DNA of 64,000 nucleotides. Origin: Coriobacteriia bacterium. GTDB lineage: Bacteria > Actinomycetota > Coriobacteriia > Anaerosomatales > JAJZPX01. The first letter of the stretch is position 1. Each line of letters opens with the position of its first letter. Below, one piece after another: positions 1 through 64,000 of this stretch. The stretch covers positions 35,631 to 99,630 of the forward strand of contig DASXUP010000009.1 in assembly GCA_036504755.1 (NCBI GenBank), read 5' to 3'. Under the pieces are notes generated by a model that was given only the letters and a program-made list of their open reading frames with translations, was not told the DNA's origin and made no database searches. The position numbers and the translations under genes were made by a program.

Positions 1-545
1 TGGACATAGTGGCCGATCGCCTGCAAAAGGTGCGTCTTACCCAGGCCGACACCACCATATATAAAGAGTGGGTTGTACGCGCGCGCCGGCGTCTCGGCCA
101 CCGCTTGCGCCGCAGCGAACGCGAAGCGGTTGCTCTCACCCTTGACGAAGCTGTCGAACGTGTACTTCGGGTTGAAGTCCCCCTCGGTCGCCTCTCGCAC
201 CCGCTTCTGCTCGACAGCGTCGAGATCGACGACGACGTTGTTGTCCGGCCCCGCCTGAGATCCTTCCACCGGGGCGAGAGGGGCCGGCCCCCCCCCATCT
301 CCTGGAACAGTGAAGGTGACGTCGAGCGGGCTCCCGGCGACCTGGGCGAGCGCCGACCGCAACAGGCCGGAGTATCGCGACTCGAGCCAGTCGCGAGCGA
401 AGTCGTTGTGCACCGAGACCACCAGCCGATCGTCGATCACACCGAGAGGCGCCGTGTGCTCGAACCACGTCTTGAACGTGGGTGTGTTCAGCTCCGACCG
501 CACGACCTCGAGGGTGTCGTTCCAGATCTGCTGGACGTCCTGCAT
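1..545 (-). CDS. dnaA: Chromosomal replication initiator DnaA, N-terminal part (gene continues beyond the left edge)
   Basis: Absent from the ORF track because it has no in-window stop. Reverse translation from ATG at 545 gives [31 protein letters not shown] (DnaA domain I). Near position 1 it gives [25 protein letters not shown] (AAA+ Walker A). AAGGAG lies 8 nt upstream of the ATG. Confidence 0.95.
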
Positions 546-559
546 GTGCGCCACTCCTT

Positions 560-1375
560 CTACTTGAACATCTCATCGAGGAAAGCGACGCCGTCCTCGG
601 TCAATGCACGTTTGCCGGCACCGTCCGTGTCTATCAGCCCCGCGTCTTCGAGGAACGCGAGGTCGCGATAGGCCGTTGAGAGCGCGACCCGCAGTTCTTT
701 CGAGACCGCGGACGGCCCCACGGCGCCGAGTTCCATGACGAGCGAGAGCACCCGCTTCTGCCTCACGGACAGCCGAGTTGTGTGCGGCCGCTCCTCCTCG
801 GCCGGCAGAGGCTCCTTCACAGGATGCTCTCTGGGTGGAGGCTCGACGCTCAATGTCACGACCGTTCCTCGGCCGAGGTTGTCCTCCACGGCGATACTGC
901 CGTCGGAGAAGGACAGACACTCCTTGACGATTGGCAGCCCCGAACCGACTCCCCTTATGATCCGCTTCATCGAGGTGGTGGCTGTCGAGTATCCAGGCAG
1001 GAACGCCTTGTCCTTCTCGACGATCCCTGGGCCCTGGTCGGAGAAGCGGATCGTGTTCCCGTCATCCATCACCGTGACGATCACCTCGGAGAAGCGGGCG
1101 TGGATGAAGTTCTCGACTATCTCGCGGATCAGCGTGTACGGTATGCGCCCGCCCTGGTCGTGACCTATCTGGTACACCTTTGCGGACAAGGCCTCGATGA
1201 AGCCGGCGGGATCGCCCGCGGACACGTCCTCCACGCGCGGCGCCGCCACCAGCGAGTCGTACACGGCGATTCGGCCGAGGGGCTGGGAGGGTATCTGCAT
1301 CGGGAGCTCGGGAACGGGCTCGGTGCCGGGGGCACCGAAGTCGCCCGCATCTGCGTTCTCGAAGAAGCCCTTCAC
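560..1375 (-). CDS. GHKL-type ATP-binding protein (HATPase_c-like) with C-terminal winged-HTH-like domain
   Basis: ORF track 560..1423 (-). Motifs: [11 protein letters not shown] (N box), FSDQGPGI (G1), GVGSGLPIV (G2). The C-terminus [44 protein letters not shown] looks like a wHTH. Start placed at GTG 1375 (GGGAGG 6 nt upstream); ATG at 1423 or 1405 is also possible. The stop lies 14 nt before the dnaA ATG. Confidence 0.7.
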
Positions 1376-1423
1376 GAAGATCCCCCCTCCCGGAGTCCAC
1401 ATCATGCACAGACTTATCAACAC

Positions 1424-2088
1424 CCTCGCGCCCGCAAGCCTTCGCCAAACGCCTGCTGGAAGCCGTCTCCATCGGCCGAGTGGAAAGCCTCAGCCTCGAC
1501 CCTGAACGAATCTGACCTGCGGACTCCCGGATTATCCACAGCCCTTTCCACAACTGTGGATACATACGGCCGATTCCTCGGAAGAGAGGAAAGCGGCCCG
1601 CGCCGCGAAACACCTGTTCGACGTGCCGCGCCCTTCTTGGTCCGAGACCGCCCGTGTGGAAAAGCGGGAGAGGACCGATCGGCGAGGGCGAAGTACTGTG
1701 GAAAAGGACGGCCCCGTCGAAGAGGGGCCGCGAACGGTGAAAGCGATATGGCCCTTGAGCAGGGGGTTTTCAACGATTTCCGAGCCAAGCGCCGGGCTTC
1801 GAAGCAGGGCCGATTCTAGCATCAGCCCCCGACACCCACAATCGGCGCCGCGACTTATCCACAGTTTCGACAAACGTGCGTCCTGCGTTTTCCACACTAT
1901 CCACAATTTGCGGGACATTTTCTGAGTGGAGTACGGAAAGGGGAAGACAGGGACTGGAAAACGTTGAGAGGGGATCACACACAGGCATCATGGCGACTCC
2001 TGATTGACACCCCGAATGACCCGCCGATATAATCGCAAGGCTTATCTCCCGGCATGACTTAGCGGCTCCTGATTCGGAGGGCCTTGTA
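1424..2088. other. Candidate oriC: intergenic DnaA-box cluster between rpmH and the ATPase-dnaA unit
   Basis: Perfect TTATCCACA at 1532-1540 and 1855-1863. One-mismatch boxes: TGTGGATAc 1555-1563, TGTGGAaAA 1655-1663 and 1697-1705, TTtTCCACA 1888-1896, and the abutting cTATCCACA 1897-1905. A weaker box cTtTCCACA lies at 1544-1552. No convincing ORF in this region. Confidence 0.8.
2004..2033 (+). promoter_or_regulatory. Sigma-70-like promoter upstream of rpmH
   Basis: TTGACA (2004-2009), 18-nt spacer, TATAAT (2028-2033), about 55 nt upstream of the rpmH ATG. Confidence 0.5.
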
Positions 2089-2223
2089 ATGAAACGCACG
2101 TACCAGCCGAACAACCGCAGACGCAAGAAGACCCACGGCTTCCGCGAGAGGATGTCTACTCGTGGCGGACGCCGCGTTCTCGCCGCCCGGCGCCGTAAGG
2201 GCCGCGCGGTCCTATGTGCCTGA
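2089..2223 (+). CDS. rpmH: 50S ribosomal protein L34
   Basis: Below the ORF-track size cutoff. Manual translation: [44 protein letters not shown] followed by TGA. Canonical L34 sequence and canonical position before rnpA. Confidence 0.95.
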
Positions 2224-2263
2224 CCGTCTTCCCGCTGTAAGTCGCAGGCGGAGGGGCCCGAGC

Positions 2264-2596
2264 GTGGAGACCGTCAAGTCGTCGCGCGAAATCGAACGTA
2301 TGTTCGCTGAGGGCAAGCGCGCGGCCCATCCCATCCTGATCGCTCTCGTTACTGAGACCCCGGACGAACGCGGCCATGACGGCCGCGTCGTGTTTATCGC
2401 GGGGAAGAAGCTGGGTGGTGCAGTCGTGAGGAACCGGGCAAAGCGCCTGCTGCGCGAGGCGGTCCGCCGGGTCGGCGGTCCGTGGAAGGCGCGCGACGTC
2501 GCCCTGCTCGCACGCCCCGCTCTCCTCGGCGGAACGCCCGAGGAGATAGACGCGGCGCTGAGTTCCGTGCTCGAGCGATCGGGAGTGGAACGATGA
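2264..2596 (+). CDS. rnpA: Ribonuclease P protein component
   Basis: Frame of ORF 2162..2596. GTG 2264 has GGAGGGG 7 nt upstream. Sequence [15 protein letters not shown]...[20 protein letters not shown] is typical of RnpA. Synteny rpmH-rnpA-yidD-yidC. Confidence 0.85.
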
Positions 2597-2802
2597 GAAC
2601 CGTCGTCAGTCTGCTCATCAGGGCGTACCAAGTCCTGCTCTCCCCTTTGCTCCCGCCCTCGTGCCGCTTCACCCCCACGTGCTCCAACTACGCGCTGCAG
2701 GCGGTCGATCGCTACGGCGTGCTGAAGGGCGGATGGCTGGCGGTCAGGAGGATCGGCAGGTGCCACCCATGGAACCCTGGCGGGTACGATCCCGTCCCTT
2801 GA
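2593..2802 (+). CDS. yidD: Membrane protein insertion efficiency factor YidD
   Basis: Frame of ORF 2482..2802 from ATG 2593: [69 protein letters not shown]. Conserved CRFxPTCSxY and RCHP motifs. 4-nt overlap with rnpA. Confidence 0.9.
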
Positions 2803-2859
2803 TCCGACTATCCAGGCTGCGGCTAGACCGGAGCCCGTTGAGCTAGGAGGTACGATCAG

Positions 2860-3612
2860 GTGCAAGCGTGGACACAACTCTGGGCGACAGTCTACATCGC
2901 TGTTCTGCAGCTCCTGAACTGGTTCCACAGTTGGATCGGCGACTACGGCGTCGCGATCATCGTCCTGACCGCGGTCATGCGTATCGTGATGATCCCCCTG
3001 ACCGTCAAGCAGACGAAGTCGATGCAGGAGATGCAGGAGATTCAGCCCAAGATCAAAGCACTGCAGGAGAAGTACAAGAACAACAAGGAGAAGCTGAACG
3101 AAGAGACCATGAAGTTCTATCAGGAGAACAAGGTGAACCCGTTCGGCGGTTGCCTTCCCCTTCTGATCCAAATGCCGGTCTTCATCGCGCTGTTCCGCGT
3201 TCTGGGAACGCCTCCGGCGAAAGAGGCCGCGCCGTGGTCCCTCATCAACTACATCAAGACGCTCCCCGGCGGTGCCCAGCAGGCCGCGAAACACTTCCTC
3301 TTCCTCATCAGCGACATCACGAAGTCGCCGCAGGCGGTGTTCGCCGGCAAGCCGTTCCTCGAGGCGCTCCTCCCCGCCCTCCCCTATCTTGCGCTCGTCG
3401 CGCTCTTCGGCATCAGCGTGTGGCTGCCCCAGTACATGCTCACGAAGGACCCACAGCAGCGGAAGATGGGGTCCTACATGGCGCTGTTCATGCTCTACAT
3501 CGGCTGGATCTCCCCCGCCGGTGTCCTCATCTACTGGGTAACCTCCAGCGCATGGCAAGTCGCGCAGCAGTGGCTGATCATGCGCCGGTACGGACAAGGG
3601 AGTGCTGCGTAG
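2860..3612 (+). CDS. yidC: Membrane protein insertase YidC/Oxa1 family (short Gram-positive type)
   Basis: ORF track 2860..3612. Sequence VMIPLTVKQTKSMQEMQEIQPKIKALQEKYK...NPFGGCLPLLIQMPVFIALF is a YidC hallmark. AGGAGG upstream of the GTG start. Confidence 0.9.
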   Translation: MQAWTQLWATVYIAVLQLLNWFHSWIGDYGVAIIVLTAVMRIVMIPLTVKQTKSMQEMQEIQPKIKALQEKYKNNKEKLNEETMKFYQENKVNPFGGCLPLLIQMPVFIALFRVLGTPPAKEAAPWSLINYIKTLPGGAQQAAKHFLFLISDITKSPQAVFAGKPFLEALLPALPYLALVALFGISVWLPQYMLTKDPQQRKMGSYMALFMLYIGWISPAGVLIYWVTSSAWQVAQQWLIMRRYGQGSAA

Positions 3613-4347
3613 ATGGAACGCGAGATGGTCAAAGAGGCCCCTACGGTAGAAGAAGCACTGGACGCCGCCCTCGATGAGATGGGCGTTCAGCAGGACGCCG
3701 TGGAATACGAGGTTCTCGAGGAGCCGGGCAAGAGGCTTTTCGGAGCGGGGAAGCCGGCGCGCGTGCGAGTGTGGCTCAAGGCGTCGTTCGTGAAGGAGCT
3801 CGAGCGCGAGCGCCAAGACGTGGACGAAGTGGAGGAGCACCTGCCGGCTCCTCACGTGCCTGCGCCGCCGGTGACGCTCTCGGACGAGGAGTTCGATCGC
3901 GTGGCGGACGCGGCAGTATCCGTCATACAGCAGATCCTTGACGCTTTCGGGATCGAATCCAGCATCGACGAGTACGAGGGCGATGAGGGTGAGGTCATCC
4001 TCGACATCGTGGGCGGCGAGCTCGGCATCCTGATAGGCCGACACGGGAAATCGCTCGAGGCGCTGCAAACGCTGGTCTCGGCGATAACGAATAAGAAGCT
4101 CGGCCAGCGGTACGCCGTACTGGTCGACGTCGAAGGGTATCGCGCGCGCCGGCGGGTCAAGCTGGAGGAGATGGCGCGGCAAGCCGCGGATCGAGCGAGC
4201 CGGCAGAAGCGCAGCATCAAATTGCGACCGATGAGCGCCTACGAGCGCAAAGTGGTGCACGTCGCGCTCCGTAACGATCGGCGCGTAGAGACGGCGAGCG
4301 AAGGCGAGGAGCCGTTCCGCCAGGTGGTAGTCACCCCGAAGCGGTAG
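3613..4347 (+). CDS. jag: RNA-binding protein Jag/KhpB (Jag_N + KH + R3H)
   Basis: ORF track 3613..4347. N-terminal VEEALDAALDEMGV, KH-like GRHGKSLEALQTL, and a C-terminal R3H-like segment ERKVVHVALRNDRRVETASEGEEPFRQVVV. Positioned directly after yidC. Confidence 0.85.
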   Translation: MEREMVKEAPTVEEALDAALDEMGVQQDAVEYEVLEEPGKRLFGAGKPARVRVWLKASFVKELERERQDVDEVEEHLPAPHVPAPPVTLSDEEFDRVADAAVSVIQQILDAFGIESSIDEYEGDEGEVILDIVGGELGILIGRHGKSLEALQTLVSAITNKKLGQRYAVLVDVEGYRARRRVKLEEMARQAADRASRQKRSIKLRPMSAYERKVVHVALRNDRRVETASEGEEPFRQVVVTPKR

Positions 4348-4371
4348 TCGGCACAAGAGACCGGGATCGAG

Positions 4372-4398
4372 GGGGCGGCCGGGCAGGCCGCCCCTTTG
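4372..4398 (+). terminator. Intrinsic terminator after jag
   Basis: GGGGCGGCC-gggca-GGCCGCCCC, a 9-bp GC stem, followed by TTTGCTG. Confidence 0.6.
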
Positions 4399-4522
4399 CT
4401 GTCTCGAGGGAAGGTCGAGGTTTCCGCGGTTCCTGTCGCAACCGCGCGAAGCGAGGGTTCTGGTCAGCTTCCAGCCGCCTCCGCGCAGAGTGCGCACCTG
4501 CAGTGGTAGCGAGCCGGACTGA

Positions 4523-4538
4523 TGTTTCACGTGAAACA
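4523..4538. promoter_or_regulatory. parS: parS centromere-like site (perfect)
   Basis: TGTTTCACGTGAAACA matches the 16-bp parS consensus exactly. It lies within an 18-bp perfect palindrome (4522-4539). Confidence 0.85.
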
Positions 4539-4559
4539 TGAGACTCCGGGAAGCGAGGA

Positions 4560-4575
4560 GGTTTCACGTGAAACA
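4560..4575. promoter_or_regulatory. parS: parS centromere-like site (one mismatch)
   Basis: gGTTTCACGTGAAACA, 21 nt downstream of the first site and about 45 nt upstream of rsmG-parA-parB. Confidence 0.75.
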
Positions 4576-4618
4576 TCCCGCCGCGGCGATGTAGTATCGT
4601 CAGCGACGGGAGGCCTCG

Positions 4619-5323
4619 ATGCTTCGAGAGCACATCATGGTTGCGCTGGAGTCGCTCGGTCTTTCGGCCGACGAGCCGGTGCTCGACGCGCTCGTGCTGC
4701 ACGCGGGGATGATGCTCGCGACCAACGCGATACACAACCTTACCCGCATCACCGACGAAGAAGATGTCGCGCTTCTGCACGTGGCAGACTCGCTGACCGC
4801 GCTCCCCTACCTCGTGGCGGCGCCGGAAGGATCCTTTGCCGACATCGGGTCAGGTGCCGGGTACCCCGGGATCCCGCTCGCTCTGCTGTCCGCGCGGCAC
4901 GCGGTCCTCGTGGAGTCGAGGGCGAAGAAGGCCGCGTTCCTCCAGGAGGCCGTAGACGTCCTCGGGATCGACGCGGAGGTTCGTATGTCGCGCGCGGAAG
5001 AGTTGGCCGAGAGCCAAGCCGGAGCGTTCGGGGCCGTGACCGCGCGGGCGCTCGCCACTCTCCCCTCGCTGGTCGAGCTCGCGGCGCCGCTTCTGGTGGT
5101 CGGAGGCACGCTGATCGCGCTAAAGGGAGAGCCTGGGGCCGAAGAGTACGCGTCCGGCGACGCCGTGGCGCGAATCGTCGGATTGAAGCGGACTTCGACC
5201 GACCCCGTCACCATCCCCGGTGTGGATCTTCAGCGGACCATCGTCTGCTATCGGCGTGAGCGAGAGTCCCGCATCGCCCTGCCTCGCCGGCCGGGCATGG
5301 CGCAGAAGAAGCCGTTGGCTTGA
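4619..5323 (+). CDS. rsmG: 16S rRNA (guanine527-N7)-methyltransferase RsmG (GidB)
   Basis: ORF track 4619..5323. SAM motif FADIGSGAGYPGIPLAL. Synteny before parA-parB. Confidence 0.9.
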   Translation: MLREHIMVALESLGLSADEPVLDALVLHAGMMLATNAIHNLTRITDEEDVALLHVADSLTALPYLVAAPEGSFADIGSGAGYPGIPLALLSARHAVLVESRAKKAAFLQEAVDVLGIDAEVRMSRAEELAESQAGAFGAVTARALATLPSLVELAAPLLVVGGTLIALKGEPGAEEYASGDAVARIVGLKRTSTDPVTIPGVDLQRTIVCYRRERESRIALPRRPGMAQKKPLA

Positions 5324-5399
5324 CCGGCTGACGGCTTCCCCTGGCTTCGGGGCTCTTCTATACTGGCCGATAGTCCGTTCGTCGGAGGAAGGGGGCTTG

Positions 5400-6194
5400 G
5401 TGGGCGACGAGGGCAACGCGCCTGCGAAGCGGCCGGTACACGTCTTCGCGATCGTCAACCAGAAGGGCGGGGTGGGGAAGAGCACCACCTCCGTCAACCT
5501 CGCGGCGTGTCTTGGGGACCTGGGCAAAGACGTGCTGCTGATCGACCTCGACCCGCAAGGGAATGCGACGTCGGGCTTCGGTCTGAACAAGAACCAGCGC
5601 GAACTCTGCATCTACAACGCCCTCCTCGAGGGCGTGCCCCTGGCCGAGATCATCGAGCCGGTCGGTGTCGAACACGTGTTCGCGGTCCCGGCAACGATCC
5701 AGCTTGCGGGCGCCGAGATCGAGCTCGTGTCTGCGATGAGCAGAGAGTCGAAGCTGAAGACGGTGGTCGAGCCCGTCAAGAAGGACTTCGATTACGTCAT
5801 CATCGACTGTCCGCCGTCCCTCGGCTTGCTCACGATCAACGCCCTCACCGCCGCCGATGCGCTGCTGATCCCGATCCAGTGCGAGTACTACGCGCTCGAG
5901 GGACTCTCGAAGCTCCTCGACAGCGTGCGGCTCGTGAAGACGCACCTCAATCCCGCGCTCGAGATCTTCGGCGTGGCGATGACGATGTACGATTCGCGGA
6001 CTCGGCTCGCACAGCAGGTGGTCGACGAGGTACGGGATTTCTTCGAGGACAAGGTGTTCGAAACGCTGATCCCACGCACGGTCCGTCTGTCCGAGGCACC
6101 CAGTTTCGGTCAGCCGGTCACACTCTACGATCCGATGGGGAAGGGCGCCGATGCTTACCGCAGTCTGGCGAAGGAGGTCATAGACCGTGAGTAA
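5400..6194 (+). CDS. parA: Chromosome partitioning ATPase ParA/Soj
   Basis: Frame of ORF 5220..6194. Start GTG 5400 (or TTG 5397) after GGAGGAAGGGGG. Deviant Walker A NQKGGVGKSTTSVNLAA. DLDPQGNAT motif. Confidence 0.9.
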   Translation: MGDEGNAPAKRPVHVFAIVNQKGGVGKSTTSVNLAACLGDLGKDVLLIDLDPQGNATSGFGLNKNQRELCIYNALLEGVPLAEIIEPVGVEHVFAVPATIQLAGAEIELVSAMSRESKLKTVVEPVKKDFDYVIIDCPPSLGLLTINALTAADALLIPIQCEYYALEGLSKLLDSVRLVKTHLNPALEIFGVAMTMYDSRTRLAQQVVDEVRDFFEDKVFETLIPRTVRLSEAPSFGQPVTLYDPMGKGADAYRSLAKEVIDRE

Positions 6195-7059
6195 CAAGCG
6201 GGGTCTCGGCAGGGGACTCTCGGCGCTGATACCGAGTGCCGCGTCGCAGGATGCCGGGCTCGAGCATCAGCATGAGTTGCCGGTGGACATAATCCACCCA
6301 AACCCGAACCAGCCGCGGACGGAGATGGATGACGAGCGGATCGATGAGCTCGCCGACTCGATCCAAAAGGTCGGCGTGCTCCAGCCGGTCGTGGTTCGTC
6401 CATACGGGGAGGGGTATCAGATCATCGCCGGCGAGCGCCGGTGGCGCGCGGCGAAGGCCGCCGGTCTCGAGACGGTCCCGGTGCGCGTGATGATCGCCAA
6501 CGAGACGGAATCGCTCGAGCTGGCGCTGATCGAGAACCTCCAGCGCCAGGACCTGAATCCCATCGAAGAAGCGCGCGGCTTTCGGAGACTGCTGACCGAA
6601 TACCAGATGACGCAGGCCGAGCTTGCGGACAAGGTGTCGAAGTCACGCTCGGCGATCACCAACACTCTCCGGCTGCTGGACCTCCCCGACGAGATCCAAG
6701 ACATGATCTGCTCGGGCAAGCTCACCGCGGGACACTCCCGCGCCGTGCTTTCCGTCGCCGACGAGGCCCTGCGGCTCAAGCTCGCGCACAAGGTCGTCGA
6801 CGACGGACTGTCGGTGCGAGACGCCGAGAACGTCGCACGTCTGTTCTCGGCAGGACAGATCGAGAGGACGCCGCGGCCCTCCGCTCCAAAGTCGTTCAAG
6901 ATAATCGCGCGCAAACTTCGCCGGATGCTAGGCACGAACGTGCGCGTGCGCCTGACCCCCAAGAAGGGGCGCATCGAGATCGACTTCGCCGGCGAGGAGG
7001 AGCTGGCTCGCATCTTCTCGCTGCTCACGGAAGCGCCCGATGGGAGTGATGCGCGGTGA
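6187..7059 (+). CDS. parB: Chromosome partitioning protein ParB/Spo0J
   Basis: ORF track 6187..7059. Motifs RGLGRGLSALI, GERRWRAAKAAGL (ParB box), and an HTH segment QAELADKVSKSRSAITNTLRLL. Confidence 0.9.
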   Translation: MSNKRGLGRGLSALIPSAASQDAGLEHQHELPVDIIHPNPNQPRTEMDDERIDELADSIQKVGVLQPVVVRPYGEGYQIIAGERRWRAAKAAGLETVPVRVMIANETESLELALIENLQRQDLNPIEEARGFRRLLTEYQMTQAELADKVSKSRSAITNTLRLLDLPDEIQDMICSGKLTAGHSRAVLSVADEALRLKLAHKVVDDGLSVRDAENVARLFSAGQIERTPRPSAPKSFKIIARKLRRMLGTNVRVRLTPKKGRIEIDFAGEEELARIFSLLTEAPDGSDAR

Positions 7060-7352
7060 GGCGGAACACGTCGTACCTGATAATCGGCCTGATCGTCGGC
7101 GCGACGTTCGGGTTCGTCGCGGGTCTTCTCTGGGCGCCGCGAAGCGGAGCCCAGACACGCCGTCGTCTCGCAGGTGAGGCGAGGAGAGTGGCCGAGACCG
7201 CCCGCTCCGTCGCGGAGCGTGCCGAGGCGGCCGCCGAGATCCTCGGGGAGAGAGTGGACCGCTACCTCGGCAGGGACGAAGAGGTCGCGTGGCGCAAGGT
7301 CCGTCAGATCCGCGAGGGTGTCGAGCGCTACACGCAGACCCAGGTCCCGTAG
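7056..7352 (+). CDS. YtxH-like small membrane-anchored protein
   Basis: ORF track 7056..7352. N-terminal TM helix plus the YtxH signature LLWAPRSGAQTRRRL. GTGA overlap with parB. Confidence 0.6.
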   Translation: MRRNTSYLIIGLIVGATFGFVAGLLWAPRSGAQTRRRLAGEARRVAETARSVAERAEAAAEILGERVDRYLGRDEEVAWRKVRQIREGVERYTQTQVP

Positions 7353-7407
7353 GTCCCATGTCGGTGCGGCATGCTAGCGTCTCCCTGTCCGAAGGGAGGG
7401 GAGAGGC

Positions 7408-10209
7408 TTGCCGCTGACGCTCGTGACTGGTCGCGCCAACACCGGTAAGACCGGCGTGCTGCACGGCGCGTTGCGGAAGGCGCTCGAGGACGGGCTGCCG
7501 GTGACCCTCCTCCTTCCCACCATGCCCGACGTGCGCCGGGCGGAGGCGGAGCTTGGGCGAACGGGGCTCGTCGGGGCTAAGGTCGCCGTTCTCGACGCGT
7601 GGATCGACGAGCTGTGGACGCTATACGGCGACGGGCGGAGGGTGGTGACCCCCGGCGCGAGGCGCGTGTTGTTGCGGCGCGCCCTCGACTCCGTGAAGCT
7701 GGACGCCCTCGCCGCTTCCGCAGCCACGCCGGGATTCGTTCGGCTGCTGGCCGACGTCGCCAAGCGGCTGGTGCGGGTGCCCCGGGAGAGGGGGAAGGGA
7801 GTCGACGCGGAGGCGGCGAGGATCCTCCGTCGATACCATGAGCTCGCTGCGGGCGCCGGGATGATCGAGCGGCAGGTGGCCGCCTGCGCGCTCGCCGGGG
7901 ACCCGCCTCCGGTCCGCGGCCCCGTGCTGGTCAATCGGTTCACCGACCTGTCCGAAGCGCAAGAGGCGCTGCTCGTCGGGCTGGCGAAGCGAACCGAAGT
8001 CGTCGTCGCGCTCACTTGGGAGCCCGACCTGCCCGCCACTACGGCGCTGGACCCTATCGTCGAACGCATGTTCGCTGACGCGCAGGTCGTACCCCGGGTC
8101 ACGGTCCCGGAGGACAGCGAACTCGGACGCATAGAGGAACGCCTCTACTGTCCCGGTGCTCCGATCGTCCCCGAGGGCCGGCTGGAGATAGGGCTGGCGG
8201 CCGGCGATGAAGCGGAATGCGTTCTTGCCGCTCAGGCGGCCCGGTCGCTCGTCGAGGAGGGATTCGCTCCGGAGCGTGTGGCCGTGGTCTTCCGGGATTG
8301 TGGCCGTCGCCTCGGCCTGCTCACCGCCGCGCTTGCCGCGGAAGGTGTGGGAGCGGACATCGACGTGTCGGTCCCCGTCTCCTCCACGCCGCTAGGGGCG
8401 GTGTTCGCCGCGCTTCTCGGCGCGTGCATGTCCCCGTCACGCGAGCAGCTGCTCGCGCTGCTGCTCAGCCCCTATGCCGATGCCGACCCTCTCGCGGTCG
8501 CCGACATCGACGCCCGGTGGCGGCGCCATCGCGTCACAGGCAGCCGTCTGCTATGCGATGCTTCTGCTCTGGGACCGCTGACCGGCCGGGCGCTCGCGGC
8601 CGCCTCGCGCGCGGCCAAGGGCCTGGATACTTCGACGGCAAGCGAGTGGAACACGGCCGCGAACACGCTCCTCGCCGCAGGCTGCACGAGCCGTTCCCCG
8701 GGGTCTTCGGAGATGGCGCTGGATGCCGCGGTGCACCGAGCCCTGCTCGGCGCGATCGACGAGTGCCTGTCCGTGGAGGGCGCGCGACTCAACGCACGGG
8801 ACGCGCTCGAGTTCCTCGCCGTCGCGACGGTGGCTTCGGGTCCCGCGGAGAGGCCGGGCGCGGTCCAGGTGACGGAGGCTCATCGCCTGCGCTCCAGACG
8901 GTTCGACGCGATCGTGCTCGGAGGGCTCACCGCGGATGAGTTCTCGGCGGAGCGGCCTGAGCCGCTGGACGCCGAACTCGCCCTGCGGCTGGGGGCAGCG
9001 CCGGGGATGCCGGAACGCGACGCGGAGCGCATGCTCTTCTATCTCGTCGCGAGCCGGGCCCGCTCCAAGCTCGTTCTCCTGCGCCAGGAGAGCGACGCGC
9101 GCGGCGCGGCGAAGCGGCCCTCCGTCTTCTGGGACGAGGTGGTCGACCTGTACGTGGACGGCGTGGCGTTGGGGGACGTGGCTCCGCAATGGCCGCCGGG
9201 CATCGAACCGCGCCGCCTCGGGTTGGCGGACCTTGCCGACGCCGCACCCGCATATGCGCCAGGACGGCGGATCGAGCGGGCAAAGGCCGCGCGTCTCGGC
9301 GGTGCGTCCCGGCGTCGCGGTCGGCTGAGGGACGAGCGCGTGCTGGAGGCGCTCTCCGCCACGAGCGAGTTCTCCGTCACCGAGCTCGAGACGTACATGT
9401 CCTGCCCATATCGCTGGTTCTACGACAGCGCGGTTCGACCCCGCCGGCTCGACACCGAGGTGGACGCGCGCGAACGGGGCTCGCGGGCGCATCGCCTGCT
9501 GACCGCGTTCTACGCGTCTCTCGAGGCCGAGCTGGGCATCCCCCGCGTCGTTCCCGAGCGGCTCGACGACTCGCTCGCACTTCTGGCCCGGATCGAGGAG
9601 GAGCTGGAGGAGACGATGACGACGCATGCTGTGGGACTCCGCGAGGAGCTAGCGGTGTCGCAGGCCCGCGAATGGGCGCGTGCGGTGGTCCGCGACGACG
9701 CCGACCTGCTGCCGGGGTTCAAGCCCATCGAGCACGAGTTCGCATTCGGTGCGTCGGCGGGGCGTCCTTTCGCCGTGGGCGGGGTGCAGCTGCGCGGTTC
9801 GATCGACCGGATCGACTCCGGCCCGCCGGGGCTCGTGATCACCGACTACAAGAGCGATCCGCAGCCGAAGGGACACGGTTCTTTCGCAGGGCACGGGCTC
9901 ATCCAGTTGCCGGTATACGCCGCCGCCGCTTCCGCGGGGCTCGGGCTGCCGGTCGCCGCGGGCGTCTACCGGTCCCTTCGCTCGCTCGCAGCGCGCGGGT
10001 TCCGCCTTCCGCAGGTCGACCTCGGCGGAAGGGGGTCCGCCCGGGACGAGATCGGACAGGAGGCGGTCGACGTCCTGCTCGCCGAGGCGGCCGACGGTGT
10101 GGCGAGCGCCGCGGGAGGCATCCGTGACGGAGTCATCGCCGCTCGCCCCTCCAGCAAGGCCTCGTGCACTTGGTGCGGCGCCCGGCCTTTCTGCGCGGAG
10201 GGGAGATGA
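7408..10209 (+). CDS. AddB-like helicase-nuclease subunit (P-loop plus PD-(D/E)XK nuclease with Cys cluster)
   Basis: ORF track 7408..10209. Motifs GRANTGKTG (P-loop), a nuclease core GSIDRID...ITDYKS, and terminal cysteines CTWCGARPFC. ATGA overlap with the UvrD-type partner gene. Confidence 0.8.
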   Translation: MPLTLVTGRANTGKTGVLHGALRKALEDGLPVTLLLPTMPDVRRAEAELGRTGLVGAKVAVLDAWIDELWTLYGDGRRVVTPGARRVLLRRALDSVKLDALAASAATPGFVRLLADVAKRLVRVPRERGKGVDAEAARILRRYHELAAGAGMIERQVAACALAGDPPPVRGPVLVNRFTDLSEAQEALLVGLAKRTEVVVALTWEPDLPATTALDPIVERMFADAQVVPRVTVPEDSELGRIEERLYCPGAPIVPEGRLEIGLAAGDEAECVLAAQAARSLVEEGFAPERVAVVFRDCGRRLGLLTAALAAEGVGADIDVSVPVSSTPLGAVFAALLGACMSPSREQLLALLLSPYADADPLAVADIDARWRRHRVTGSRLLCDASALGPLTGRALAAASRAAKGLDTSTASEWNTAANTLLAAGCTSRSPGSSEMALDAAVHRALLGAIDECLSVEGARLNARDALEFLAVATVASGPAERPGAVQVTEAHRLRSRRFDAIVLGGLTADEFSAERPEPLDAELALRLGAAPGMPERDAERMLFYLVASRARSKLVLLRQESDARGAAKRPSVFWDEVVDLYVDGVALGDVAPQWPPGIEPRRLGLADLADAAPAYAPGRRIERAKAARLGGASRRRGRLRDERVLEALSATSEFSVTELETYMSCPYRWFYDSAVRPRRLDTEVDARERGSRAHRLLTAFYASLEAELGIPRVVPERLDDSLALLARIEEELEETMTTHAVGLREELAVSQAREWARAVVRDDADLLPGFKPIEHEFAFGASAGRPFAVGGVQLRGSIDRIDSGPPGLVITDYKSDPQPKGHGSFAGHGLIQLPVYAAAASAGLGLPVAAGVYRSLRSLAARGFRLPQVDLGGRGSARDEIGQEAVDVLLAEAADGVASAAGGIRDGVIAARPSSKASCTWCGARPFCAEGR

Positions 10210-13200
10210 GCGAGGCGAGCGCGGGGACGGAGGGGCTGAACGAGGAGCAGGCGAGGGCCGCGCGGCACCTTGCGGGGCCGCTGCTGATCGATGCAGGCGC
10301 GGGCTCCGGCAAGACGAGGACGCTGACGCAGCGTGTCGTATGTGCTCTGACCCCGGGCTCGGTCCCCGGCTGGCAGGCCGTCTCGGTGGAGGAGATCCTC
10401 GCGATCACGTTCACCGAGAAGGCGGCAGGGGAGATCGGGGAGCGGGTACGGCGTGCTTTGCGAGCGGCCGGCCGGTTCGAGGACGCTCGGCGTCTCGACG
10501 CGGCGTGGTTCTCGACGATCCACGGAGCGTGTTCAAGGTTGCTCCGCCGCCATGCCCTCGAGGCAGGCGTGGACCCCGCATTCCGTGTCATCGACGGCGT
10601 CGAGGCGCACGGCACGCGCGAGCGTGCGTTCGCCGAGTCCGCGCGGGAGGCGATGGCGGCCTCGGACGCGGGTGAGGCCCTCTTCGGCGCGTACGGGTTC
10701 GAGACGGTGGCGGTGGCCGTCAAGGCGCTTCATCGCGAGCTGCGCACCCGCGGCCTCGGTCCGGACGTACTGCTGGTGGAGCCGGCGCCCGACGCTGGGC
10801 GGGTGCTTCAAGACGCAGTCGCGTTCTTTCGCCGCATGGGAGCGGATTGGGAGGCGTGTCCGAGCGCGACGGCAACGGCCCAGAGCCAGCGGGAAGGGTG
10901 CCGGACCACGGTGTCGTCGCTCGAGCGGATCGGCGGCTCGAGCATGCCGCCCCACCTCTTGGCGGCCGAAGTGTGGGATGCGATCGACGCCCATCCCAAG
11001 CCGCCGTCGAAGCTGAAAGGCGCGGAGGGGATCATCGCGGAGATGCTGCCGGAACGGACGAGCCTGCTCCAGAAGGCCGCGTGCGCCGCGACGGCGCCGA
11101 TGGCTGAGGCTCTTCGCTCGCTCGTCGAGAGGTACGGGAGCCGATATCGGGCGGCGAAGCAGGCTTCGGGGGGGCTGGACTTCGACGATCTGCAGCTCGA
11201 GGCGCTGCGGCTTCTCGAGCGCCGCCCGGACATCGCGCGGCGTCAGCGTGAGCAGTTCCGCCTCGTCATGGTGGACGAGTTCCAGGACACGGATCGGCTG
11301 CAGCTCGAGCTCGTTCGCGCGCTCGCGGGCACGAACCTGTGCACGGTAGGGGACGAGCGGCAGTCCATCTACCGATTCCGCGGCGCCGACCTGGAGGTCT
11401 ACCGCGAGCACGTGCTCGCCATGAAGGAGGCCGGCGCTCTCTCCGTGGCGCTCGCGGAGAATTACCGCTCGCATCCGGACATCCTCGCCTTCGTCAACGC
11501 CGCGTTCGGATCGTCCGCTCTGTTCGGCGACACGTTCCTCGAGCTGCGTGCGATGCGCGACGGATTCCGGTGCCCCCGACCACCGGTGGGCGAGCGCGTT
11601 CAGGTCGTGCTCATACGCCGGAAGGGCAATGCAGGAGTGGTGGCGCAGGAAGCCGCCGTCATCGCGGAACGATTCGCGGCACTGCGTGACGGTGGCGTCG
11701 CCACGGGCTCGATGGCGGTGCTCCTGCGGACGTACAAGCACGCGGAGGAGTACGCGGCTGCGCTGCGGGCACGAGGGATGCAGCCGCTCATCTTAGGCGG
11801 GAGCCGTTTCTTCGACCGCCCCGAGGTGCGGACCTTGCGCGCGCTCTGCCGCGCTCTCGCGAACGCCGACGACGACGAAGCCCTGGCGCTGCTGCTGGCC
11901 TCGCCCGTAGGCGGGCTGTCCGATGACGCCCTGTGGCTGCTGCGCAACGACCCGTCCACCGGACGGCGGTCGAGCCCGCTCTCGCGGCCCCTGCTCGCCG
12001 GCGAGGTCGAGTTTCCATGCGAAGATGCGAGCGCCGCCGCGCTGTTCGAGGAGGTATGGGGGCGTGCGCGCTCCCGCGTCGGCCGGATGCCGCTTTCCGA
12101 GATCCTGCTGAGAGTCGTCGAGGAGAGCGCATGGGACCTTCGGCTGCTCGCCGGCGGCGACGCGGGGACCCATGCGTATGCGAACGTGCTGAAGTTCGCC
12201 CGGCTTACCGACGAGTTCGAGTCGGCCGGCGGCACCGGGCCGGCGGGCTTCGTTGAGTACCTGGACGCGAAGGAGGAGAGCGGCGATCCCGAGGCCCCCG
12301 CGACTCTCGCCGACGAGACCTCTCGCTGCGTCCGGATCATGAGCGTCCACGCGTCGAAGGGGCTCGAGTTCGCAGTCGTCGCGCTGCCGCAACTCGGTGA
12401 CGGGCCGCGGGCCGAGCGCGGGCCCGTGCGGTGGAAGCCGGAGGGGGGAAGGATCTCGCTCGCGCTCGCCCTGCCGCCGGACCGCTGTCATGCCGAGGGG
12501 TCCAAGACGAACGGGACCGCCTGGTTCGCGCTGTTCGACGCGTCGGCGGTGGCGGCCGAGGAAGAGGAGGCCAAGCGGCTGCTCTACGTTGCGTGCACCC
12601 GTGCGGAGGAGGTGCTGCTGCTGACCGGCGCCACGAACCTCGAGGAGGTCCCGGCCAAGCGCTCTCCGCTCGAGTGGCTTTCGCGGGCGCGGGCGGAGAT
12701 CCTCGCGGGCGGCGGAGAGTTGCCCGCGGAGTGGGAGTGCGTCGATGCCGAGGGCCAGGAGACGGCGGGGCCGGTAGAGCTCGAGGCGGACGCCGAGGAG
12801 GCCGGCGCCTTCCGCCCGGCCCCGCCTGCAGGACCCGCCCCCTCGCCCGCGAAGACGCCCGACCGCCTCTCCTACAGCGACATCGCGCTGTATCGCAGCT
12901 GCGGCCTGCGCTTCTACGCGGAGAAGGTACTGCGCCTCGGAGCGGCGAGCCGCCCGGACCCGGCGGGCGACCCCCGTGCGTTCGGGTCGGCCGTGCATGC
13001 CGCGTTGCAGCTGGCGGTGGCCGGAACGTCTGCCGACGCGGCCCGGCTGGCGGCGATCGCCCGAGCGTTCGGGCTCGGCGGGGACGACGCGGTGCACCTC
13101 GGAGAGGTGGTTCGAGGATTCCTCGGCTCGGCCCTTGCCGCCGAGGTCGCCGCGTGCGTTTCGGTCGGGACCGAGGTGTCCTTCGTCGTGCCGGTCGGCC

Positions 13201-13607
13201 CGCAGACGTTCCTGCTGCACGGCACGATGGATGCGTACGCGAAGGACGGAGGGCGGGGGCTCGTCGTCGACTACAAGACGGGCACTGACGGCACGCCCCA
13301 GGTGCTGAGAGAGCGCTTCGCCCTGCAGGCCGCCTGCTACGGTCTCGTGGCCCTGCGGGATGGCTGCGGGCAAGCGCGGGTGGTGTTCGCTCGGCTGGAG
13401 TCGTCCAAGGGTGACGGGCCGCAGACGATCGAATACTCGTTCGCCTCCGGCGACGCCCATGCGATCGAGGCGGAGCTGCTCGCGGAGCACGAGCGCATGG
13501 GCGCGGGGGAGTACGAGCCCTCGCGCTCGCACGATCGCCGGTCGTGCGCCGGCTGCCCCGCCTCGGCCGTCATCTGTCCGCTGCAGCCCTACGGCTCGCA
13601 GCGCTGA
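10206..13607 (+). CDS. AddA-like UvrD/Rep-family helicase with C-terminal RecB-type nuclease
   Basis: Frame of ORF 10164..13607 from ATG 10206. Motifs AGAGSGKTRTL, MVDEFQDT and YRFRGAD. C-terminal GTMDAYAKDG...VVDYKTG. Confidence 0.85.
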   Translation: MSEASAGTEGLNEEQARAARHLAGPLLIDAGAGSGKTRTLTQRVVCALTPGSVPGWQAVSVEEILAITFTEKAAGEIGERVRRALRAAGRFEDARRLDAAWFSTIHGACSRLLRRHALEAGVDPAFRVIDGVEAHGTRERAFAESAREAMAASDAGEALFGAYGFETVAVAVKALHRELRTRGLGPDVLLVEPAPDAGRVLQDAVAFFRRMGADWEACPSATATAQSQREGCRTTVSSLERIGGSSMPPHLLAAEVWDAIDAHPKPPSKLKGAEGIIAEMLPERTSLLQKAACAATAPMAEALRSLVERYGSRYRAAKQASGGLDFDDLQLEALRLLERRPDIARRQREQFRLVMVDEFQDTDRLQLELVRALAGTNLCTVGDERQSIYRFRGADLEVYREHVLAMKEAGALSVALAENYRSHPDILAFVNAAFGSSALFGDTFLELRAMRDGFRCPRPPVGERVQVVLIRRKGNAGVVAQEAAVIAERFAALRDGGVATGSMAVLLRTYKHAEEYAAALRARGMQPLILGGSRFFDRPEVRTLRALCRALANADDDEALALLLASPVGGLSDDALWLLRNDPSTGRRSSPLSRPLLAGEVEFPCEDASAAALFEEVWGRARSRVGRMPLSEILLRVVEESAWDLRLLAGGDAGTHAYANVLKFARLTDEFESAGGTGPAGFVEYLDAKEESGDPEAPATLADETSRCVRIMSVHASKGLEFAVVALPQLGDGPRAERGPVRWKPEGGRISLALALPPDRCHAEGSKTNGTAWFALFDASAVAAEEEEAKRLLYVACTRAEEVLLLTGATNLEEVPAKRSPLEWLSRARAEILAGGGELPAEWECVDAEGQETAGPVELEADAEEAGAFRPAPPAGPAPSPAKTPDRLSYSDIALYRSCGLRFYAEKVLRLGAASRPDPAGDPRAFGSAVHAALQLAVAGTSADAARLAAIARAFGLGGDDAVHLGEVVRGFLGSALAAEVAACVSVGTEVSFVVPVGPQTFLLHGTMDAYAKDGGRGLVVDYKTGTDGTPQVLRERFALQAACYGLVALRDGCGQARVVFARLESSKGDGPQTIEYSFASGDAHAIEAELLAEHERMGAGEYEPSRSHDRRSCAGCPASAVICPLQPYGSQR

Positions 13608-14620
13608 CGCAGCTGTCCGCATGCGGCGTCGATGTCGGCTCCTCGCTCGACGCGCACGGAGGCCTCGACGCCGGCGCTCCGCAGAGCGTGCCGGAAGCGC
13701 TCGACCCGCTGTTGCGACGAGCGCTCGAGGGCGCTGCCCGCCACTGCGTTCACCGGGATGAGGTTCACGTGACACAGCAGGCCTTCGCAGAAGCGCAGCA
13801 GCGCCTGCAGCTCGCCCTCGTTGTCGTTGGCACCGTCGACGAGCGTGTACTCCAGGGTCACCCGTCTTCCCCTGGCCGCCGTGTAGGCGGCGAGTGCCGC
13901 GAGCAGCTCCGGCAGAGGCCATCGCGCGACCCCCGGCATGAGCGCGTCCCGGGTCGGCTGCACGGCGGAGTGCAGCGACACCGCCAGCGTGAACTGCTCC
14001 GGCTCGGACGCGAGCCGCCGGATCCCCGGGACGACTCCCGAGGTCGAGATGGTGAGGTGCCGGGCGCCTATACCCGCTCCGTCCTTCGAGTTGAGGAAGC
14101 GGAACGCCACCAGCGTCGCGTCGTAGTTCGCGAAGGGCTCGCCCTGCCCCATCGCGACGGCGTTGGTCGCGCGCCTGCCGAAATCGAGCGCGACTGCGCT
14201 CACCTGGTCGGCGATCTCGCCCGGAAGCAGGTTTCGCACGAAACCGCCCCGGCCCGTCGCGCAGAAGCTGCAGCCCATGACGCAGCCCACTTGCGTCGAG
14301 AGGCAGACCGTGAGCAGGCCGCCGGCGGGAAGGCCCACGCCCTCGACCATCGTGCCGTCGCCCAGCCGCCACAGGTACTTGCGCGTCCCGTCAGACGGCG
14401 AGACCTGGCGCCTCACGAGGGAGGGGAACGACAGCGAGAAACGCTCCGCAAGCTTGTCGCGGAGCGCTCCGGGAAGGTCGGTCATCTGCTCGAAGCTCGT
14501 CGCACCTCGGCCGTAGAGCCAGCGAACGAGCTGTCCCGTGCGATACGCGGGCTCACCCAGCGAGCCCAGCGCCTCGGCGAGTCCCGCCCGGTCGAGTGAC
14601 TTCACGTCTTGGTCGGGCAT
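13589..14620 (-). CDS. rlmN: 23S rRNA/tRNA A2503 C2-methyltransferase RlmN (radical SAM)
   Basis: C-terminal 343 aa of ORF 13589..15364 (-), from MPDQDVKSLD. Radical-SAM CxxxCxxC motif GCVMGCSFCATG. MGQGEPFANY motif and a C-terminal conserved Cys (ACGQL). Confidence 0.9.
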   Translation of the reverse strand: MPDQDVKSLDRAGLAEALGSLGEPAYRTGQLVRWLYGRGATSFEQMTDLPGALRDKLAERFSLSFPSLVRRQVSPSDGTRKYLWRLGDGTMVEGVGLPAGGLLTVCLSTQVGCVMGCSFCATGRGGFVRNLLPGEIADQVSAVALDFGRRATNAVAMGQGEPFANYDATLVAFRFLNSKDGAGIGARHLTISTSGVVPGIRRLASEPEQFTLAVSLHSAVQPTRDALMPGVARWPLPELLAALAAYTAARGRRVTLEYTLVDGANDNEGELQALLRFCEGLLCHVNLIPVNAVAGSALERSSQQRVERFRHALRSAGVEASVRVERGADIDAACGQLRQRCEP

Positions 14621-14628
14621 GTTCGATG

Positions 14629-15135
14629 CTACCCGCCGAGGCCCTCGAGGACCTTCTTGTACGCCTCGCGGTGCTGCTTCTCGTAGAAGCCGAGGAACTT
14701 GAAGTACTGCGCGATCTCGGGGAAGCCCTCGTCCTCTGCCACCTGCGCGAACTCGGGATACATCGAGGTCGTCTCGTAGTCTTCGCCGTTGATCGCCGTC
14801 TTCAGGTTCTCGGCGGTCTCGCCGAAGCCGCCGAAGTATGCGAGTTCGCCCAGAGCATGCGCGGTCTCCTCGGTGAGCGCGTGCTCGAACGCGGTCGCGG
14901 CTTCCGGATGTCCCTCGAGCTCGGCGATGCGCTTGTAGAGCGTGTAACGGCGGTTCGCCTGCGACTCGCCGGCGAATGCTGCCTGCAGGTTCTCGATGGT
15001 CTTGGTCCCGGTCAGATCGCCCGGGCCGTCGTACTGCTGGAATGCGCTCTGCGGCGCCCCGCACACGGGACACGTCTCCGGGGCGGGACCGACGTGGTAG
15101 TACCCGCAGTTGCTGCAGCGATAGCGCTCGACCAC
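14629..15135 (-). CDS. Reverse rubrerythrin (N-terminal rubredoxin-like CxxC...CxxC plus diiron ferritin-like domain)
   Basis: ORF track 14629..15135 (-). YRCSNCGYYHVGPAPETCPVCG lies at the N-terminus, followed by ENLQAAFAGESQANRRY and E...EExH-type helices. Confidence 0.9.
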   Translation of the reverse strand: MVERYRCSNCGYYHVGPAPETCPVCGAPQSAFQQYDGPGDLTGTKTIENLQAAFAGESQANRRYTLYKRIAELEGHPEAATAFEHALTEETAHALGELAYFGGFGETAENLKTAINGEDYETTSMYPEFAQVAEDEGFPEIAQYFKFLGFYEKQHREAYKKVLEGLGG

Positions 15136-15380
15136 GATGTTCTCCTCTCACGCGAGCCGGCAGCAGCATGGCTGCTCCGGCCTCCGACGACTCGGTTCTT
15201 TCCCATTTGTTGCCAGGCGCCGGCGCCGTACTTCGCAAGGGGTGTGCGCGTGCGGGCCGGAACCTGCTAGCATGGCAAGCGGGGAGCCATGCGGCAGGAG
15301 ATGGCTGCCGCATGCCGAAGGAGTATACCAGCACGACCGGGGTGCCATGCCCCAACGACAGCATCTACAGGAGGTCATGG

Positions 15381-15779
15381 ATGGACACCAGGCACATCGT
15401 GCGGAGCGGAGCGGTCGTCGTGGCCGCCCTGCTGCTGCTCACGTTCGCGTTCGCCTTCGCCCCGGCCGCACCGTGCGGCGCGCCGGCTGCCGTCAAGAGC
15501 GTCGCCCCAGCTGCGGCATCCGCCGCCGAGGCCACCGCGACGTCGGCCACCGCGGCTCCCGCCGAGAGCGCGGCGCCGAAGGCCGAAGAGGCGAAGACAG
15601 GAGAGGCCAAGGGTGAGACCCCGCACAAGGTGGGCAACCCGTCGCAGTCACAACTCGCGGATCTGCGCAGGGCCTGGGACAGCATCCCCGGCTTCGACCT
15701 GCTACTCATCGCGATCCTCGGGCTGATCGTCACCGTCGGCGTCGTCGGGTTCGGCGCTTTCAAGCAGATGAAGGTCTAG
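15381..15779 (+). CDS. Hypothetical Ala-rich exported protein with C-terminal TM anchor
   Basis: Frame of ORF 14976..15779 from ATG 15381 (AGGAGG 6 nt upstream). Signal-like N-terminus AVVVAALLLLTFAFAFA and C-terminal helix LLLIAILGLIVTVGVVGFGAF. No family recognised. Confidence 0.55.
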   Translation: MDTRHIVRSGAVVVAALLLLTFAFAFAPAAPCGAPAAVKSVAPAAASAAEATATSATAAPAESAAPKAEEAKTGEAKGETPHKVGNPSQSQLADLRRAWDSIPGFDLLLIAILGLIVTVGVVGFGAFKQMKV

Positions 15780-15802
15780 CGGCCGGAAGAGCCCGCTCGC
15801 GC

Positions 15803-15836
15803 GAAGAGGCCCGCCGCGGAAGCAGCGGGCCTCTTC
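15803..15836. terminator. Bidirectional terminator-like hairpin between convergent genes
   Basis: GAAGAGGCCCGC-(10 nt)-GCGGGCCTCTTC, a 12-bp perfect stem, between the stop at 15779 (+) and the htrA stop at 15851 (-). Confidence 0.5.
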
Positions 15837-15850
15837 GGCTCTCCGGCTCC

Positions 15851-17107
15851 CTAGAGCTTCGGCGGTTTCACGCCCACCGTCATCTGCAGCGAGATCTCCT
15901 TGCCGGCGCGGAAGACCTTGAGCGTCACCGTCTTGCCGACGCCGGCCTCGCGGACAGCCCCGATAAGATCCTCCATCGACCGGATGGGCGTGTCGTCGAG
16001 CCGAACGATGATGTCGTCAGGCTTGACGCCCGCCTTCGCCGCGCCGCTGTCCTTCACTACCGATATGACGCGTGCGCCCTCCGTCACCAGAAGCTTCTGC
16101 CGCTGCGCGGAACCTTCGGTGACAGTCTGGCCGATGATGCCGAGGAACGGGTGCCGGACCTGCCCGCTGCCGATGAGCTGGTCTGCGACCTCGACGACCG
16201 TGTTGACGGGTATCGCGAACCCGATGCCGTCGTTGCTTCCGCTCGCGCTGAAGATCGCGGAGTTGATCCCGACCAGCTTGCCCTTGCGGTCCACCAGGGC
16301 GCCGCCCGAATTGCCCGGATTGATCGCGGCGTCCGTCTGGATGACGTCCACCAGCGAGGCCGTGCCGCTCGCGTCGGCTGCCGAGGGAGGCAGCGACCGG
16401 TGCAGCGCCGAGATCACCCCGGACGTTACCGAGTGCTCGAGGCCGAAAGGCGATCCGATGGCGACGACGAGGTCGCCCACCGCGAGCTTCTTCGAGTCGG
16501 CCACTTGGATGACCGGCAGCGCTTTGTCGATCTTCACGACCGCCATGTCGGTGTCCGGGTCGGCGCCGACCAGCGTGGCCCTCAGCCGTTCCCCGCTGAC
16601 GGGTGTCACGACGATGCGGTTCGCCCCTTCGACGACATGGTTGTTCGTGATGATGTACGTCCCGCCGCCCGGTGCTTGGCGGAACGCGACCCCCGAGCCG
16701 TTGCCCTGGATCGGCACGCTGGGATGGTTCTTGGGCAGCCCTCCGGTGCCGCCGGCGGTCTCGTTGCCGGAGATGTCGATGTTGACCACGCTGGGAACGG
16801 CTACGGCTGCAGCCGCCGCGACCGGTTCGTCCGTCTGCCCGGTCACGCTGATCGTGCCGCCGCCGGTGGGGGTGGCGCGCTGCAGCGCCAGTCTCGCGCC
16901 GAAGAACCCGGCCGCGGCGCCCGCGAACGCGGCGACGACGAACGCGATGAGCACGCTGAGCAGCGCGGCGACCAAGACCGGTCGCCGTTGACGCGCGGGC
17001 GTGCCGATGTCCCGCGCTCCGCTTTCGGCCGGCGGGCGCCAACCGCCGGTGCCCTCGCTGGGCGGCGGGGCGGGGACCTCCCGCGGCCCGGTCGTGTCGT
17101 CGGTCAT
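15851..17107 (-). CDS. htrA: HtrA/DegP-family serine protease with PDZ domain
   Basis: ORF 15851..17311 (-) from MTDDTT (ATG 17107). TM anchor, active-site motif GNSGGALVDRKGKLVGINSAIF, and a C-terminal PDZ (GARVISVVKDSGAAKAGVKPDDIIVRLDD). Confidence 0.85.
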   Translation of the reverse strand: MTDDTTGPREVPAPPPSEGTGGWRPPAESGARDIGTPARQRRPVLVAALLSVLIAFVVAAFAGAAAGFFGARLALQRATPTGGGTISVTGQTDEPVAAAAAVAVPSVVNIDISGNETAGGTGGLPKNHPSVPIQGNGSGVAFRQAPGGGTYIITNNHVVEGANRIVVTPVSGERLRATLVGADPDTDMAVVKIDKALPVIQVADSKKLAVGDLVVAIGSPFGLEHSVTSGVISALHRSLPPSAADASGTASLVDVIQTDAAINPGNSGGALVDRKGKLVGINSAIFSASGSNDGIGFAIPVNTVVEVADQLIGSGQVRHPFLGIIGQTVTEGSAQRQKLLVTEGARVISVVKDSGAAKAGVKPDDIIVRLDDTPIRSMEDLIGAVREAGVGKTVTLKVFRAGKEISLQMTVGVKPPKL

Positions 17108-17287
17108 CGTGCACCTCGCGTTCGCGCTAGGAGTGCGGTTTCCGTTTCCATTATGTCCAAAGACCGAGCTGCTCCCGCGTCCTCCCTCACAGGCAGTGCT
17201 CAGGATGTCGAGCGCACGGCCTGCGGCGTGGCGCGGGTGCCGACGTTGGCATAGACTCACCAGTAGTCTCGAGCAGCGGAGGGGAGC

Positions 17288-18154
17288 ATGTCGGATCTCG
17301 CGGGGGAACAAGATGCCGAGGGTGGGCCTTCACAGGACGAGAGCGTCGAGAGCCCGCCGGTGACCTCCGGGGAACAGGCGCCCGCCGACCTCGGACACGA
17401 GCGCCTCACGGATGTGGAGGCGCAGCCGGACGAAGCCGGGTGCGACGCGGCGGCCGGGGCTAGCGAGGTCGCGGCGCAAGTGTCCCAGGACGCCCTGTTC
17501 ACGGTGGACCTCGCTCCGGCCGTGCAGCCGGTCCCCGGCGATGAAGGGGTGACCGCGTTCGGCGGTGCGCCCGACGACCTCGAGGCGATCCGCACCGAGC
17601 TGGGCGCGGGCGAGGAGCAAGAGGCCGTGCAGACGGACGCCGAGCCGCCGGTCCCCGAGACCCTCCCGGCGGCTGAGACGGCCGCGGATGCCGAAGCCGG
17701 GGCGGGCATCGCTCTCGCCGAGGCCGGCGTGCCGGAGGGCCAGGACGACGACGCGGACGCCGTGGAGGCGCTGCTCGACGAGGAAGCCGCCGAGGGGTTG
17801 CTGGAGCCGCCGGACCGCACGCTCTCCGTACCGTTCTTCGTCTACGACGGCGTCTGGCTGGTCTTCGCGATCGCGATGGTGGTCGCCCTGCGCGACGCTG
17901 CCGTAGCGGGCGCGCTCGACACAGCGCCCGCCTATCCGATGTTCGTGCTGGTCGCGCTCGTACTCACCGTGGTGGGACCACTGCTCGCGGTGTTCTTGTG
18001 GTGGCTGCGCCGTTCTCACGCGGCGAAAGGCGAGCGGACCGGGTTGCTCGCGAGCGCTCTGCTGCGCGGGGCGCTCGCGACCTTCGCCGGCGTCGCGATG
18101 TGGACGCTCGCCCGCGTCGTGCTCGACTACCTCCGCACGGGACGCTTCTTCTAG
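17288..18154 (+). CDS. Hypothetical membrane protein with long acidic low-complexity N-terminus
   Basis: ORF track 17288..18154. GGAGGGGA upstream of the start. About 170 aa rich in E/D/A/P, then three hydrophobic helices. No family recognised. Confidence 0.5.
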   Translation: MSDLAGEQDAEGGPSQDESVESPPVTSGEQAPADLGHERLTDVEAQPDEAGCDAAAGASEVAAQVSQDALFTVDLAPAVQPVPGDEGVTAFGGAPDDLEAIRTELGAGEEQEAVQTDAEPPVPETLPAAETAADAEAGAGIALAEAGVPEGQDDDADAVEALLDEEAAEGLLEPPDRTLSVPFFVYDGVWLVFAIAMVVALRDAAVAGALDTAPAYPMFVLVALVLTVVGPLLAVFLWWLRRSHAAKGERTGLLASALLRGALATFAGVAMWTLARVVLDYLRTGRFF

Positions 18155-20283
18155 GCTTCGTCCCGCACGGCCGGCAACACGATCACGAACCGCGCGCCGC
18201 CGCCCGGCGCGTCCTCGACCCGAGCCCGGCCACCGTGGTTCTCGGCGATGACCCGCACGATGTACAGGCCGAGGCCGAGGCCGGGCTTGCCCTCGGCCGT
18301 GGAGGCCAGTCTGCCGTAGCGCTGGAAGACCGACTCGCGGGACTCGGCCGGGATGCCGGGGCCTTCGTCCTCCACAGCGAGCAGGGCATGCTTCCCGACG
18401 GTGCTCACCCGGATCTTGACCGCCGTGTCCTCCGGAGAGTACTTGATCGCGTTCGTCACGAGGTTCATCAGCGCCTGCCGCAGCCGCCGCTCCTCGCCTG
18501 AGACCATCGCGGGAGCCTTCGCCACCACCTCGATGCGGTGTCCCATCGCCATGGGCTCGGCCGAGGAGGCGACCTCCCTTGCCACGTCGCCGAGGTCGAG
18601 CGGCTGCACGTTCTTCGGCGCGAGAAGACGGTCGGCCGTGGTCGCGTCGAGCAGGTCGTCGAGCAGCCCCGCCATCTTGACGGCGTTGTGGCGCGCCGAT
18701 TCGAGCGCGCGGCGGCGGGCGGCTTCCTCCAGCGGGCGTTCGAGGATGTCGAGGTAGCCCTGCACCACGGTGAGCGGGGCGCGCAGGTCGTGCGACACGA
18801 TGGAGAAGATCTCCTCGCGCATGGCGTCGAGATGGCGTTCCTCGGTGATGTCGCGCAAGCTCACCAGCATCCGGGACGCCTCGGGTCCGAGATCCGTCTC
18901 CTTGACCTCGACCCAACGCTCCCGCTCCTCGCCCGGCCGCACTCTCACGACGAGGGCTTTGCCCGACCCGAGCCAGGCTGCCGCGGCCGCTTCGATCCGC
19001 TCTCCGTCCTCGCGGAACGCCGGTATCAGCCGAGGCAGGTCGAACGCGCGCAGACCCACGAGCTCGTCGACGGGAAAGCCCAACATGTCCGCGGCCGCGC
19101 GGTTCACGAGCACGATCACCTCGTTCTCCACGAGCAGCTTCCCTTCCGGCGACCCGTCCAACGCCGCGCGCAGGGACGCTTGCGCGGTCCGCGCCTCGGC
19201 GGTCGCCTCCACGAGCTCGGCTTGACGGCGGCCGAGCGCCGCGAGCAGGCCGTCCACTTCCGACGCGAGCTCGCGGAACTCGGAGGTGGTCTCCGGGCGG
19301 ACCCCGACGGGTTCGCAAGGAAGGCCCTGGAGTGCGAGCGGGCCCTGCTCGCGGAGGTGCCGCCTGGTGCGGTCGATCGGTGATTGCACGGCTGCGGCCA
19401 GGCCGAGGCCGAAGAAAGCGCCGAGGCCTCCGACCAGCAGGGTCGCGACGAGGGCGGCCCGGTCGGCCACGGCCAGAGCGTCTTGGCGGCGCGTCTCTCG
19501 AAGGTCGAGGACGGCAAGCCCCGCGACCGGAGAAGCCACGCCCGGAAGCTCGACGGTGGAATGTGCGACGCCGTCCTTGATCTCGATCCTGCCGCGCGCG
19601 AACCCGGCGATGCCGGGGGTCAGGGACGCGGGTGTCGGGGACGGTGCGCTGAATCCGACGACAAGCCCATCCGTGAGAGGAGCGAAGCGCTTCTCGACGG
19701 CGGTGCTGAGTGGACGGCCGACGAGAAGCCGGCCGAGAGGGCTGCCGTCCGGGCTCGATATGGGCAGGCAGGCCACGATCAGGGGCCGGTCTCCCGCCCA
19801 TACCAGACCTGCGGTCCCGACGACGGACGCGCGGCCGGCCAGCGAGGTGAGCGCCGTCATCTCGGCAGGGGGACCGGCGAGCGCGACCGTCTTCCCCGAC
19901 GTGTCCGTGCGGACGAACGACGTGAGGCCCGCCGCCTGCACCCGTCCCGCCATCCACTCCGCGGACGCGACGTCCGAACCTTTCCCGACCCAGGGCCGAC
20001 CGCTGGCCCGGGCCATCTCGGCCGCTCGCTCCGCTACGTCATCCTGTTCCATCGCGATGAAGGTCCGGAACGCCGAGAGCTGCCGACGCGCGTTCTCCTC
20101 CGCGAAGCGGTCGAATTGCGCCACTGCGGCGAAGTGGACGGCGACGAACATCGCGGCGACACCGAGGATGCTGAACCCGGCAGCGGCCGACACCAGCCGC
20201 CACCGCAGGGTCCTCGGTTGCAGGCGGTGCACGTACGGGCCGAGCTTGTGGAGAAGCTCTCCGAGCATCGGCATTCGCTGCAC
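18151..20283 (-). CDS. Membrane sensor histidine kinase (periplasmic/extracytoplasmic sensor, PAS, HisKA, HATPase_c)
   Basis: ORF track 18151..20283 (-). H-box FSIVSHDLRAPLTVVQGYL. N/G boxes NLVTNAIKYSP, EDEGPGIP and GLGLGLYIVRVIAENHGG. Confidence 0.85.
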   Translation of the reverse strand: MQRMPMLGELLHKLGPYVHRLQPRTLRWRLVSAAAGFSILGVAAMFVAVHFAAVAQFDRFAEENARRQLSAFRTFIAMEQDDVAERAAEMARASGRPWVGKGSDVASAEWMAGRVQAAGLTSFVRTDTSGKTVALAGPPAEMTALTSLAGRASVVGTAGLVWAGDRPLIVACLPISSPDGSPLGRLLVGRPLSTAVEKRFAPLTDGLVVGFSAPSPTPASLTPGIAGFARGRIEIKDGVAHSTVELPGVASPVAGLAVLDLRETRRQDALAVADRAALVATLLVGGLGAFFGLGLAAAVQSPIDRTRRHLREQGPLALQGLPCEPVGVRPETTSEFRELASEVDGLLAALGRRQAELVEATAEARTAQASLRAALDGSPEGKLLVENEVIVLVNRAAADMLGFPVDELVGLRAFDLPRLIPAFREDGERIEAAAAAWLGSGKALVVRVRPGEERERWVEVKETDLGPEASRMLVSLRDITEERHLDAMREEIFSIVSHDLRAPLTVVQGYLDILERPLEEAARRRALESARHNAVKMAGLLDDLLDATTADRLLAPKNVQPLDLGDVAREVASSAEPMAMGHRIEVVAKAPAMVSGEERRLRQALMNLVTNAIKYSPEDTAVKIRVSTVGKHALLAVEDEGPGIPAESRESVFQRYGRLASTAEGKPGLGLGLYIVRVIAENHGGRARVEDAPGGGARFVIVLPAVRDEA

Positions 20284-20426
20284 CTCCCGTCGCGATGTCG
20301 GCCGAGATCCCGGTCCGATAGCCTAGCCGGTCATCCCCGATTTCGCGGTCCGAGCGGCCCGAATACCCTCTTGGAAGGCATTGTACGAGGTTGCGAGGCC
20401 CGCCGCTGTGACCGTCCGTCGAGCGG

Positions 20427-23102
20427 TCAGCGCGCCCTCCGCACCTTCACAAGGTCGATGACCGCGATGGGGAGTAGCGCCGCCACGAGCACCGCGAGCC
20501 AGTCGGTCGCGGCCAGCGGGACCGTGGCGAACACCTGCCGGAGCGCGGGCACGTACAGCACCAGCGCCTGCAGGCTCATCGAGCCGAGGAGCGCGGCCAC
20601 GAGCCAGCGGTTGCACAGCGACGATGCGCTCCAAACGGAACGCGTCTCGCTGCGGAGACCGAACGCGTGCAGCAGCTGCACGAGCACCATCGCCGTGAAC
20701 AGCATGGTGCGGGCGCGCTCCGGAGAGTGACCGGGCATCAGGACCTGCCCCCACACGAACACCAGAAGTCCCGCCGCCGTCAGCAGGGAGCCTTGCCAGA
20801 GGATCTGGATCTGCCGACGACGCACGAGTATGCCCTCCTCGGCCGAACGGGGCGCGCGGTCCATGATGCGGCGTCCGGGAGGGTCGACGCCGAGAGCCAG
20901 CGCGGGAAGGCCGTCGGTCACGAGGTTGATCCACAGCAGCTGGAGCGGGAGGAGCACGGGGGTGGGCGAGAAGAACGTGGTGACGAAGACGATGAGCACC
21001 TCGGAGACGTTGCACGACAGCAGGAAGAGGATGACCTTGCGCAAGTTGTCGAAGACCATGCGGCCCTCGCGCACCGCCTCGACTATCGTGGCGAAGTCGT
21101 CGTCGGCGAGGACCATGTCCGACGCTTCGCGGCTGACGTCCGTCCCCACGAGACCCATCGCCACGCCGATGTCCGCGCGCTTGAGCGCCGGCGCGTCGTT
21201 CACGCCGTCGCCCGTCATCGCGACCACCTCGCCGTGCGACTTCAGCGCGTCGACTATCCGCAGCTTGTGGGCCGGGTCCACCCGCGCGTACACGCGGACG
21301 TCCTCGACGGCTGCCGCCAGCGCCTCGTCGCTCATCCGCTCGAGCTCGGCGCCGGTGACGACGCGCTCGCCCTCCTCGAGCAGCCCGATCTCGGTGCCGA
21401 TCGCGCGGGCGGTCAGCGCCTGGTCGCCGGTGATCATCGCGACCTCGATGCCGGCTCGGCGGCACGTCGCCAGCGCTTCCGGCACCTCCGCACGCGGCGG
21501 GTCCACGAGCCCCAGGAGCCCGACGTAGGTCATGCCGGTCTCGAGGACTTCGTCTTCCGGCAGCGGGTCCTCGGCTGACAGCTCCCGCATCGCCACGGCC
21601 AGAGTCCGGTACCCCTTAGAGGCCAGCGACTCGTCCTGCCCGTGGATGAGCAGCAGGAGCTCCTCGGTCATCGCCGTCGTCTCGCCGTGCACGCGCGCGT
21701 GCGTGCACAGGCCCAGGACGACGTCGGCGCCACCCTTCATGTACGCGACGCGGCGGTCATCGACCGCGTGCACCGTCGTCATCCGCTTGCGCTCCGAGTC
21801 GAACGGCACCTCGGCTATGCGGCGCGGGCGCAGGCGCTCGGGCGCCGCGAGGTTGTCGGCCGCCGCGAGCAGCGCCGTCTCGGTCGGATCGCCGAGGTAC
21901 CCGCCGCCCTCGAGCGGCTCGGCGTCGTTGCAGGACGCGGCGATGGCCAGCACGAGCGCGCGGTCGGCCGCGTCGGGGACGCGATCCGCGGGGCGCTCGG
22001 CCCAGTCCGGCAGGATCTCGACGGGGTCGGTCCCGACGAGGATGCTGCGCACGCGCATCTCGTTACGCGTCAGCGTCCCCGTCTTGTCCGAGCAGATGAA
22101 GGTGGTGGAGCCGAGCGTCTCGACCGCGTGCAGCTTGCGAACGATGGCGTTGTGCTCGGCCATCCGGCGCACGCCGAGGGAGAGAGCGACGGTCACTATG
22201 GCGGGGAGGCCTTCGGGGATGGCCGCCACCGCGAGCGAGATCGCGACCAGCAGGGCGACGGTGAGTCCTCGGCTGAGAGGCACTCCCGCCCTCGACGCCT
22301 GCCAGATGCCCACGGCGAACACCGCGACCGCGACCGCGAGCACGAGGAGTGCGATGCGCTTGCCTACGCTCTTGAGTTCGCGCTGCAGCGGCGTCGGCTC
22401 GTTCTCCTGGGCGTCCAGCATCTCGGCGATGCGCCCGACCTCGGTCGTGCCGGCGGTCTCCGTCACGACGAAGCGGCCGCGGCCGACGGCCACCGAGGTG
22501 CTGGCGTACACCATGTCGCGCCGGTCGCCGAGCACGAGCCGCTCGTCCGGGAGCGGCTCGACGTGCTTCGCGGCGGGCACGCTCTCACCCGTGAGCGACG
22601 ACTCGTCCACTCGCAGCGCGGCGGCCTCGACCAGGCGGCCGTCGGCGGGGATGTTGTCGCCCGCGGCGAGCACCACGATGTCGCCGGGGACGAGCATCGC
22701 GGCGGCGAGCTGCTGCTGACGTCCGTCGCGCACGACCGTGGCGAGGGGCGCCGCCATCTCACGCAGCGCCTCCATCGCGCGCTCCGCTCGCGACTCCTGG
22801 AGGAAGCCGAGGATGCCGTTCAGCAGGAGGATCGTGAGGATGGCGACGGCGTCGAGGAGCTCGCCCTCGAACGCGGAGATGAGCACGGCGACGGCGAGCA
22901 CCCAGATCATGAAGTCGTTGAACTGCCCGGCGAATCGCCTCCACGCGGGCGTGCGGACGGAGGCGCGGAGCTGGTTCGGGCCCGCGGCCGCCAGTCGTGC
23001 GACAGCTTCGGGCGAGGTCAACCCCGCGGACGGGTCGGACCCGAGCGCTTCGAGCACCAGGTCGGGCGTCATCGCGTGCCACGGGCCACGGGTCTCGGCC
23101 AA
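20427..23102 (-). CDS. P-type ATPase, P2A (SERCA/PMCA-like, probably Ca2+-translocating)
   Basis: ORF 20427..23321 (-). Motifs ICSDKTGTLT, TGDGVNDAPALK and PEGLPAIVTV (the P2 signature). Start placed at TTG 23102 (GAGGAGGA upstream); ATG 23072 is the alternative. Upstream in-frame sequence rejected because of a terminator-like hairpin. Confidence 0.88.
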   Translation of the reverse strand: MAETRGPWHAMTPDLVLEALGSDPSAGLTSPEAVARLAAAGPNQLRASVRTPAWRRFAGQFNDFMIWVLAVAVLISAFEGELLDAVAILTILLLNGILGFLQESRAERAMEALREMAAPLATVVRDGRQQQLAAAMLVPGDIVVLAAGDNIPADGRLVEAAALRVDESSLTGESVPAAKHVEPLPDERLVLGDRRDMVYASTSVAVGRGRFVVTETAGTTEVGRIAEMLDAQENEPTPLQRELKSVGKRIALLVLAVAVAVFAVGIWQASRAGVPLSRGLTVALLVAISLAVAAIPEGLPAIVTVALSLGVRRMAEHNAIVRKLHAVETLGSTTFICSDKTGTLTRNEMRVRSILVGTDPVEILPDWAERPADRVPDAADRALVLAIAASCNDAEPLEGGGYLGDPTETALLAAADNLAAPERLRPRRIAEVPFDSERKRMTTVHAVDDRRVAYMKGGADVVLGLCTHARVHGETTAMTEELLLLIHGQDESLASKGYRTLAVAMRELSAEDPLPEDEVLETGMTYVGLLGLVDPPRAEVPEALATCRRAGIEVAMITGDQALTARAIGTEIGLLEEGERVVTGAELERMSDEALAAAVEDVRVYARVDPAHKLRIVDALKSHGEVVAMTGDGVNDAPALKRADIGVAMGLVGTDVSREASDMVLADDDFATIVEAVREGRMVFDNLRKVILFLLSCNVSEVLIVFVTTFFSPTPVLLPLQLLWINLVTDGLPALALGVDPPGRRIMDRAPRSAEEGILVRRRQIQILWQGSLLTAAGLLVFVWGQVLMPGHSPERARTMLFTAMVLVQLLHAFGLRSETRSVWSASSLCNRWLVAALLGSMSLQALVLYVPALRQVFATVPLAATDWLAVLVAALLPIAVIDLVKVRRAR

Positions 23103-23116
23103 CTGCTCCTCCTCGA

Positions 23117-23157
23117 CGAAAAGAGACCTCCGGTGGGGTTGTCCCACCGAAGGTCTC
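23117..23157 (-). terminator. Terminator/attenuator-like hairpin in the ATPase 5' leader
   Basis: On the minus strand: GAGACCTtCGGTGGG-acaac-CCCACCGgAGGTCTC followed by TTTTCG. It ends 15 nt before the TTG start. Confidence 0.4.
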
Positions 23158-23365
23158 GCGCTCACATCCGTGAAGGCAGGGCCGGGGCTTCTCGCCCGGG
23201 TATGTCGGCCTGCCCTCCCGCTCTCGCGGGCCGCTACTCCCCTTCGTTGCGCCATCGTACCAGACCGGCCGAGGCGCTCATCGTCGCGACCGTTCGTCAC
23301 GGGATGAGACCCGCTCGGCAAGTCCTAACCTATAGATATCGGCTCGTGAAGCGAATCACTTTACA

Positions 23366-23395
23366 TCTATAGGAGAATTAACCATAAATAAGCAA
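23366..23395 (-). promoter_or_regulatory. Putative promoter of the P-type ATPase
   Basis: On the minus strand: TTGCTT (23395-23390), 18-nt spacer, TATAGA (23371-23366), in the only AT-rich patch of the region. This would give a leader of about 250 nt. Confidence 0.35.
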
Positions 23396-23568
23396 GCGAC
23401 AGACAGGGGCCGGGCCCAGCGGCCCCTGTCCTATCGCTTCCACTACTTGCAACGACAGGCCCGACGGGAGCCGAGCTCACCAGCTCGGCATAGGGCCGCA
23501 AACGTGCGCGACGAGGCTCAGGGGCGACCTTGCCGGCGCAGAAGCGCATCGAGCGAGGGGGATCCATC

Positions 23569-25734
23569 ATGACCGTCTTTCCTTGGCGACGCCCGACACG
23601 CCCCGTCATCAGGGCGGTGATGGTCGGCTGCGCGGCGCTCGCGCTCGTGATGGCCTCGGCCGCCTCGGCGTTCGCCGCGACCGCGTTCACCAACGCGGCG
23701 CCCACGGCAGTGCCTAACACCGTGAACCTGAACAGCGTCACGGTGCAGGTCCATGCGTCCGACCCGGCCGAGATCCGCTCGGCGTCGTTGACGCTCGACG
23801 GCGTCGCGAAGACGCCGGCGGTGAACTACGACGGATACTGGACGGGCAACGGATGCGACACGTGGTTCGTCGCCGACCCCACGAACGCCACCGTCTCGTA
23901 CAAGATCCCGTCGGCGGCGGTCGGCCCGCACGAAGTCACCGTGAGCGTGACGAACGGAGCAGGTGCGGTCGCGTCGGAGTCGTGGTCGTTCTCCGTCGCG
24001 GGGCCGGATACGACCTTCACCACGGCAACGCCGGCCCCCGGATCCACGATCACCGTATGGGATCCGGCCATCGGCGTCTCGCTCCAGGACCCCGCGGGCG
24101 TCTCCGACGGGCCGAGCGTGACGCTCGACGGCGTGACGCATCCCGTGGCCATGCTCTTCGGCGATCAGCGCATCAGCATGGACACCTGGAACGACATCAT
24201 CTACAACGCTCTTCCGTGGGAAGTGCCGACGGTCGACTGGTCGAAGGGCTACGTCACGTTCACGCCCTCGAGCCTTCCGGACGGCCCCCACGAAGTGACG
24301 GTGAGGGCGGGCAACAACACCGGTCGTACGGCGACCCATTCCTGGTCCTTCACCGTGGCGGCCCCGCCGAAGATCACGGCCATGCTTCCCGTGGATGGCA
24401 GCAGCGTCCCGACGCAGAGCCCGAGGATCTCGGCGAACGTCGCGGACAACGGCACGATCGCTTCGATGAAGATGCTCGTGGACGGCGCACAGGTCCCGGC
24501 GACCTACGATTCGACCACGAAGACGTTCAGTTACGCGCCCGGGCCTCTGTCGAACGACCGCCAGCACACCGTGCGCGTCGAGGCCACGGATGCGGGGGGC
24601 CTGAAGGCGACCGCCGAGTGGAAGTTCACGGTGCAGGTCTACGCGGACATGCCGGTGAGCTCTACCTGCGAGACTTGCCACGACGCCACCAAGCACCCGA
24701 TGAGCAAGTGCGAGGCGTGCCACAACGTCGTCTACATCGGCCATGGCCCAGGAGGGCCGGTCTCGTGGTGTCTCACGTGCCACCACATCGGCAGCCACGG
24801 TCCGAACGTCATCATCCCCGGCGTCACGTGGGGTGGCGGCGACACGCCACAGCCTGGCTACACCGGCTACTGGGGGAACTACTGCGACTACTGCCACAAC
24901 GCGAAGTACGCGAGCATCCCCCGGCATCCCGACGACAACGCGGCCTTCCACGACACCAAGGCCGACGTGTCCGCGTGCGCCCCGTGTCACGTGAGATCCC
25001 TGACGCGCGAGCACTACCGCTACGCCAAGGACGGCAAGCAGCTCTCCTGCGACATCTGTCATGGGCCGAACGCGCCCGACAAGGTGAAGGCCGCGGTCTC
25101 GTCCGGCGACACGGCGTGTACCGCGTGCCACGACTTCGCATCGAGCGGCGACCCGCACGAGGCCGTCCACACGCCGACCGGACTCAGCTGGCAGTGCACC
25201 ATGTGCCACACGGACTCGCTCATCAGCGAGCACATGACGAACTGGACGTCGAGCGGCAAGGGCATCGGCTGTCAGAGCTGTCACGCGTCCGTGGACGGTC
25301 GCGTCGTCTGGGCGATATTCGCCGGAGACAAGAAGTGCTCAGCCTGCCACGTGAGCGCGCACGCCCTCGGTCTCGCGCCGGCGCCGACGGGGATACCGCA
25401 GTATCCGGGGTATCGCTGGTCGCAGCCGATCGACACCACCCTGTTCGCGGGCGAGAGCTGGCTCGCTCCCGGCTTCGCCACCAGAGGGCTCGTCATCGTC
25501 TCGGACCGCCGCACCGACGTGACCCCGGCCCAGGTGTGGGAGTTCTACGCCGGGCAGATGCCGGCCGCCGGATGGATGCTCGCTTCGGGAGCGCCCGCCA
25601 GCGGAGACACGGCGTTCAAGGCGACGTTCACCAAGGGAAGCCACAGCGTGGTCCTGTGGTGCTACGGCGGAGAGGGTCATGCGGCCGCCCCGGTGGTAAG
25701 CACCGGATACCGCGTCGAGGTGCTCTACAGGTAG
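23569..25734 (+). CDS. Secreted multiheme c-type cytochrome-like protein: signal peptide, 3 Ig-like repeats, 10 CxxCH motifs, C-terminal domain of unknown function
   Basis: Frame of ORF 23530..25734 from ATG 23569 (GAGGGGGA upstream). Signal peptide RAVMVGCAALALVMASAASAFA. Repeats ending SWSFSVAG, HSWSFTVAA and AEWKFTVQV. Heme motifs CETCH, CEACH, CLTCH, CDYCH, CAPCH, CDICH, CTACH, CTMCH, CQSCH and CSACH, spanning nt 24667-25350. Confidence 0.8.
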   Translation: MTVFPWRRPTRPVIRAVMVGCAALALVMASAASAFAATAFTNAAPTAVPNTVNLNSVTVQVHASDPAEIRSASLTLDGVAKTPAVNYDGYWTGNGCDTWFVADPTNATVSYKIPSAAVGPHEVTVSVTNGAGAVASESWSFSVAGPDTTFTTATPAPGSTITVWDPAIGVSLQDPAGVSDGPSVTLDGVTHPVAMLFGDQRISMDTWNDIIYNALPWEVPTVDWSKGYVTFTPSSLPDGPHEVTVRAGNNTGRTATHSWSFTVAAPPKITAMLPVDGSSVPTQSPRISANVADNGTIASMKMLVDGAQVPATYDSTTKTFSYAPGPLSNDRQHTVRVEATDAGGLKATAEWKFTVQVYADMPVSSTCETCHDATKHPMSKCEACHNVVYIGHGPGGPVSWCLTCHHIGSHGPNVIIPGVTWGGGDTPQPGYTGYWGNYCDYCHNAKYASIPRHPDDNAAFHDTKADVSACAPCHVRSLTREHYRYAKDGKQLSCDICHGPNAPDKVKAAVSSGDTACTACHDFASSGDPHEAVHTPTGLSWQCTMCHTDSLISEHMTNWTSSGKGIGCQSCHASVDGRVVWAIFAGDKKCSACHVSAHALGLAPAPTGIPQYPGYRWSQPIDTTLFAGESWLAPGFATRGLVIVSDRRTDVTPAQVWEFYAGQMPAAGWMLASGAPASGDTAFKATFTKGSHSVVLWCYGGEGHAAAPVVSTGYRVEVLYR

Positions 25735-25754
25735 CGGGCGGCATCGCCGTCATC

Positions 25755-25788
25755 GGAAGGCCGGGTCCCGAAAGGGGTCCGGTCTTCC
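25755..25788. terminator. Bidirectional terminator-like hairpin (GAAA tetraloop) between the cytochrome gene and sdaAA
   Basis: GGAAGGCCGGGTCCC-gaaa-GGGGTCCGGTCTTCC, a 15-bp stem including G-U pairs. Confidence 0.55.
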
Positions 25789-25792
25789 CGCG

Positions 25793-26644
25793 TCACCCGC
25801 CGCAGCAGCTCCTGCCGGTAGGCGTCGCGGCGAGGCCTCCGAGTGCCGTCTCACGCAGCGAGGGGGGCAGACTGCGTCCGACCGCACCGAGAGCGTCGAT
25901 CACCTCGTCGAGCGGGATCGGGAAAATCACGCCCGCGAGAGCCATCTCGACCGCCGCCATCGCCACCGCGGCGCCCGTGGCGTTGCGGACCACGCACGGG
26001 ACCTCGACGAGACCGGCGACCGGGTCGCACACGAGGCCCAGCAGCCCCTGCAGCGCGAGCGCCGCGGCGTGCCCCGCCTGCTCCGGCGAGCCCCCCGCCA
26101 GCTCCGTCGCGGCGGCTGCCGCCATGGCGGCGCCGGATCCGACCTCGGCCTGACATCCGCCTGACGCCCCCGAGAGCGTCGCTCGCGCGGCGATCACGCC
26201 GCCGATCCCGCCGGCCGCCGCCAGCGCGCTCACGACCTGCTCTCGGGATGCGGACGTGCGCTGCGCGGTCGTCAGCAGCAGCGCCGGCAGCACGCCCGAA
26301 GCGCCGGCGGTGGGTGCGGCGACGATACGGCCCATCGCGGCGTTCACCTCGCCTGTGGCGAGCGCCGCCGCCAGCGCAGTGTCGAACCCTTCACCGAACA
26401 GCCGAGGGGCCTCGGCCGACACCTTGGCAGCGTCACCGCCCACTAGGCCCGAGCGCGACCGGGCCTCGCCGGACAGGCCGCGGCTCACGGCGTCCTCCAT
26501 CACGCCCAGCGCCTCGGCGAACCGCGCTTCGATCCGGCCGGCCGGCACGCCGGTCTCTTCCGCCTCGAGCGCGATGACGGCGGCGCCGAGCGATCCGCGC
26601 GCGGTCGCGTCGGCGAGGAGTGATGCGAACGAGGCGTGCGCCAT
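25793..26644 (-). CDS. sdaAA: L-serine ammonia-lyase (Fe-S dependent), alpha subunit
   Basis: ORF track 25793..26644 (-). Motifs AAPTAGASGVLPA, GASGGCQAEVGSGAAMAAAA and LVCDPVAGLVEVPCVVRNA are typical of SdaAA. Confidence 0.9.
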   Translation of the reverse strand: MAHASFASLLADATARGSLGAAVIALEAEETGVPAGRIEARFAEALGVMEDAVSRGLSGEARSRSGLVGGDAAKVSAEAPRLFGEGFDTALAAALATGEVNAAMGRIVAAPTAGASGVLPALLLTTAQRTSASREQVVSALAAAGGIGGVIAARATLSGASGGCQAEVGSGAAMAAAAATELAGGSPEQAGHAAALALQGLLGLVCDPVAGLVEVPCVVRNATGAAVAMAAVEMALAGVIFPIPLDEVIDALGAVGRSLPPSLRETALGGLAATPTGRSCCGG

Positions 26645-26663
26645 GGCTGTCTCCTGGATCTCG

Positions 26664-26676
26664 GGGCCGGTCTAGA
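26664..26676 (+). repeat. Left copy of a short direct repeat flanking the 17-kb segment
   Basis: GGGCCGGTC-TAGA. The partner GGGCCGGTCCTAGA lies at 43828-43841. Confidence 0.5.
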
Positions 26677-26702
26677 TTCTAGCAGCCGAACGGCACCGGC
26701 CC

Positions 26703-26763
26703 TTGACGCTGGCGCGATAGATGCTTAGAGTGTGGGAAGTATAAGACTTAGTATCGACTAAGT
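26703..26763 (+). promoter_or_regulatory. Putative feoA promoter with downstream palindromic operator candidate
   Basis: TTGACG (26703-26708), 17-nt spacer, TAGAGT (26726-26731). This is followed by ACTTAGT-atcg-ACTAAGT (26746-26763), 36 nt before the feoA ATG. Confidence 0.4.
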
Positions 26764-26798
26764 AGCTGCGCCGAGAGGCGCTTCGATGGGAGAGCCGC

Positions 26799-27101
26799 AT
26801 GGGGAACACGCGCAAGAGCAAGGCCGAGAACGCTCCGCCAGCCGAGGTCTGCGAGGGCTGCGAGCTGCGGTGCACTCTCGACCAGGCGAAGCGCGGCGAC
26901 AAGATGGTCGTGCTCGGCGTCGACGACGACCGCGCGCGCATCCACGCCATCCGTTTCGGGATGGGCGAGGGTGCGTGCGTCCAATGCGTCACCCGCATCC
27001 CAGCCGGCCCCATCGTGCTCCGCAGCGGACGGCAGGAGATCGCCGTCGGCCGCGAGCTCGCGAAGCGCATCACGGTGAGGCCGCAGACCGAGAAGGACTG
27101 A
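26799..27101 (+). CDS. feoA: Ferrous iron transport protein A (FeoA, SH3-like)
   Basis: ORF track 26799..27101. Sequence GDKMVVLGV...IRFGMGEGACVQCV...GPIVLRSGRQEIAVGRELAKRITV. Immediately precedes feoB. Confidence 0.8.
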   Translation: MGNTRKSKAENAPPAEVCEGCELRCTLDQAKRGDKMVVLGVDDDRARIHAIRFGMGEGACVQCVTRIPAGPIVLRSGRQEIAVGRELAKRITVRPQTEKD

Positions 27102-27103
27102 CG

Positions 27104-28957
27104 ATGGCCCACTGCGCACCCGGCGGCCTCATACTCGCCGAGGACGCTCGCACTATCGTGCTGGCAGGCAACCCGAACGTCGGCAAGTCGGTCGTGTTCA
27201 ACGCGCTCACCGGCACGTACGTCGACGTCTCGAACTTCCCGGGGACGACCGTCGAGCTCACGAGCGGCAAGCTCGGGGAAAGCGACGTCGTCGACACGCC
27301 GGGCATCTACGGCGTCTCCAGCTTCAACGACGAGGAGACGGTGGCGCGCGACATCGTGCTGTCGGGCGACATCGTCGTCAACGTCGTCGACGCCGTGCAT
27401 CTCGAGCGCGATCTCTTCCTCACGCTGCAGCTGGTCGACATGGGCAAGCCGCTCGTCGTCGCGCTCAACATGGTCGACGAGGCGCGGCGCGAGGGCGTCG
27501 TGATCGACCGCGACCTGCTCGAGGACCTCCTCGGCGTGCCGGTGATCGAGATGGTGGCCGTCAAGGGGGTCGGCATCGAGGAGCTGAAGGCGGCGCTGCC
27601 GAAGGCGCGCGACGGCCATGCCGACCACGGGTTCGAGGATGAGCTGTTCGAGCTCGCCGCGCACACCGGGTCGCGCGCGGAGGCTCTGATGGTGCTCGAG
27701 GGCGACGAGTGCGTCGCCGAGCGCCACGGGCTGACTCCGGGCACGGCGGCCGAGCGCGAGCACATCTACACGCTGCGGCGCCGCCGGGTGAACGACATCG
27801 TCGGGCACGTCGTGACCACGACCACCGAGGGCGCGAGCATCGGCGCGCACCTGAGCTACCTCATGCTGCAGCCCGCGACCGGACTCCCCATGCTCGGTCT
27901 GCTGCTGTGGGGGATGTACAAGGTGCTCGGGCAGTGGATCGCTGGCGGTCTCGTCGGCATCACCGAGGGCGTCGTCATGAAGGGCTACTGGGAACCGTTC
28001 GCGCGCGGGATCATCGCGCATGCGTTCCCGGCGGGCACGTGGCCGTACACGTTCCTCGCGGGCGAGTTCGGTGTGGTGACCATGACCGCCACTTACCTGC
28101 TCGGCGTCATCCTGCCGCTCGTCACCGGCTTCTACGTGCTGCTGGCGTTGCTCGAGGACTCCGGCTACCTGCCGAGGATAGCGGCGCTCGCGGATCGCGC
28201 GCTGACATCGATGGGACTCAACGGGCGCGCGGTCATCCCGCTCATCCTCGGCCTCGGCTGCGTGACGATGGGGACGCTGACGACGCGGATCCTCGGGAAC
28301 AAACGCGAGCGCTTCATCGCGACCGCGCTCATGGCGATCGCGGTGCCGTGCTCGGCGCAGATCGCGGTGATCGCCGCTCTCATGACCCGCGTGGGTGTGT
28401 GGTACACGCTGGGGTACTTCGGCGTGCTGCTCGGGATCTTCGTCGGGCTGGGGACGGCGCTGGAGAGGCTCACGCCGGGGACGTCCACCGATCTGCTGAT
28501 CGACCTGCCGAGCCTGCGCATCCCGCGGCTCGGGAACGTGGCGCGCAAGACCGGGATGAAGGTGTGGCACTTCATGAAGGAGGTCGCCGCGTTCTTCCTG
28601 GTGGGCGCGGTGCTGATCTCGACCCTGCAGGTCACCGGCGCGCTCGCGTGGATCCAGCGGATCGCCACGCCGCTGACGGTCGGGTGGCTGCATCTGCCGC
28701 CCCAGGCGGCGACTGCGTTCGTGATGGGCTTCGTGCGGCGCGACTTCGGGGCGGCGGGGTTCTTCACGATGCACCTCACCGACCCGCAGCTGTTGGTGGC
28801 GATGGTCACGATCACGCTGTTCGTCCCGTGCATCGCCTCCGTCATGGTGATCATGAAGGAGCGCGGCGTCGCGTACCTCGCGGGCCTGCTCGCGGGCTCG
28901 CTGGCGCTGGCGTTCCTCCTCGGCGGACTGCTCGCCCGGCTCCTGGCGGTGATCTAG
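27104..28957 (+). CDS. feoB: Ferrous iron transport protein B (FeoB)
   Basis: Frame of ORF 26786..28957 from ATG 27104. G-domain motifs GNPNVGKSVVFNALTG and DTPGIY, followed by a polytopic membrane domain. Confidence 0.9.
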   Translation: MAHCAPGGLILAEDARTIVLAGNPNVGKSVVFNALTGTYVDVSNFPGTTVELTSGKLGESDVVDTPGIYGVSSFNDEETVARDIVLSGDIVVNVVDAVHLERDLFLTLQLVDMGKPLVVALNMVDEARREGVVIDRDLLEDLLGVPVIEMVAVKGVGIEELKAALPKARDGHADHGFEDELFELAAHTGSRAEALMVLEGDECVAERHGLTPGTAAEREHIYTLRRRRVNDIVGHVVTTTTEGASIGAHLSYLMLQPATGLPMLGLLLWGMYKVLGQWIAGGLVGITEGVVMKGYWEPFARGIIAHAFPAGTWPYTFLAGEFGVVTMTATYLLGVILPLVTGFYVLLALLEDSGYLPRIAALADRALTSMGLNGRAVIPLILGLGCVTMGTLTTRILGNKRERFIATALMAIAVPCSAQIAVIAALMTRVGVWYTLGYFGVLLGIFVGLGTALERLTPGTSTDLLIDLPSLRIPRLGNVARKTGMKVWHFMKEVAAFFLVGAVLISTLQVTGALAWIQRIATPLTVGWLHLPPQAATAFVMGFVRRDFGAAGFFTMHLTDPQLLVAMVTITLFVPCIASVMVIMKERGVAYLAGLLAGSLALAFLLGGLLARLLAVI

Positions 28958-29128
28958 ATGGGGACCCCGATCGAGCGCGCGCAGCTCGCGCCGAAACTGG
29001 AGTGCCCGCGCTGCGGTCTGGTGGCCGAGGGGCTGCGGTGCCCGCGATGCAACGCCGTGAAGGTGGCGGGGTGCGGCGGCAGCTGCAAGGGCTGCAAGGT
29101 CGGGTGCGGGGTGCGGCGGAAAGGGTAG
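28958..29128 (+). CDS. Small Cys-rich protein immediately after feoB (56 aa)
   Basis: Below the ORF-track cutoff. The ATG abuts the feoB stop. Translation: MGTPIERAQLAPKLECPRCGLVAEGLRCPRCNAVKVAGCGGSCKGCKVGCGVRRKG. It has two CPRC pairs plus a GCGGSCKGCKVGCG tail. Confidence 0.45.
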   Translation: MGTPIERAQLAPKLECPRCGLVAEGLRCPRCNAVKVAGCGGSCKGCKVGCGVRRKG

Positions 29129-29141
29129 CGGGCAACCGCTC

Positions 29142-31010
29142 TTAGGCGCTGGCGGCTTGCCGCGCGCGGGCGCGCCTCGCCTCGAAGCCGGGGGCGACCT
29201 CCTCGAACAGCGCGAACAGCGCGGCGCGGTCGTTCTCCTCGGCCGCCTCGATCATCTCCGCGATGCGCTCGACGATCGGACTCCCGAGCACGGGCAGCGA
29301 CGTGAGGACGAGGATCTTCTCGTGCCTGGACGGCAGGACGCTCTCGGACGCTCCCGTGAGCACCTCGTGCAGCTTCTCGCCGGGGCGCAGACCCGTGAAC
29401 ACGATCTCGATCCGCGCGCCGCTGAGCGCGATCATCTTCTTGGCGAGATCGAGGATCCGCACAGGCTCGCCCATGTCGAGGACGAACACGTCCGTTCGCC
29501 GGCTGAACGCCTGCGCCTGGAGCACGAGACTCGCGGCCTCGGGGATCGTCATGAAGTAGCGGGTGACCTCGGGGTGGGTGACCTGCAGCGGGCCGCCGCG
29601 ACGCAGCTGCGTCTCGAAGATCGGGACGACGCTGCTCCTGCTGCCCAAGACGTTGCCGAACCGCACGATGCAGCCTGACAGGCCGTTGGCACAGTAGTGC
29701 AGCGTGAGCAGCTCGCCCACGTGCTTCGTCAGCCCCATGACGCTCGACGGCTCGACCGCTTTGTCCGTCGAGATGAACACGAAACGGCTGACGCCCTTGG
29801 TGCGCGCAGCATCGAGCAGGTTCCGCGTACCGAGGACGTTGGTCAGCACCGCCTCGGCGGGCGCGAGCTCCATGAGCGGGACATGCTTGTACGCCGCGGC
29901 GTGCAGCACGAGGTCCACGGGCTCCTCGTCGAAGATCGCGTCCACTCTGCGCCGGTCGCGGATGTCGGCGATCCGCATCACGAAGACGTCCGGCGCCGAC
30001 TCGCGCAGCTCGAGCCAGGTGTCGTAGAGGCGCGACTCGTCGATGTCCACCATCACCACCCGAGCCGGGCCATGACGCAGGACGTTCCGGCAGAGCTCCG
30101 AGCCGATCGAACCCGCGGCGCCGGTGATCATCACCACGCGCGCGTTGATCGATCCGGCGAGGCTGTCCAGATCGAGGCGCACCGGCTCTCGGCCGAGAAG
30201 GTCCTCGATGCGCACCGCATGGAAATCCGACAAGCCGAAACCATGACCTGAAGCCAGCGACGTCGTGGTCTTGGTGGGGACGCCGGCCTTGGTGCAGATG
30301 TCGAGGATGCGGCGGCGCTCCTCAGGCCGCGCGGAGGGCAGGGCGACGAAGACCTCGTCGACCCGCAAGGACTCGATCCGATCGGCGAGAGTGCCGATCG
30401 GGCCCAGGACTCGAACGCCCCTGAGCCGGCGCCCGACCTTGCTCGTGTCGTCGTCGAGGAAGCCGGCCACGCGCAGCCCGAGCTGCGGCTGGTTCTCGAT
30501 GTCACGCAGCAGCAGCGAGCCCGCGTCGCCGGCGCCGATGACGAGCACGTTGCGCGCGTCGCGAGAGGGTACCCGGGCCCGGAACCACGCATTCGTGCGG
30601 ACGATGCCGCGCACCGCCGAGGTGCCCACGAGCGTGTAGGCGGTCGCGATGAACACGATCCCCACGGGCAGGAGCCGGTGCCCGCCTCTCATCTGCCAGC
30701 CGAGGTCGGTGACGACGAGGAGGACGCTTCCGGACAGGCACGCGCCGATGACCTTGAGGAAAGTGTCGATCCCGATGTAGCGCCAGACGTGGCGGTACAG
30801 GTCGAAGAGCATGAACACGCCGAGGAAGACGACCATCGCCAGAGCGGTCGCGAACCAGCGGCTCTGCTGGAACTCCGGCGTCGGGGGTCCGCCGAAGCGG
30901 CTGAAGTAGGCGAACTGCATCGACAAGAACACGATCAGCGCGTCGACGGCGAAAAGGCTCAGGCCGAGGCCCTCGGCCCTCGCTCTGATCCTGGAGACGA
31001 GGTCACGCAC
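29142..31010 (-). CDS. Membrane-bound NDP-sugar 4,6-dehydratase, CapD/PglF/WbpM family
   Basis: ORF track 29142..31010 (-). Four N-terminal TM helices. Rossmann motif ITGAAGSIGSEL. STDKAVEPSSVMGLTK (SYK-type active-site region). Confidence 0.85.
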   Translation of the reverse strand: MRDLVSRIRARAEGLGLSLFAVDALIVFLSMQFAYFSRFGGPPTPEFQQSRWFATALAMVVFLGVFMLFDLYRHVWRYIGIDTFLKVIGACLSGSVLLVVTDLGWQMRGGHRLLPVGIVFIATAYTLVGTSAVRGIVRTNAWFRARVPSRDARNVLVIGAGDAGSLLLRDIENQPQLGLRVAGFLDDDTSKVGRRLRGVRVLGPIGTLADRIESLRVDEVFVALPSARPEERRRILDICTKAGVPTKTTTSLASGHGFGLSDFHAVRIEDLLGREPVRLDLDSLAGSINARVVMITGAAGSIGSELCRNVLRHGPARVVMVDIDESRLYDTWLELRESAPDVFVMRIADIRDRRRVDAIFDEEPVDLVLHAAAYKHVPLMELAPAEAVLTNVLGTRNLLDAARTKGVSRFVFISTDKAVEPSSVMGLTKHVGELLTLHYCANGLSGCIVRFGNVLGSRSSVVPIFETQLRRGGPLQVTHPEVTRYFMTIPEAASLVLQAQAFSRRTDVFVLDMGEPVRILDLAKKMIALSGARIEIVFTGLRPGEKLHEVLTGASESVLPSRHEKILVLTSLPVLGSPIVERIAEMIEAAEENDRAALFALFEEVAPGFEARRARARQAASA

Positions 31011-32223
31011 GGGACGCCCTCCCGAGGACCTTGGTGAGCGCCGAGCACCCGTCGGCCATGTCGCCTTCGGAAAGCGTGGGATGGACGAGGAACATCAGCG
31101 ACGTCTCCCCGAGCTCGCGTGCCACGGGCAGCGGCTCGAGCGGCGCGAGTCCGGAGCGCACGAACGCCTGCTCCCGGTAGATCTCGGCGCAGGCGCCCAC
31201 TCCGCACGGCCAGCCCTCGGCGGAGACCGCCTCTGCGATGCGGTCGCGCGTCCAGCCCTCCGCGAGGTGCTCCGGCTCGACGAACGCGTAGAACTTGTAG
31301 AAGGCGTGCCCGGCCTCGGCGGGCGACGCGGCGACCCGGATGGCCGGGAACTCGCGCAGGCACGACGCGAGGGCCGCGGCGTTCGCGCGGCGCCGCTCGA
31401 TCCATCCGTCGACCTTCGGCAGGCAGGTCCGGCCGATCGCCGCTTGCAGCTCGGTCATGCGCCAGTTGGTCCCGAACGCGTCGTGCAGCCACCGGAACTC
31501 CGTGGACGGTCCGCCGCGCTCGTTCATCGCCGCCGGCGTCTTGCCGTGATCCTTGAAGGACCACGCGCGCTCCCAGACACCGTCGTCGCCGGTCACGAGC
31601 ATCCCGCCCTCGCCGCCGGTGGTCAAGATCTTGTCCTGGCAGAAGGAGAAGGCGGCGGCGTCGCTCCGGCAGCCCACCCTGCGACCGCCGTACGTCGCCC
31701 CCAGCGCCTGCGCGCAGTCCTCGATGACGTACGCGCCCCGCTCTCGGGCGACGCCGGCGATCGCGTCGATGTCGGCAGGCCAACCGGCGAGGTGCACGGC
31801 GATGACGGCGCGCGTCCGGTCGGTCATCGCGGCGGCGACGGTCGCAGCGGTCACGTTCTGGCTGTCGCGATCGACGTCGGCGAACACGGGTCGTGCACCG
31901 CGCATGACCACCGCGCTCGCCGAGGCCACGAACGTCCGCGGCGGGACGACGACGTCGTCGTCCGGACCTACCCCGAGCGCCTCGAGCGCGAGCTCCAAGG
32001 CGACGGTGCCGTTCGCGACGGCGACGGCGTGACGAGCCCCCACGAACTCCGCGAACTCGCGCTCGAACGCGCGGCCCTCCTCGCCGGTCCAGTAGTTCAC
32101 CCGTCCCGAGCGCAGCACGCGTTCGGCCGAGGCGATCTCGTCGTCGGCGAAGAACGGCCACGGGGGCAGGGGGGCGGTCCGGACGGGCATACCGCCGTCC
32201 ACGGCAAGCTGAGCAAGGGTCAT
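31003..32223 (-). CDS. DegT/DnrJ/EryC1/StrS (PglE-like) PLP-dependent sugar aminotransferase
   Basis: ORF 31003..32388 (-) from MTLAQL (ATG 32223). Sequence FSFCQDKILTTGGEGGMLVT contains the PLP-lysine region. Confidence 0.85.
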   Translation of the reverse strand: MTLAQLAVDGGMPVRTAPLPPWPFFADDEIASAERVLRSGRVNYWTGEEGRAFEREFAEFVGARHAVAVANGTVALELALEALGVGPDDDVVVPPRTFVASASAVVMRGARPVFADVDRDSQNVTAATVAAAMTDRTRAVIAVHLAGWPADIDAIAGVARERGAYVIEDCAQALGATYGGRRVGCRSDAAAFSFCQDKILTTGGEGGMLVTGDDGVWERAWSFKDHGKTPAAMNERGGPSTEFRWLHDAFGTNWRMTELQAAIGRTCLPKVDGWIERRRANAAALASCLREFPAIRVAASPAEAGHAFYKFYAFVEPEHLAEGWTRDRIAEAVSAEGWPCGVGACAEIYREQAFVRSGLAPLEPLPVARELGETSLMFLVHPTLSEGDMADGCSALTKVLGRASRA

Positions 32224-32849
32224 TCGCCGGCTCCACGTGGCGTCTTCGCGGACAGGGGGCGAGCGGGCACGCCCACCACAGTCTGACCCGGGAGGACATC
32301 CTTTGTCACGACCGCGCCCGCACCTGTCACGGCGCCGTCGCCCACCCGGCAGCCCGGGAGGACGACGGCCGAGGTCCCGCACGTGCACGCCGAGCCGACG
32401 GCGCTGAAGCCTCCGAGCCGAACCCCGCTCGCGAGGTGGCAGTGCGCGCCGACCTTGCAGTCGTGGGCGACGTAGCAGCCGACGTTGAGGAGCACGTTCT
32501 CGGCCACGCGCGCGTTCGCGCTCACCGCCGTGAACGGCATGACGAGACTCGCATCGCCCAGCACCGCCGATGGGCTGACGATCGCGCTCGGGTCGACGAG
32601 CGCGGGCAGCAGGAAGCGGCCGTGCGTCATCGAGAAGAACCGCGCACGGAGCGTCGGGTCCCCGACGGCGATCACAGCCGCGTCAGCTCGAACGCCGTCC
32701 AGTGAGGACACGACCGGAAGCCCGGAGGGGTCGTGCGTCTCGGCCTCGGCGGACTCGGAGAAGAACGCCGAGGGGGTGTGCCCGAGCCGGACGAGCATGT
32801 CGGCGACTTCGCGGGAGAACCCTCCTGCTCCCATCACGAGGAACCTCAT
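32220..32849 (-). CDS. NeuD/PglD-family sugar N-acetyltransferase (left-handed beta-helix)
   Basis: C-terminal 209 aa of ORF 32220..33677 (-), starting MRFLVMGAGGFSREV (Rossmann-like N-domain), then hexapeptide repeats (NVGCYVAHDCKVGAHCHLASGVRLGG). ATGA-type overlaps on both sides. Confidence 0.8.
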   Translation of the reverse strand: MRFLVMGAGGFSREVADMLVRLGHTPSAFFSESAEAETHDPSGLPVVSSLDGVRADAAVIAVGDPTLRARFFSMTHGRFLLPALVDPSAIVSPSAVLGDASLVMPFTAVSANARVAENVLLNVGCYVAHDCKVGAHCHLASGVRLGGFSAVGSACTCGTSAVVLPGCRVGDGAVTGAGAVVTKDVLPGQTVVGVPARPLSAKTPRGAGE

Positions 32850-33490
32850 GGCGTCAGCGTCTCGGTAGGCTCGGGCGTGCCGGTGAAGCGCGGCATGCCG
32901 ACGCCGCCGGCGTGCCCGATCCCTTCGCCGGAGACCACGCTCACGAACGTCGCGCCCAGGATCCTGAGGTCTTCGGCGAATGACGCCCGATCGACGTAGC
33001 GCACGTCGAACTCGAACCGCTCCTCCCAGTTCAGCGAATTGCGACCGTTGACCTGCGCGAGGCCGGTGATCCCCGGCTTCACGAGGTGCCGGCGCGTCTG
33101 CTCGGCGTTGTAGAGCGGCAGGTACTCGACGAGCAGCGGACGCGGGCCCACCAGGCTCATCTCGCCGCGCAGCACGTTCCACAGTTGGGGCAGCTCGTCG
33201 ATGCTCGTGCGCCGGAGGAAGCTCCCCACGGCGGTCACGCGCTCGTCGTCGGGGAGCGGCCGCCCGTCGGGGCCGGTCTCGTCGCGCATCGTGCGCAGCT
33301 TGATGAGGCCGAAGGGCTTCCCGCCGAGGCCGGCTCGTTCCTGCCGGAACACGATGGGGCTTCCGATGAAGAGCCTGACGGCGGCGGCCGCGGGCAGCAG
33401 CACGGGCGCCACCACCACGAGCCCCACCGACGACACGAGAAGGTCCAGACCGCGCTTGACGGATCGGTAGAAGGACAAGACGGATGACAC
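32846..33490 (-). CDS. Small monotopic phosphoglycosyl transferase (PglC/WbaP-C-terminal family, 'bacterial sugar transferase')
   Basis: ORF track 32846..33490 (-). Motifs KRGLDLLVSSVGLVV, FRQERAGLGGKPFGLIKLRTM, DELPQLWNVLRGEMSLVGPRP. Confidence 0.85.
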   Translation of the reverse strand: MSSVLSFYRSVKRGLDLLVSSVGLVVVAPVLLPAAAAVRLFIGSPIVFRQERAGLGGKPFGLIKLRTMRDETGPDGRPLPDDERVTAVGSFLRRTSIDELPQLWNVLRGEMSLVGPRPLLVEYLPLYNAEQTRRHLVKPGITGLAQVNGRNSLNWEERFEFDVRYVDRASFAEDLRILGATFVSVVSGEGIGHAGGVGMPRFTGTPEPTETLTP

Positions 33491-33580
33491 CTCCGCTACG
33501 CAGGATAGCCTTTGGGGCCGTCCCGCGCGACCGCATCAGCCGCTCGCTCGTCGCCTCCGCCCGCGCCGGAAGCCTGTAGA

Positions 33581-34807
33581 ATGTGTGCGTCCGCTGCACA
33601 GCGGCCTCCCGACCCCGCAGGTGACGCCTTGCGCGAAGACAGCACCGCCCCCTCGACGTCCGGCGACGCACCCTCACGACCCCTGCGCCTGCTGGTCGTG
33701 TCGCACCTCTACCCGTCCGACGGCAAGCGCAGCTGGGGGGTGTTCGTCCGCGAGCAGATAGGCGCTCTCGGCGACGCCGCCGAGGCTACCCTGGTCGTCG
33801 GACGCTACACGCCCCGCGCGGGGCGCGCGCCGGCGTTCCCGCCGGCCAACGGCCGCCTCGTCGAGGTCGACCTGCCGTGGGTGCGCTGGCTGCCCTCGTT
33901 CCTCAAGGTGGCGTGGGCCGTGCCCGCGTACTACGCCGGGGCGCTGCGCGCCGCGCGCGCGCAGGAGCGCCCGTTCGACGTCGTGCACGCGTTCTACGGC
34001 TTCCCGGACGGCGTGGTAGGCATCATGCTCGGCCGAAAGCTCGGGCTCCCGGTCGTGGTGACGCTGCTCGGCGCCGACTTCAACCGCCAGCTCGCGCGGC
34101 CCGGCGCGGGCGGCATCATCGGAAGGCTGCTGTCGCGCGCCCGGTTCATCATCGGCGTGAGCTCCGGCATCGTGGACGGGATGCGCGAGCGGTTCGTGCT
34201 GAGCGAGCGGCAGGTCGTCCGCCTGCCGAACGGCTACAACGACAGCGAGATCCGCGTCCACGCGCCGCGCCGCGCCGAGTACTTCCTCTTCGTCGCGAGC
34301 CTCATCCCCAGGAAGAACCCCGACGTGCTGCTGCGCGCGTACGCCGGCATCGCCGCCGAGGTGCCGCTCGACCTCGTCATCGTCGGCGACGGGCCGATGA
34401 TGGGGCAGTTGCGCGAGATGGTGCGCGAGCTCGGGATCGGGTCTCGCGTGCGCTTCGAGGGCGAGCGCGATCACTCCGAGCTCGACGGCTACCTTGCGAA
34501 GGCCGCGGCGTACGTCCTTCCGAGCAGCAGCGAAGGCCTCGCCGTGGCGGTGAACGAAGCGCTCGCGTCGGGCACGCCCGTGATCGCGACGGACATCCCC
34601 GGGACGCGCGAGCAGGTCACCTCGGAAGCGTTGGGATACCTCGTGCCGGTCGGAGATGCCGAGGCCCTCGCCGAGGCGCTCCTGCGGGCGGCACGGACGC
34701 CGTGGGACCACGCGCGCATCGCCGCGGAGTGCGGCGTGCTCACGTGGCGGGAGCACGGGCGCGAGCTGCTGCGGATCTATCGAGAGGCCGCGGAGGGTGC
34801 CGGGTGA
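33581..34807 (+). CDS. Glycosyltransferase family 4 (GT-B, group 1)
   Basis: Frame of ORF 33512..34807. Sequence SSSEGLAVAVNEALASGTPVIATDIPGTRE (E-x7-E region). The start is uncertain: ATG 33581 has no SD, and TTG 33629 follows AGGTGA. Confidence 0.75.
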   Translation: MCASAAQRPPDPAGDALREDSTAPSTSGDAPSRPLRLLVVSHLYPSDGKRSWGVFVREQIGALGDAAEATLVVGRYTPRAGRAPAFPPANGRLVEVDLPWVRWLPSFLKVAWAVPAYYAGALRAARAQERPFDVVHAFYGFPDGVVGIMLGRKLGLPVVVTLLGADFNRQLARPGAGGIIGRLLSRARFIIGVSSGIVDGMRERFVLSERQVVRLPNGYNDSEIRVHAPRRAEYFLFVASLIPRKNPDVLLRAYAGIAAEVPLDLVIVGDGPMMGQLREMVRELGIGSRVRFEGERDHSELDGYLAKAAAYVLPSSSEGLAVAVNEALASGTPVIATDIPGTREQVTSEALGYLVPVGDAEALAEALLRAARTPWDHARIAAECGVLTWREHGRELLRIYREAAEGAG

Positions 34808-35913
34808 GCGGCGAGCCGTCGGTCGCATACCTGTGCCTCCAGGCCGCCCGGCAGGGGCAGGCGAGCTATGCGCACGTGCACGAGATCGTCGACGGACTGC
34901 GCCGCCGAGGCCTCGGCGTGACCCTGTTCGACGTCGCTTACGCCGCCGAGGGGGCCCGCGTGCCGGGACCGGCCGGACGGCTGCTGGAGTTCAGGCGGAC
35001 CCAGCGCCGGCTGGCCGCTTCCTCGCTCGGCGCGGACGCCGTCTACGTGCGGGCCCATCCGGCGGCGAGGCCGACGTCGCGGTGGGCGCGCGGCCTCGGG
35101 ATCCCGGTGGTGCAGGAGGTGAACGGCCCCTACGCCGACGTCTTCGCCGCGTGGCCGGCCATGCGCCCGTTCGAGCGGTGGTTGGTCGCCGCGATGCGCG
35201 AGCAGTACCGTGCCGCCGACGCGCTCATCACCGTGACGCCGCAGCTCGCCGAGTGGCTCTCCGCCGAGACGGGCCGCTCGGACGTGCACGTGATCCCGAA
35301 CGGCGCCAACACCTCCGTCTTCACGCCCGGCGCGCCGCGGCGCTCCGGCCTGCCCGGCCGCTACGCGGTCTTCTTCGGCGCGTTCGCCCCCTGGCAGGGC
35401 ATCGGCACGCTGCTCGAGGCGCTCCGCCGGCCCCAGTGGCCTGCCGGGGTGTCCCTCGTGCTGGTTGGCGACGGGGCGGAGAGACCGGCGGTCGCTGAGG
35501 CAGCCGCGGAAGATCCGCGCGTGGTCTACCTCGGCGGCTTGGGGTATCGCGAGCTGCCGGGCGTGGTGGCGGGGGCGCTCGCTGGCGTCGTGCCGGCGGC
35601 CGGCGGCCGGGCGGCCACCGGGCTGTCGCCGCTGAAGCTGTACGAGACGCTGGCGTGCGGCGTGCCCGCGATCGTCACCGACTTCCCGGGGCAGGCCGAC
35701 CTCGTCCGCGACCGCGGCACCGGCCTGGTGGTGCCGCCCGAGGACCCCGCCGCGCTGGCCTCGGCCGTGGCTACTCTCGCCGGGAGCCCGCAGGAGGCGG
35801 TCGCCATGGGCCGCCGAGGGCGCGAGGTCGTGGCGGCGGAGCACTCGTGGGACGCGCGCGCCGCCGCGACCGCCGAGGTGATCGCGTCGGTGGTGGAGGC
35901 GCGCCGCCGATGA
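34804..35913 (+). CDS. Glycosyltransferase family 4
   Basis: Frame of ORF 33877..35913 from GTG 34804 (GTGA overlap with the previous gene). Sequence GLSPLKLYETLACGVPAIVTDFPGQAD. Confidence 0.75.
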   Translation: MSGEPSVAYLCLQAARQGQASYAHVHEIVDGLRRRGLGVTLFDVAYAAEGARVPGPAGRLLEFRRTQRRLAASSLGADAVYVRAHPAARPTSRWARGLGIPVVQEVNGPYADVFAAWPAMRPFERWLVAAMREQYRAADALITVTPQLAEWLSAETGRSDVHVIPNGANTSVFTPGAPRRSGLPGRYAVFFGAFAPWQGIGTLLEALRRPQWPAGVSLVLVGDGAERPAVAEAAAEDPRVVYLGGLGYRELPGVVAGALAGVVPAAGGRAATGLSPLKLYETLACGVPAIVTDFPGQADLVRDRGTGLVVPPEDPAALASAVATLAGSPQEAVAMGRRGREVVAAEHSWDARAAATAEVIASVVEARRR

Positions 35914-37061
35914 CGAAGCTGCTGATGGTGGCGACCGTGCCCGTGACGTTCGAGGCATTCCTGATGCCGTTCGCCCGGCACTTCCGCGCGCGGGGCTGGA
36001 CGGTGGACGGCATGGCGGCGGGCTTGCCGGACTCGCCCGCCGCCGAGGGGCTGGACCGCGCGTGGGACGCGGCGTGGAGCCGCAACCCGCTAGAACCCTC
36101 GAACCTGCGCTCGGCGCGCGGGATCGCTAAGATCGTCGCCGCCCAGCGTTACGACCTGGTGCACGTTCACACGCCCGTCGCGGGCTTCGTGACGCGCTGG
36201 GCCCTCCGTCGCCGCCCGCCCGAGGTGCGCCTCGCGTACACCGCGCACGGCTTCCACTTCGCGCCGGGGCTGCACCCGCTGCGCAACGCCGTCTTCTTCG
36301 GCATCGAGAGCCTCGCCTGCCGATGGACCGACGAGCTGGTCGTGATCAACTCCGATGACGCCGAGGTGGCGCGGCGCCACCACATGCTGCCTCCGGAGCG
36401 CGTGCGCCTGGTGCCCGGGATCGGCGTGGACGTCGAGAGGTTCGACCGAGCGAGCGTGCCCGCGCAGGACGTGCGCGAGGTGCGCGAGCGGCTAGGGCTC
36501 GGCCCGGAGACCCCGCTCCTCACGATGGTCGCGGAGTTCACCCCGAACAAGCGCCACGCGCACGTGCTGCGCGCGCTCGCGCGCGCGCGCGAGCCCGTGC
36601 ACGTGGCCTTCGCCGGTGACGGCCCGACGCTGGAGGCCTCGCGCCGCCTCGCGGCCGGGCTGGGCGTCGCGGGGCGCGCCCACTTCCTCGGGTGGTGCGA
36701 GGACGTGAGGCCGCTCGTGGCCGCCTCGGCAGCCACGGTGCTCTTCTCGGCTCGCGAGGGCCTCCCGCGCTCCTCGATGGAGTCGCTGGCGATGGAGGTC
36801 CCGGTCATCGGCGCGGACGTCCGAGGTCTGCGCGACCTCCTCGGCGAAGGGGCGGGGGTGCTCGTGCCCGCGGGCGACGTCGGCGCGCTCGCCTCGGCCA
36901 TCGACGAGCTCGTGCGGGACCCCGCCGGCGCCGCCGGGATGGGCCGCGAGGGGCGGCGGATGATGTGCGGCCGGTACTCCCTGCGCGCGATCCTCGCCGA
37001 GTACGACGCGCTGTACGCGGACATGCTCGCGGCGCGTGAGGGAGCCGCACCCACCGCGTGA
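35910..37061 (+). CDS. Glycosyltransferase family 4
   Basis: Frame of ORF 35655..37061 from ATG 35910 (ATGA overlap). Sequence SAREGLPRSSMESLAMEVPVIGADVRGLRD. Confidence 0.75.
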   Translation: MTKLLMVATVPVTFEAFLMPFARHFRARGWTVDGMAAGLPDSPAAEGLDRAWDAAWSRNPLEPSNLRSARGIAKIVAAQRYDLVHVHTPVAGFVTRWALRRRPPEVRLAYTAHGFHFAPGLHPLRNAVFFGIESLACRWTDELVVINSDDAEVARRHHMLPPERVRLVPGIGVDVERFDRASVPAQDVREVRERLGLGPETPLLTMVAEFTPNKRHAHVLRALARAREPVHVAFAGDGPTLEASRRLAAGLGVAGRAHFLGWCEDVRPLVAASAATVLFSAREGLPRSSMESLAMEVPVIGADVRGLRDLLGEGAGVLVPAGDVGALASAIDELVRDPAGAAGMGREGRRMMCGRYSLRAILAEYDALYADMLAAREGAAPTA

Positions 37062-37172
37062 CCGCCGCGCTCGTCCCGTACTCGTCACGAGGCCGCCTCG
37101 AGATGCCGATACTAACGTCGGACGGCGCCGTGACCCGGCGCCGGGACCCGCAACGGATCCGGAGGCGACCGC

Positions 37173-40118
37173 ATGAGCGCGCGCGAGGCTCTGACTAGGC
37201 GCAGGCCCGGAGCAGGGCTTCTGCTCCGGGCGGCACTCGCACTCGCGCTCCTGCAGTCCGCGGCCGCACCGTGGACGCCGCTGCGGGCCGAGAAGGCCGC
37301 CGCCGCGCCGGCGAACACCGTCTACGTTCGCGACCTCGGCGCGACGGGCGACGGCGTCACGAACGACTCGGCGGCGATCCAGACCGCCGTGAAGTACGGC
37401 CCCACGCCGCGTACGGTCGTGTTCACGCCGGGGCGCTACGTGTTCTCGGGCGTGTGGGTGACCGGCGACACGGCCATGGTGTTCGAGCAGGGCGCGACCG
37501 CCGTGTCGCCGCCGGGCTCCACCGCCACCGACTTCTTCTTCGCGCCGGTGGGCAACGCGACCGCGCCGGTGCGCAACGTGCGGCTGGAGGGCGGCGTGTT
37601 CGAGGGGCGGCCCGTCATCGGCGGTGTCGTCCTCGCGACGTGCGTTCAGAACCTGAGCGTCGACGGGATCCACAGCATCAACGTGAAGAAGGCGGTCGCG
37701 ACGAACCGCAGCGACCACGTGCTCGTCACGGACTGCACGGCCGAGCACGGGCTGTTCGGGTTCGCGTTCCAGGAGACGACCCACGTCGAGGTCTACAGGT
37801 GCTCGGTCCGCGACACGCTGCGCGACGGCATCATCTTCTATGGCCGGAGCAGCGAGATCACCGCCTCGGAGAACCTCGTGCAGGAGTACATGAACGAGGA
37901 CTGGGACGGCTGCGCCGGCATCCAGATGTACGGCTCGACCGTGGGCACGATAACGAACAACGTCGTCCTCGACGGCAGACACAACTCGGCCGGCATCAGG
38001 TTCCGCGACTCCGAGGTCTTCTGGTGCGAGGGCAACTACGTGGTCTCACCAGGCGGTAGCGGGTACCAGGTGCACCGCCTCGGCGACTTCCCCGGGCTCA
38101 ACGGCGGCAACGGGACGATCATCCACAACACGGTCGTCCTCGCCCGCCTGCGCGCGTTCGACGTCCCCTATCCGCTGCTGAAGCCGGTGCGCGTCATCGA
38201 CAACGTGGCGCTCGACACGTACAGCGCGTTCGCCGGCAAGGCGGGCATCGGGATACTCGCCGTGCCGAGCGGCTCGGTGGTGATCGGCAACAGGGTGCTG
38301 TTCTCCACCGGGGCGGGCATGCACATCTCTGGGGACTCGCAGGTCATCGGGTGGAACGAGGTGCGCGACCCGGCGTCGGTGCGTTACGGCGCGCTGGCCG
38401 GGCTGTACGCGTCGGGCGCCGGCGAGGTCCTCGTCTCGAACATACTCACGGACGCCTACGGTCACATGAACTGGGGGCTGCTCCTCTACAGCGGCAGCGC
38501 CCTCGTCCGCGGGAACGCGATCTCCGGGGCGACTCTCTCGCCCTACGACATCCGAGGCACGCAGCTCGCATCCGTCCGCGGCGACGTGACGCCGCCCGCG
38601 GTCTCGCTCTCGGTGGCATCCCGCGCTCCTGCCGAGGCAGTCGTGCGCGCGGCCGCGTCGGACGGCCGGTCCCCGGTCGCGGCGATACGCGTCTCCGTCG
38701 ACGGGGCGCCGGCCGGGTGGTACCAGGGCGCCTCGGCGGACATCCCGGTGCGCGGCGAGGGCACGCACACCGTCACGTGCTCGGCCGCGGACATCGCGGG
38801 CAACCTGTCGACGCCGGTCTCGCTGACCGTGGTGGTCGACCCCGGGGCGCTCGCCGCCGTCCCGACGACCACGACCGCGTTCTTCCGCGGCACTCTGGCG
38901 GGGTCGCTGTCGCCTCCGTCGGGCGAGAAGGTCACGCTGATGGCCGTCGTCCGGGACTCCTCCGGCCTGCCGGTGCACAGTGCGGCGCCCGTGGAGCTCG
39001 AGCAGCAGGCCGCCGCCGGCTGGGTGAAGGTCGCGACCGTCTCCGCCTCGACCGACGGCGCCGCGGTGTACACGTTCACGGCTGACACGGCGGCGACGTA
39101 CCGCTTCCGCTTCGCGGGCGACGGCGCGCTGGCGGCGAGCGTGAGCCCGCCGCTCAAGGTGACGCCGATCCGCTACATGACCGTGGCCGGCCTCGACCGC
39201 TACGCGACCGCGATCCAGATCTCGAGGAGCACGTTCGCGACGGCGAGCACGGTGCTCGTCGCTACCGGCGCGAACTTCCCCGACGCGCTAGGGTCGGCGG
39301 CGCTCGCGGGCGCATGCGGCGCGCCCATCCTGCTGGCCCGCCCGGGCTTCCCGCTCAGCACGCAGCTGACCGACGAGATCCGGCGGCTGGGCGCCAGGCG
39401 CGCCGTCATCCTCGGCAGCACGTCGGTCGTGTCCTGGGGAATCGAGCGCAGCTTGCGAGGGATGCTGGGGTGGGGCAACGTCACGCGACTCGGCGGTGCC
39501 GACCGCTACGACACGGCGAGGAAAGTCGCGGCCGCCACCGTGAGCGAGCTGGCGGCCAAGGGGACGCCCTTCGGCGGAACGGCGTTCGTGGTGACGGGTG
39601 CGGGGTTCGCCGACGCCGCGGTCACCGCGCCGGTCGCGTACCGAGCAGGATGCCCGATATTCCTCGTGGGCCCGGCAGGCCTCACGCAGGCCACGCGCGA
39701 CTCGATGGCCGCGGCCGGCGTCACTCGAGTCTACATCGTCGGATCCGCGGCGAGCGTCGGCGCCGCCACGGAGAGCGCGCTGCGCTCTTGGCTGGGCGCC
39801 GCCAACGTGGTGCGCACGTCCGGAGCGAACGCGCCTGCGACGTCGGTCGCGTTCGGCGGTCTCGCCGAGAGCCTCGGGATGAGGTGGGACGGTCTCGCGA
39901 TCTCCACGAGCGCGAACTTCCCGGACGCGTTGGCTGTGGCGCCGCTGCAGGCCCGGGTGGGCGCCGTCCTGCTGCTGACGCCGCCGACCGGGCTCGACCC
40001 CGCGGTCGCCTCGGCGCTCCGCTCCCGCCGAGGCACGATCTCGGCCGTGCGGTTCGTCGGAGGGCTGCCGGCCGTGCCCCAAGCCGTGCGCGACGCGGTC
40101 GCCGCGTCGCTCAGGTAG
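37173..40118 (+). CDS. Secreted surface protein: right-handed beta-helix (pectate-lyase-superfamily-like) plus Ig-like domains plus 3 C-terminal CWB2 cell-wall-binding repeats
   Basis: ORF track 37173..40118. Signal peptide LLLRAALALALLQSAAA. N-terminal NTVYVRDLGATGDGVTNDSAAIQTAV. CWB2 repeats at about nt 39170-40115: GLDRYATAIQIS..VLVATGANFPDALGSAALAG..GAPILL; GADRYDTARKVA..FVVTGAGFADAAVTAPVAYRAGCPIFLV; LAISTSANFPDALAVAPLQARVGAVLLLT. Confidence 0.8.
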   Translation: MSAREALTRRRPGAGLLLRAALALALLQSAAAPWTPLRAEKAAAAPANTVYVRDLGATGDGVTNDSAAIQTAVKYGPTPRTVVFTPGRYVFSGVWVTGDTAMVFEQGATAVSPPGSTATDFFFAPVGNATAPVRNVRLEGGVFEGRPVIGGVVLATCVQNLSVDGIHSINVKKAVATNRSDHVLVTDCTAEHGLFGFAFQETTHVEVYRCSVRDTLRDGIIFYGRSSEITASENLVQEYMNEDWDGCAGIQMYGSTVGTITNNVVLDGRHNSAGIRFRDSEVFWCEGNYVVSPGGSGYQVHRLGDFPGLNGGNGTIIHNTVVLARLRAFDVPYPLLKPVRVIDNVALDTYSAFAGKAGIGILAVPSGSVVIGNRVLFSTGAGMHISGDSQVIGWNEVRDPASVRYGALAGLYASGAGEVLVSNILTDAYGHMNWGLLLYSGSALVRGNAISGATLSPYDIRGTQLASVRGDVTPPAVSLSVASRAPAEAVVRAAASDGRSPVAAIRVSVDGAPAGWYQGASADIPVRGEGTHTVTCSAADIAGNLSTPVSLTVVVDPGALAAVPTTTTAFFRGTLAGSLSPPSGEKVTLMAVVRDSSGLPVHSAAPVELEQQAAAGWVKVATVSASTDGAAVYTFTADTAATYRFRFAGDGALAASVSPPLKVTPIRYMTVAGLDRYATAIQISRSTFATASTVLVATGANFPDALGSAALAGACGAPILLARPGFPLSTQLTDEIRRLGARRAVILGSTSVVSWGIERSLRGMLGWGNVTRLGGADRYDTARKVAAATVSELAAKGTPFGGTAFVVTGAGFADAAVTAPVAYRAGCPIFLVGPAGLTQATRDSMAAAGVTRVYIVGSAASVGAATESALRSWLGAANVVRTSGANAPATSVAFGGLAESLGMRWDGLAISTSANFPDALAVAPLQARVGAVLLLTPPTGLDPAVASALRSRRGTISAVRFVGGLPAVPQAVRDAVAASLR

Positions 40119-41397
40119 CCTCGGCAGCTGCCGGCGGGTCGCTGCCCGGCGCCTCGGCGGCGATCGTGCCGACCGCGGGCCAGAAGAGCGCGAGCGCGGG
40201 CACGTACAGCGCCGAGGTCTGGCTGAGGCCGCTCACCGCGACCAGGACGACCAGCGGCCCGAGAGCCGCGTGCAGTGCCGATCGCCGCCGCCAGAAGTAC
40301 GCCGAGGCCAGCGTGCCCGCGTACGCGAGGAGGAGCAGCAGGCCGCCCTGCAGGAGCATCGTGATGTAGTCGTTGTCGGTGAACGTCGAGATCGCCATCT
40401 GCGGCGGACCCAGCGAACCGATCGGATGCGCCGCCCAGAAGCCCACCGCCTTCGCCCAGGCGCCGACGCGGGCATCGACGTTCACATCCCCGGGCGCACC
40501 CCGCAGCAGGAGGGCGGGAAGCGTGAGCCAGCGGCGGAAGACGCGCAGGTACATCTCCCCCGCGACGGCCGCCAGCAGGAAGTGGGCGCCGACCGCGGTC
40601 GCGAGGCCGCCGACCGCCACCGTCACCCGGCGGCGCACGTCGAGGGTGCGGAAGGCTCGCACGACCGGGGGCAAGGCGAGCAGCAGCAGCGCCAGCACGA
40701 CCCCGCGCGACGCGCCGAGGAACACGATGCCCGCCGCCGGAACGGCCAGGACCGCGCGCCGGGCGCGCGTGATCGGAAGCGTGAGTGCGAGCACGAGCAG
40801 CATCCCGCCCAGCAGCGAGTACGGGTTCGGGTTGTGGTAGAGGCCTTCGCTCCTGCCGACGATATTCCTCACGCCCATGTCCACAGCCGAGGCGGTGTCC
40901 CACGACTGGAGCCATCTCTGTGGCGCCGTCGCGACCAGCCCCGAGTACAGGAGGGCCTGCATCAGGCCGGCCACGAACTGCACCCAAGCGACGGCCGCGA
41001 GCGACCGGAACAGCCACTCGTCCCCCGCCTCCGCCCGGCCGCCCAAGAGCGCCCCGACGCCCGCCAGCACCGCCACCGACAGCGGCACGGTCGCGGCGAA
41101 CGCGGTATGGACGGGATACCCGGCCAGGGGGCCCGCCAGCGACAGCAGCGCCCAGAGGCCGGCGAATGCCAGCAACCACGGCAACCTCGGCAGGCGGGCC
41201 AGCAGCGCCGCTCTCGCCCGCGGGTGCGAGGCCAGCATCGCGGCCACGAGCAGGAGAGTCACGACGCCCCCGATGCGCACGGCGTTCCCAGGCTCCCTGG
41301 GCACGTACAGCCGATCGCCGAAGAGCGCGTAGACCGCGAGCCACGACAGCAGCACGGCCCTCCATCGAGCGGAGAGGACTGACCCGTCGCCGGTCAC
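40111..41397 (-). CDS. O-antigen ligase/polymerase-family (Wzy-like) polytopic membrane protein
   Basis: ORF 40111..41652 (-) from GTG 41397 (GTGA overlap with the upstream flippase gene). At least 10 predicted TM helices. EGLYHNPNPYSLLGGML lies in a loop. Confidence 0.7.
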   Translation of the reverse strand: MTGDGSVLSARWRAVLLSWLAVYALFGDRLYVPREPGNAVRIGGVVTLLLVAAMLASHPRARAALLARLPRLPWLLAFAGLWALLSLAGPLAGYPVHTAFAATVPLSVAVLAGVGALLGGRAEAGDEWLFRSLAAVAWVQFVAGLMQALLYSGLVATAPQRWLQSWDTASAVDMGVRNIVGRSEGLYHNPNPYSLLGGMLLVLALTLPITRARRAVLAVPAAGIVFLGASRGVVLALLLLALPPVVRAFRTLDVRRRVTVAVGGLATAVGAHFLLAAVAGEMYLRVFRRWLTLPALLLRGAPGDVNVDARVGAWAKAVGFWAAHPIGSLGPPQMAISTFTDNDYITMLLQGGLLLLLAYAGTLASAYFWRRRSALHAALGPLVVLVAVSGLSQTSALYVPALALFWPAVGTIAAEAPGSDPPAAAEAT

Positions 41398-42680
41398 GCC
41401 GCCGACCTCGTCTCGGACGGAGCCGTCTTCGCCAGTCTCGTGTACCACCACAGCTGGAAAAGGCCCACGCACACGCCCGCCACGCTGAACGCCGCGACTG
41501 CCGTCGCCGGACCGCCGAGGTAGGCGCCCGCGCCGAGGGCGATGAAGCGCAGGGCGGTGTCGACGAGGTTGAGGCGCAGCGCCGCGGGCTGGCGCCCGGT
41601 CACCACGGGCAGAAGGCTGACCGGGGAAAGCACGAAGTTGAGCAGCAGCCACGGCGCGAGGATCCGCGCGAACTCACCGGACGGCCGCCACGGGGCGCCG
41701 AAGACGAAGGCGAACAGCCACGGGCCCGCCGCCAGCAGCGTCAGGTAGATCGGCACACCGGCTGCCAGCAGCCCCAGCATAGTCTTGCGGACCTGGCGCA
41801 CGATGTCTCGGCCGTTGGCGATCTCGTCGCTGGTGCGCTGGTAGAACACCTGCGCGACGGACTGCCCCATCAGGCTGGTGGGCGCTCGCGATATCCGCAG
41901 CGTCTGCGCGAGCAGGCCGGTGGCGGCTGGGCCGAAGAGCGCGGAGAACGCCAGCATCGTGCCGCTCTCGCGCGCCGTGTCGATGAGCGCGTTCGCGCTG
42001 TTCACCGTGGGGAACTCGACGAAGCTGCGCGCGGTGGACCGCAGGGACGCCAGCGAGCCCGGCATCAGCTCCCGGTACTCGGCGGTGGACAGGGACCGCG
42101 ACAGCATGACGAGCCCCACGAAGTAGCCGGCCACCAGCGACACGATGAGCCCGCTCGGCACCGCGTGGCCGAGACCGAAGGCTATCGCGAGCGCGCCGGT
42201 CGCGATGCCCTGCGCCGCCCGCGCCCTGCCGATGACGCCGAACCGGCGCTTCCGGGTGAGCCAGTAGCTGAACGATTGGGACGCCGAGGCGAAGACGGTA
42301 CCGAGCGGGAGCGCGATCAGGACGGTCGCCGACAGCCCGCGATACACGGCGTCGAGAGGCACGGTCGCCACCACGACCCCAGCGATGCCCAGCAGCACCG
42401 CCGACGAGACGAGCGCCGCGACTAGCGACAGCACCAGCAGCTCGAACGCGGTCCGGTCGGATGCGGGGATGGGGATGGCGATCTCGAAGCGGCCGGAGAC
42501 TATGAGCGACAGCCCGAGCACCAGCGCGGTGAACACGCCGAACTCGCCGAACGCCTCGAGGGAGTAGAGCCGGGTGAGGACCGGCGACACCAGGACCGGG
42601 ACCATCTGGGCTATCCCGTTGCCTGTCAATAACTGCGCGATATGAGTGAGGGAAGGGAAGCGACGGAGGCGATGCAGCAT
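41394..42680 (-). CDS. wzx: Polysaccharide flippase, MOP/Wzx family
   Basis: ORF track 41394..42680 (-). N-terminal LTGNGIAQMVPVLVSPVLTRLYSLEAFGEFGVF is typical of Wzx-type oligosaccharide flippases. About 12 TM helices. Confidence 0.8.
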   Translation of the reverse strand: MLHRLRRFPSLTHIAQLLTGNGIAQMVPVLVSPVLTRLYSLEAFGEFGVFTALVLGLSLIVSGRFEIAIPIPASDRTAFELLVLSLVAALVSSAVLLGIAGVVVATVPLDAVYRGLSATVLIALPLGTVFASASQSFSYWLTRKRRFGVIGRARAAQGIATGALAIAFGLGHAVPSGLIVSLVAGYFVGLVMLSRSLSTAEYRELMPGSLASLRSTARSFVEFPTVNSANALIDTARESGTMLAFSALFGPAATGLLAQTLRISRAPTSLMGQSVAQVFYQRTSDEIANGRDIVRQVRKTMLGLLAAGVPIYLTLLAAGPWLFAFVFGAPWRPSGEFARILAPWLLLNFVLSPVSLLPVVTGRQPAALRLNLVDTALRFIALGAGAYLGGPATAVAAFSVAGVCVGLFQLWWYTRLAKTAPSETRSAA

Positions 42681-42794
42681 CTCACTCGTTCTCGTCGGGC
42701 GCCTCCGGACAACGGCTCGGTTACCGATCCCGTCGGGCCATGCGATAATCAGTGACTATACACCATGGTCCGACCCCTTTCGGAGGCTCCCGCG

Positions 42795-43826
42795 ATGGAT
42801 GACACAGAAGCGATGACCCGCGTAGAGATACGCCGTCGCGGCGCCGGTCCGGGGAGGACGGGCACGAAGAGCCGGATGGACCCCAAGAAGCGCAAGGTCC
42901 TCAAGTGGGTCGCCGTCGGCGCCGCGGTCATCGTCCTCGCCCTGGTCGGATTCGCGGTCGCGCAATACATGAGCATCGGGTCCAAGATGCAGCCGCCGAA
43001 GCAGGAGCGGGCCCGGATCCAGGCCGTGCTCGACGCCCCTCCGGCGCAGGAGAAGTCGCCGTTCGTGTACGTCCTGCTCCTGGGGAACGACCATCATCCG
43101 GGCGAGAGATGGACAAGGACGGACACCATCCTGCTCGCGCGGCTCGACACCCGCGACAAGGCCGTCCTCATGCTGTCGATCCCGCGCGACACCTACACCG
43201 AGGTCCGGGGACACGGGCTCACGAAGATCAACGGCGCCTCATCGTGGGGAGGGGTCCCGCTCACCATCGAGACGGTCAAGCGTTTCACCGGCCTTCCGGT
43301 GAACCACTACGTCGAGATCGACTTCCAGGGCTTCCAGCAGGTGGTGGACGACCTCGGGGGGGTCGACATGTACGTGAGCAGGCCCGTCAACTACGGGAAC
43401 GGGATCTCGGTGCACGCCGGTCAGCAGCACCTGAACGGGACCGAGGCGCTGGAGGTCATGCGAAACCGCCACGCATACGGCGACGGGGACTTCGCGAGGA
43501 TGAACAACCAGCAGCTGTTCCTGAAGTCCATCGCGCGCAAGATGGCGGCGCCGAGCAGCCTCGTGAAGCTCCCCGGCGCGCTCAACGCCGTCGCCGACCA
43601 CGTGCAGAGCGACCTCAGCGCGTCGGACATGATCTCGCTCGTGCGCGACTACCGAGTCGCCGACAGCAGCAAGGTGAAGAGCTACACGATACCGGGCCAG
43701 CCGAAGATGATCGACAAGGTGTCCTACATCGTCCCGGACATGGCGAGGGCCAAGGCGCTGTTCGACGCGATCCGCGCGGGGCAGATCCCGCCGGCGTCCC
43801 TCGGTTACCGGATGGGCATCGACTAG
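42795..43826 (+). CDS. LytR-CpsA-Psr (LCP) family cell-wall glycopolymer ligase
   Basis: Frame of ORF 42765..43826. ATG 42795 is preferred (GGAGG 8 nt upstream); 42765 is possible. Motifs RTDTILLARLD, LSIPRDTY and NHYVEIDFQGFQQVVDDLGGVDMYV. Confidence 0.85.
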   Translation: MDDTEAMTRVEIRRRGAGPGRTGTKSRMDPKKRKVLKWVAVGAAVIVLALVGFAVAQYMSIGSKMQPPKQERARIQAVLDAPPAQEKSPFVYVLLLGNDHHPGERWTRTDTILLARLDTRDKAVLMLSIPRDTYTEVRGHGLTKINGASSWGGVPLTIETVKRFTGLPVNHYVEIDFQGFQQVVDDLGGVDMYVSRPVNYGNGISVHAGQQHLNGTEALEVMRNRHAYGDGDFARMNNQQLFLKSIARKMAAPSSLVKLPGALNAVADHVQSDLSASDMISLVRDYRVADSSKVKSYTIPGQPKMIDKVSYIVPDMARAKALFDAIRAGQIPPASLGYRMGID

Positions 43827-43827
43827 C

Positions 43828-43841
43828 GGGCCGGTCCTAGA
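43828..43841 (+). repeat. Right copy of the short direct repeat flanking the 17-kb segment
   Basis: GGGCCGGTCCTAGA. It overlaps the sdaAB stop codon (43837-43839, minus strand). Confidence 0.5.
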
Positions 43842-44508
43842 CCGCCGGTACGCTCCGCACGGACAGCACGTCGTGCACGCGGCAGACCGCGTCGACCGTC
43901 TCGGGGTCGACCGCCTGGTCGGTCTCGATGAGCATCAGCGCCCGCGCCCCGCGTCGCTCGCGGCTCACACGCATGCCCGCTATGTTCACGCCCGCCTCGG
44001 CGAGCACCGCGGACACGCCGGCTATGACCCCGGGACGGTCCGCGTGCTCGACGACGAGAACCGGCAGGTCGCCGCTCACCTCGACGTCGAAGTCGTCGAT
44101 GCGCGTCAGCACCACGTCGCCCCCGCCGACGGAGCAGCCCTGCACGAGCATCTCGCGCCCCTCGGCGTCGGTCAGATGGAACCGCGCGGTGTTCGGATGC
44201 GCCTCGCCGAGGTCCGCCGACTCGAAGGCGACCTCGAGGCCTGCGACCTTCGCCAAGCTCAGCGCCGTGACGATCCGCTCGTCGTCGGGGCTCATGCCGA
44301 GGAGCCCGGCGACCAGCGCGAGATCGGTGCCGTGGCCTGGCCCGGTGGAGGCGAAGCTGCCGTGCAGCAGGATGCGGGCGCGGGAGGGTGTGCCGCCGAA
44401 CACGGCGGCCGCGAGCCGGCCGAGACGCACCGCGCCGGCGGTATGCGACGAAGACGGCCCGATCATGACGGGCCCGACGATCTCGAAGACGCTCCTTATG
44501 CGTGACAC
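43837..44508 (-). CDS. sdaAB: L-serine ammonia-lyase (Fe-S dependent), beta subunit with ACT domain
   Basis: ORF 43837..44889 (-) from GTG 44508 (AGGAGG 6 nt upstream). Sequence SVFEIVGPVMIGPSSSHTAGAVRLG, with a C-terminal ACT-like segment LVVEHADRPGVIAGVSAVLAEAGVNIAGMRVSR. Confidence 0.9.
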   Translation of the reverse strand: MSRIRSVFEIVGPVMIGPSSSHTAGAVRLGRLAAAVFGGTPSRARILLHGSFASTGPGHGTDLALVAGLLGMSPDDERIVTALSLAKVAGLEVAFESADLGEAHPNTARFHLTDAEGREMLVQGCSVGGGDVVLTRIDDFDVEVSGDLPVLVVEHADRPGVIAGVSAVLAEAGVNIAGMRVSRERRGARALMLIETDQAVDPETVDAVCRVHDVLSVRSVPAV

Positions 44509-44637
44509 ACGTCGCCTCCTGGCCAATTGCGCTGCGTGCTGGCTTTCTTCTTGCTTTCTCGCTGCCCGGACACAGAGTATACTTGCGCATCGGCGCCTCG
44601 GCGTCATGTTCAGGCAAGCACAACGGAAGGGAAACGC

Positions 44638-45174
44638 ATGTCCAACCAGAAGATGATCATCGCCCTCCTCGGCGTGGTCGCGGTCCTGCTCGCCGTGATC
44701 GTCGGCGTGCTCGTCTTCAAGTCGCCGTCGTCCAGCGTCCCCGCGGTCGACACCACTGCGCTGCAGCAGCTGCCGTCGACGACGGGCACGGGAACCACCG
44801 GCGCTCCCACTGGGATGCCCGGCGCGACGCCGTCCGGCCCGTTCGATCCCGCGAAGGCCACGAAGGTCTCCGGCGACCCCAAGACGCATGTCGACAAGTA
44901 CTTCAGCGCGATCGTGAAGGGCGACTACGCCACCGCGTTCAAACTGCTGCCCGTCGACAAGCAGGCGCAGGGCGAGGAGGCGTTCGCCTCGCAGATCAAG
45001 GGCTACGGCATGTCGAAGTACGAGCTCGGCAAGGCCGACATCGGGACCGACAAGGCGACCGTCCAGGCGACGGTGCAGACGTCCGGCGGCCCGTTCACGT
45101 ACATCTGGTCGTTCGTGAAGTACAAGGGCGCGTGGGTGGTCGAGTCCCGCAAGATCGGCGGCATGGGCCAGTAG
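44638..45174 (+). CDS. Hypothetical membrane-anchored protein (TM helix, P/T/G-rich linker, small globular domain)
   Basis: Frame of ORF 44527..45174 from ATG 44638 (GGAAGGGA upstream). TM helix MIIALLGVVAVLLAVIVGVLVF. The C-terminal domain HVDKYFSAIVKGDYATAFKLL resembles DUF4878/NTF2-like lipoprotein domains (from memory, unverified). Confidence 0.55.
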   Translation: MSNQKMIIALLGVVAVLLAVIVGVLVFKSPSSSVPAVDTTALQQLPSTTGTGTTGAPTGMPGATPSGPFDPAKATKVSGDPKTHVDKYFSAIVKGDYATAFKLLPVDKQAQGEEAFASQIKGYGMSKYELGKADIGTDKATVQATVQTSGGPFTYIWSFVKYKGAWVVESRKIGGMGQ

Positions 45175-45197
45175 TCTTCGCTTAACCGATGAGTCGA

Positions 45198-45229
45198 AAC
45201 GGCGCCCCGGCGGAAACGTCGGGGCGCCG
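45198..45229 (+). terminator. Terminator-like hairpin
   Basis: ACGGCGCCCCG-(10 nt)-CGGGGCGCCGT, an 11-bp stem. The trailing T tract (GTGTTAGTG) is weak. Confidence 0.4.
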
Positions 45230-45244
45230 TGTTAGTGTGCTCCT

Positions 45245-48136
45245 ATGACCCCGCCGCTCGACCGATTCCTCGTTCCCGGGACCGACGCGCCCGTCGCACG
45301 CGCGTACGCGTCGCTGTCCGAACGCGCCGCGGACGCCGTCTTCGGGTTCGAGGACGAGATCGCGGTGCTGGACGTCGAGACCACCGGCTTCGACCCCGGC
45401 CGCGACGCGGTGATCGAGATCGCCGTTCTCGTGGCTCGCGGCCCGGAGGTGATCGAGCGCTACTCCACGCTGGTGGACCCGGGGCGTGCGATCGCGCCCG
45501 AGACGACGCAACTCACCGGGATCGACGACGCGATGGTGGCCGGCATGCCCACGCCGGTCGAGGCGCTCGAGCGCGCCGCCGAGGTGGTCGGCTCGCGAGA
45601 CGTCGTAGCCCACAACGCGGACTTCGACCGCTCGTTCCTGCTGCGCTCGGACTCGCCGCGCGCCCGCGCTCTGTCCGGCACGTGGATCGACTCCCTGGAG
45701 CTCGCGCGGATCGCGCTCCCGCGCCTGCGCTCCCACCGCCTTCGCGACCTCGCCGAGGCGTTCGAGCTGCCCGGCGACGTCTGCCACCGCGCGCCCGGCG
45801 ACGTCGAGGCCACCTTCGCGCTGTGGCGGCTGTGCCTGCAGGGCCTCCACGACCTGCCCGCCGAGGTGGTCGCCGCCATCGCTGCCCTCGCCCCGGAGGT
45901 GGACTGGCCGCTGCGAGGCACGCTCGCGCACGCGGCGGCCGCGAGCAAGGCGCCTCGGCTGGACCTGAAGCACTTGCGACGGGAGCAGGCCCACATCGAG
46001 CGGGCCGAGACTCTGCTGGACGCGGCGGACTGCGATCTTTCCGCTCCGTCGGCGGAGGAGGTCCTGTCGGAGTTCTCGGCCGAGGGGCTCGTGGGGCGCA
46101 TGTACCCCGGCTTCGAGCGCCGCGGCGAGCAGCTCGAGATGGCCGAGGCGGTGCTGGACGCGTTCGGCGGCGCGCACCATCTCGCGGTCGAGGCGGGGAC
46201 CGGCGTCGGCAAGTCCGTCGCGTACCTGCTGCCCGCCGCGCTGTTCGCTCTGGAGAACCACGTGGGCGTGGGCGTGGCGACGAAGACCAACGCGCTCACG
46301 GACCAGCTGGTCTACGGCGAGCTGCCGGCGCTGGCGGAGCAGCTCGGCGGGAAGCTGCGCTACGTCTCGCTGAAGGGCTACGAACATTACCCTTGCCTGC
46401 GCAAGCTCGAGAGGCTGGCCACGGGCGCCGGCATCGCCGACCGCGAGGCCCTGGCGACGGTCGCAAGCCTGCTCGCGTGGGTCGCGCAGACTTCGTGGGG
46501 GGAGCTCGACGCGCTCAACGTGCACTGGCCGCCCGGGCTGCGGCAGCAGGTGGCGTGCTCGACGGAGGAGTGCACGAAGCGGCACTGCCGCTTCCACCCG
46601 AACCTTTGCTACGTGCGCGGCATCCGCAAGAAGGCGGCATGCGCGCACGTGGTGGTCACCAACCACGCGCTCCTCTTCCGCGACGCCGCCAGCGAAGGCG
46701 GCATCCTGCCGCCGCTGCGGTACTGGGTGGTCGACGAGGCGCATTCGGCCGAGGCCGAGGCGCGCCGCCAGCTCTCGCTCGGAGCCTCGCGCGGCTCGCT
46801 GCGCGGGCTCCTCGGCGGACTGCATGCGGCAGGGCGAGGAGGGCTGCTGACCACCCTGCGCGGGAGGATGTCGACCGCCGGGCTCCTCACTCCGCACGGC
46901 GAGGAGGTGCTCGAACGGGCGACCTCGGAGACGGCGAGCGCGGCGACGATCGCCGAGTCGTTCTTCGACTTCCTGAAGGACCTGCGGCTACGCGCTGACG
47001 ACGGCGGGTACGACCGTCGCGAGGCGCGGCTGTCGCCGGAGCTGCGCGAGAGCTCCGAGTGGAGCTACGCCGAGGGGACCGGGCGCGCTCTGCTGCGGAG
47101 GCTGGACGCGGTCGTCGTGGCGGGGCGCGAGCTCGTGACGCTCACCGAGGAGGCCGGAGACGACCTCGCCGAGCTCCGGGCGACGCTCGTGATGCACGTC
47201 TCGCAGCTGAGCGAGCAGTACCAGGGGCTGGCGACGGTGCTGGACGGCAGCGACGAGACGTTCGTGTACAGCGTGACGGTGGACCGGAGGCGTGAGGTCG
47301 CGGCGGAGCACCTCTCGGCGTCCACCCTGGATGTCGGCGAGGTGCTGCTGGCTACGGTCTACCCGAACGTGCACTCGATCGTGTACACCTCGGCCACCGT
47401 CGCGGCCGGCGACGACTTCTCGCACTTCCTGCGCGGAGTGGGCCTCGACCGTCTGCCCGAAGGCAGCGTACAGACGCTGCGGCTCGCCAGCAGCTACGAC
47501 TTCGAGCGGCAGATGGCCGTGTTCGTGCCCACGGACGTCGCCGAGCCGGGGCAGCGCGCCTACCTCGGCGACCTGGAGCGGTTGCTGCTGCAGGTGCACG
47601 AGGCGATGGGCGGCAGCGTGCTGACGCTGTTCACGAACCGGCGCGAGATGGAGACGCTGTACGCCAAGCTCGCCGGGCCGCTGCGCGAGCGCGGGCTGCC
47701 GCTGATCGCGCAGGGCGCGGGGGTGTCGCGCAAGCGCCTGCGCGACGAGTTCCTCGCCGACGAGCGGTTGTCGCTGTTCGCGACGAAGTCCTTCTGGGAG
47801 GGCTTCGACGCGCCGGGCGACACGCTGCGGTGCGTGGTGGTCGCGAAGCTGCCGTTCGGGCAGATGTCGGACCCGCTGTACGAGGAGCGCCGCACGCGCG
47901 ACCCGAAGGCGTGGGACCGCTACTACCTGCCCGAGGCGATCATCGACCTCAAGCAGGCGGCCGGCCGGCTGATCCGCACCTCGACCGACGAGGGGTGCGT
48001 GGTGATCGCCGACGCTCGGCTCGCGGGGCCGAAAGGTTACGCGCGCAAGTTCCTGGCGGCGCTTCCCGTGCGCGACGTGGAGATGCTGCCCGCCGAGCGG
48101 ATAGCCGAGGAGGTCGCGCGGCGGTTCGGGCGGTAG
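45245..48136 (+). CDS. dinG: Bifunctional DnaQ-like 3'-5' exonuclease / DinG-family (XPD-like) ATP-dependent helicase
   Basis: ORF track 45245..48136. Exo I motif IAVLDVETTGFDPGRDAVIEIA. Helicase Walker A EAGTGVGKSVAYLLPA and DEAH box VVDEAHS. C-terminal GRLIRTSTDEGCVVIAD. Confidence 0.85.
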   Translation: MTPPLDRFLVPGTDAPVARAYASLSERAADAVFGFEDEIAVLDVETTGFDPGRDAVIEIAVLVARGPEVIERYSTLVDPGRAIAPETTQLTGIDDAMVAGMPTPVEALERAAEVVGSRDVVAHNADFDRSFLLRSDSPRARALSGTWIDSLELARIALPRLRSHRLRDLAEAFELPGDVCHRAPGDVEATFALWRLCLQGLHDLPAEVVAAIAALAPEVDWPLRGTLAHAAAASKAPRLDLKHLRREQAHIERAETLLDAADCDLSAPSAEEVLSEFSAEGLVGRMYPGFERRGEQLEMAEAVLDAFGGAHHLAVEAGTGVGKSVAYLLPAALFALENHVGVGVATKTNALTDQLVYGELPALAEQLGGKLRYVSLKGYEHYPCLRKLERLATGAGIADREALATVASLLAWVAQTSWGELDALNVHWPPGLRQQVACSTEECTKRHCRFHPNLCYVRGIRKKAACAHVVVTNHALLFRDAASEGGILPPLRYWVVDEAHSAEAEARRQLSLGASRGSLRGLLGGLHAAGRGGLLTTLRGRMSTAGLLTPHGEEVLERATSETASAATIAESFFDFLKDLRLRADDGGYDRREARLSPELRESSEWSYAEGTGRALLRRLDAVVVAGRELVTLTEEAGDDLAELRATLVMHVSQLSEQYQGLATVLDGSDETFVYSVTVDRRREVAAEHLSASTLDVGEVLLATVYPNVHSIVYTSATVAAGDDFSHFLRGVGLDRLPEGSVQTLRLASSYDFERQMAVFVPTDVAEPGQRAYLGDLERLLLQVHEAMGGSVLTLFTNRREMETLYAKLAGPLRERGLPLIAQGAGVSRKRLRDEFLADERLSLFATKSFWEGFDAPGDTLRCVVVAKLPFGQMSDPLYEERRTRDPKAWDRYYLPEAIIDLKQAAGRLIRTSTDEGCVVIADARLAGPKGYARKFLAALPVRDVEMLPAERIAEEVARRFGR

Positions 48137-48140
48137 GCGC

Positions 48141-48171
48141 CTGACACGCGGCCCTAAGGCCCGTGTGTCAG
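48141..48171. terminator. Bidirectional terminator-like hairpin between convergent genes
   Basis: CTGACACGCGG-(9 nt)-CCGTGTGTCAG, 11 bp with one G-U pair. It overlaps the stop codon of the minus-strand small gene. Confidence 0.4.
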
Positions 48172-48488
48172 TGCATCGGCAAGCGGACGCCTTCGCTCTC
48201 GCCCTCGGTGGCCGTCTCGCTCACCAGGCGCACGAGCCGGTCGCACCGCATGCAGCTGTCGATGATCTCGTCGCCGTCGAGGTCGTGCCCGACGCGGAGG
48301 GCGACGACGTCGGCCGCGCGTTCGTCACCCATCATCAGCGCCCGGCAGCAGTCGTCGCACACGACCGCGCGGGCGATGGGGCACCAGTCGTTGTCCTCGC
48401 GGGGGAAGTGGTCCGGGCAGATGTGACACCGGAACGCCCCGTCGAAACGATCGGGATCCGGTATCGCGGTATCCAGGTGGTGTGCCAC
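48168..48488 (-). CDS. Small Cys/His-rich hypothetical protein (106 aa), last gene of the WYL-WYL unit
   Basis: Frame of ORF 48168..48626 (-) from GTG 48488 (AGGAGGAG 6 nt upstream). Cys/His motifs FRCHICPDH, WCP, VCDDCC and SCMRC. It starts 17 nt after the stop of the preceding WYL gene. No family recognised. Confidence 0.5.
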   Translation of the reverse strand: MAHHLDTAIPDPDRFDGAFRCHICPDHFPREDNDWCPIARAVVCDDCCRALMMGDERAADVVALRVGHDLDGDEIIDSCMRCDRLVRLVSETATEGESEGVRLPMH

Positions 48489-48505
48489 GTGCAGCTCCTC
48501 CTGCC

Positions 48506-49450
48506 CTACACTTCGCCGAGCTCGCCGAGCATCCTGCGCGCCGCCGCCGTGACTTCCTCGCGCACCTCGGCCGGCTCGAGCACCTCGGCGCTGCCGAGCC
48601 TCGCCGCGACCCGCCGGCCCACCCATGCGGGCGAAGCGTACGGGACGTCAGCGAAGGTATCGTCGCCCTCGGCCTCTCTGAACAGAGCGCCCGGCCATTC
48701 GCGCGACGAAAGGTCGGTTGCGCCGGAGAAGCGGACCGCGGCGTGACGGACGGCACCGTCCTCGGGGAACGCCGGGACGGGCGTGCGGGCGTTCGCTGGG
48801 GGCGTGAACGTCTCGCCGATCGGCTCGATGGTGTGCATGCGGTCGAGGCGGAAGACGCGCTCCGCGCCGGCTCGGCGGCAGAACGCCGACACGTACCATG
48901 CGCCGCGATCCAACCCGAGCGCCCACGGCTCGATGACGCGCTCGGTCAACTCACCTCGGCCGGCGGAGAAGTACTCGATGCGGAGCGCTTCGTGCCGAGA
49001 GGTGGCCGAGGCGACGATCGCGTGTATCTCCGCGAGCCCGCCCGGGGTGGTGGCTGCGTAGACCGCCCACGACAGGTCGGCGGCGTCGGGCGGTGACGCG
49101 GCCTCGGCCAGCTTCAGCCGCAAGGGGTCGTCGGCGGCCCTGCCGCACGCCTCGAGCGCGGCGGCCAGCGCGGCCGCCTCGGCGGGGGTCAGGCGCAGCG
49201 GACGGTCGAGCGCGGGAGGCGCCGAGAACACGTGGACGGCGCCGTCCTCGACGAACGCCTCGACGAGCTCGTCCGGGGAGTACGGCGGCAGGCCGCACAT
49301 CGACAGGGTGGCGACGTCGGCGGCTATCTGCGCGGGCGTCGCGCCGAGGCTCGCGGCCAGATCCGCGAGCGGGAGCTCGGCGCCGGGGGTCAGCAGCGGC
49401 AGCAGCGCCATCATGCGGCGGGCGCGGTCAGCAGCGTTCGCGCGCGGCAT
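48506..49450 (-). CDS. HTH-WYL-domain transcriptional regulator (PafC-like, second of a pair)
   Basis: ORF 48506..49519 (-). Start at ATG 49450 or ATG 49414. N-terminal wHTH LPLADLAASLGATPAQIAADVATL. WYL region RVIEPWALGLDRGAWYVSAFC. Confidence 0.7.
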   Translation of the reverse strand: MPRANAADRARRMMALLPLLTPGAELPLADLAASLGATPAQIAADVATLSMCGLPPYSPDELVEAFVEDGAVHVFSAPPALDRPLRLTPAEAAALAAALEACGRAADDPLRLKLAEAASPPDAADLSWAVYAATTPGGLAEIHAIVASATSRHEALRIEYFSAGRGELTERVIEPWALGLDRGAWYVSAFCRRAGAERVFRLDRMHTIEPIGETFTPPANARTPVPAFPEDGAVRHAAVRFSGATDLSSREWPGALFREAEGDDTFADVPYASPAWVGRRVAARLGSAEVLEPAEVREEVTAAARRMLGELGEV

Positions 49451-50411
49451 GCAGCTCCACCACCTTCCGCAGGCCCTCGACGAGGAGGGCACGAAGGTCG
49501 GCATCGACAGGCGTGACACCCGGGCCGTTCTCGACGATCCATCGCACGAGACGATCCGGATCCGCCACGGGCACGCGCCACAGCACCGCGCCGTCCGCCT
49601 GACACTCGAGCGTGCCCTGGCGCGCGGTGACGCGCTCCGCGCGCCAGGCCGCCTCCGGCGCGAAGCGCACCGTCGCCGTGCGCTCGGCGGGCCCGTACTG
49701 GAACGGCAGGAGCACGTAGGCCGCGACGTCGAAGCCCTCCGGCCGCTCGAAGTCGGCGGACTTCGGCCGCTCCGCGTTCGCGGACAGCTCCGTCATCCTG
49801 GCGAGGGTGTAGGTGCGGACCTCGTCCCGGGAGGTGTCCCTGCCCACGAGGTACCATCGGCCCTCTCGCAGGAAGATCGCGTACGGCTCGACCTCACGGG
49901 TGCCGGAGCGGCCGGCGAGGTTGGTGTAGCCGAAGGTCACCCGCTTGCGCGCCGTGACGGCCGAGGCAAGAGCCGCGGCGGCCTCTCCCTGCGCCTCCGG
50001 CGCCTCGTCCGCCAGCCGCGCGGCTACCGCGGGCGCGGGGGTGTCGGCGAACGCGGTGAGTTTGGCGAGCGCGTAGCGGAGGTCGTCGGTCAGCGGGAAG
50101 CTGGGGTCCGCGAGCATCGCGGCACCCGTCGCGGCGAGCGCGGCGAGCTCCTCGGCCGAAAGATGCACGGGCGCGGCGTACGCGGCCGGCTCGAGACGGT
50201 AGGCCTCGGTCTCGCCCGCGCGGTCGACTTCGATGGGCAAGCCGGCGGCTCGCAGGACGTCCTTGTCGCGCTCGAACATCCGCCCGAACGCCGGGGCGTC
50301 CTGCCCCTCGGGGTAGCCGAGGCCGGCGGCGCGGCATCCCTCCGCGGTCACGGGCGTGCGCGAACCCGCGAGGAACAGCGCGAGATTGATGAGTCGCTCG
50401 GCAGAATCCAC
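49428..50411 (-). CDS. HTH-WYL-domain transcriptional regulator (PafB-like, first of a pair)
   Basis: ORF 49428..50603 (-) from GTG 50411. Start of protein SAERLINLALFLAGS. WYL region REVEPYAIFLREGRWYLVGRD. Paired adjacent paralogues of about 315-330 aa, as in actinobacterial PafBC. Confidence 0.7.
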   Translation of the reverse strand: MDSAERLINLALFLAGSRTPVTAEGCRAAGLGYPEGQDAPAFGRMFERDKDVLRAAGLPIEVDRAGETEAYRLEPAAYAAPVHLSAEELAALAATGAAMLADPSFPLTDDLRYALAKLTAFADTPAPAVAARLADEAPEAQGEAAAALASAVTARKRVTFGYTNLAGRSGTREVEPYAIFLREGRWYLVGRDTSRDEVRTYTLARMTELSANAERPKSADFERPEGFDVAAYVLLPFQYGPAERTATVRFAPEAAWRAERVTARQGTLECQADGAVLWRVPVADPDRLVRWIVENGPGVTPVDADLRALLVEGLRKVVELHAARERC

Positions 50412-50705
50412 TAGTCGCCCCTCTCCGGACGCCTCCAGTCTAGGCGAACGTCTTCGCAGGTGGGAGACGGGAAGTGCTGGAAATAGGAACGAGACGCGCC
50501 GGGGGGTGCGCGTCTCGTTGATCAAGCGGGCGTCTCCCGGCCCTTGAGGGGGGAGGAGGGGGACGGGTCGCCCTGCTCGACGCTGACGCGTAGCAACGTA
50601 CATGCCAACAGGTTTGTTCAGGAACCGGCTCCATGCCCTTTCGGCGCTTGTCCGGTCCGGCGTCTCGGACTACAAAAGGAGGAAGCCCGACCGGGAGGAG
50701 CTCGA

Positions 50706-52172
50706 GTGGACGCCGGCACGACGACGGGGAACGCGGGTCTGCCGGCGCTCGCCCAGGCGCTGGCGGACGCCATCGCGGCGGAGCGCGCCTACCTCGCCGT
50801 GCTCGAGGCGGGGTTCCTGCGCACCGTCGCGTCCTGTCCCGACGTGCCGCTCCCGGCCTCCGTCGCGGTCGCGTCGCTGCCGGCGCTCGCGAAGGCCCTG
50901 AGCGACGGCGAGACGTCCGCCGCGGACGAGGAGCTGGCGGGGCTGTTCGGCGGCGAGGCGCACTTGCTCCTGCCGCTGCCGGTGACCGATGAGGTCCAAG
51001 GCATGGCCGTGCTCGTCGACTCGCCGATGCCCGCGGGCGCCGCGCTCGACATGCTCGCGGGTGCGGTCCCGCTCGCGGCCGCCCATCTCGCGACGTGGTG
51101 GGAGAGCGAACGCCGCCTGCAAGAGATCGGCGACGAGATCGCGATGGCCTGGGCGATGCGACGAGTGGCGGACGTCATGACGGACGCGATCCGCGTCATC
51201 GACCTCGACGGACGCGTCGTGCGGTGGAACAAGGCCAGCGAGCATCTCCTCGGGTGGACGGAGGAGGAGGTGCTCGGCACCGTGTTGCCGAGCATACCCG
51301 CCGACCGCAAGGCCGGCTTCCTGGCGCAGGTCCGCAATATGGCCATGACGATGCAGCCGACACGGCAGGAGATCGAGAGCCTGCGCAAGGACGGATCGCG
51401 GGTGAGACACTCCCTGCACGCTTATCCCATCCTGGACGAGCACGGCGAGTTCCTCGTGATCGCGGTCTCGCGCGAGATCGCGGCGGACAGCCGCGTCGAC
51501 CGGCTCCGCGACGAGTTCTGCGATCTCGTCAGCGGTTCGCTCAAAGGGCCGCTCACTGCCATCACCGGCTTCGGCCAGCTGCTGAGACGCACCGAGATCC
51601 TCGACGACCAGCAGCGGCGGCAGCGCGTGCTGGACGCCTTGCAGGCGCAGACAGGCGTGCTCGGCACGATGATCGACGACCTTCTGCTGCTCTCCGAGGT
51701 GCAGCACGGCGCGCTGCGGCTCGAGCGGACCGCGGTCGACCTCGTCACGATCGTCACCCAGAGCGTGGCCGAGGCGGAGCGCGCGCACCCCGGGAGCAGG
51801 TTCGTGGTCGACGTCGAGAGCCGCCTCCCGCGCCTCCCGGGCGATACGCAGCGGCTGCGGCAGGCGCTCGCGCATCTGCTCGCGAACGCCGCCACGTATT
51901 CGGCCCCCCGCGGCGAGGTCTGGGTGACGGTCGCGCGGGACGGCACGCACAGCACGGTGACGGTGAGAGACGACGGCGAGGGGGTCCCCGCCGAGGATCT
52001 GCCGCACGTGTTCGAGCGCTTCGTGAGGGGCAGCCGCGCTCGCGGGCGGGGAACCGGCGTCGGGCTGCACGTGGTCCGACTGATCGCGGAGGCGCACGGC
52101 GGGTGCGCTTCGATCGAGAGCGACTGGGGAAAGGGCTGCCGCGCTATACTGCGCCTGCCGCTGCTCGACTGA
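50706..52172 (+). CDS. Cytoplasmic sensor histidine kinase (GAF-like N-domain, PAS, HisKA, HATPase_c)
   Basis: Frame of ORF 50544..52172 from GTG 50706 (GGGAGGAG upstream). PAS segment IRVIDLDGRVVRWNKASEHLLGWTEEEVLG. The region RLRDEFCDLVSGSLKGPLTAI aligns where the H-box is expected but has no obvious His. ATP-binding motifs LLANAATYS, RDDGEGVP and GTGVGLHVVRLIAEAHGG. Confidence 0.78.
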   Translation: MDAGTTTGNAGLPALAQALADAIAAERAYLAVLEAGFLRTVASCPDVPLPASVAVASLPALAKALSDGETSAADEELAGLFGGEAHLLLPLPVTDEVQGMAVLVDSPMPAGAALDMLAGAVPLAAAHLATWWESERRLQEIGDEIAMAWAMRRVADVMTDAIRVIDLDGRVVRWNKASEHLLGWTEEEVLGTVLPSIPADRKAGFLAQVRNMAMTMQPTRQEIESLRKDGSRVRHSLHAYPILDEHGEFLVIAVSREIAADSRVDRLRDEFCDLVSGSLKGPLTAITGFGQLLRRTEILDDQQRRQRVLDALQAQTGVLGTMIDDLLLLSEVQHGALRLERTAVDLVTIVTQSVAEAERAHPGSRFVVDVESRLPRLPGDTQRLRQALAHLLANAATYSAPRGEVWVTVARDGTHSTVTVRDDGEGVPAEDLPHVFERFVRGSRARGRGTGVGLHVVRLIAEAHGGCASIESDWGKGCRAILRLPLLD

Positions 52173-52239
52173 GGACCGGGGACGCATGCGCCGCGCGCTC
52201 GGCGGAGCGCGCCGACGCGATGGTGCGGCAGCTCGCGGC

Positions 52240-52971
52240 TCAGCCCTCGGAGTAACCCGCGCCCCGCCTCGCCAGGCCGCCGACGTCCCTGACCACCACC
52301 GTGCGGCCGCGCGTCTCGATCAACCCCTCGCTACGCAGTCTGGCGAGCGCGCGCGAGAGCGTCTCCGGGACCGTCCCCAGTGTCTGCGCCAGCTCCGACT
52401 TCGGCATGCCGAGGTCGAACTCGAGGCCCTCGGCCGTCCGGCGCACGCCCGCCAGCGTGCGCTGGAACAGCCAGCCCGCAAGGCGGGACGGCACGTCGAG
52501 CGCGAGGGCCTGCATCGTGCCCGTGAGCCGCACCACACGAGCGGCGAGGTCGGTGACGAGGTCGCGCGCGACGGGCGGCTCGGCGGTCATCAGCTCGAAG
52601 AGCGCCTCCCGGGGCAGCCAGGCCAGCACGAGATCGGCGGCGGCTTCGGCGCTGGCGGGGTAGCGTCCGCCGGCGAGCGCGGCGACGGCGAGGATCGGCT
52701 CGCCGGGGCCCATCGTCTCGAAGGCGAGACGCCTGCCGTCGGCCGCGAGATGGAAGATGCTCGCACTGCCCCGCGCTACGACGGCGAGCGACGAGGCCGG
52801 GTCGCCTTCTCGCGCGACGACCGCCCCCTTGCGGAAGCGGCGCAGACGCGCGCCGCTCGCGAGACTCTCGACCCCGACGTCGGAGGCGCTGCGCCACAAC
52901 CGGCAGCCGCGCAACGCCTCGAGCAGCAGATCGCGCTCCGTCTTGTCCAAAGCCGCCTCCCGGGACTTCAC
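52240..52971 (-). CDS. Crp/Fnr-family transcriptional regulator
   Basis: C-terminal 243 aa of ORF 52240..53745 (-), from GTG 52971. It has a cNMP-binding-like beta-roll and the C-terminal HTH SELAQTLGTVPETLSRALARLRSEGLI. Confidence 0.8.
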   Translation of the reverse strand: MKSREAALDKTERDLLLEALRGCRLWRSASDVGVESLASGARLRRFRKGAVVAREGDPASSLAVVARGSASIFHLAADGRRLAFETMGPGEPILAVAALAGGRYPASAEAAADLVLAWLPREALFELMTAEPPVARDLVTDLAARVVRLTGTMQALALDVPSRLAGWLFQRTLAGVRRTAEGLEFDLGMPKSELAQTLGTVPETLSRALARLRSEGLIETRGRTVVVRDVGGLARRGAGYSEG

Positions 52972-52998
52972 CGGTCCTCTCGGGATTCTTTCCCCGGA

Positions 52999-53014
52999 CT
53001 TGACTTCCGTCAAG
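52999..53014. promoter_or_regulatory. FNR/DNR-type palindrome in the divergent promoter region
   Basis: cTTGAC-ttcc-GTCAAg, with perfect 5-bp (extendable to 6-bp) half sites and N4 spacing. It lies 28 nt upstream of the Crp/Fnr start and 81 nt upstream of the ygbA-like ATG. Confidence 0.45.
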
Positions 53015-53094
53015 GTGACTCGCCGGTCGGGGGCGTAGGTTCGGTGTCGGACAGCGAGCGAGCGTAGGCGCCGCCGGGCGCACGCGGAGGAGCG

Positions 53095-53562
53095 ATGACG
53101 GACCGGGTGAGAGAACGGCTGGCCGACGCGAGGGTGGCGCACGACACGCGCTTGCTCGGGGACTTCGCCCGCATCTACTGCGACGGCAAGCACGCGGACC
53201 GCGACAAGCATCCCCTTCGGAGCCCCGGCGCCGACCTCGGCGTGTACGGCAAGGTGCCGGTGGTCTGCGACGAGTGCGCCGAGCTGCTCGCATACGCGGA
53301 GGAGCGCCGTGCGCTGTGCCCGCAGGACAAGCCGGGCGCGCCGAAGCCGTTCTGCAGCCACTGCGAGACGCACTGCTACAAGCCCGGCATGCGCGAGCTG
53401 ATGCGCGAAGTCATGCGCTACGCGGGCCCGCGCTCGATGCTTCACGGGCACGCCGTGGACGGCGTCCGCCACATGATCGAGGGACGCAAGCATGCGGCCG
53501 AGGTGCGCCGACGCGAGGCCGCCGGCGCGGATAGAGAAACGGAAGGGACGAACGATGCCTGA
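53095..53562 (+). CDS. Nitrous-oxide-stimulated promoter family protein (YgbA-like)
   Basis: ORF track 53095..53562. KPFCSHCETHCYKPGMRELMREVMRYAGPRSMLHGHAVDGVRHMI closely parallels E. coli YgbA (KPACKQCPVHCYQP...IMRWAGPRML), recalled from memory. Confidence 0.7.
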   Translation: MTDRVRERLADARVAHDTRLLGDFARIYCDGKHADRDKHPLRSPGADLGVYGKVPVVCDECAELLAYAEERRALCPQDKPGAPKPFCSHCETHCYKPGMRELMREVMRYAGPRSMLHGHAVDGVRHMIEGRKHAAEVRRREAAGADRETEGTNDA

Positions 53563-53941
53563 GACAGTGACACGACAGATAGTCAGGATCGACAAGGACC
53601 TATGCACCGGTTGCGGCGCGTGCGTCTCACCGTGCGCCGAGGGCGCGATCGTCCTCGAAGGCGGGAAGGCTAAGGTCGTGCGCGAGGAGCTGTGCGACGG
53701 CGCCGGCTTCTGCCTCGGCGTGTGCCCGACGGGCGCGATGACCATCGAGACTCGCGAAGCCGTCCCCTTCGACCACCGTGCGGTCGAGGAGCACCAGGCC
53801 GAGCAGCCGAAGACCTACATCCCGCAGCAGTGCTTCCGCTGCGGCACCGGCGAGGACCAGCGAGCGCTGCTGCCCGTGCGCGTCCAGGGCACGTCCACGT
53901 GGGTCTGCACCGCGTGCCTGCCCGCACTCATCCACGGCTAG
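53555..53941 (+). CDS. 4Fe-4S ferredoxin-domain protein with extra C-terminal CxxC...CxxC
   Basis: Frame of ORF 53492..53941 from ATG 53555. Cys motifs CTGCGACVSPC and CDGAGFCLGVCP, with a C-terminal CFRCG...CTAC. 8-nt overlap with the ygbA-like gene. Confidence 0.75.
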   Translation: MPETVTRQIVRIDKDLCTGCGACVSPCAEGAIVLEGGKAKVVREELCDGAGFCLGVCPTGAMTIETREAVPFDHRAVEEHQAEQPKTYIPQQCFRCGTGEDQRALLPVRVQGTSTWVCTACLPALIHG

Positions 53942-53949
53942 GATCGGCG

Positions 53950-54315
53950 ATGACGAACGACATCGCCTTCCCGCCCGAGCCCGAGAGGGAGGAGCCGTCG
54001 CAGGCCCGCTCTCCGCGTCGCGTCCTCCGGCGCATAGGGCTGACGCTGCTCGCGCTCCTCGGCCTGCTCGTGGTCCTCGCGCTCGGCGCCTACCAGTTCG
54101 GTTCCATGGAGCCTCCCTCGGCCGAGGTGAGAGCGCGGTACGACGCGCTGGTGGCCGCGGGCAAGGCGCCACCTGCGCCGAACGGGTTCCACGTGCCGAT
54201 CCCCGGCTGCAGGTGTCACAGCAGCGACCCGGTCCTGCAGGTGCAGCACGCCACGATCCCCATCAGGCAGTGCTCGAGCTGCCACGGGGGCGGGCGGGCG
54301 CAAGCGGCGCGATGA
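53950..54315 (+). CDS. Small membrane-anchored protein with one CxxCH motif (possible monoheme c-type cytochrome)
   Basis: Frame of ORF 53692..54315 from ATG 53950. TM helix IGLTLLALLGLLVVLALGAY. Extracytoplasmic part HVPIPGCRCHSSDPVLQVQHATIPIRQCSSCHGG. Confidence 0.5.
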   Translation: MTNDIAFPPEPEREEPSQARSPRRVLRRIGLTLLALLGLLVVLALGAYQFGSMEPPSAEVRARYDALVAAGKAPPAPNGFHVPIPGCRCHSSDPVLQVQHATIPIRQCSSCHGGGRAQAAR

Positions 54316-54334
54316 CCGCCGGTCCCGCCGGCTT

Positions 54335-55960
54335 GTGCGAGCGGCGCCCTCCGGGGCGCCGCTCGGCATCCGGCTTGCACCGTGCACCGGGATGCGCGCC
54401 CTTTCCTGGAACGACATCCTTCCGCAGACGCCGTCGCGTCGAACGCCGGCCGCGCCGCCGCCGCTGCATGTGGTGCCGGCTCCCGCACCGCGGATCCGCC
54501 TCGGCCTCTTCGCACTCACCATGGCGGCATGCGTGACCGCCGGGCTCCTCGCGTTCGCGCTGTTCGCGCACTCGACGTTCGAGGTCGGTCCCGCGACGGT
54601 CTCCGTCGGCGCACAGCCGGCCGTCAAGGGCAGCACCACGCTCGACGTACCCCCCTTCGGTGCGGTGTCGGCCGGCACGCACACGGCGCCGCTGGCGATC
54701 AGGGCGTCTCTGCGCGAGGTCGACATCACGCGGCTGCAGAGCCTGGCGCTCTCCGGCGTGCCCGGCACGCGCACGATTGACGCCTACAAGGCGCAGGCGA
54801 CGCGGGGCGCGGAGAACGCCGCCGGCAAGGGCCTGATGGCCGCGCTCGCCGCCGCCGCGTTCGTCGGCTGGGCGCTTCGCCGTGACTGGCGCGCCACGCT
54901 CGCCGGGGGCGTGCTCGGCCTGGCCGTGCCGGCGCTGATGGTCTCCTCGGCCGTCCTGGGCTTCGACTCGACGGCCTTCCGCGACCCGACCTACACGGGG
55001 GCGATGCGCTACGCCCCGTCGCTCATCGGTCTCGTGCAGGGACGGATCGAGCGCGTGGGCAACCTGCAGAAGCAGGTCGAGGACGCGGTCAGGCAGATGA
55101 ACGCGTACTACTCGCACCCGCAGAGCTTCTCGGCGGGCGGCGCCATGCCTCACACATTCCGCGTGCTGCAGGTGTCGGACCTCCACCTCGACCCGGTCGG
55201 CTTCAAGCTCGAATCGGAGCTCGCGGACGTCTTCCACGCGTCGGTGGTACTGGACTGCGGTGACGCCGACGACTACGGGACCCCGATCGAGGGCAGCGCG
55301 ATCAAGAGCTTCCTCGACACGCGGGTGCCGCGCGTGTTCATCCCCGGGAACCACGAGTCGCCCGCGGTGGTGCGCGCGATCGACAGCATGCCGAACGTCA
55401 CGGTCGTCGAGTCCGGGACGGTCACGGTCGACGGGCTCACGATCTTCGGCCTCGCCGACCCGATGAGCCGCAAGGACGCGTGGAAGCCGAACGTCGAGCA
55501 GACCACGATCGAGGCGCAGGCGGCGGCGGACGCCCTGGCGGCTGCCGAGGCTTCCGGCACCCCCAAGCCGCAGATCGTCGCGACGCACAACCCGCTGGGC
55601 CTACAGCCGTTCGCGGATCTCGCCCCGCTGCTGGTCGCGGGGCACACGCACGTGCCGGACCTCGGCAGGATCGGCTCGAGCTGGTACCTGAACTCGGGCA
55701 CGGTCGGCGGCGTCGACTTCGCGAAGCTCTACTCCGACCCGAGCATCGCTCACGGAGCGTCGATCCTCTACTACACCGAGACACTGCCGAGGCGCCTGGT
55801 GGCGATCGACCAGATCTCGGTGTGGGGACGCACGGACCAGAGCTCGCTCAAGCGCACGGTCGTGGACCCCGCGCTGCTCGACCAGCTGATGAAGCAGCCG
55901 GCGGCCAAGCCGGCGGCTGCGAAGGCCGCCCACCCCAGGCCGGCCGTCAAGAAGCGGTAG
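54335..55960 (+). CDS. Membrane-associated calcineurin-like metallophosphoesterase
   Basis: ORF track 54335..55960. Motifs LQVSDLHLD, DCGDADD, IPGNHES, VATHNP and VAGHTH. N-terminal TM helices. The exact start is uncertain. Confidence 0.75.
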   Translation: MRAAPSGAPLGIRLAPCTGMRALSWNDILPQTPSRRTPAAPPPLHVVPAPAPRIRLGLFALTMAACVTAGLLAFALFAHSTFEVGPATVSVGAQPAVKGSTTLDVPPFGAVSAGTHTAPLAIRASLREVDITRLQSLALSGVPGTRTIDAYKAQATRGAENAAGKGLMAALAAAAFVGWALRRDWRATLAGGVLGLAVPALMVSSAVLGFDSTAFRDPTYTGAMRYAPSLIGLVQGRIERVGNLQKQVEDAVRQMNAYYSHPQSFSAGGAMPHTFRVLQVSDLHLDPVGFKLESELADVFHASVVLDCGDADDYGTPIEGSAIKSFLDTRVPRVFIPGNHESPAVVRAIDSMPNVTVVESGTVTVDGLTIFGLADPMSRKDAWKPNVEQTTIEAQAAADALAAAEASGTPKPQIVATHNPLGLQPFADLAPLLVAGHTHVPDLGRIGSSWYLNSGTVGGVDFAKLYSDPSIAHGASILYYTETLPRRLVAIDQISVWGRTDQSSLKRTVVDPALLDQLMKQPAAKPAAAKAAHPRPAVKKR

Positions 55961-56055
55961 GCCCGCTCGCAAAGCGACCGCCGGTTCGTGACCCCGCAAG
56001 TGGCGGCGGTCGCGCTATGCTGTGCTACGGGAAGCGCGAGAGTCCGGAGGAGGCC

Positions 56056-57801
56056 ATGGCCGAGCAGTCCCCTTACCTGGCAGAGCTCGCTGAAGGCATC
56101 GGTCCGCGGCCGGCGACCAGCGATGCCGAGGCGCGCGCCGCAGCGTACATCGCCGGCGTGATGTCGGCCCGCGGCCTAGAGGTGGAGACGCAGGAGTTCG
56201 ATTCCCCTCGCACGTACTCGTGGGCGTACGTCATCTACTACCTGCTCACGATCGCCGCGGCCGTGCTCTCGAACCGCCTGACGCCGTACGCGCTCGTCCT
56301 GGCGCTCGTCGTCGCGGTCGTCATGCGCCGCGACCTCGACACCCGCTGGGGATTGTCGACGCTCATGCCGAAGGGCCCGAGCCAGAACGTCATCGCGCGT
56401 CACGTCCCGAAGCAGCGCCGAGGCGAGAGGCTGCGAAAGGTCGTCGTGGTCGCCCACTACGACTCGGCGCGGGCGTCGCTGGCATTCTCGCCCGGGATGG
56501 TGAAGAACTTCGCCTTCACGTTCGGTCTCATGAAGTGGTGCACGTACCTCGTGCCCGTCCTCATCGCCGTCCAGCTGCTGCCGTTCATGAAGCGTTTCGA
56601 CAGGATCCCGTGGTACGTGACGATGGCCGTGTCCGCCTACCTCCTGATCCCGCTGCTCATCAACGTGCACCGCGAGCTGCTCATGCGCGCCACTCCGGGC
56701 GCGAACGACAACGCCTCGGGAGTCGCGGCCATGCTGGGCGTGATGGACCGGCTCGTCCCGGAGCCGGGCAGCGACGAGGACGTGTTCACCACCACCTCGT
56801 TCCCTCGTGTCGAGCCTACCCGCCGCACCGAGGAGGACGCGTGGGCGGCCGACGTCGTGCCGGACGACGCCGTGTTGAGCTACTCCCCGCCGGCCGGTCC
56901 GCGGAAGCCGTTCGAGGAGAGCGACTTCGACGACATCGGCTGGGCGGACGACTCTCCGTCCAAGGACCAGACGTCGATGCCGCTGGAAGAGGGCACCGAC
57001 GAGGACGCGTGGAAGTCCTTCGCCGAGGGCAAGCCCGCCGAGGCACCGCCCGTCGCGCAGAAGGAACGGCGCCGGAACCCGCTGCTGCCGGGCCGCAGGC
57101 GTGAGCCCCAGCCCGCAGAGCCGCCGGCTCCCGAGAACAAGGAGAACGTCCGGGACTGGCTGGGCGTGGACGAGGGCTTCGACGCCAAGCAGGAAGGCCG
57201 CAAGATCGGCAGCTGGGATCACTTCGGCGAAGAAGGGGACGACGACTCGGGCTGGAAGGGCGGTGCCGCCGGCGAGTCCATCGACGATCCGGACTTCGCG
57301 TCGAGCGAGGCCGCGCGCATCCGCCGGCGCGTTCTCGCCGGCGAGCAGGACCGCGACCTCTCCGAGAAGGAGGTCTGGTTCGTGGCGACGGGCGCCGAGG
57401 AGGTCGGGACCATCGGCATGAAGGCGCTGCTCGACCAGTACGGCGAGGATCTTCGCGACGCCCACATCATCAACCTCGACAACCTGGGCTCGGGCAGCCT
57501 CTCCTGGATCACCTCGGAAGGCATGGCGAAGCGATACACGGCCGATCGCCGGCTGTCGGGGGCCGCGCGCCGGGTGGCCACCGAGAACGACTGGGCGATC
57601 AAGGGGCGCGAGTACCGCGGACTGTCGACCGACGCCACGGCCGCCCTGGCCCGCCGCTTCAAGGCGATGAGCGTCATGGCGTTCGACATCAACGGCCGTC
57701 TGCCGAACTGGCATTGGGAGACCGACACCGTCTCCGAGGTGAGCGCGGACAACGTCGCGCTGGCCGTCGACTTCACCACGGCGCTGATCAAGGAGCTGTA
57801 G
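56056..57801 (+). CDS. M28-family metallopeptidase with embedded TM helices and a long acidic insert
   Basis: Frame of ORF 55480..57801 from ATG 56056 (GGAGGAGG upstream). Motifs VVVAHYDS, ANDNASGVAAMLG, ATGAEEVGTIGMKAL and INLDNLGSG. Confidence 0.75.
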   Translation: MAEQSPYLAELAEGIGPRPATSDAEARAAAYIAGVMSARGLEVETQEFDSPRTYSWAYVIYYLLTIAAAVLSNRLTPYALVLALVVAVVMRRDLDTRWGLSTLMPKGPSQNVIARHVPKQRRGERLRKVVVVAHYDSARASLAFSPGMVKNFAFTFGLMKWCTYLVPVLIAVQLLPFMKRFDRIPWYVTMAVSAYLLIPLLINVHRELLMRATPGANDNASGVAAMLGVMDRLVPEPGSDEDVFTTTSFPRVEPTRRTEEDAWAADVVPDDAVLSYSPPAGPRKPFEESDFDDIGWADDSPSKDQTSMPLEEGTDEDAWKSFAEGKPAEAPPVAQKERRRNPLLPGRRREPQPAEPPAPENKENVRDWLGVDEGFDAKQEGRKIGSWDHFGEEGDDDSGWKGGAAGESIDDPDFASSEAARIRRRVLAGEQDRDLSEKEVWFVATGAEEVGTIGMKALLDQYGEDLRDAHIINLDNLGSGSLSWITSEGMAKRYTADRRLSGAARRVATENDWAIKGREYRGLSTDATAALARRFKAMSVMAFDINGRLPNWHWETDTVSEVSADNVALAVDFTTALIKEL

Positions 57802-57809
57802 GCGGGCGC

Positions 57810-58400
57810 TCAGCCCTTCGCGTAGAAGCTCATCGCGGATCCCGCTCCCAGCAGCAGCGCCGAGAGGCCGAACACGGGCAGCATGAGCGCCGAGTCCTGA
57901 AGCGCGACCACCACCAGGCAGAACACGATGAAGCCCAGGTGCAGGAGCGCGCTGCCGAGGTGCCGCCCGCGGCCCTCGGTGAGGTACGACAGACCGCCCG
58001 AGCGCTGCACGGTGAGCACCGCCACCACGGCCTGCAGACCCGCGGCCGCGGTGAGGTACGCGGCCATCCCGTTCTGCAGCGACCTGCCGGCGACCCCCCA
58101 CGCGACGCCGAGGAGCACCAGGCCGGCGGAGACCGCCACGAGCGTGCGGCGCTCGAAGAGGCGCTTCGGGACGCACAGCCCCAGTACGACGACGATACCC
58201 GCCACCAGCGGCGTCGCGAAGGCGTTCATCAGCGCGACGTACGAGGCGTACCCCGGCCCCTGCAGCCATCCCGCGATCGTCCGCTGCGCCCACCAGACGT
58301 ACAGCGTGCCGACGAGCGACTGCGCCCCGAGCGCCGCGAGCAGGACGACGGTGAGCATCATAAGGATGAAGTCCCACGTCCGCCTCGGCGTCGCCGGCAT
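57810..58400 (-). CDS. Hypothetical polytopic membrane protein (196 aa), downstream partner of the CcsA-like gene
   Basis: C-terminal 196 aa of ORF 57810..59786 (-), from ATG 58400. It starts 5 nt after the CcsA-like stop. About 6 hydrophobic helices. No family recognised. Confidence 0.55.
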   Translation of the reverse strand: MPATPRRTWDFILMMLTVVLLAALGAQSLVGTLYVWWAQRTIAGWLQGPGYASYVALMNAFATPLVAGIVVVLGLCVPKRLFERRTLVAVSAGLVLLGVAWGVAGRSLQNGMAAYLTAAAGLQAVVAVLTVQRSGGLSYLTEGRGRHLGSALLHLGFIVFCLVVVALQDSALMLPVFGLSALLLGAGSAMSFYAKG

Positions 58401-58405
58401 CGCGC

Positions 58406-59374
58406 TCACCCCGCCACCGAGTGCGCACCCGGGACGACGTACGTCGTCAGGTACGTAAGCACGAGCGCGACGAACGACAGCACGGCGAGCACGGCCACCC
58501 ACTTCCACATGCCCTCCCTGCGCAGGTACAGCCGGCCGTGCAGGTACGCGGTGTACAGCAGCCACAGCAGGATCGACATGTCGACCTTGCCCGACCACCA
58601 CCACGCCTCGCCGCGCCAGGACATGAGCGCCCACGGGAAGCCGAGGAGCATCCCGATCGTGAGCGGCAGATAGCCGAGGCGCGCCCATCTGTACGCGGTG
58701 GTCTCGTATGCGGCGCGTCGCTCCCGCAGCATCAGCACGACCGCCGCGAAGCTGACCACGAAGGCGCCGTAGCAGAAGAAGAGCAGCGGTGGATGCACCC
58801 ACATATACCAGGTGTCGTAGTAGTAGCGGCGCATCGAGTCCAGCTGCTGGAACGCCGCGAACCACGCCGGGCCGTTCCCCGATCCCTGCGCCGCGAGGTA
58901 GCCCTTCAGGCTGGCCAGGAAGTCGGGCAGCGGGTGCGTGAACGGCCGGCCGATGAGGACCGCGCCCACCGTGAGCGCCGACACGGATCCCCCGAGGTAC
59001 GGTTCCATCTCGCGAGCGTGCCGGCGGGCGAGCAGGGTCATCGCCACGAGGATGAGCGCCCACACGTACAGCTTCTCGGACTCCGTCCAAGGCGCCACGA
59101 AGATGCGGCCCGTGGTCGCGCCCGTCCGAGGGTCGACGAGCGCGCTCGCCTCCCACAACCGCCAGTGGAACCACACGAGCAGGCCCTCGCCGAACACGAG
59201 CAGCGCGCCGAGGACGGCGAGTGCCGGCCGGAGCCACTCGCGGCGCAGCCGCGTGACGGCGAGGCCGAAGACGACGACGGAAGCTATCAGGAGCGCGTAG
59301 CCCAGCGGCGCTCCCAGGAGGGCCAGGGTGCTCTGGGCGCCGTCGAGGATGGCGGCGGGCTCGGCCGAGGACAT
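58406..59374 (-). CDS. Cytochrome c assembly protein, CcsA/ResC family
   Basis: ORF 58406..59533 (-) from ATG 59374 (GGAAGGAAGGG upstream). Trp-rich segment GFPWALMSWRGEAWWWSGKVDMSILLWLLYTAYLHGRL, with the conserved His after the WWD-like helix. Confidence 0.72.
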   Translation of the reverse strand: MSSAEPAAILDGAQSTLALLGAPLGYALLIASVVVFGLAVTRLRREWLRPALAVLGALLVFGEGLLVWFHWRLWEASALVDPRTGATTGRIFVAPWTESEKLYVWALILVAMTLLARRHAREMEPYLGGSVSALTVGAVLIGRPFTHPLPDFLASLKGYLAAQGSGNGPAWFAAFQQLDSMRRYYYDTWYMWVHPPLLFFCYGAFVVSFAAVVLMLRERRAAYETTAYRWARLGYLPLTIGMLLGFPWALMSWRGEAWWWSGKVDMSILLWLLYTAYLHGRLYLRREGMWKWVAVLAVLSFVALVLTYLTTYVVPGAHSVAG

Positions 59375-59493
59375 CGTGCCCTTCCTTCCGGGAACGCGTC
59401 GAGTATACCCGCCGTTCGCGGCGCGCCATTTGCTGGTCATCCGCCTCGGCGCTACACTTCGCCTCGTGGCTCCCGGCAGAGCGCGCGCCCGAC

Positions 59494-60753
59494 GTGGATG
59501 GAAGGTACGTCTTGAGTCCCAGTCGTCTGGCAAAGAGCATCATGCGCCGCCTGCGGGTCACTTCTCGCGAGCAGCCTACCCAGTACGACATCGAGGCTCT
59601 GGAGGAGAACGTCCGGCGAGTGGCGCTCGTCATCCGGTTCCGGTGGATGCTAGTCGGCGCGCTCGCCGTGTTCTCCCTCGCGGCGGCGGCGATCTTCGGT
59701 CTCGATCCCTCGACGCCGCGCTCCGAGTTGCTCGCCAACATGTGGATCCCCGCGGCCGCTCTGGTGTTCGTGCTGGCGTACAACACGTACTACCAGCTGA
59801 CCGTCCGCTACCTCGGCAACATCGCGGTCCTCAATCATGCCCAGCTGCTGTTCGACACGCTCGTCATCACCGTGCTCGTACACTACAGTGGCGGCGTCTA
59901 CTCGTGGTTCCATACGATCTACGCCCTCATCGTGCTCGAAGCAGCGTTCATCTTCAGGCGCTCTCGCGACACGTGGCTGGTAGCCGGAGCGGCGGCGATC
60001 GCGTACGGCGCGACGGTCCTGAGCGAGTACACGGGCCTGATAGGGCACGTCGCGATGCCCTTCGTCGGCCGAGGGCTCGAGCACGCGGCGCCATACGCGG
60101 CGGTGCGTTTCCTGTGGATGGTCGCCGTCCTGGGCGGGACCGCGCTCATCTCGCTTCAGATGATGTCGCGGGTGCACCAGCGCGAGCAGCAGCTGACGGC
60201 GTCTTCGATGACGGACGAGGCCACGGGCCTCTACAACCGCTCCTACTTCCAGCACAAGCTCGGCGTCGAGGTCCAGCGTGCGCGCTGCTACGGGATGGGT
60301 CTCGGGGTCCTGCTGCTCGACGTGGACGACTTCGGCGGCTTCAACCGGCGTTTCGGCATCGACGCGGGCAACCGGTTGATCCGCAGACTGGCCGAGTTGC
60401 TCAAGGCCGAGACGTGCGCGTGCCCGGATTGCGCCGCCGCGGAGCTCAACACGATCGGACGCTTCGGGGGCGAGGAGTTCGCGATCATAATGCCCCAGCC
60501 GCCGGGGATGACGATCGACGCGGTGGCGGCTGACGCCCACGCGCTCGCCGAGAGGCTGCGGACGAAGATCGGAGCACTGCGGGTGGACGACATGGGCGTC
60601 ACCGTGAGCATCGGCGTCGCGCACTTCCCGTCCGACGGGCGCACGGCCGCGGACCTGATGGCCTCCGCCGACCAGGCCGTGTTCCGCGCCAACTCCGAAG
60701 GCGGCAACCGCGTGGCGACCTCGGACGAGCCCGACCTGGGGGCGGCGCTGTAG
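59494..60753 (+). CDS. Membrane diguanylate cyclase (GGDEF domain, GGEEF active site)
   Basis: ORF track 59494..60753. Five or six N-terminal TM helices. Motifs DEATGLYNRSYF and GRFGGEEFAIIMP. The start is uncertain (ATG 59542 is possible). Confidence 0.8.
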   Translation: MDGRYVLSPSRLAKSIMRRLRVTSREQPTQYDIEALEENVRRVALVIRFRWMLVGALAVFSLAAAAIFGLDPSTPRSELLANMWIPAAALVFVLAYNTYYQLTVRYLGNIAVLNHAQLLFDTLVITVLVHYSGGVYSWFHTIYALIVLEAAFIFRRSRDTWLVAGAAAIAYGATVLSEYTGLIGHVAMPFVGRGLEHAAPYAAVRFLWMVAVLGGTALISLQMMSRVHQREQQLTASSMTDEATGLYNRSYFQHKLGVEVQRARCYGMGLGVLLLDVDDFGGFNRRFGIDAGNRLIRRLAELLKAETCACPDCAAAELNTIGRFGGEEFAIIMPQPPGMTIDAVAADAHALAERLRTKIGALRVDDMGVTVSIGVAHFPSDGRTAADLMASADQAVFRANSEGGNRVATSDEPDLGAAL

Positions 60754-60754
60754 T

Positions 60755-61435
60755 ATGCGGCGCCCTGGGTCGACGGCGGTCCGTCTCGTGGCAGCCGTGG
60801 CGCTCGCGCTGACCATCCTCGGCGTCCCGGTGCTGGCGCTGCAGGCGCCGTTCGTGACGAGCTTCCTCGTCGGCCGCGCGTACGACCCCGCCTCCGCCGG
60901 CCTGCCCCCGAACGTCGCGTTGCGCACAGCCGAGGCCGTGCGCGTCTATACGACGGACCCGCGGTCCCCGCGGCTTCCGGCCGTCGTAGGCGAACGGCCG
61001 GGGTTCGACGAGTCCGCCGAAAGCCACCTTCGCGACGTGCGCCGCGTGCTGACCGCGGCTCGCGTGGTCACCCTCGGCTGTGCCGCCCTGCTCGCTCTCC
61101 TGCTCGCCTTGGTCCTGCCGGCGCGCCGATACCGCGACATAGCCTGGGTGTCGAGGGCGGGGGCCGTGGCTGTGGCCGGCGTCACCATCGTGGCGGGCGC
61201 GGCTGCGGTAATCGACTTCGAGGCCTTCTTCGGCTTCTTCCACGGGCTGTTCTTCTCGGCCGGGACCTGGACGTTCCCGCCCGGGACCCTGCTCATCGAG
61301 CTGTTCCCGGAGCCCGTTTGGGCCGCCTTCGGCGGGCTGTGGGCCGCGGGAGTGCTCCTGCTCGCCGGATCCGCGCTCCTGGCCGCTCGCGGCTTCTCTC
61401 GAAGCGCCCGTAGCCTTGAGGGCGAAGATGTGTAA
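60755..61435 (+). CDS. TIGR01906/DUF1461-family integral membrane protein (Lit-like)
   Basis: ORF track 60755..61435. Motifs FDESAESHLRDVRRVL and FFHGLFFSAGTWTFPPGTLLIELFPEPVW. Family assignment is from memory. Confidence 0.6.
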   Translation: MRRPGSTAVRLVAAVALALTILGVPVLALQAPFVTSFLVGRAYDPASAGLPPNVALRTAEAVRVYTTDPRSPRLPAVVGERPGFDESAESHLRDVRRVLTAARVVTLGCAALLALLLALVLPARRYRDIAWVSRAGAVAVAGVTIVAGAAAVIDFEAFFGFFHGLFFSAGTWTFPPGTLLIELFPEPVWAAFGGLWAAGVLLLAGSALLAARGFSRSARSLEGEDV

Positions 61436-61518
61436 ACTTGAGTAAGAATCACGGGGAGGTGATGCGCCTGAGTCTTGGGCGCATACAGTCAGATCGATCC
61501 CGAGGAGGTGATTGGAGC

Positions 61519-61665
61519 ATGGCAGCGAAGGAAGGGTACTGCGTCAAGTGCAAGTCCAAGAGGGAGATCAAGGACCCTCAGGCGATCACGATGAAGAACG
61601 GCCGCCCGGCCACGCAGGGCACGTGTCCTACGTGCGGGACCAAGATCTTCAAGATCGGCAAGTAG
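61519..61665 (+). CDS. DUF5679-like zinc-ribbon miniprotein (48 aa)
   Basis: Frame of ORF 61438..61665 from ATG 61519 (GAGGAGG upstream). Translation: MAAKEGYCVKCKSKREIKDPQAITMKNGRPATQGTCPTCGTKIFKIGK. Confidence 0.6.
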   Translation: MAAKEGYCVKCKSKREIKDPQAITMKNGRPATQGTCPTCGTKIFKIGK

Positions 61666-61701
61666 CACCGCTCTCCCGGCGACTTGAGCCGGTTCATGTA
61701 A

Positions 61702-61734
61702 GGGAGCCGCGAGCCCTCAAAGGCCGCGGCTCCC
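61702..61734 (+). terminator. Terminator-like hairpin after the miniprotein gene
   Basis: GGGAGCCGCG-(13 nt)-CGCGGCTCCC, a 10-bp stem. No clear T tract. Confidence 0.35.
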
Positions 61735-61794
61735 GTGTCTCCAGGGCCATTTGCCCTCGGCCGACCGCACGTCCTACAATGGCCCCCGCGCTTC

Positions 61795-61870
61795 GCGGGC
61801 GTAGCTCAGTTGGTAGAGCATCAGCTTCCCAAGCTGAGGGTCGCGGGTTCGAGCCCCGTCGCCCGCTCCA
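61795..61870 (+). tRNA. tRNA-Gly (anticodon CCC), CCA encoded
   Basis: Manual cloverleaf. Acceptor stem GCGGGCG/CGCCCGC. D arm GCTC-AGTTGGTA-GAGC. Anticodon arm TCAGC-TTCCCAA-GCTGA. T arm GCGGG-TTCGAGC-CCCGT. Discriminator T followed by CCA. Confidence 0.9.
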
Positions 61871-61878
61871 CGCACTCC

Positions 61879-61900
61879 GGCCGCCCCTCCGGGCGGCCTT
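61879..61900 (+). terminator. Intrinsic terminator after tRNA-Gly
   Basis: GGCCGCCC-ctcc-GGGCGGCC, followed by TTCGTTCG. Confidence 0.5.
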
Positions 61901-61996
61901 CGTTCGTCCCGCCGCCTGAAGCGTCGTGGCAGGAATCCCCTTCTTCCGCGTCGAAATCCTAACGACCAGGGTGACGGACTGCGACAGGGGGACACC

Positions 61997-64000
61997 ATGG
62001 GAGGACACCCTGAGGAGCACCGCAGGCAGGACGGGCTGCGAGCCGTTCTCGCCAGCACCGGCGAAGGGTGCGTGCTCGTCGGAGCCTCCGGCACCGTCCG
62101 GCTCATGAACGAGGCCGCGCAGCGGCTCCTCGGCAGGGCACGCGCAGACGTCGTCGGCAAGGCGTTCAAGCAGCTCGGCCAGTGCGCGCTCTCGGAGGCC
62201 GTCGGCGACGTCCTCGAGCATCCGGAGGCGGGCGGGCGCTACATCGAGCTGCGCGTCGAGGGTCGCACGGTCGGTTGCAGGGTGACGCCGTTCGACTCGC
62301 CGCGGGAGCAGGGGCTCACCATCTCGATCCGCGACGAGACGGAGCTGGTGAGCCAGAGGGAGCGGGCCGAGGCGATCCTGAGCTCGACGGGGGACGGTCT
62401 CATCGTGTTCGCCCCCGACAACGTCCTCGAGTATATGAACCCCGCCGCGGCCGAGATGCTCGGCGTCGATCCCGGCGAGTGGATAGGCCGCCGCGCGACC
62501 ACCTCGGAGTTGCTCGGCGTCGAGGTGGCCGACGCCGGCGAGGCGGCGTCCTGCTGGGATATGCGCAACTGCGAGGAAGAGAGCTGTCCCGCGTGGCACG
62601 CCGAGGACCTGCGTTGCTGGCTCGTCTCCGGGACGCTTTGCGAGGGCGAGCCGCGGACGTTCCGCGAGAAGCTCTCCGACTGCCACGGCTGCGACGTTTA
62701 CATGCGCAACAGCCGGCTGCTGGAGGAGTGCGGCATGAGCTTCACGCGCGAGGCCACGCTCACGGAGCCGGTGCACCGCGTCGTGAAGATCAGGACGAAC
62801 CCGGTCATCGACTCCGGCGGCGGCTTCATCGGCTGCGTGAAAAGCCTCCACGACATCACCGCGGAGCGCGAGATCTCTCAGATGAAGAACGAGTTCGTCT
62901 CGACCGTCAGCCATGAGCTGCGGACGCCGCTGACCTCCATCAAGGGCTACGTCGACCTCATCCTCGACGGCGAGACCGGCGAGATCAACGAGATCCAGCG
63001 TGAGTTCCTCGGCATCGTGAAGCAGAACTCCGATCGGCTCGTCGCGCTCATCAACGACATGCTCGACATCTCGCGCATCGAGTCGGGGCGCATCCACCTC
63101 AAGATCGAGCCGCTCGACATGCACGACCTGATCACCGGCGTCATCGACACCTTCAAGGCGGTGGTGTCGCAGACCGGCCATCAGCTCTCGGCCGAGGTCG
63201 CCGAGCCGCTGCCGCTCGTGGCAGGCGACCGAGACCGCGTCGGCCAGGTGCTGATCAACCTGGTGAGCAACGCGATCAAGTACAGTCCGGCCGGCGGTGC
63301 GGTGACGGTGACGGCCCGCAAGCGGGACGGGCAGCTCGTGGTCGGCGTCGTGGACGAGGGCATCGGCATCAGCCGAGAGGACCAGGAGCACCTGTTCGAC
63401 CAGTTCTACCGGGTGGACAGCTCGCTGACGCGTGAGATCGGCGGCACCGGGCTCGGCCTTTCGATCTGCAAGACGATCATCGAGCTCCTCGGCGGTCAGA
63501 TCTGGGTCGAGAGCACGCTGGGCAAGGGGTCGACCTTCGACTTCAGTCTCCCGATCGCCCCGAAGGAGCTCGTGCGCACCCCCACGGTCGAGCGCCCGCT
63601 CGAGAAGGGCGGCAAGGTCCTGGTCGTGGACCACAGCCCCGAGATCGCGAACCTCGTCGAGATCTACCTGCGGCGCGAGGGCTACGACGTCGTCAAGGCT
63701 TTCACCGCCGAGGAGGCCGTGCGCAAGGCGCTGTCCGAGCGGCCGGACGTCATCACGCTCGACGTCATGATGGAAGACGTCGACGGGTTTGACCTGCTCC
63801 AGCGCATCAAGGAGAACCGCGACACGTCACAGATACCCGTGGTGATCCTGTCGATCGTCTGCGACGAGGGGAAGTGCTGCCGCCTCGGCGCCGCGCACTA
63901 CCTCGAGAAGCCGATCGACCAGGACAAACTGCTCGCCATCGTCCGGGACCTCGTCACGACGAAGGAGACCCCGCTCGTGCTGGTGGTGGACGACGACAAG
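61997..64000 (+). CDS. Hybrid sensor histidine kinase (PAS, Cys-rich module, PAS-like, HisKA, HATPase_c, REC, start of a second REC); 3' end beyond the window
   Basis: Absent from the ORF track because it has no in-window stop. Manual translation from ATG 61997 stays open to position 64000 (668 codons). Motifs: FVSTVSHELRTPLTSIKGYV (H-box), LINLVSNAIKYSP, DEGIGIS, GTGLGLSICKTIIELLGGQIW, and REC segments VLVVDHSPEI...ITLDVMMEDVDGFDLL. A second VLVVDDDK lies at the window edge. Confidence 0.85.
   Translation, partial: MGGHPEEHRRQDGLRAVLASTGEGCVLVGASGTVRLMNEAAQRLLGRARADVVGKAFKQLGQCALSEAVGDVLEHPEAGGRYIELRVEGRTVGCRVTPFDSPREQGLTISIRDETELVSQRERAEAILSSTGDGLIVFAPDNVLEYMNPAAAEMLGVDPGEWIGRRATTSELLGVEVADAGEAASCWDMRNCEEESCPAWHAEDLRCWLVSGTLCEGEPRTFREKLSDCHGCDVYMRNSRLLEECGMSFTREATLTEPVHRVVKIRTNPVIDSGGGFIGCVKSLHDITAEREISQMKNEFVSTVSHELRTPLTSIKGYVDLILDGETGEINEIQREFLGIVKQNSDRLVALINDMLDISRIESGRIHLKIEPLDMHDLITGVIDTFKAVVSQTGHQLSAEVAEPLPLVAGDRDRVGQVLINLVSNAIKYSPAGGAVTVTARKRDGQLVVGVVDEGIGISREDQEHLFDQFYRVDSSLTREIGGTGLGLSICKTIIELLGGQIWVESTLGKGSTFDFSLPIAPKELVRTPTVERPLEKGGKVLVVDHSPEIANLVEIYLRREGYDVVKAFTAEEAVRKALSERPDVITLDVMMEDVDGFDLLQRIKENRDTSQIPVVILSIVCDEGKCCRLGAAHYLEKPIDQDKLLAIVRDLVTTKETPLVLVVDDDK

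Follow-up and report, generated by a model that had tools for sequence, protein, structure and literature searches.

The window (the whole 64 kb stretch of DNA analysed here, taken from a Coriobacteriia MAG) encodes a 721-residue protein that we read, with a probability of roughly 0.6, as a c-type decaheme cytochrome exported by a monoderm Coriobacteriia bacterium, where it most likely conducts electrons on the outer side of the cytoplasmic membrane. As judged from homologous sequences, its module of about ten hemes and the AF_1845 domain that follows make up the part that stays constant in a large, uncharacterised family, whose Ig-like part is variable. An earlier note on this DNA had proposed an exported multiheme c-type protein fused to Ig-like domains, and the hydrophobic N-terminus followed by AFA-A, together with the conserved heme motifs, bears out that description. 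The features are collected in Table 1.

Table 1. The cytochrome gene, its parts and the other features of the window placed by coordinates (stop codon included in the coding sequence)
Feature	Coordinates (nt)	Strand	Basis or remark
Shine-Dalgarno-like sequence GAGGGGGA	23555..23562	+	6 nt before the ATG at 23569
Coding sequence, 721-aa protein	23569..25734	+	ORF, GC3, identical NCBI protein
Predicted signal sequence, aa 1-36	23569..23676	+	Arg-rich n-region, hydrophobic segment, AFA-A
Ig-like domain 1, aa 39-143	23683..23997	+	Predicted fold; weak Big_9 and PKD matches
Ig-like domain 2, Big_13, aa 149-263	24013..24357	+	Pfam and predicted fold; closes with HSWSFTV
Ig-like domain 3, Big_7, aa 268-355	24370..24633	+	Pfam and predicted fold; closes with EWKFTV
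Decaheme module, aa 358-600	24640..25368	+	Ten CxxCH, conserved non-motif His, Pfam
C-terminal alpha/beta domain, aa 603-721	25375..25731	+	Probably homologous, via homologues, to Pfam PF27226 (AF_1845)
15-bp GC-rich hairpin	25755..25788	.	Lies between the cytochrome gene and the convergent sdaAA
Small CxxCH membrane ORF	about 53950-54315	+	CxxCH scan
Divergent CcsA/ResC-like heme-handling protein	58406..59533	-	Cytochrom_C_asm, 79.7 bits (Pfam)

The protein contains exactly ten CxxCH motifs, at residues 367, 381, 401, 439, 470, 494, 517, 543, 568 and 590, which span 228 residues (367-594; nt 24667-25350), just as had been counted earlier. Because only two further CxxCH occur in the six frames of the window outside this gene (about 128,000 codons), ten of them lie far beyond chance. 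Their conservation among homologues, which the earlier note had put forward as a check, proved high: all ten are invariant across five homologues of 43-59% identity, and they are retained across 41 diverse family members, the third in 30 of the 41. The many candidate distal ligands suspected at the outset correspond to nine non-motif histidines conserved among the same 41 members (H482 and H534 in all, H461 in 40, H555 in 39, H530 in 38, H376, H410 and H453 in 31 each, and H598 in 27). Since both the ten motifs and these nine histidines are conserved, we regard the product as a genuine c-type multiheme protein and not as a chance pattern. The nine histidines argue for six-coordinate electron-transfer hemes, and the missing tenth ligand could be a conserved methionine (Met 361 or Met 378) or a clade-specific histidine (His 392 or His 406).

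Pfam assigns Cytochrome_C7 (PF14522; 31.7 bits, gathering cut-off 24.8) and Cytochrom_c3_2 (PF14537; 27.1 bits, gathering cut-off 25) to the protein. A sequence search of the PDB with the whole 721 residues gave no match. When a profile of the heme module was compared with solved structures, GSU1996 scored best (E 9.4e-12), followed by MtrA (6r2q_A, E 1.2e-6, covering profile positions 25-219) and MtrF (E 1.1e-5); OcwA was absent from the matches in the solved-structure searches.

Export of the protein is suggested by its sole hydrophobic segment, residues 10-41, which comes after N-terminal arginines and is followed by AFA-A, a putative cleavage site read from the sequence; AFA-A(A)TF is kept at the signal end among homologues. 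An export signal is expected in c-type multiheme cytochromes, because heme attachment occurs outside the cytoplasm. Residues 1-36 look like a signal peptide of the Sec type, although they may stay uncleaved as an anchor. The 721 residues contain neither an LPxTG-type sortase motif nor an N-terminal lipobox, and Pfam found neither an SLH nor a CWB2 domain in them. We also considered a lipoprotein and rejected it: Cys21 lies within the hydrophobic core, Arg15 is too near to it, and Cys21 is not conserved.

The region between the signal sequence and the hemes is predicted to fold into three beta-sandwich domains, with pLDDT mostly above 90, and each of them ends with one of the strands that the earlier note had taken to close repeats of about 100 residues (SWSFSVAG, HSWSFTVAA and AEWKFTVQV). 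A Foldseek search matched this Ig-like model to tandem Ig adhesins in the PDB (SiiE 2yn3, E 3e-11). The Big_5-like type once assigned to the repeats did not hold; Pfam gives Big_13 (PF19077; 35.6 bits, gathering cut-off 27) and Big_7 (PF17957; 32.3 bits, gathering cut-off 24.1), and Big_5 is missing from the Pfam matches even at E ≤ 10. The first domain, which closes with SWSFSV, bears the clade motif GYWxGxGCDxW. Structure prediction, also proposed earlier as a check, was confident for these domains; the heme region was modelled with low confidence (pLDDT 35-85), too poor for heme packing to be inspected.

The C-terminal domain, which the earlier note could not place, turned out to be the hallmark of a large family. 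Pfam PF27226 (AF_1845) is carried by the homologues P0002 (faintly), P0015, P0044 and P0148, and the domain encoded in the window aligns with PF27226-carrying homologues over its full length at 46-83% identity. On the evidence of these alignments it is probably homologous to PF27226; the precomputed Pfam list of the identical protein P0001 does not include that entry. Neither a profile sequence search of the PDB nor a fold comparison matched the domain to a solved structure, and we found no paper on PF27226 or AF_1845.

To follow the family further, we relied on an exhaustive HMMER search, which was the informative one and yielded 419 clusters (50% identity) at E ≤ 1e-3; profile searches with the heme and C-terminal module and with the C-terminal domain returned four and three proteins, respectively. 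A degenerate DNA pattern for WFYGGExH...GYRxE gave 8 loci, a metagenome profile scan with the homologue alignment one weak locus, and a profile scan of genome contigs with that alignment no relative. The same C-terminal domain occurs in 121 of the 161 proteins retrieved, and it is found 120-145 residues after the last heme in 75 of the 79 full-length members, counted as those with an N-terminal hydrophobic segment. The heme count has its mode at 10, the lengths range from 358 to 1725 residues, and the N-terminal extensions are variable. With about ten CxxCH, a last CxxCH that lies 131 residues from the C-terminal end (we define the family by a distance within about 130) and the conserved C-terminal domain, the protein of the window belongs to this decaheme and AF_1845 family. 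Members were found in Bacillota, one of them a Thermincola MAG, in Actinomycetota and in an Anaerolineae MAG. Public records label them 'hypothetical' or 'Ig-like', and our literature search found no experiment on any of them.

Among characterised systems, MtrA of Shewanella (DmsE family; 6R2Q chain A) likewise has ten CxxCH hemes with mostly histidine distal ligands in about 250 residues. The profile match runs through most of both heme chains, and the same role, a linear electron wire, is presumed for both. Membership of the DmsE/MtrA family was rejected, as TIGR03508 scored 34.9 bits against a cut-off of 192.2 in a partial match to residues 437-596. Unlike MtrA, the protein of the window has no porin partner, its host has no outer membrane, and it carries the additional Ig-like and AF_1845 domains. 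The best solved-structure match, Geobacter GSU1996 (PDB 3OV0), is a c7-type polymer that aligns via repeated triheme-like units, in repeated short stretches only. The resemblance of the heme module to MtrA and to GSU1996 is no more than remote. GSU1996 has been the template for the Thermincola wall cytochrome CwcA, for which a role in moving electrons across the Gram-positive wall has been proposed (PMC7911101). Both GSU1996 and CwcA lack an Ig-like stalk and the C-terminal domain, whereas our protein has both. MtrC, OmcA and MtrF, at the cell surface, resemble it in joining heme domains to beta domains that bear no heme. The MtrF match is weak, however, as its E value indicates; MtrC interleaves beta-barrels with two pentaheme domains, whereas here three Ig-like domains precede one ten-heme module; and a lipoprotein anchor is missing here.

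To our knowledge, the passage of respiratory electrons to minerals and electrodes (extracellular electron transfer, EET) across a thick wall without an outer membrane is known only from a few proteins of Thermincola and Carboxydothermus. ImdcA, PdcA and OcwA of Thermincola and OmhA and SmhA-C of Carboxydothermus share with our protein the type of envelope and the proposed job, and it is a Thermincola MAG that holds one of the family members mentioned above. Identity with ImdcA or PdcA was rejected, the similarity being about 30 bits of biased motif resemblance and the AF_1845 domain being absent from both. Among the papers listed by our search on multiheme cytochromes and Gram-positive EET together, none mentions Ig-like domains.

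The rarity of c-type hemes that had been supposed for such bacteria fails for this lineage. The cultured isolates of the Anaerosomatales (OPB41), Anaerosoma tenue and Parvivirga hydrogeniphila being of the same class, Coriobacteriia, as the genome of the window, are reported to have 17-18 multiheme cytochromes each, and one isolate is an obligate Fe(III) reducer; the genes are scattered, with a predicted surface or membrane location and a role in Fe(III) reduction (PMC9686372). Because the lineage was already known to be rich in multiheme proteins, the finding is less surprising for the window than first thought. The architecture of Ig-like, decaheme and AF_1845 parts is not described in that paper. 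Multiheme cytochromes as such are already known in the lineage, and the decaheme and AF_1845 family itself is unstudied.

An extracytoplasmic conduit serving EET is the most likely role, and of the two functions offered by the earlier note EET is the better reading. The analysis shows the heme motifs and how well they are conserved, the folds of the domains and the distribution of the family; from these we infer the export of the cytochrome, its heme attachment, location and partners, and the direction and acceptor of its electron flow. The unfolded protein would exit via Sec, and system II (CcsA/ResC-type) machinery would attach hemes at the ten CxxCH on the outer face of the membrane; the signal sequence would be cut at AFA-A or kept as an anchor. 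The ten hemes, presumably for the most part bis-His and low-spin, would be arranged in a c7/MtrA-type chain. The N-terminal trio of Ig-like domains may serve as a non-conducting stalk or adhesion module, whose length is very variable across the family, and the AF_1845 domain, directly behind heme 10, may provide docking, anchoring or contact with the acceptor. The neighbourhoods of the gene and of its close homologues revealed no conserved operon partner: no quinol dehydrogenase, further cytochrome or porin adjoins the gene or lies near those homologues.

As to maturation, the CcsA-like gene that had been noticed in the window is present, in a divergent form. Its product reaches 44 bits against an NCBIfam equivalog cut-off of 187.6 and has a W-rich motif, WRGEAWWWSG, between VHPP and YLHGR; a ResB/CcsB partner was not found within the 64 kb window. 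From its sequence it is possibly a maturation factor for the decaheme protein. The second CxxCH membrane protein reported for the window was also recovered, as the small ORF in Table 1.

The gene is one entry into a far larger conserved family, which numbers over 400 clusters at 50% identity. Tentatively, we suggest that the decaheme and AF_1845 core on its variable Ig-like stalk constitutes a distinct, uncharacterised class of wall-spanning or tip-located conduit, common to monoderm anaerobes of several phyla (Bacillota, Actinomycetota and Chloroflexota), with AF_1845 as a new functional element for acceptor contact, partner docking or wall anchoring. If the family were such a general monoderm conduit, it would serve to mark, in subsurface metagenomes, those Gram-positive, actinobacterial and Chloroflexota lineages that are electroactive, and structural and genetic studies would gain a defined target.

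The same architecture might instead work in the reverse direction, with Fe(II), minerals, electrodes or a syntrophic partner as the electron source. As the Mtr and Mto systems illustrate, a multiheme wire can in principle run both ways, the direction is not fixed by anything in the sequence, and members of the family occur in MAGs from the subsurface and from mud volcanoes, settings where interspecies transfer is discussed. The cultured relatives, however, are hydrogen- or formate-oxidising reducers of Fe(III) or sulfur, not iron oxidisers, and we consider reverse flow unlikely.

The surroundings of the gene raise the question of an assimilatory ferric reductase, which would convert Fe(III) outside the cell to Fe(II) for import by the nearby FeoAB. 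FeoA (26799-27101) and FeoB (to 28957) are encoded on the same strand, about 1 kb further downstream; moreover, a family member in L003 adjoins a ZIP metal permease, and the homologue P0009 has, at a distance of about 5 kb, a DtxR-type iron regulator that contains a FeoA domain. Yet the cytochrome gene shares no operon with feo, since a convergent serine dehydratase gene and the hairpin intervene, metal-uptake genes do not adjoin other homologues, the region upstream of the gene showed no recognisable Fur or IdeR-like box, and ten hemes exceed the needs of a simple assimilatory reductase. We therefore assign this role a low probability. We are just as sceptical of a catalytic multiheme oxidoreductase acting on soluble nitrogen, sulfur or metalloid compounds, with AF_1845 as the substrate site. 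It would fit a conserved C-terminal domain that comes right after heme 10 and has no known fold, as well as the count of nine broadly conserved non-motif histidines for ten hemes, H598 being the least conserved. Against it, generic motif matches aside, the protein shows no likeness to NrfA, HAO, OTR or OcwA-type enzymes, its 721 residues contain neither CxxCK nor any other unusual heme motif, and the methionines or clade-specific histidines named above could fill the place of the missing ligand. The new oxidoreductase that the earlier note had offered beside EET is disfavoured, conserved distal ligands being about as many as hemes and similarity to catalytic multiheme enzymes being absent. A surface adhesin with unmatured or vestigial heme motifs, for which the bare NCBI name, the divergence of the CcsA-like gene and the want of ResB within the window might speak, is highly improbable, given that the motif cysteines and histidines and the distal histidines are strictly conserved across distant phyla and that the heme and AF_1845 core, not the Ig-like part, is what the family keeps constant.

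The ORF is real. The open frame spans 23530-25734 and opens with TTG; the ATG at 23569 gives the 721-residue product, and homologues begin at about the same point. An identical protein from a MAG exists at NCBI, named only 'Ig-like domain-containing protein'. The GC3 of the gene, 0.89, is usual for genes of the window. It had been described as monocistronic, between a promoter and a strong hairpin. The gene is indeed monocistronic, because the neighbours on both sides run on the other strand, and the hairpin is there; a promoter scan found no sigma-70-like promoter. The hairpin, which has no T tract and was not called by a scan based on T tracts, is probably a bidirectional terminator; the 76-nt stretch that holds it (25725-25800) has a folding energy of -41.2 kcal/mol (z -3.3). 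No Rfam family matches the 5' leader. The sequence CGAGGGGGA upstream of the gene is also kept upstream of the orthologue in L001, and comparison of the upstream regions revealed no conservation except for the ribosome-binding site and a GGAATTAA box. Across the entire 64 kb, a single tRNA was detected.

The product of the cytochrome gene contains exactly ten CxxCH motifs at residues 367-594 (nt 24667-25350), in agreement with the number and span read in the earlier note. They hold 20 of its 23 cysteines, and the protein has 29 histidines. Elsewhere in the 64 kb window, all six frames together yield only two other CxxCH motifs, so the cluster is not a chance occurrence. Translation from the ATG at 23569, which has GAGGGGGA six bases on its 5′ side and agrees with the start point of the homologues, gives the 721-aa product; the third-position GC of the frame (0.89) is as in other genes of the window, where GC ranges from 63 to 74%. 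Both neighbours lie on the minus strand, one divergent and one convergent (Table), so that the gene is monocistronic as proposed, and the predicted 3′ hairpin was also found.

Table. Features of the window and of the cytochrome
Feature	Position	Strand	Remarks
P-type Ca-type ATPase gene	20427-23321	-	divergent neighbour of the cytochrome gene
Inverted repeat	23329-23373		perfect 9-nt arms CCTATAGAT ... ATCTATAGG, 27 nt between them; AT-rich patch
Long hairpin	23394-23439		about 20 bp with pairs I1 and I3 combined
Second hairpin	23470-23489		8 bp
Cytochrome ORF	23530-25734	+	open frame from a TTG
Three beta-sandwich domains	aa 39-143, 149-263, 268-355		AlphaFold2, pLDDT mostly above 90
15-bp GC hairpin	25755-25788		between the convergent cytochrome and serine dehydratase genes
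L-serine dehydratase alpha subunit gene	25793-26644	-	convergent neighbour of the cytochrome gene
CWB2 protein gene	37134-40118	+	about 990 aa
Two adjacent WYL/WCX regulator genes	48506-50603	-	PafB/PafC type
Small ORF	~53950-54315	+	about 120 aa
CcsA-like gene and membrane protein gene	57810-59533	-	pair
Cytochrom_C_asm protein gene	58406-59533	-	the CcsA-like gene of the pair above; W-rich motif flanked by conserved His

The only hydrophobic segment of the protein (residues 10-41) is followed by AFA|A, which, as read from the sequence, is consistent with the proposed signal peptide. Four Pfam families matched above their curated cut-offs: Big_13 (35.6 bits), Big_7 (32.3), Cytochrome_C7 (31.7) and Cytochrom_c3_2 (27.1). 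The three Ig-like repeats were thus upheld, by Big_13 and Big_7 rather than by Big_5, which gave no match, and by three beta-sandwich domains in an AlphaFold2 model (18-sequence alignment; mean pLDDT 77.8). With this model, a Foldseek search of the PDB picked out SiiE, PrgB, titin and similar tandem Ig adhesins. The heme region was poorly resolved (pLDDT 35-85), as expected without hemes, and the C-terminal alpha/beta domain was moderately confident. We conclude that the feature is real: judged by its sequence, an exported c-type decaheme cytochrome with three Ig domains. Ig-like domain 1 carries a clade-specific GYWxGxGCDxW(F/Y)V motif with a lone conserved Cys96 (residues 89-103; ~23833-23877), which longer relatives (P0006, P0007 and P0010) carry in two to three copies.

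The C-terminal domain, which the earlier note could not place, can be assigned to Pfam PF27226 (AF_1845) through precomputed annotations on homologues. Our Pfam search of the window protein missed it because PF27226 is newer than the copy used; the domain is 46-83% identical to those of PF27226 carriers. Modelled separately (pLDDT 80.5, pTM 0.74), it is predicted to combine a single long helix with four main beta strands. No solved structure resembled the model significantly (best E 0.19), the sequence profile of the domain found nothing in the PDB, and we found no paper on PF27226 or AF_1845.

The window protein is a member of a large uncharacterised family that combines a ten-heme module with this domain. 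NCBI lists the identical protein, encoded on a 111-kb contig, under the name 'MAG TPA: Ig-like domain-containing protein [Coriobacteriia bacterium]', and two orthologues (723 and 725 aa; 59% and 54% identity) match it in architecture from end to end. In longer relatives, the Ig-like part and hemes 1-9 are retained and additional hemes follow. An exhaustive HMMER search of 1.84 billion cluster representatives with residues 358-721 gave 419 proteins passing E<=1e-3, of which 111 passed E<=1e-30; of 161 proteins whose sequences were retrieved, 121 had the same C-terminal domain. We compared 79 members that are full-length and start with a hydrophobic segment. They are mostly of low-GC-type composition and 358-1725 aa long; ten hemes is the most frequent number (38 of 79), and the last CxxCH lies 120-145 aa from the end in 75. 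It follows that some ten hemes and the C-terminal domain form the constant unit, to which the Ig-like part is a variable N-terminal extension. In NCBI, members go under 'hypothetical protein' or 'FlgD immunoglobulin-like domain containing protein'.

When GTDB representative genomes were scanned with a degenerate DNA pattern of the C-terminal motif, eight loci emerged: two in Actinomycetota MAG Kmv33, and the others in a Thermincola MAG, an Anaerolineae MAG and three further Bacillota MAGs, one of which has two. In the Thermincola MAG and Firmicutes UBA2595, an octaheme cytochrome gene (~600 aa; L005 6213-8000, L009 1648-3540) precedes the family gene; its product, ending in ...CH(D/K)CHGGSP.AAAH, is a possible partner. 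No such gene adjoins the window gene, nor was a conserved partner seen in close actinobacterial relatives; at the nearest orthologue locus, only the convergent serine dehydratase gene is kept. At another locus (L003 1280-4426), we noted a domain-only AF_1845 ORF of 118 aa, and a 184-aa ORF with three hemes and AF_1845 that overlaps another of 679 aa; a frameshift has probably divided a single family gene into these two.

The motifs are conserved, as the earlier note required of a genuine multiheme protein, and so are candidate distal ligands. In a five-sequence alignment, all ten CxxCH motifs and histidines 376, 392, 410, 453, 461, 482, 530, 534 and 555 were invariant. Among 41 diverse members, all motif positions were kept (heme 3 in 30); H482 and H534 occurred in 41, H461 in 40, H555 in 39, H530 in 38, H376, H410 and H453 in 31 and H598 in 27, and Met 361 and Met 378 were frequent. 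About one conserved distal ligand per heme is characteristic of six-coordinate electron-transfer hemes. Between hemes 3 and 4 lies a clade-specific insertion, IIPGVTWGGGDxPQPGYTGYWG (residues 411-438; ~24799-24882), missing from Bacillota members; a scan of the JGI metagenome collection gave a single weak match, so relatives with the insertion are close to absent there.

The ten-heme module profile matched GSU1996 (9.4e-12, via repeated c7-like units), the unnamed cytochrome c entry 28pb_A (1.7e-10), MtrA (6r2q_A; 1.2e-6, profile positions 25-219 against residues 64-261) and MtrF (1.1e-5). Membership of the DmsE/MtrA family was rejected (NCBIfam 34.9 bits against a cut-off of 192.2). Thermincola ImdcA and PdcA (supplement of PMC7911101) lack the C-terminal domain and showed biased motif similarity only. 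Judged by sequence, the protein would work like a decaheme wire outside the DmsE/MtrA family.

Of the two roles suggested earlier, electron transfer and a new oxidoreductase, the ligand pattern favours the former: an extracytoplasmic conduit for extracellular electron transfer is the best-supported mechanism (probability roughly 0.6). In this model, the Ig-like domains would form a stalk or serve in adhesion, with the AF_1845 domain as a docking or contact module. Electron flow in the reverse direction is improbable. Assimilatory iron reduction is slightly more doubtful still, kept weakly alive by FeoA and FeoB ~1 kb downstream and by a ZIP metal permease following the L003 family member. A catalytic enzyme is just as unlikely, given about one distal ligand per heme; OcwA-type enzymes gave no match in any search made. 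The family would gain interest if it were a general monoderm conduit.

The cytochrome has no LPxTG-type motif or N-terminal lipobox. It also lacks the CWB2 cell-wall-binding repeats, of which a right-handed beta-helix protein of the window carries three. The latter lies in a cluster (29142-43826) of glycosyltransferases, a sugar aminotransferase, a polysaccharide synthesis dehydratase, a flippase-like protein and a LytR-CpsA-Psr ligase, which suggests a secondary wall polymer as the means by which this bacterium retains its surface proteins.

The supposed rarity of multihemes in high-GC Gram-positives does not hold for this lineage, because cultured OPB41 representatives (Anaerosomatales, Coriobacteriia; 66.6-67.7% GC) carry 18 and 17, with predicted membrane or surface location (PMC9686372). 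The window's PafB/PafC-type WYL regulators, typical of Actinomycetota, support an actinobacterial origin. The CcsA-like maturation gene was only partly confirmed: a Cytochrom_C_asm protein is encoded, and it is divergent, scoring 44 bits where the CcsA-type equivalog has a cut-off of 187.6. No ResB/CcsB gene was found within the window. Directly after the CcsA-like gene comes one for a 195-aa polytopic membrane protein that matches no family; together, the two might make up a heme-handling system that is split or novel. The second CxxCH membrane protein was recovered as a small ORF just upstream of a membrane metallophosphoesterase gene, with one N-terminal transmembrane helix and a C-terminal GCRCH...CSSCH; its third-position GC supports coding, and it had no Pfam or NCBIfam match.

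The 5′ intergenic region of the cytochrome gene contains two hairpins, had no Rfam match and is not conserved upstream of the L001 orthologue. The adjacent inverted repeat is a possible site of action for a regulator of the divergent promoters; the 8-mer CTATAGAT has no other copy in the window (0.04 expected). Positions 1-7060 are a chromosome-origin neighbourhood with dnaA (3-572, -), yidC, jag/khpB, rsmG (gidB), parA and parB, and the first 4 kb have a lower GC of 0.63.
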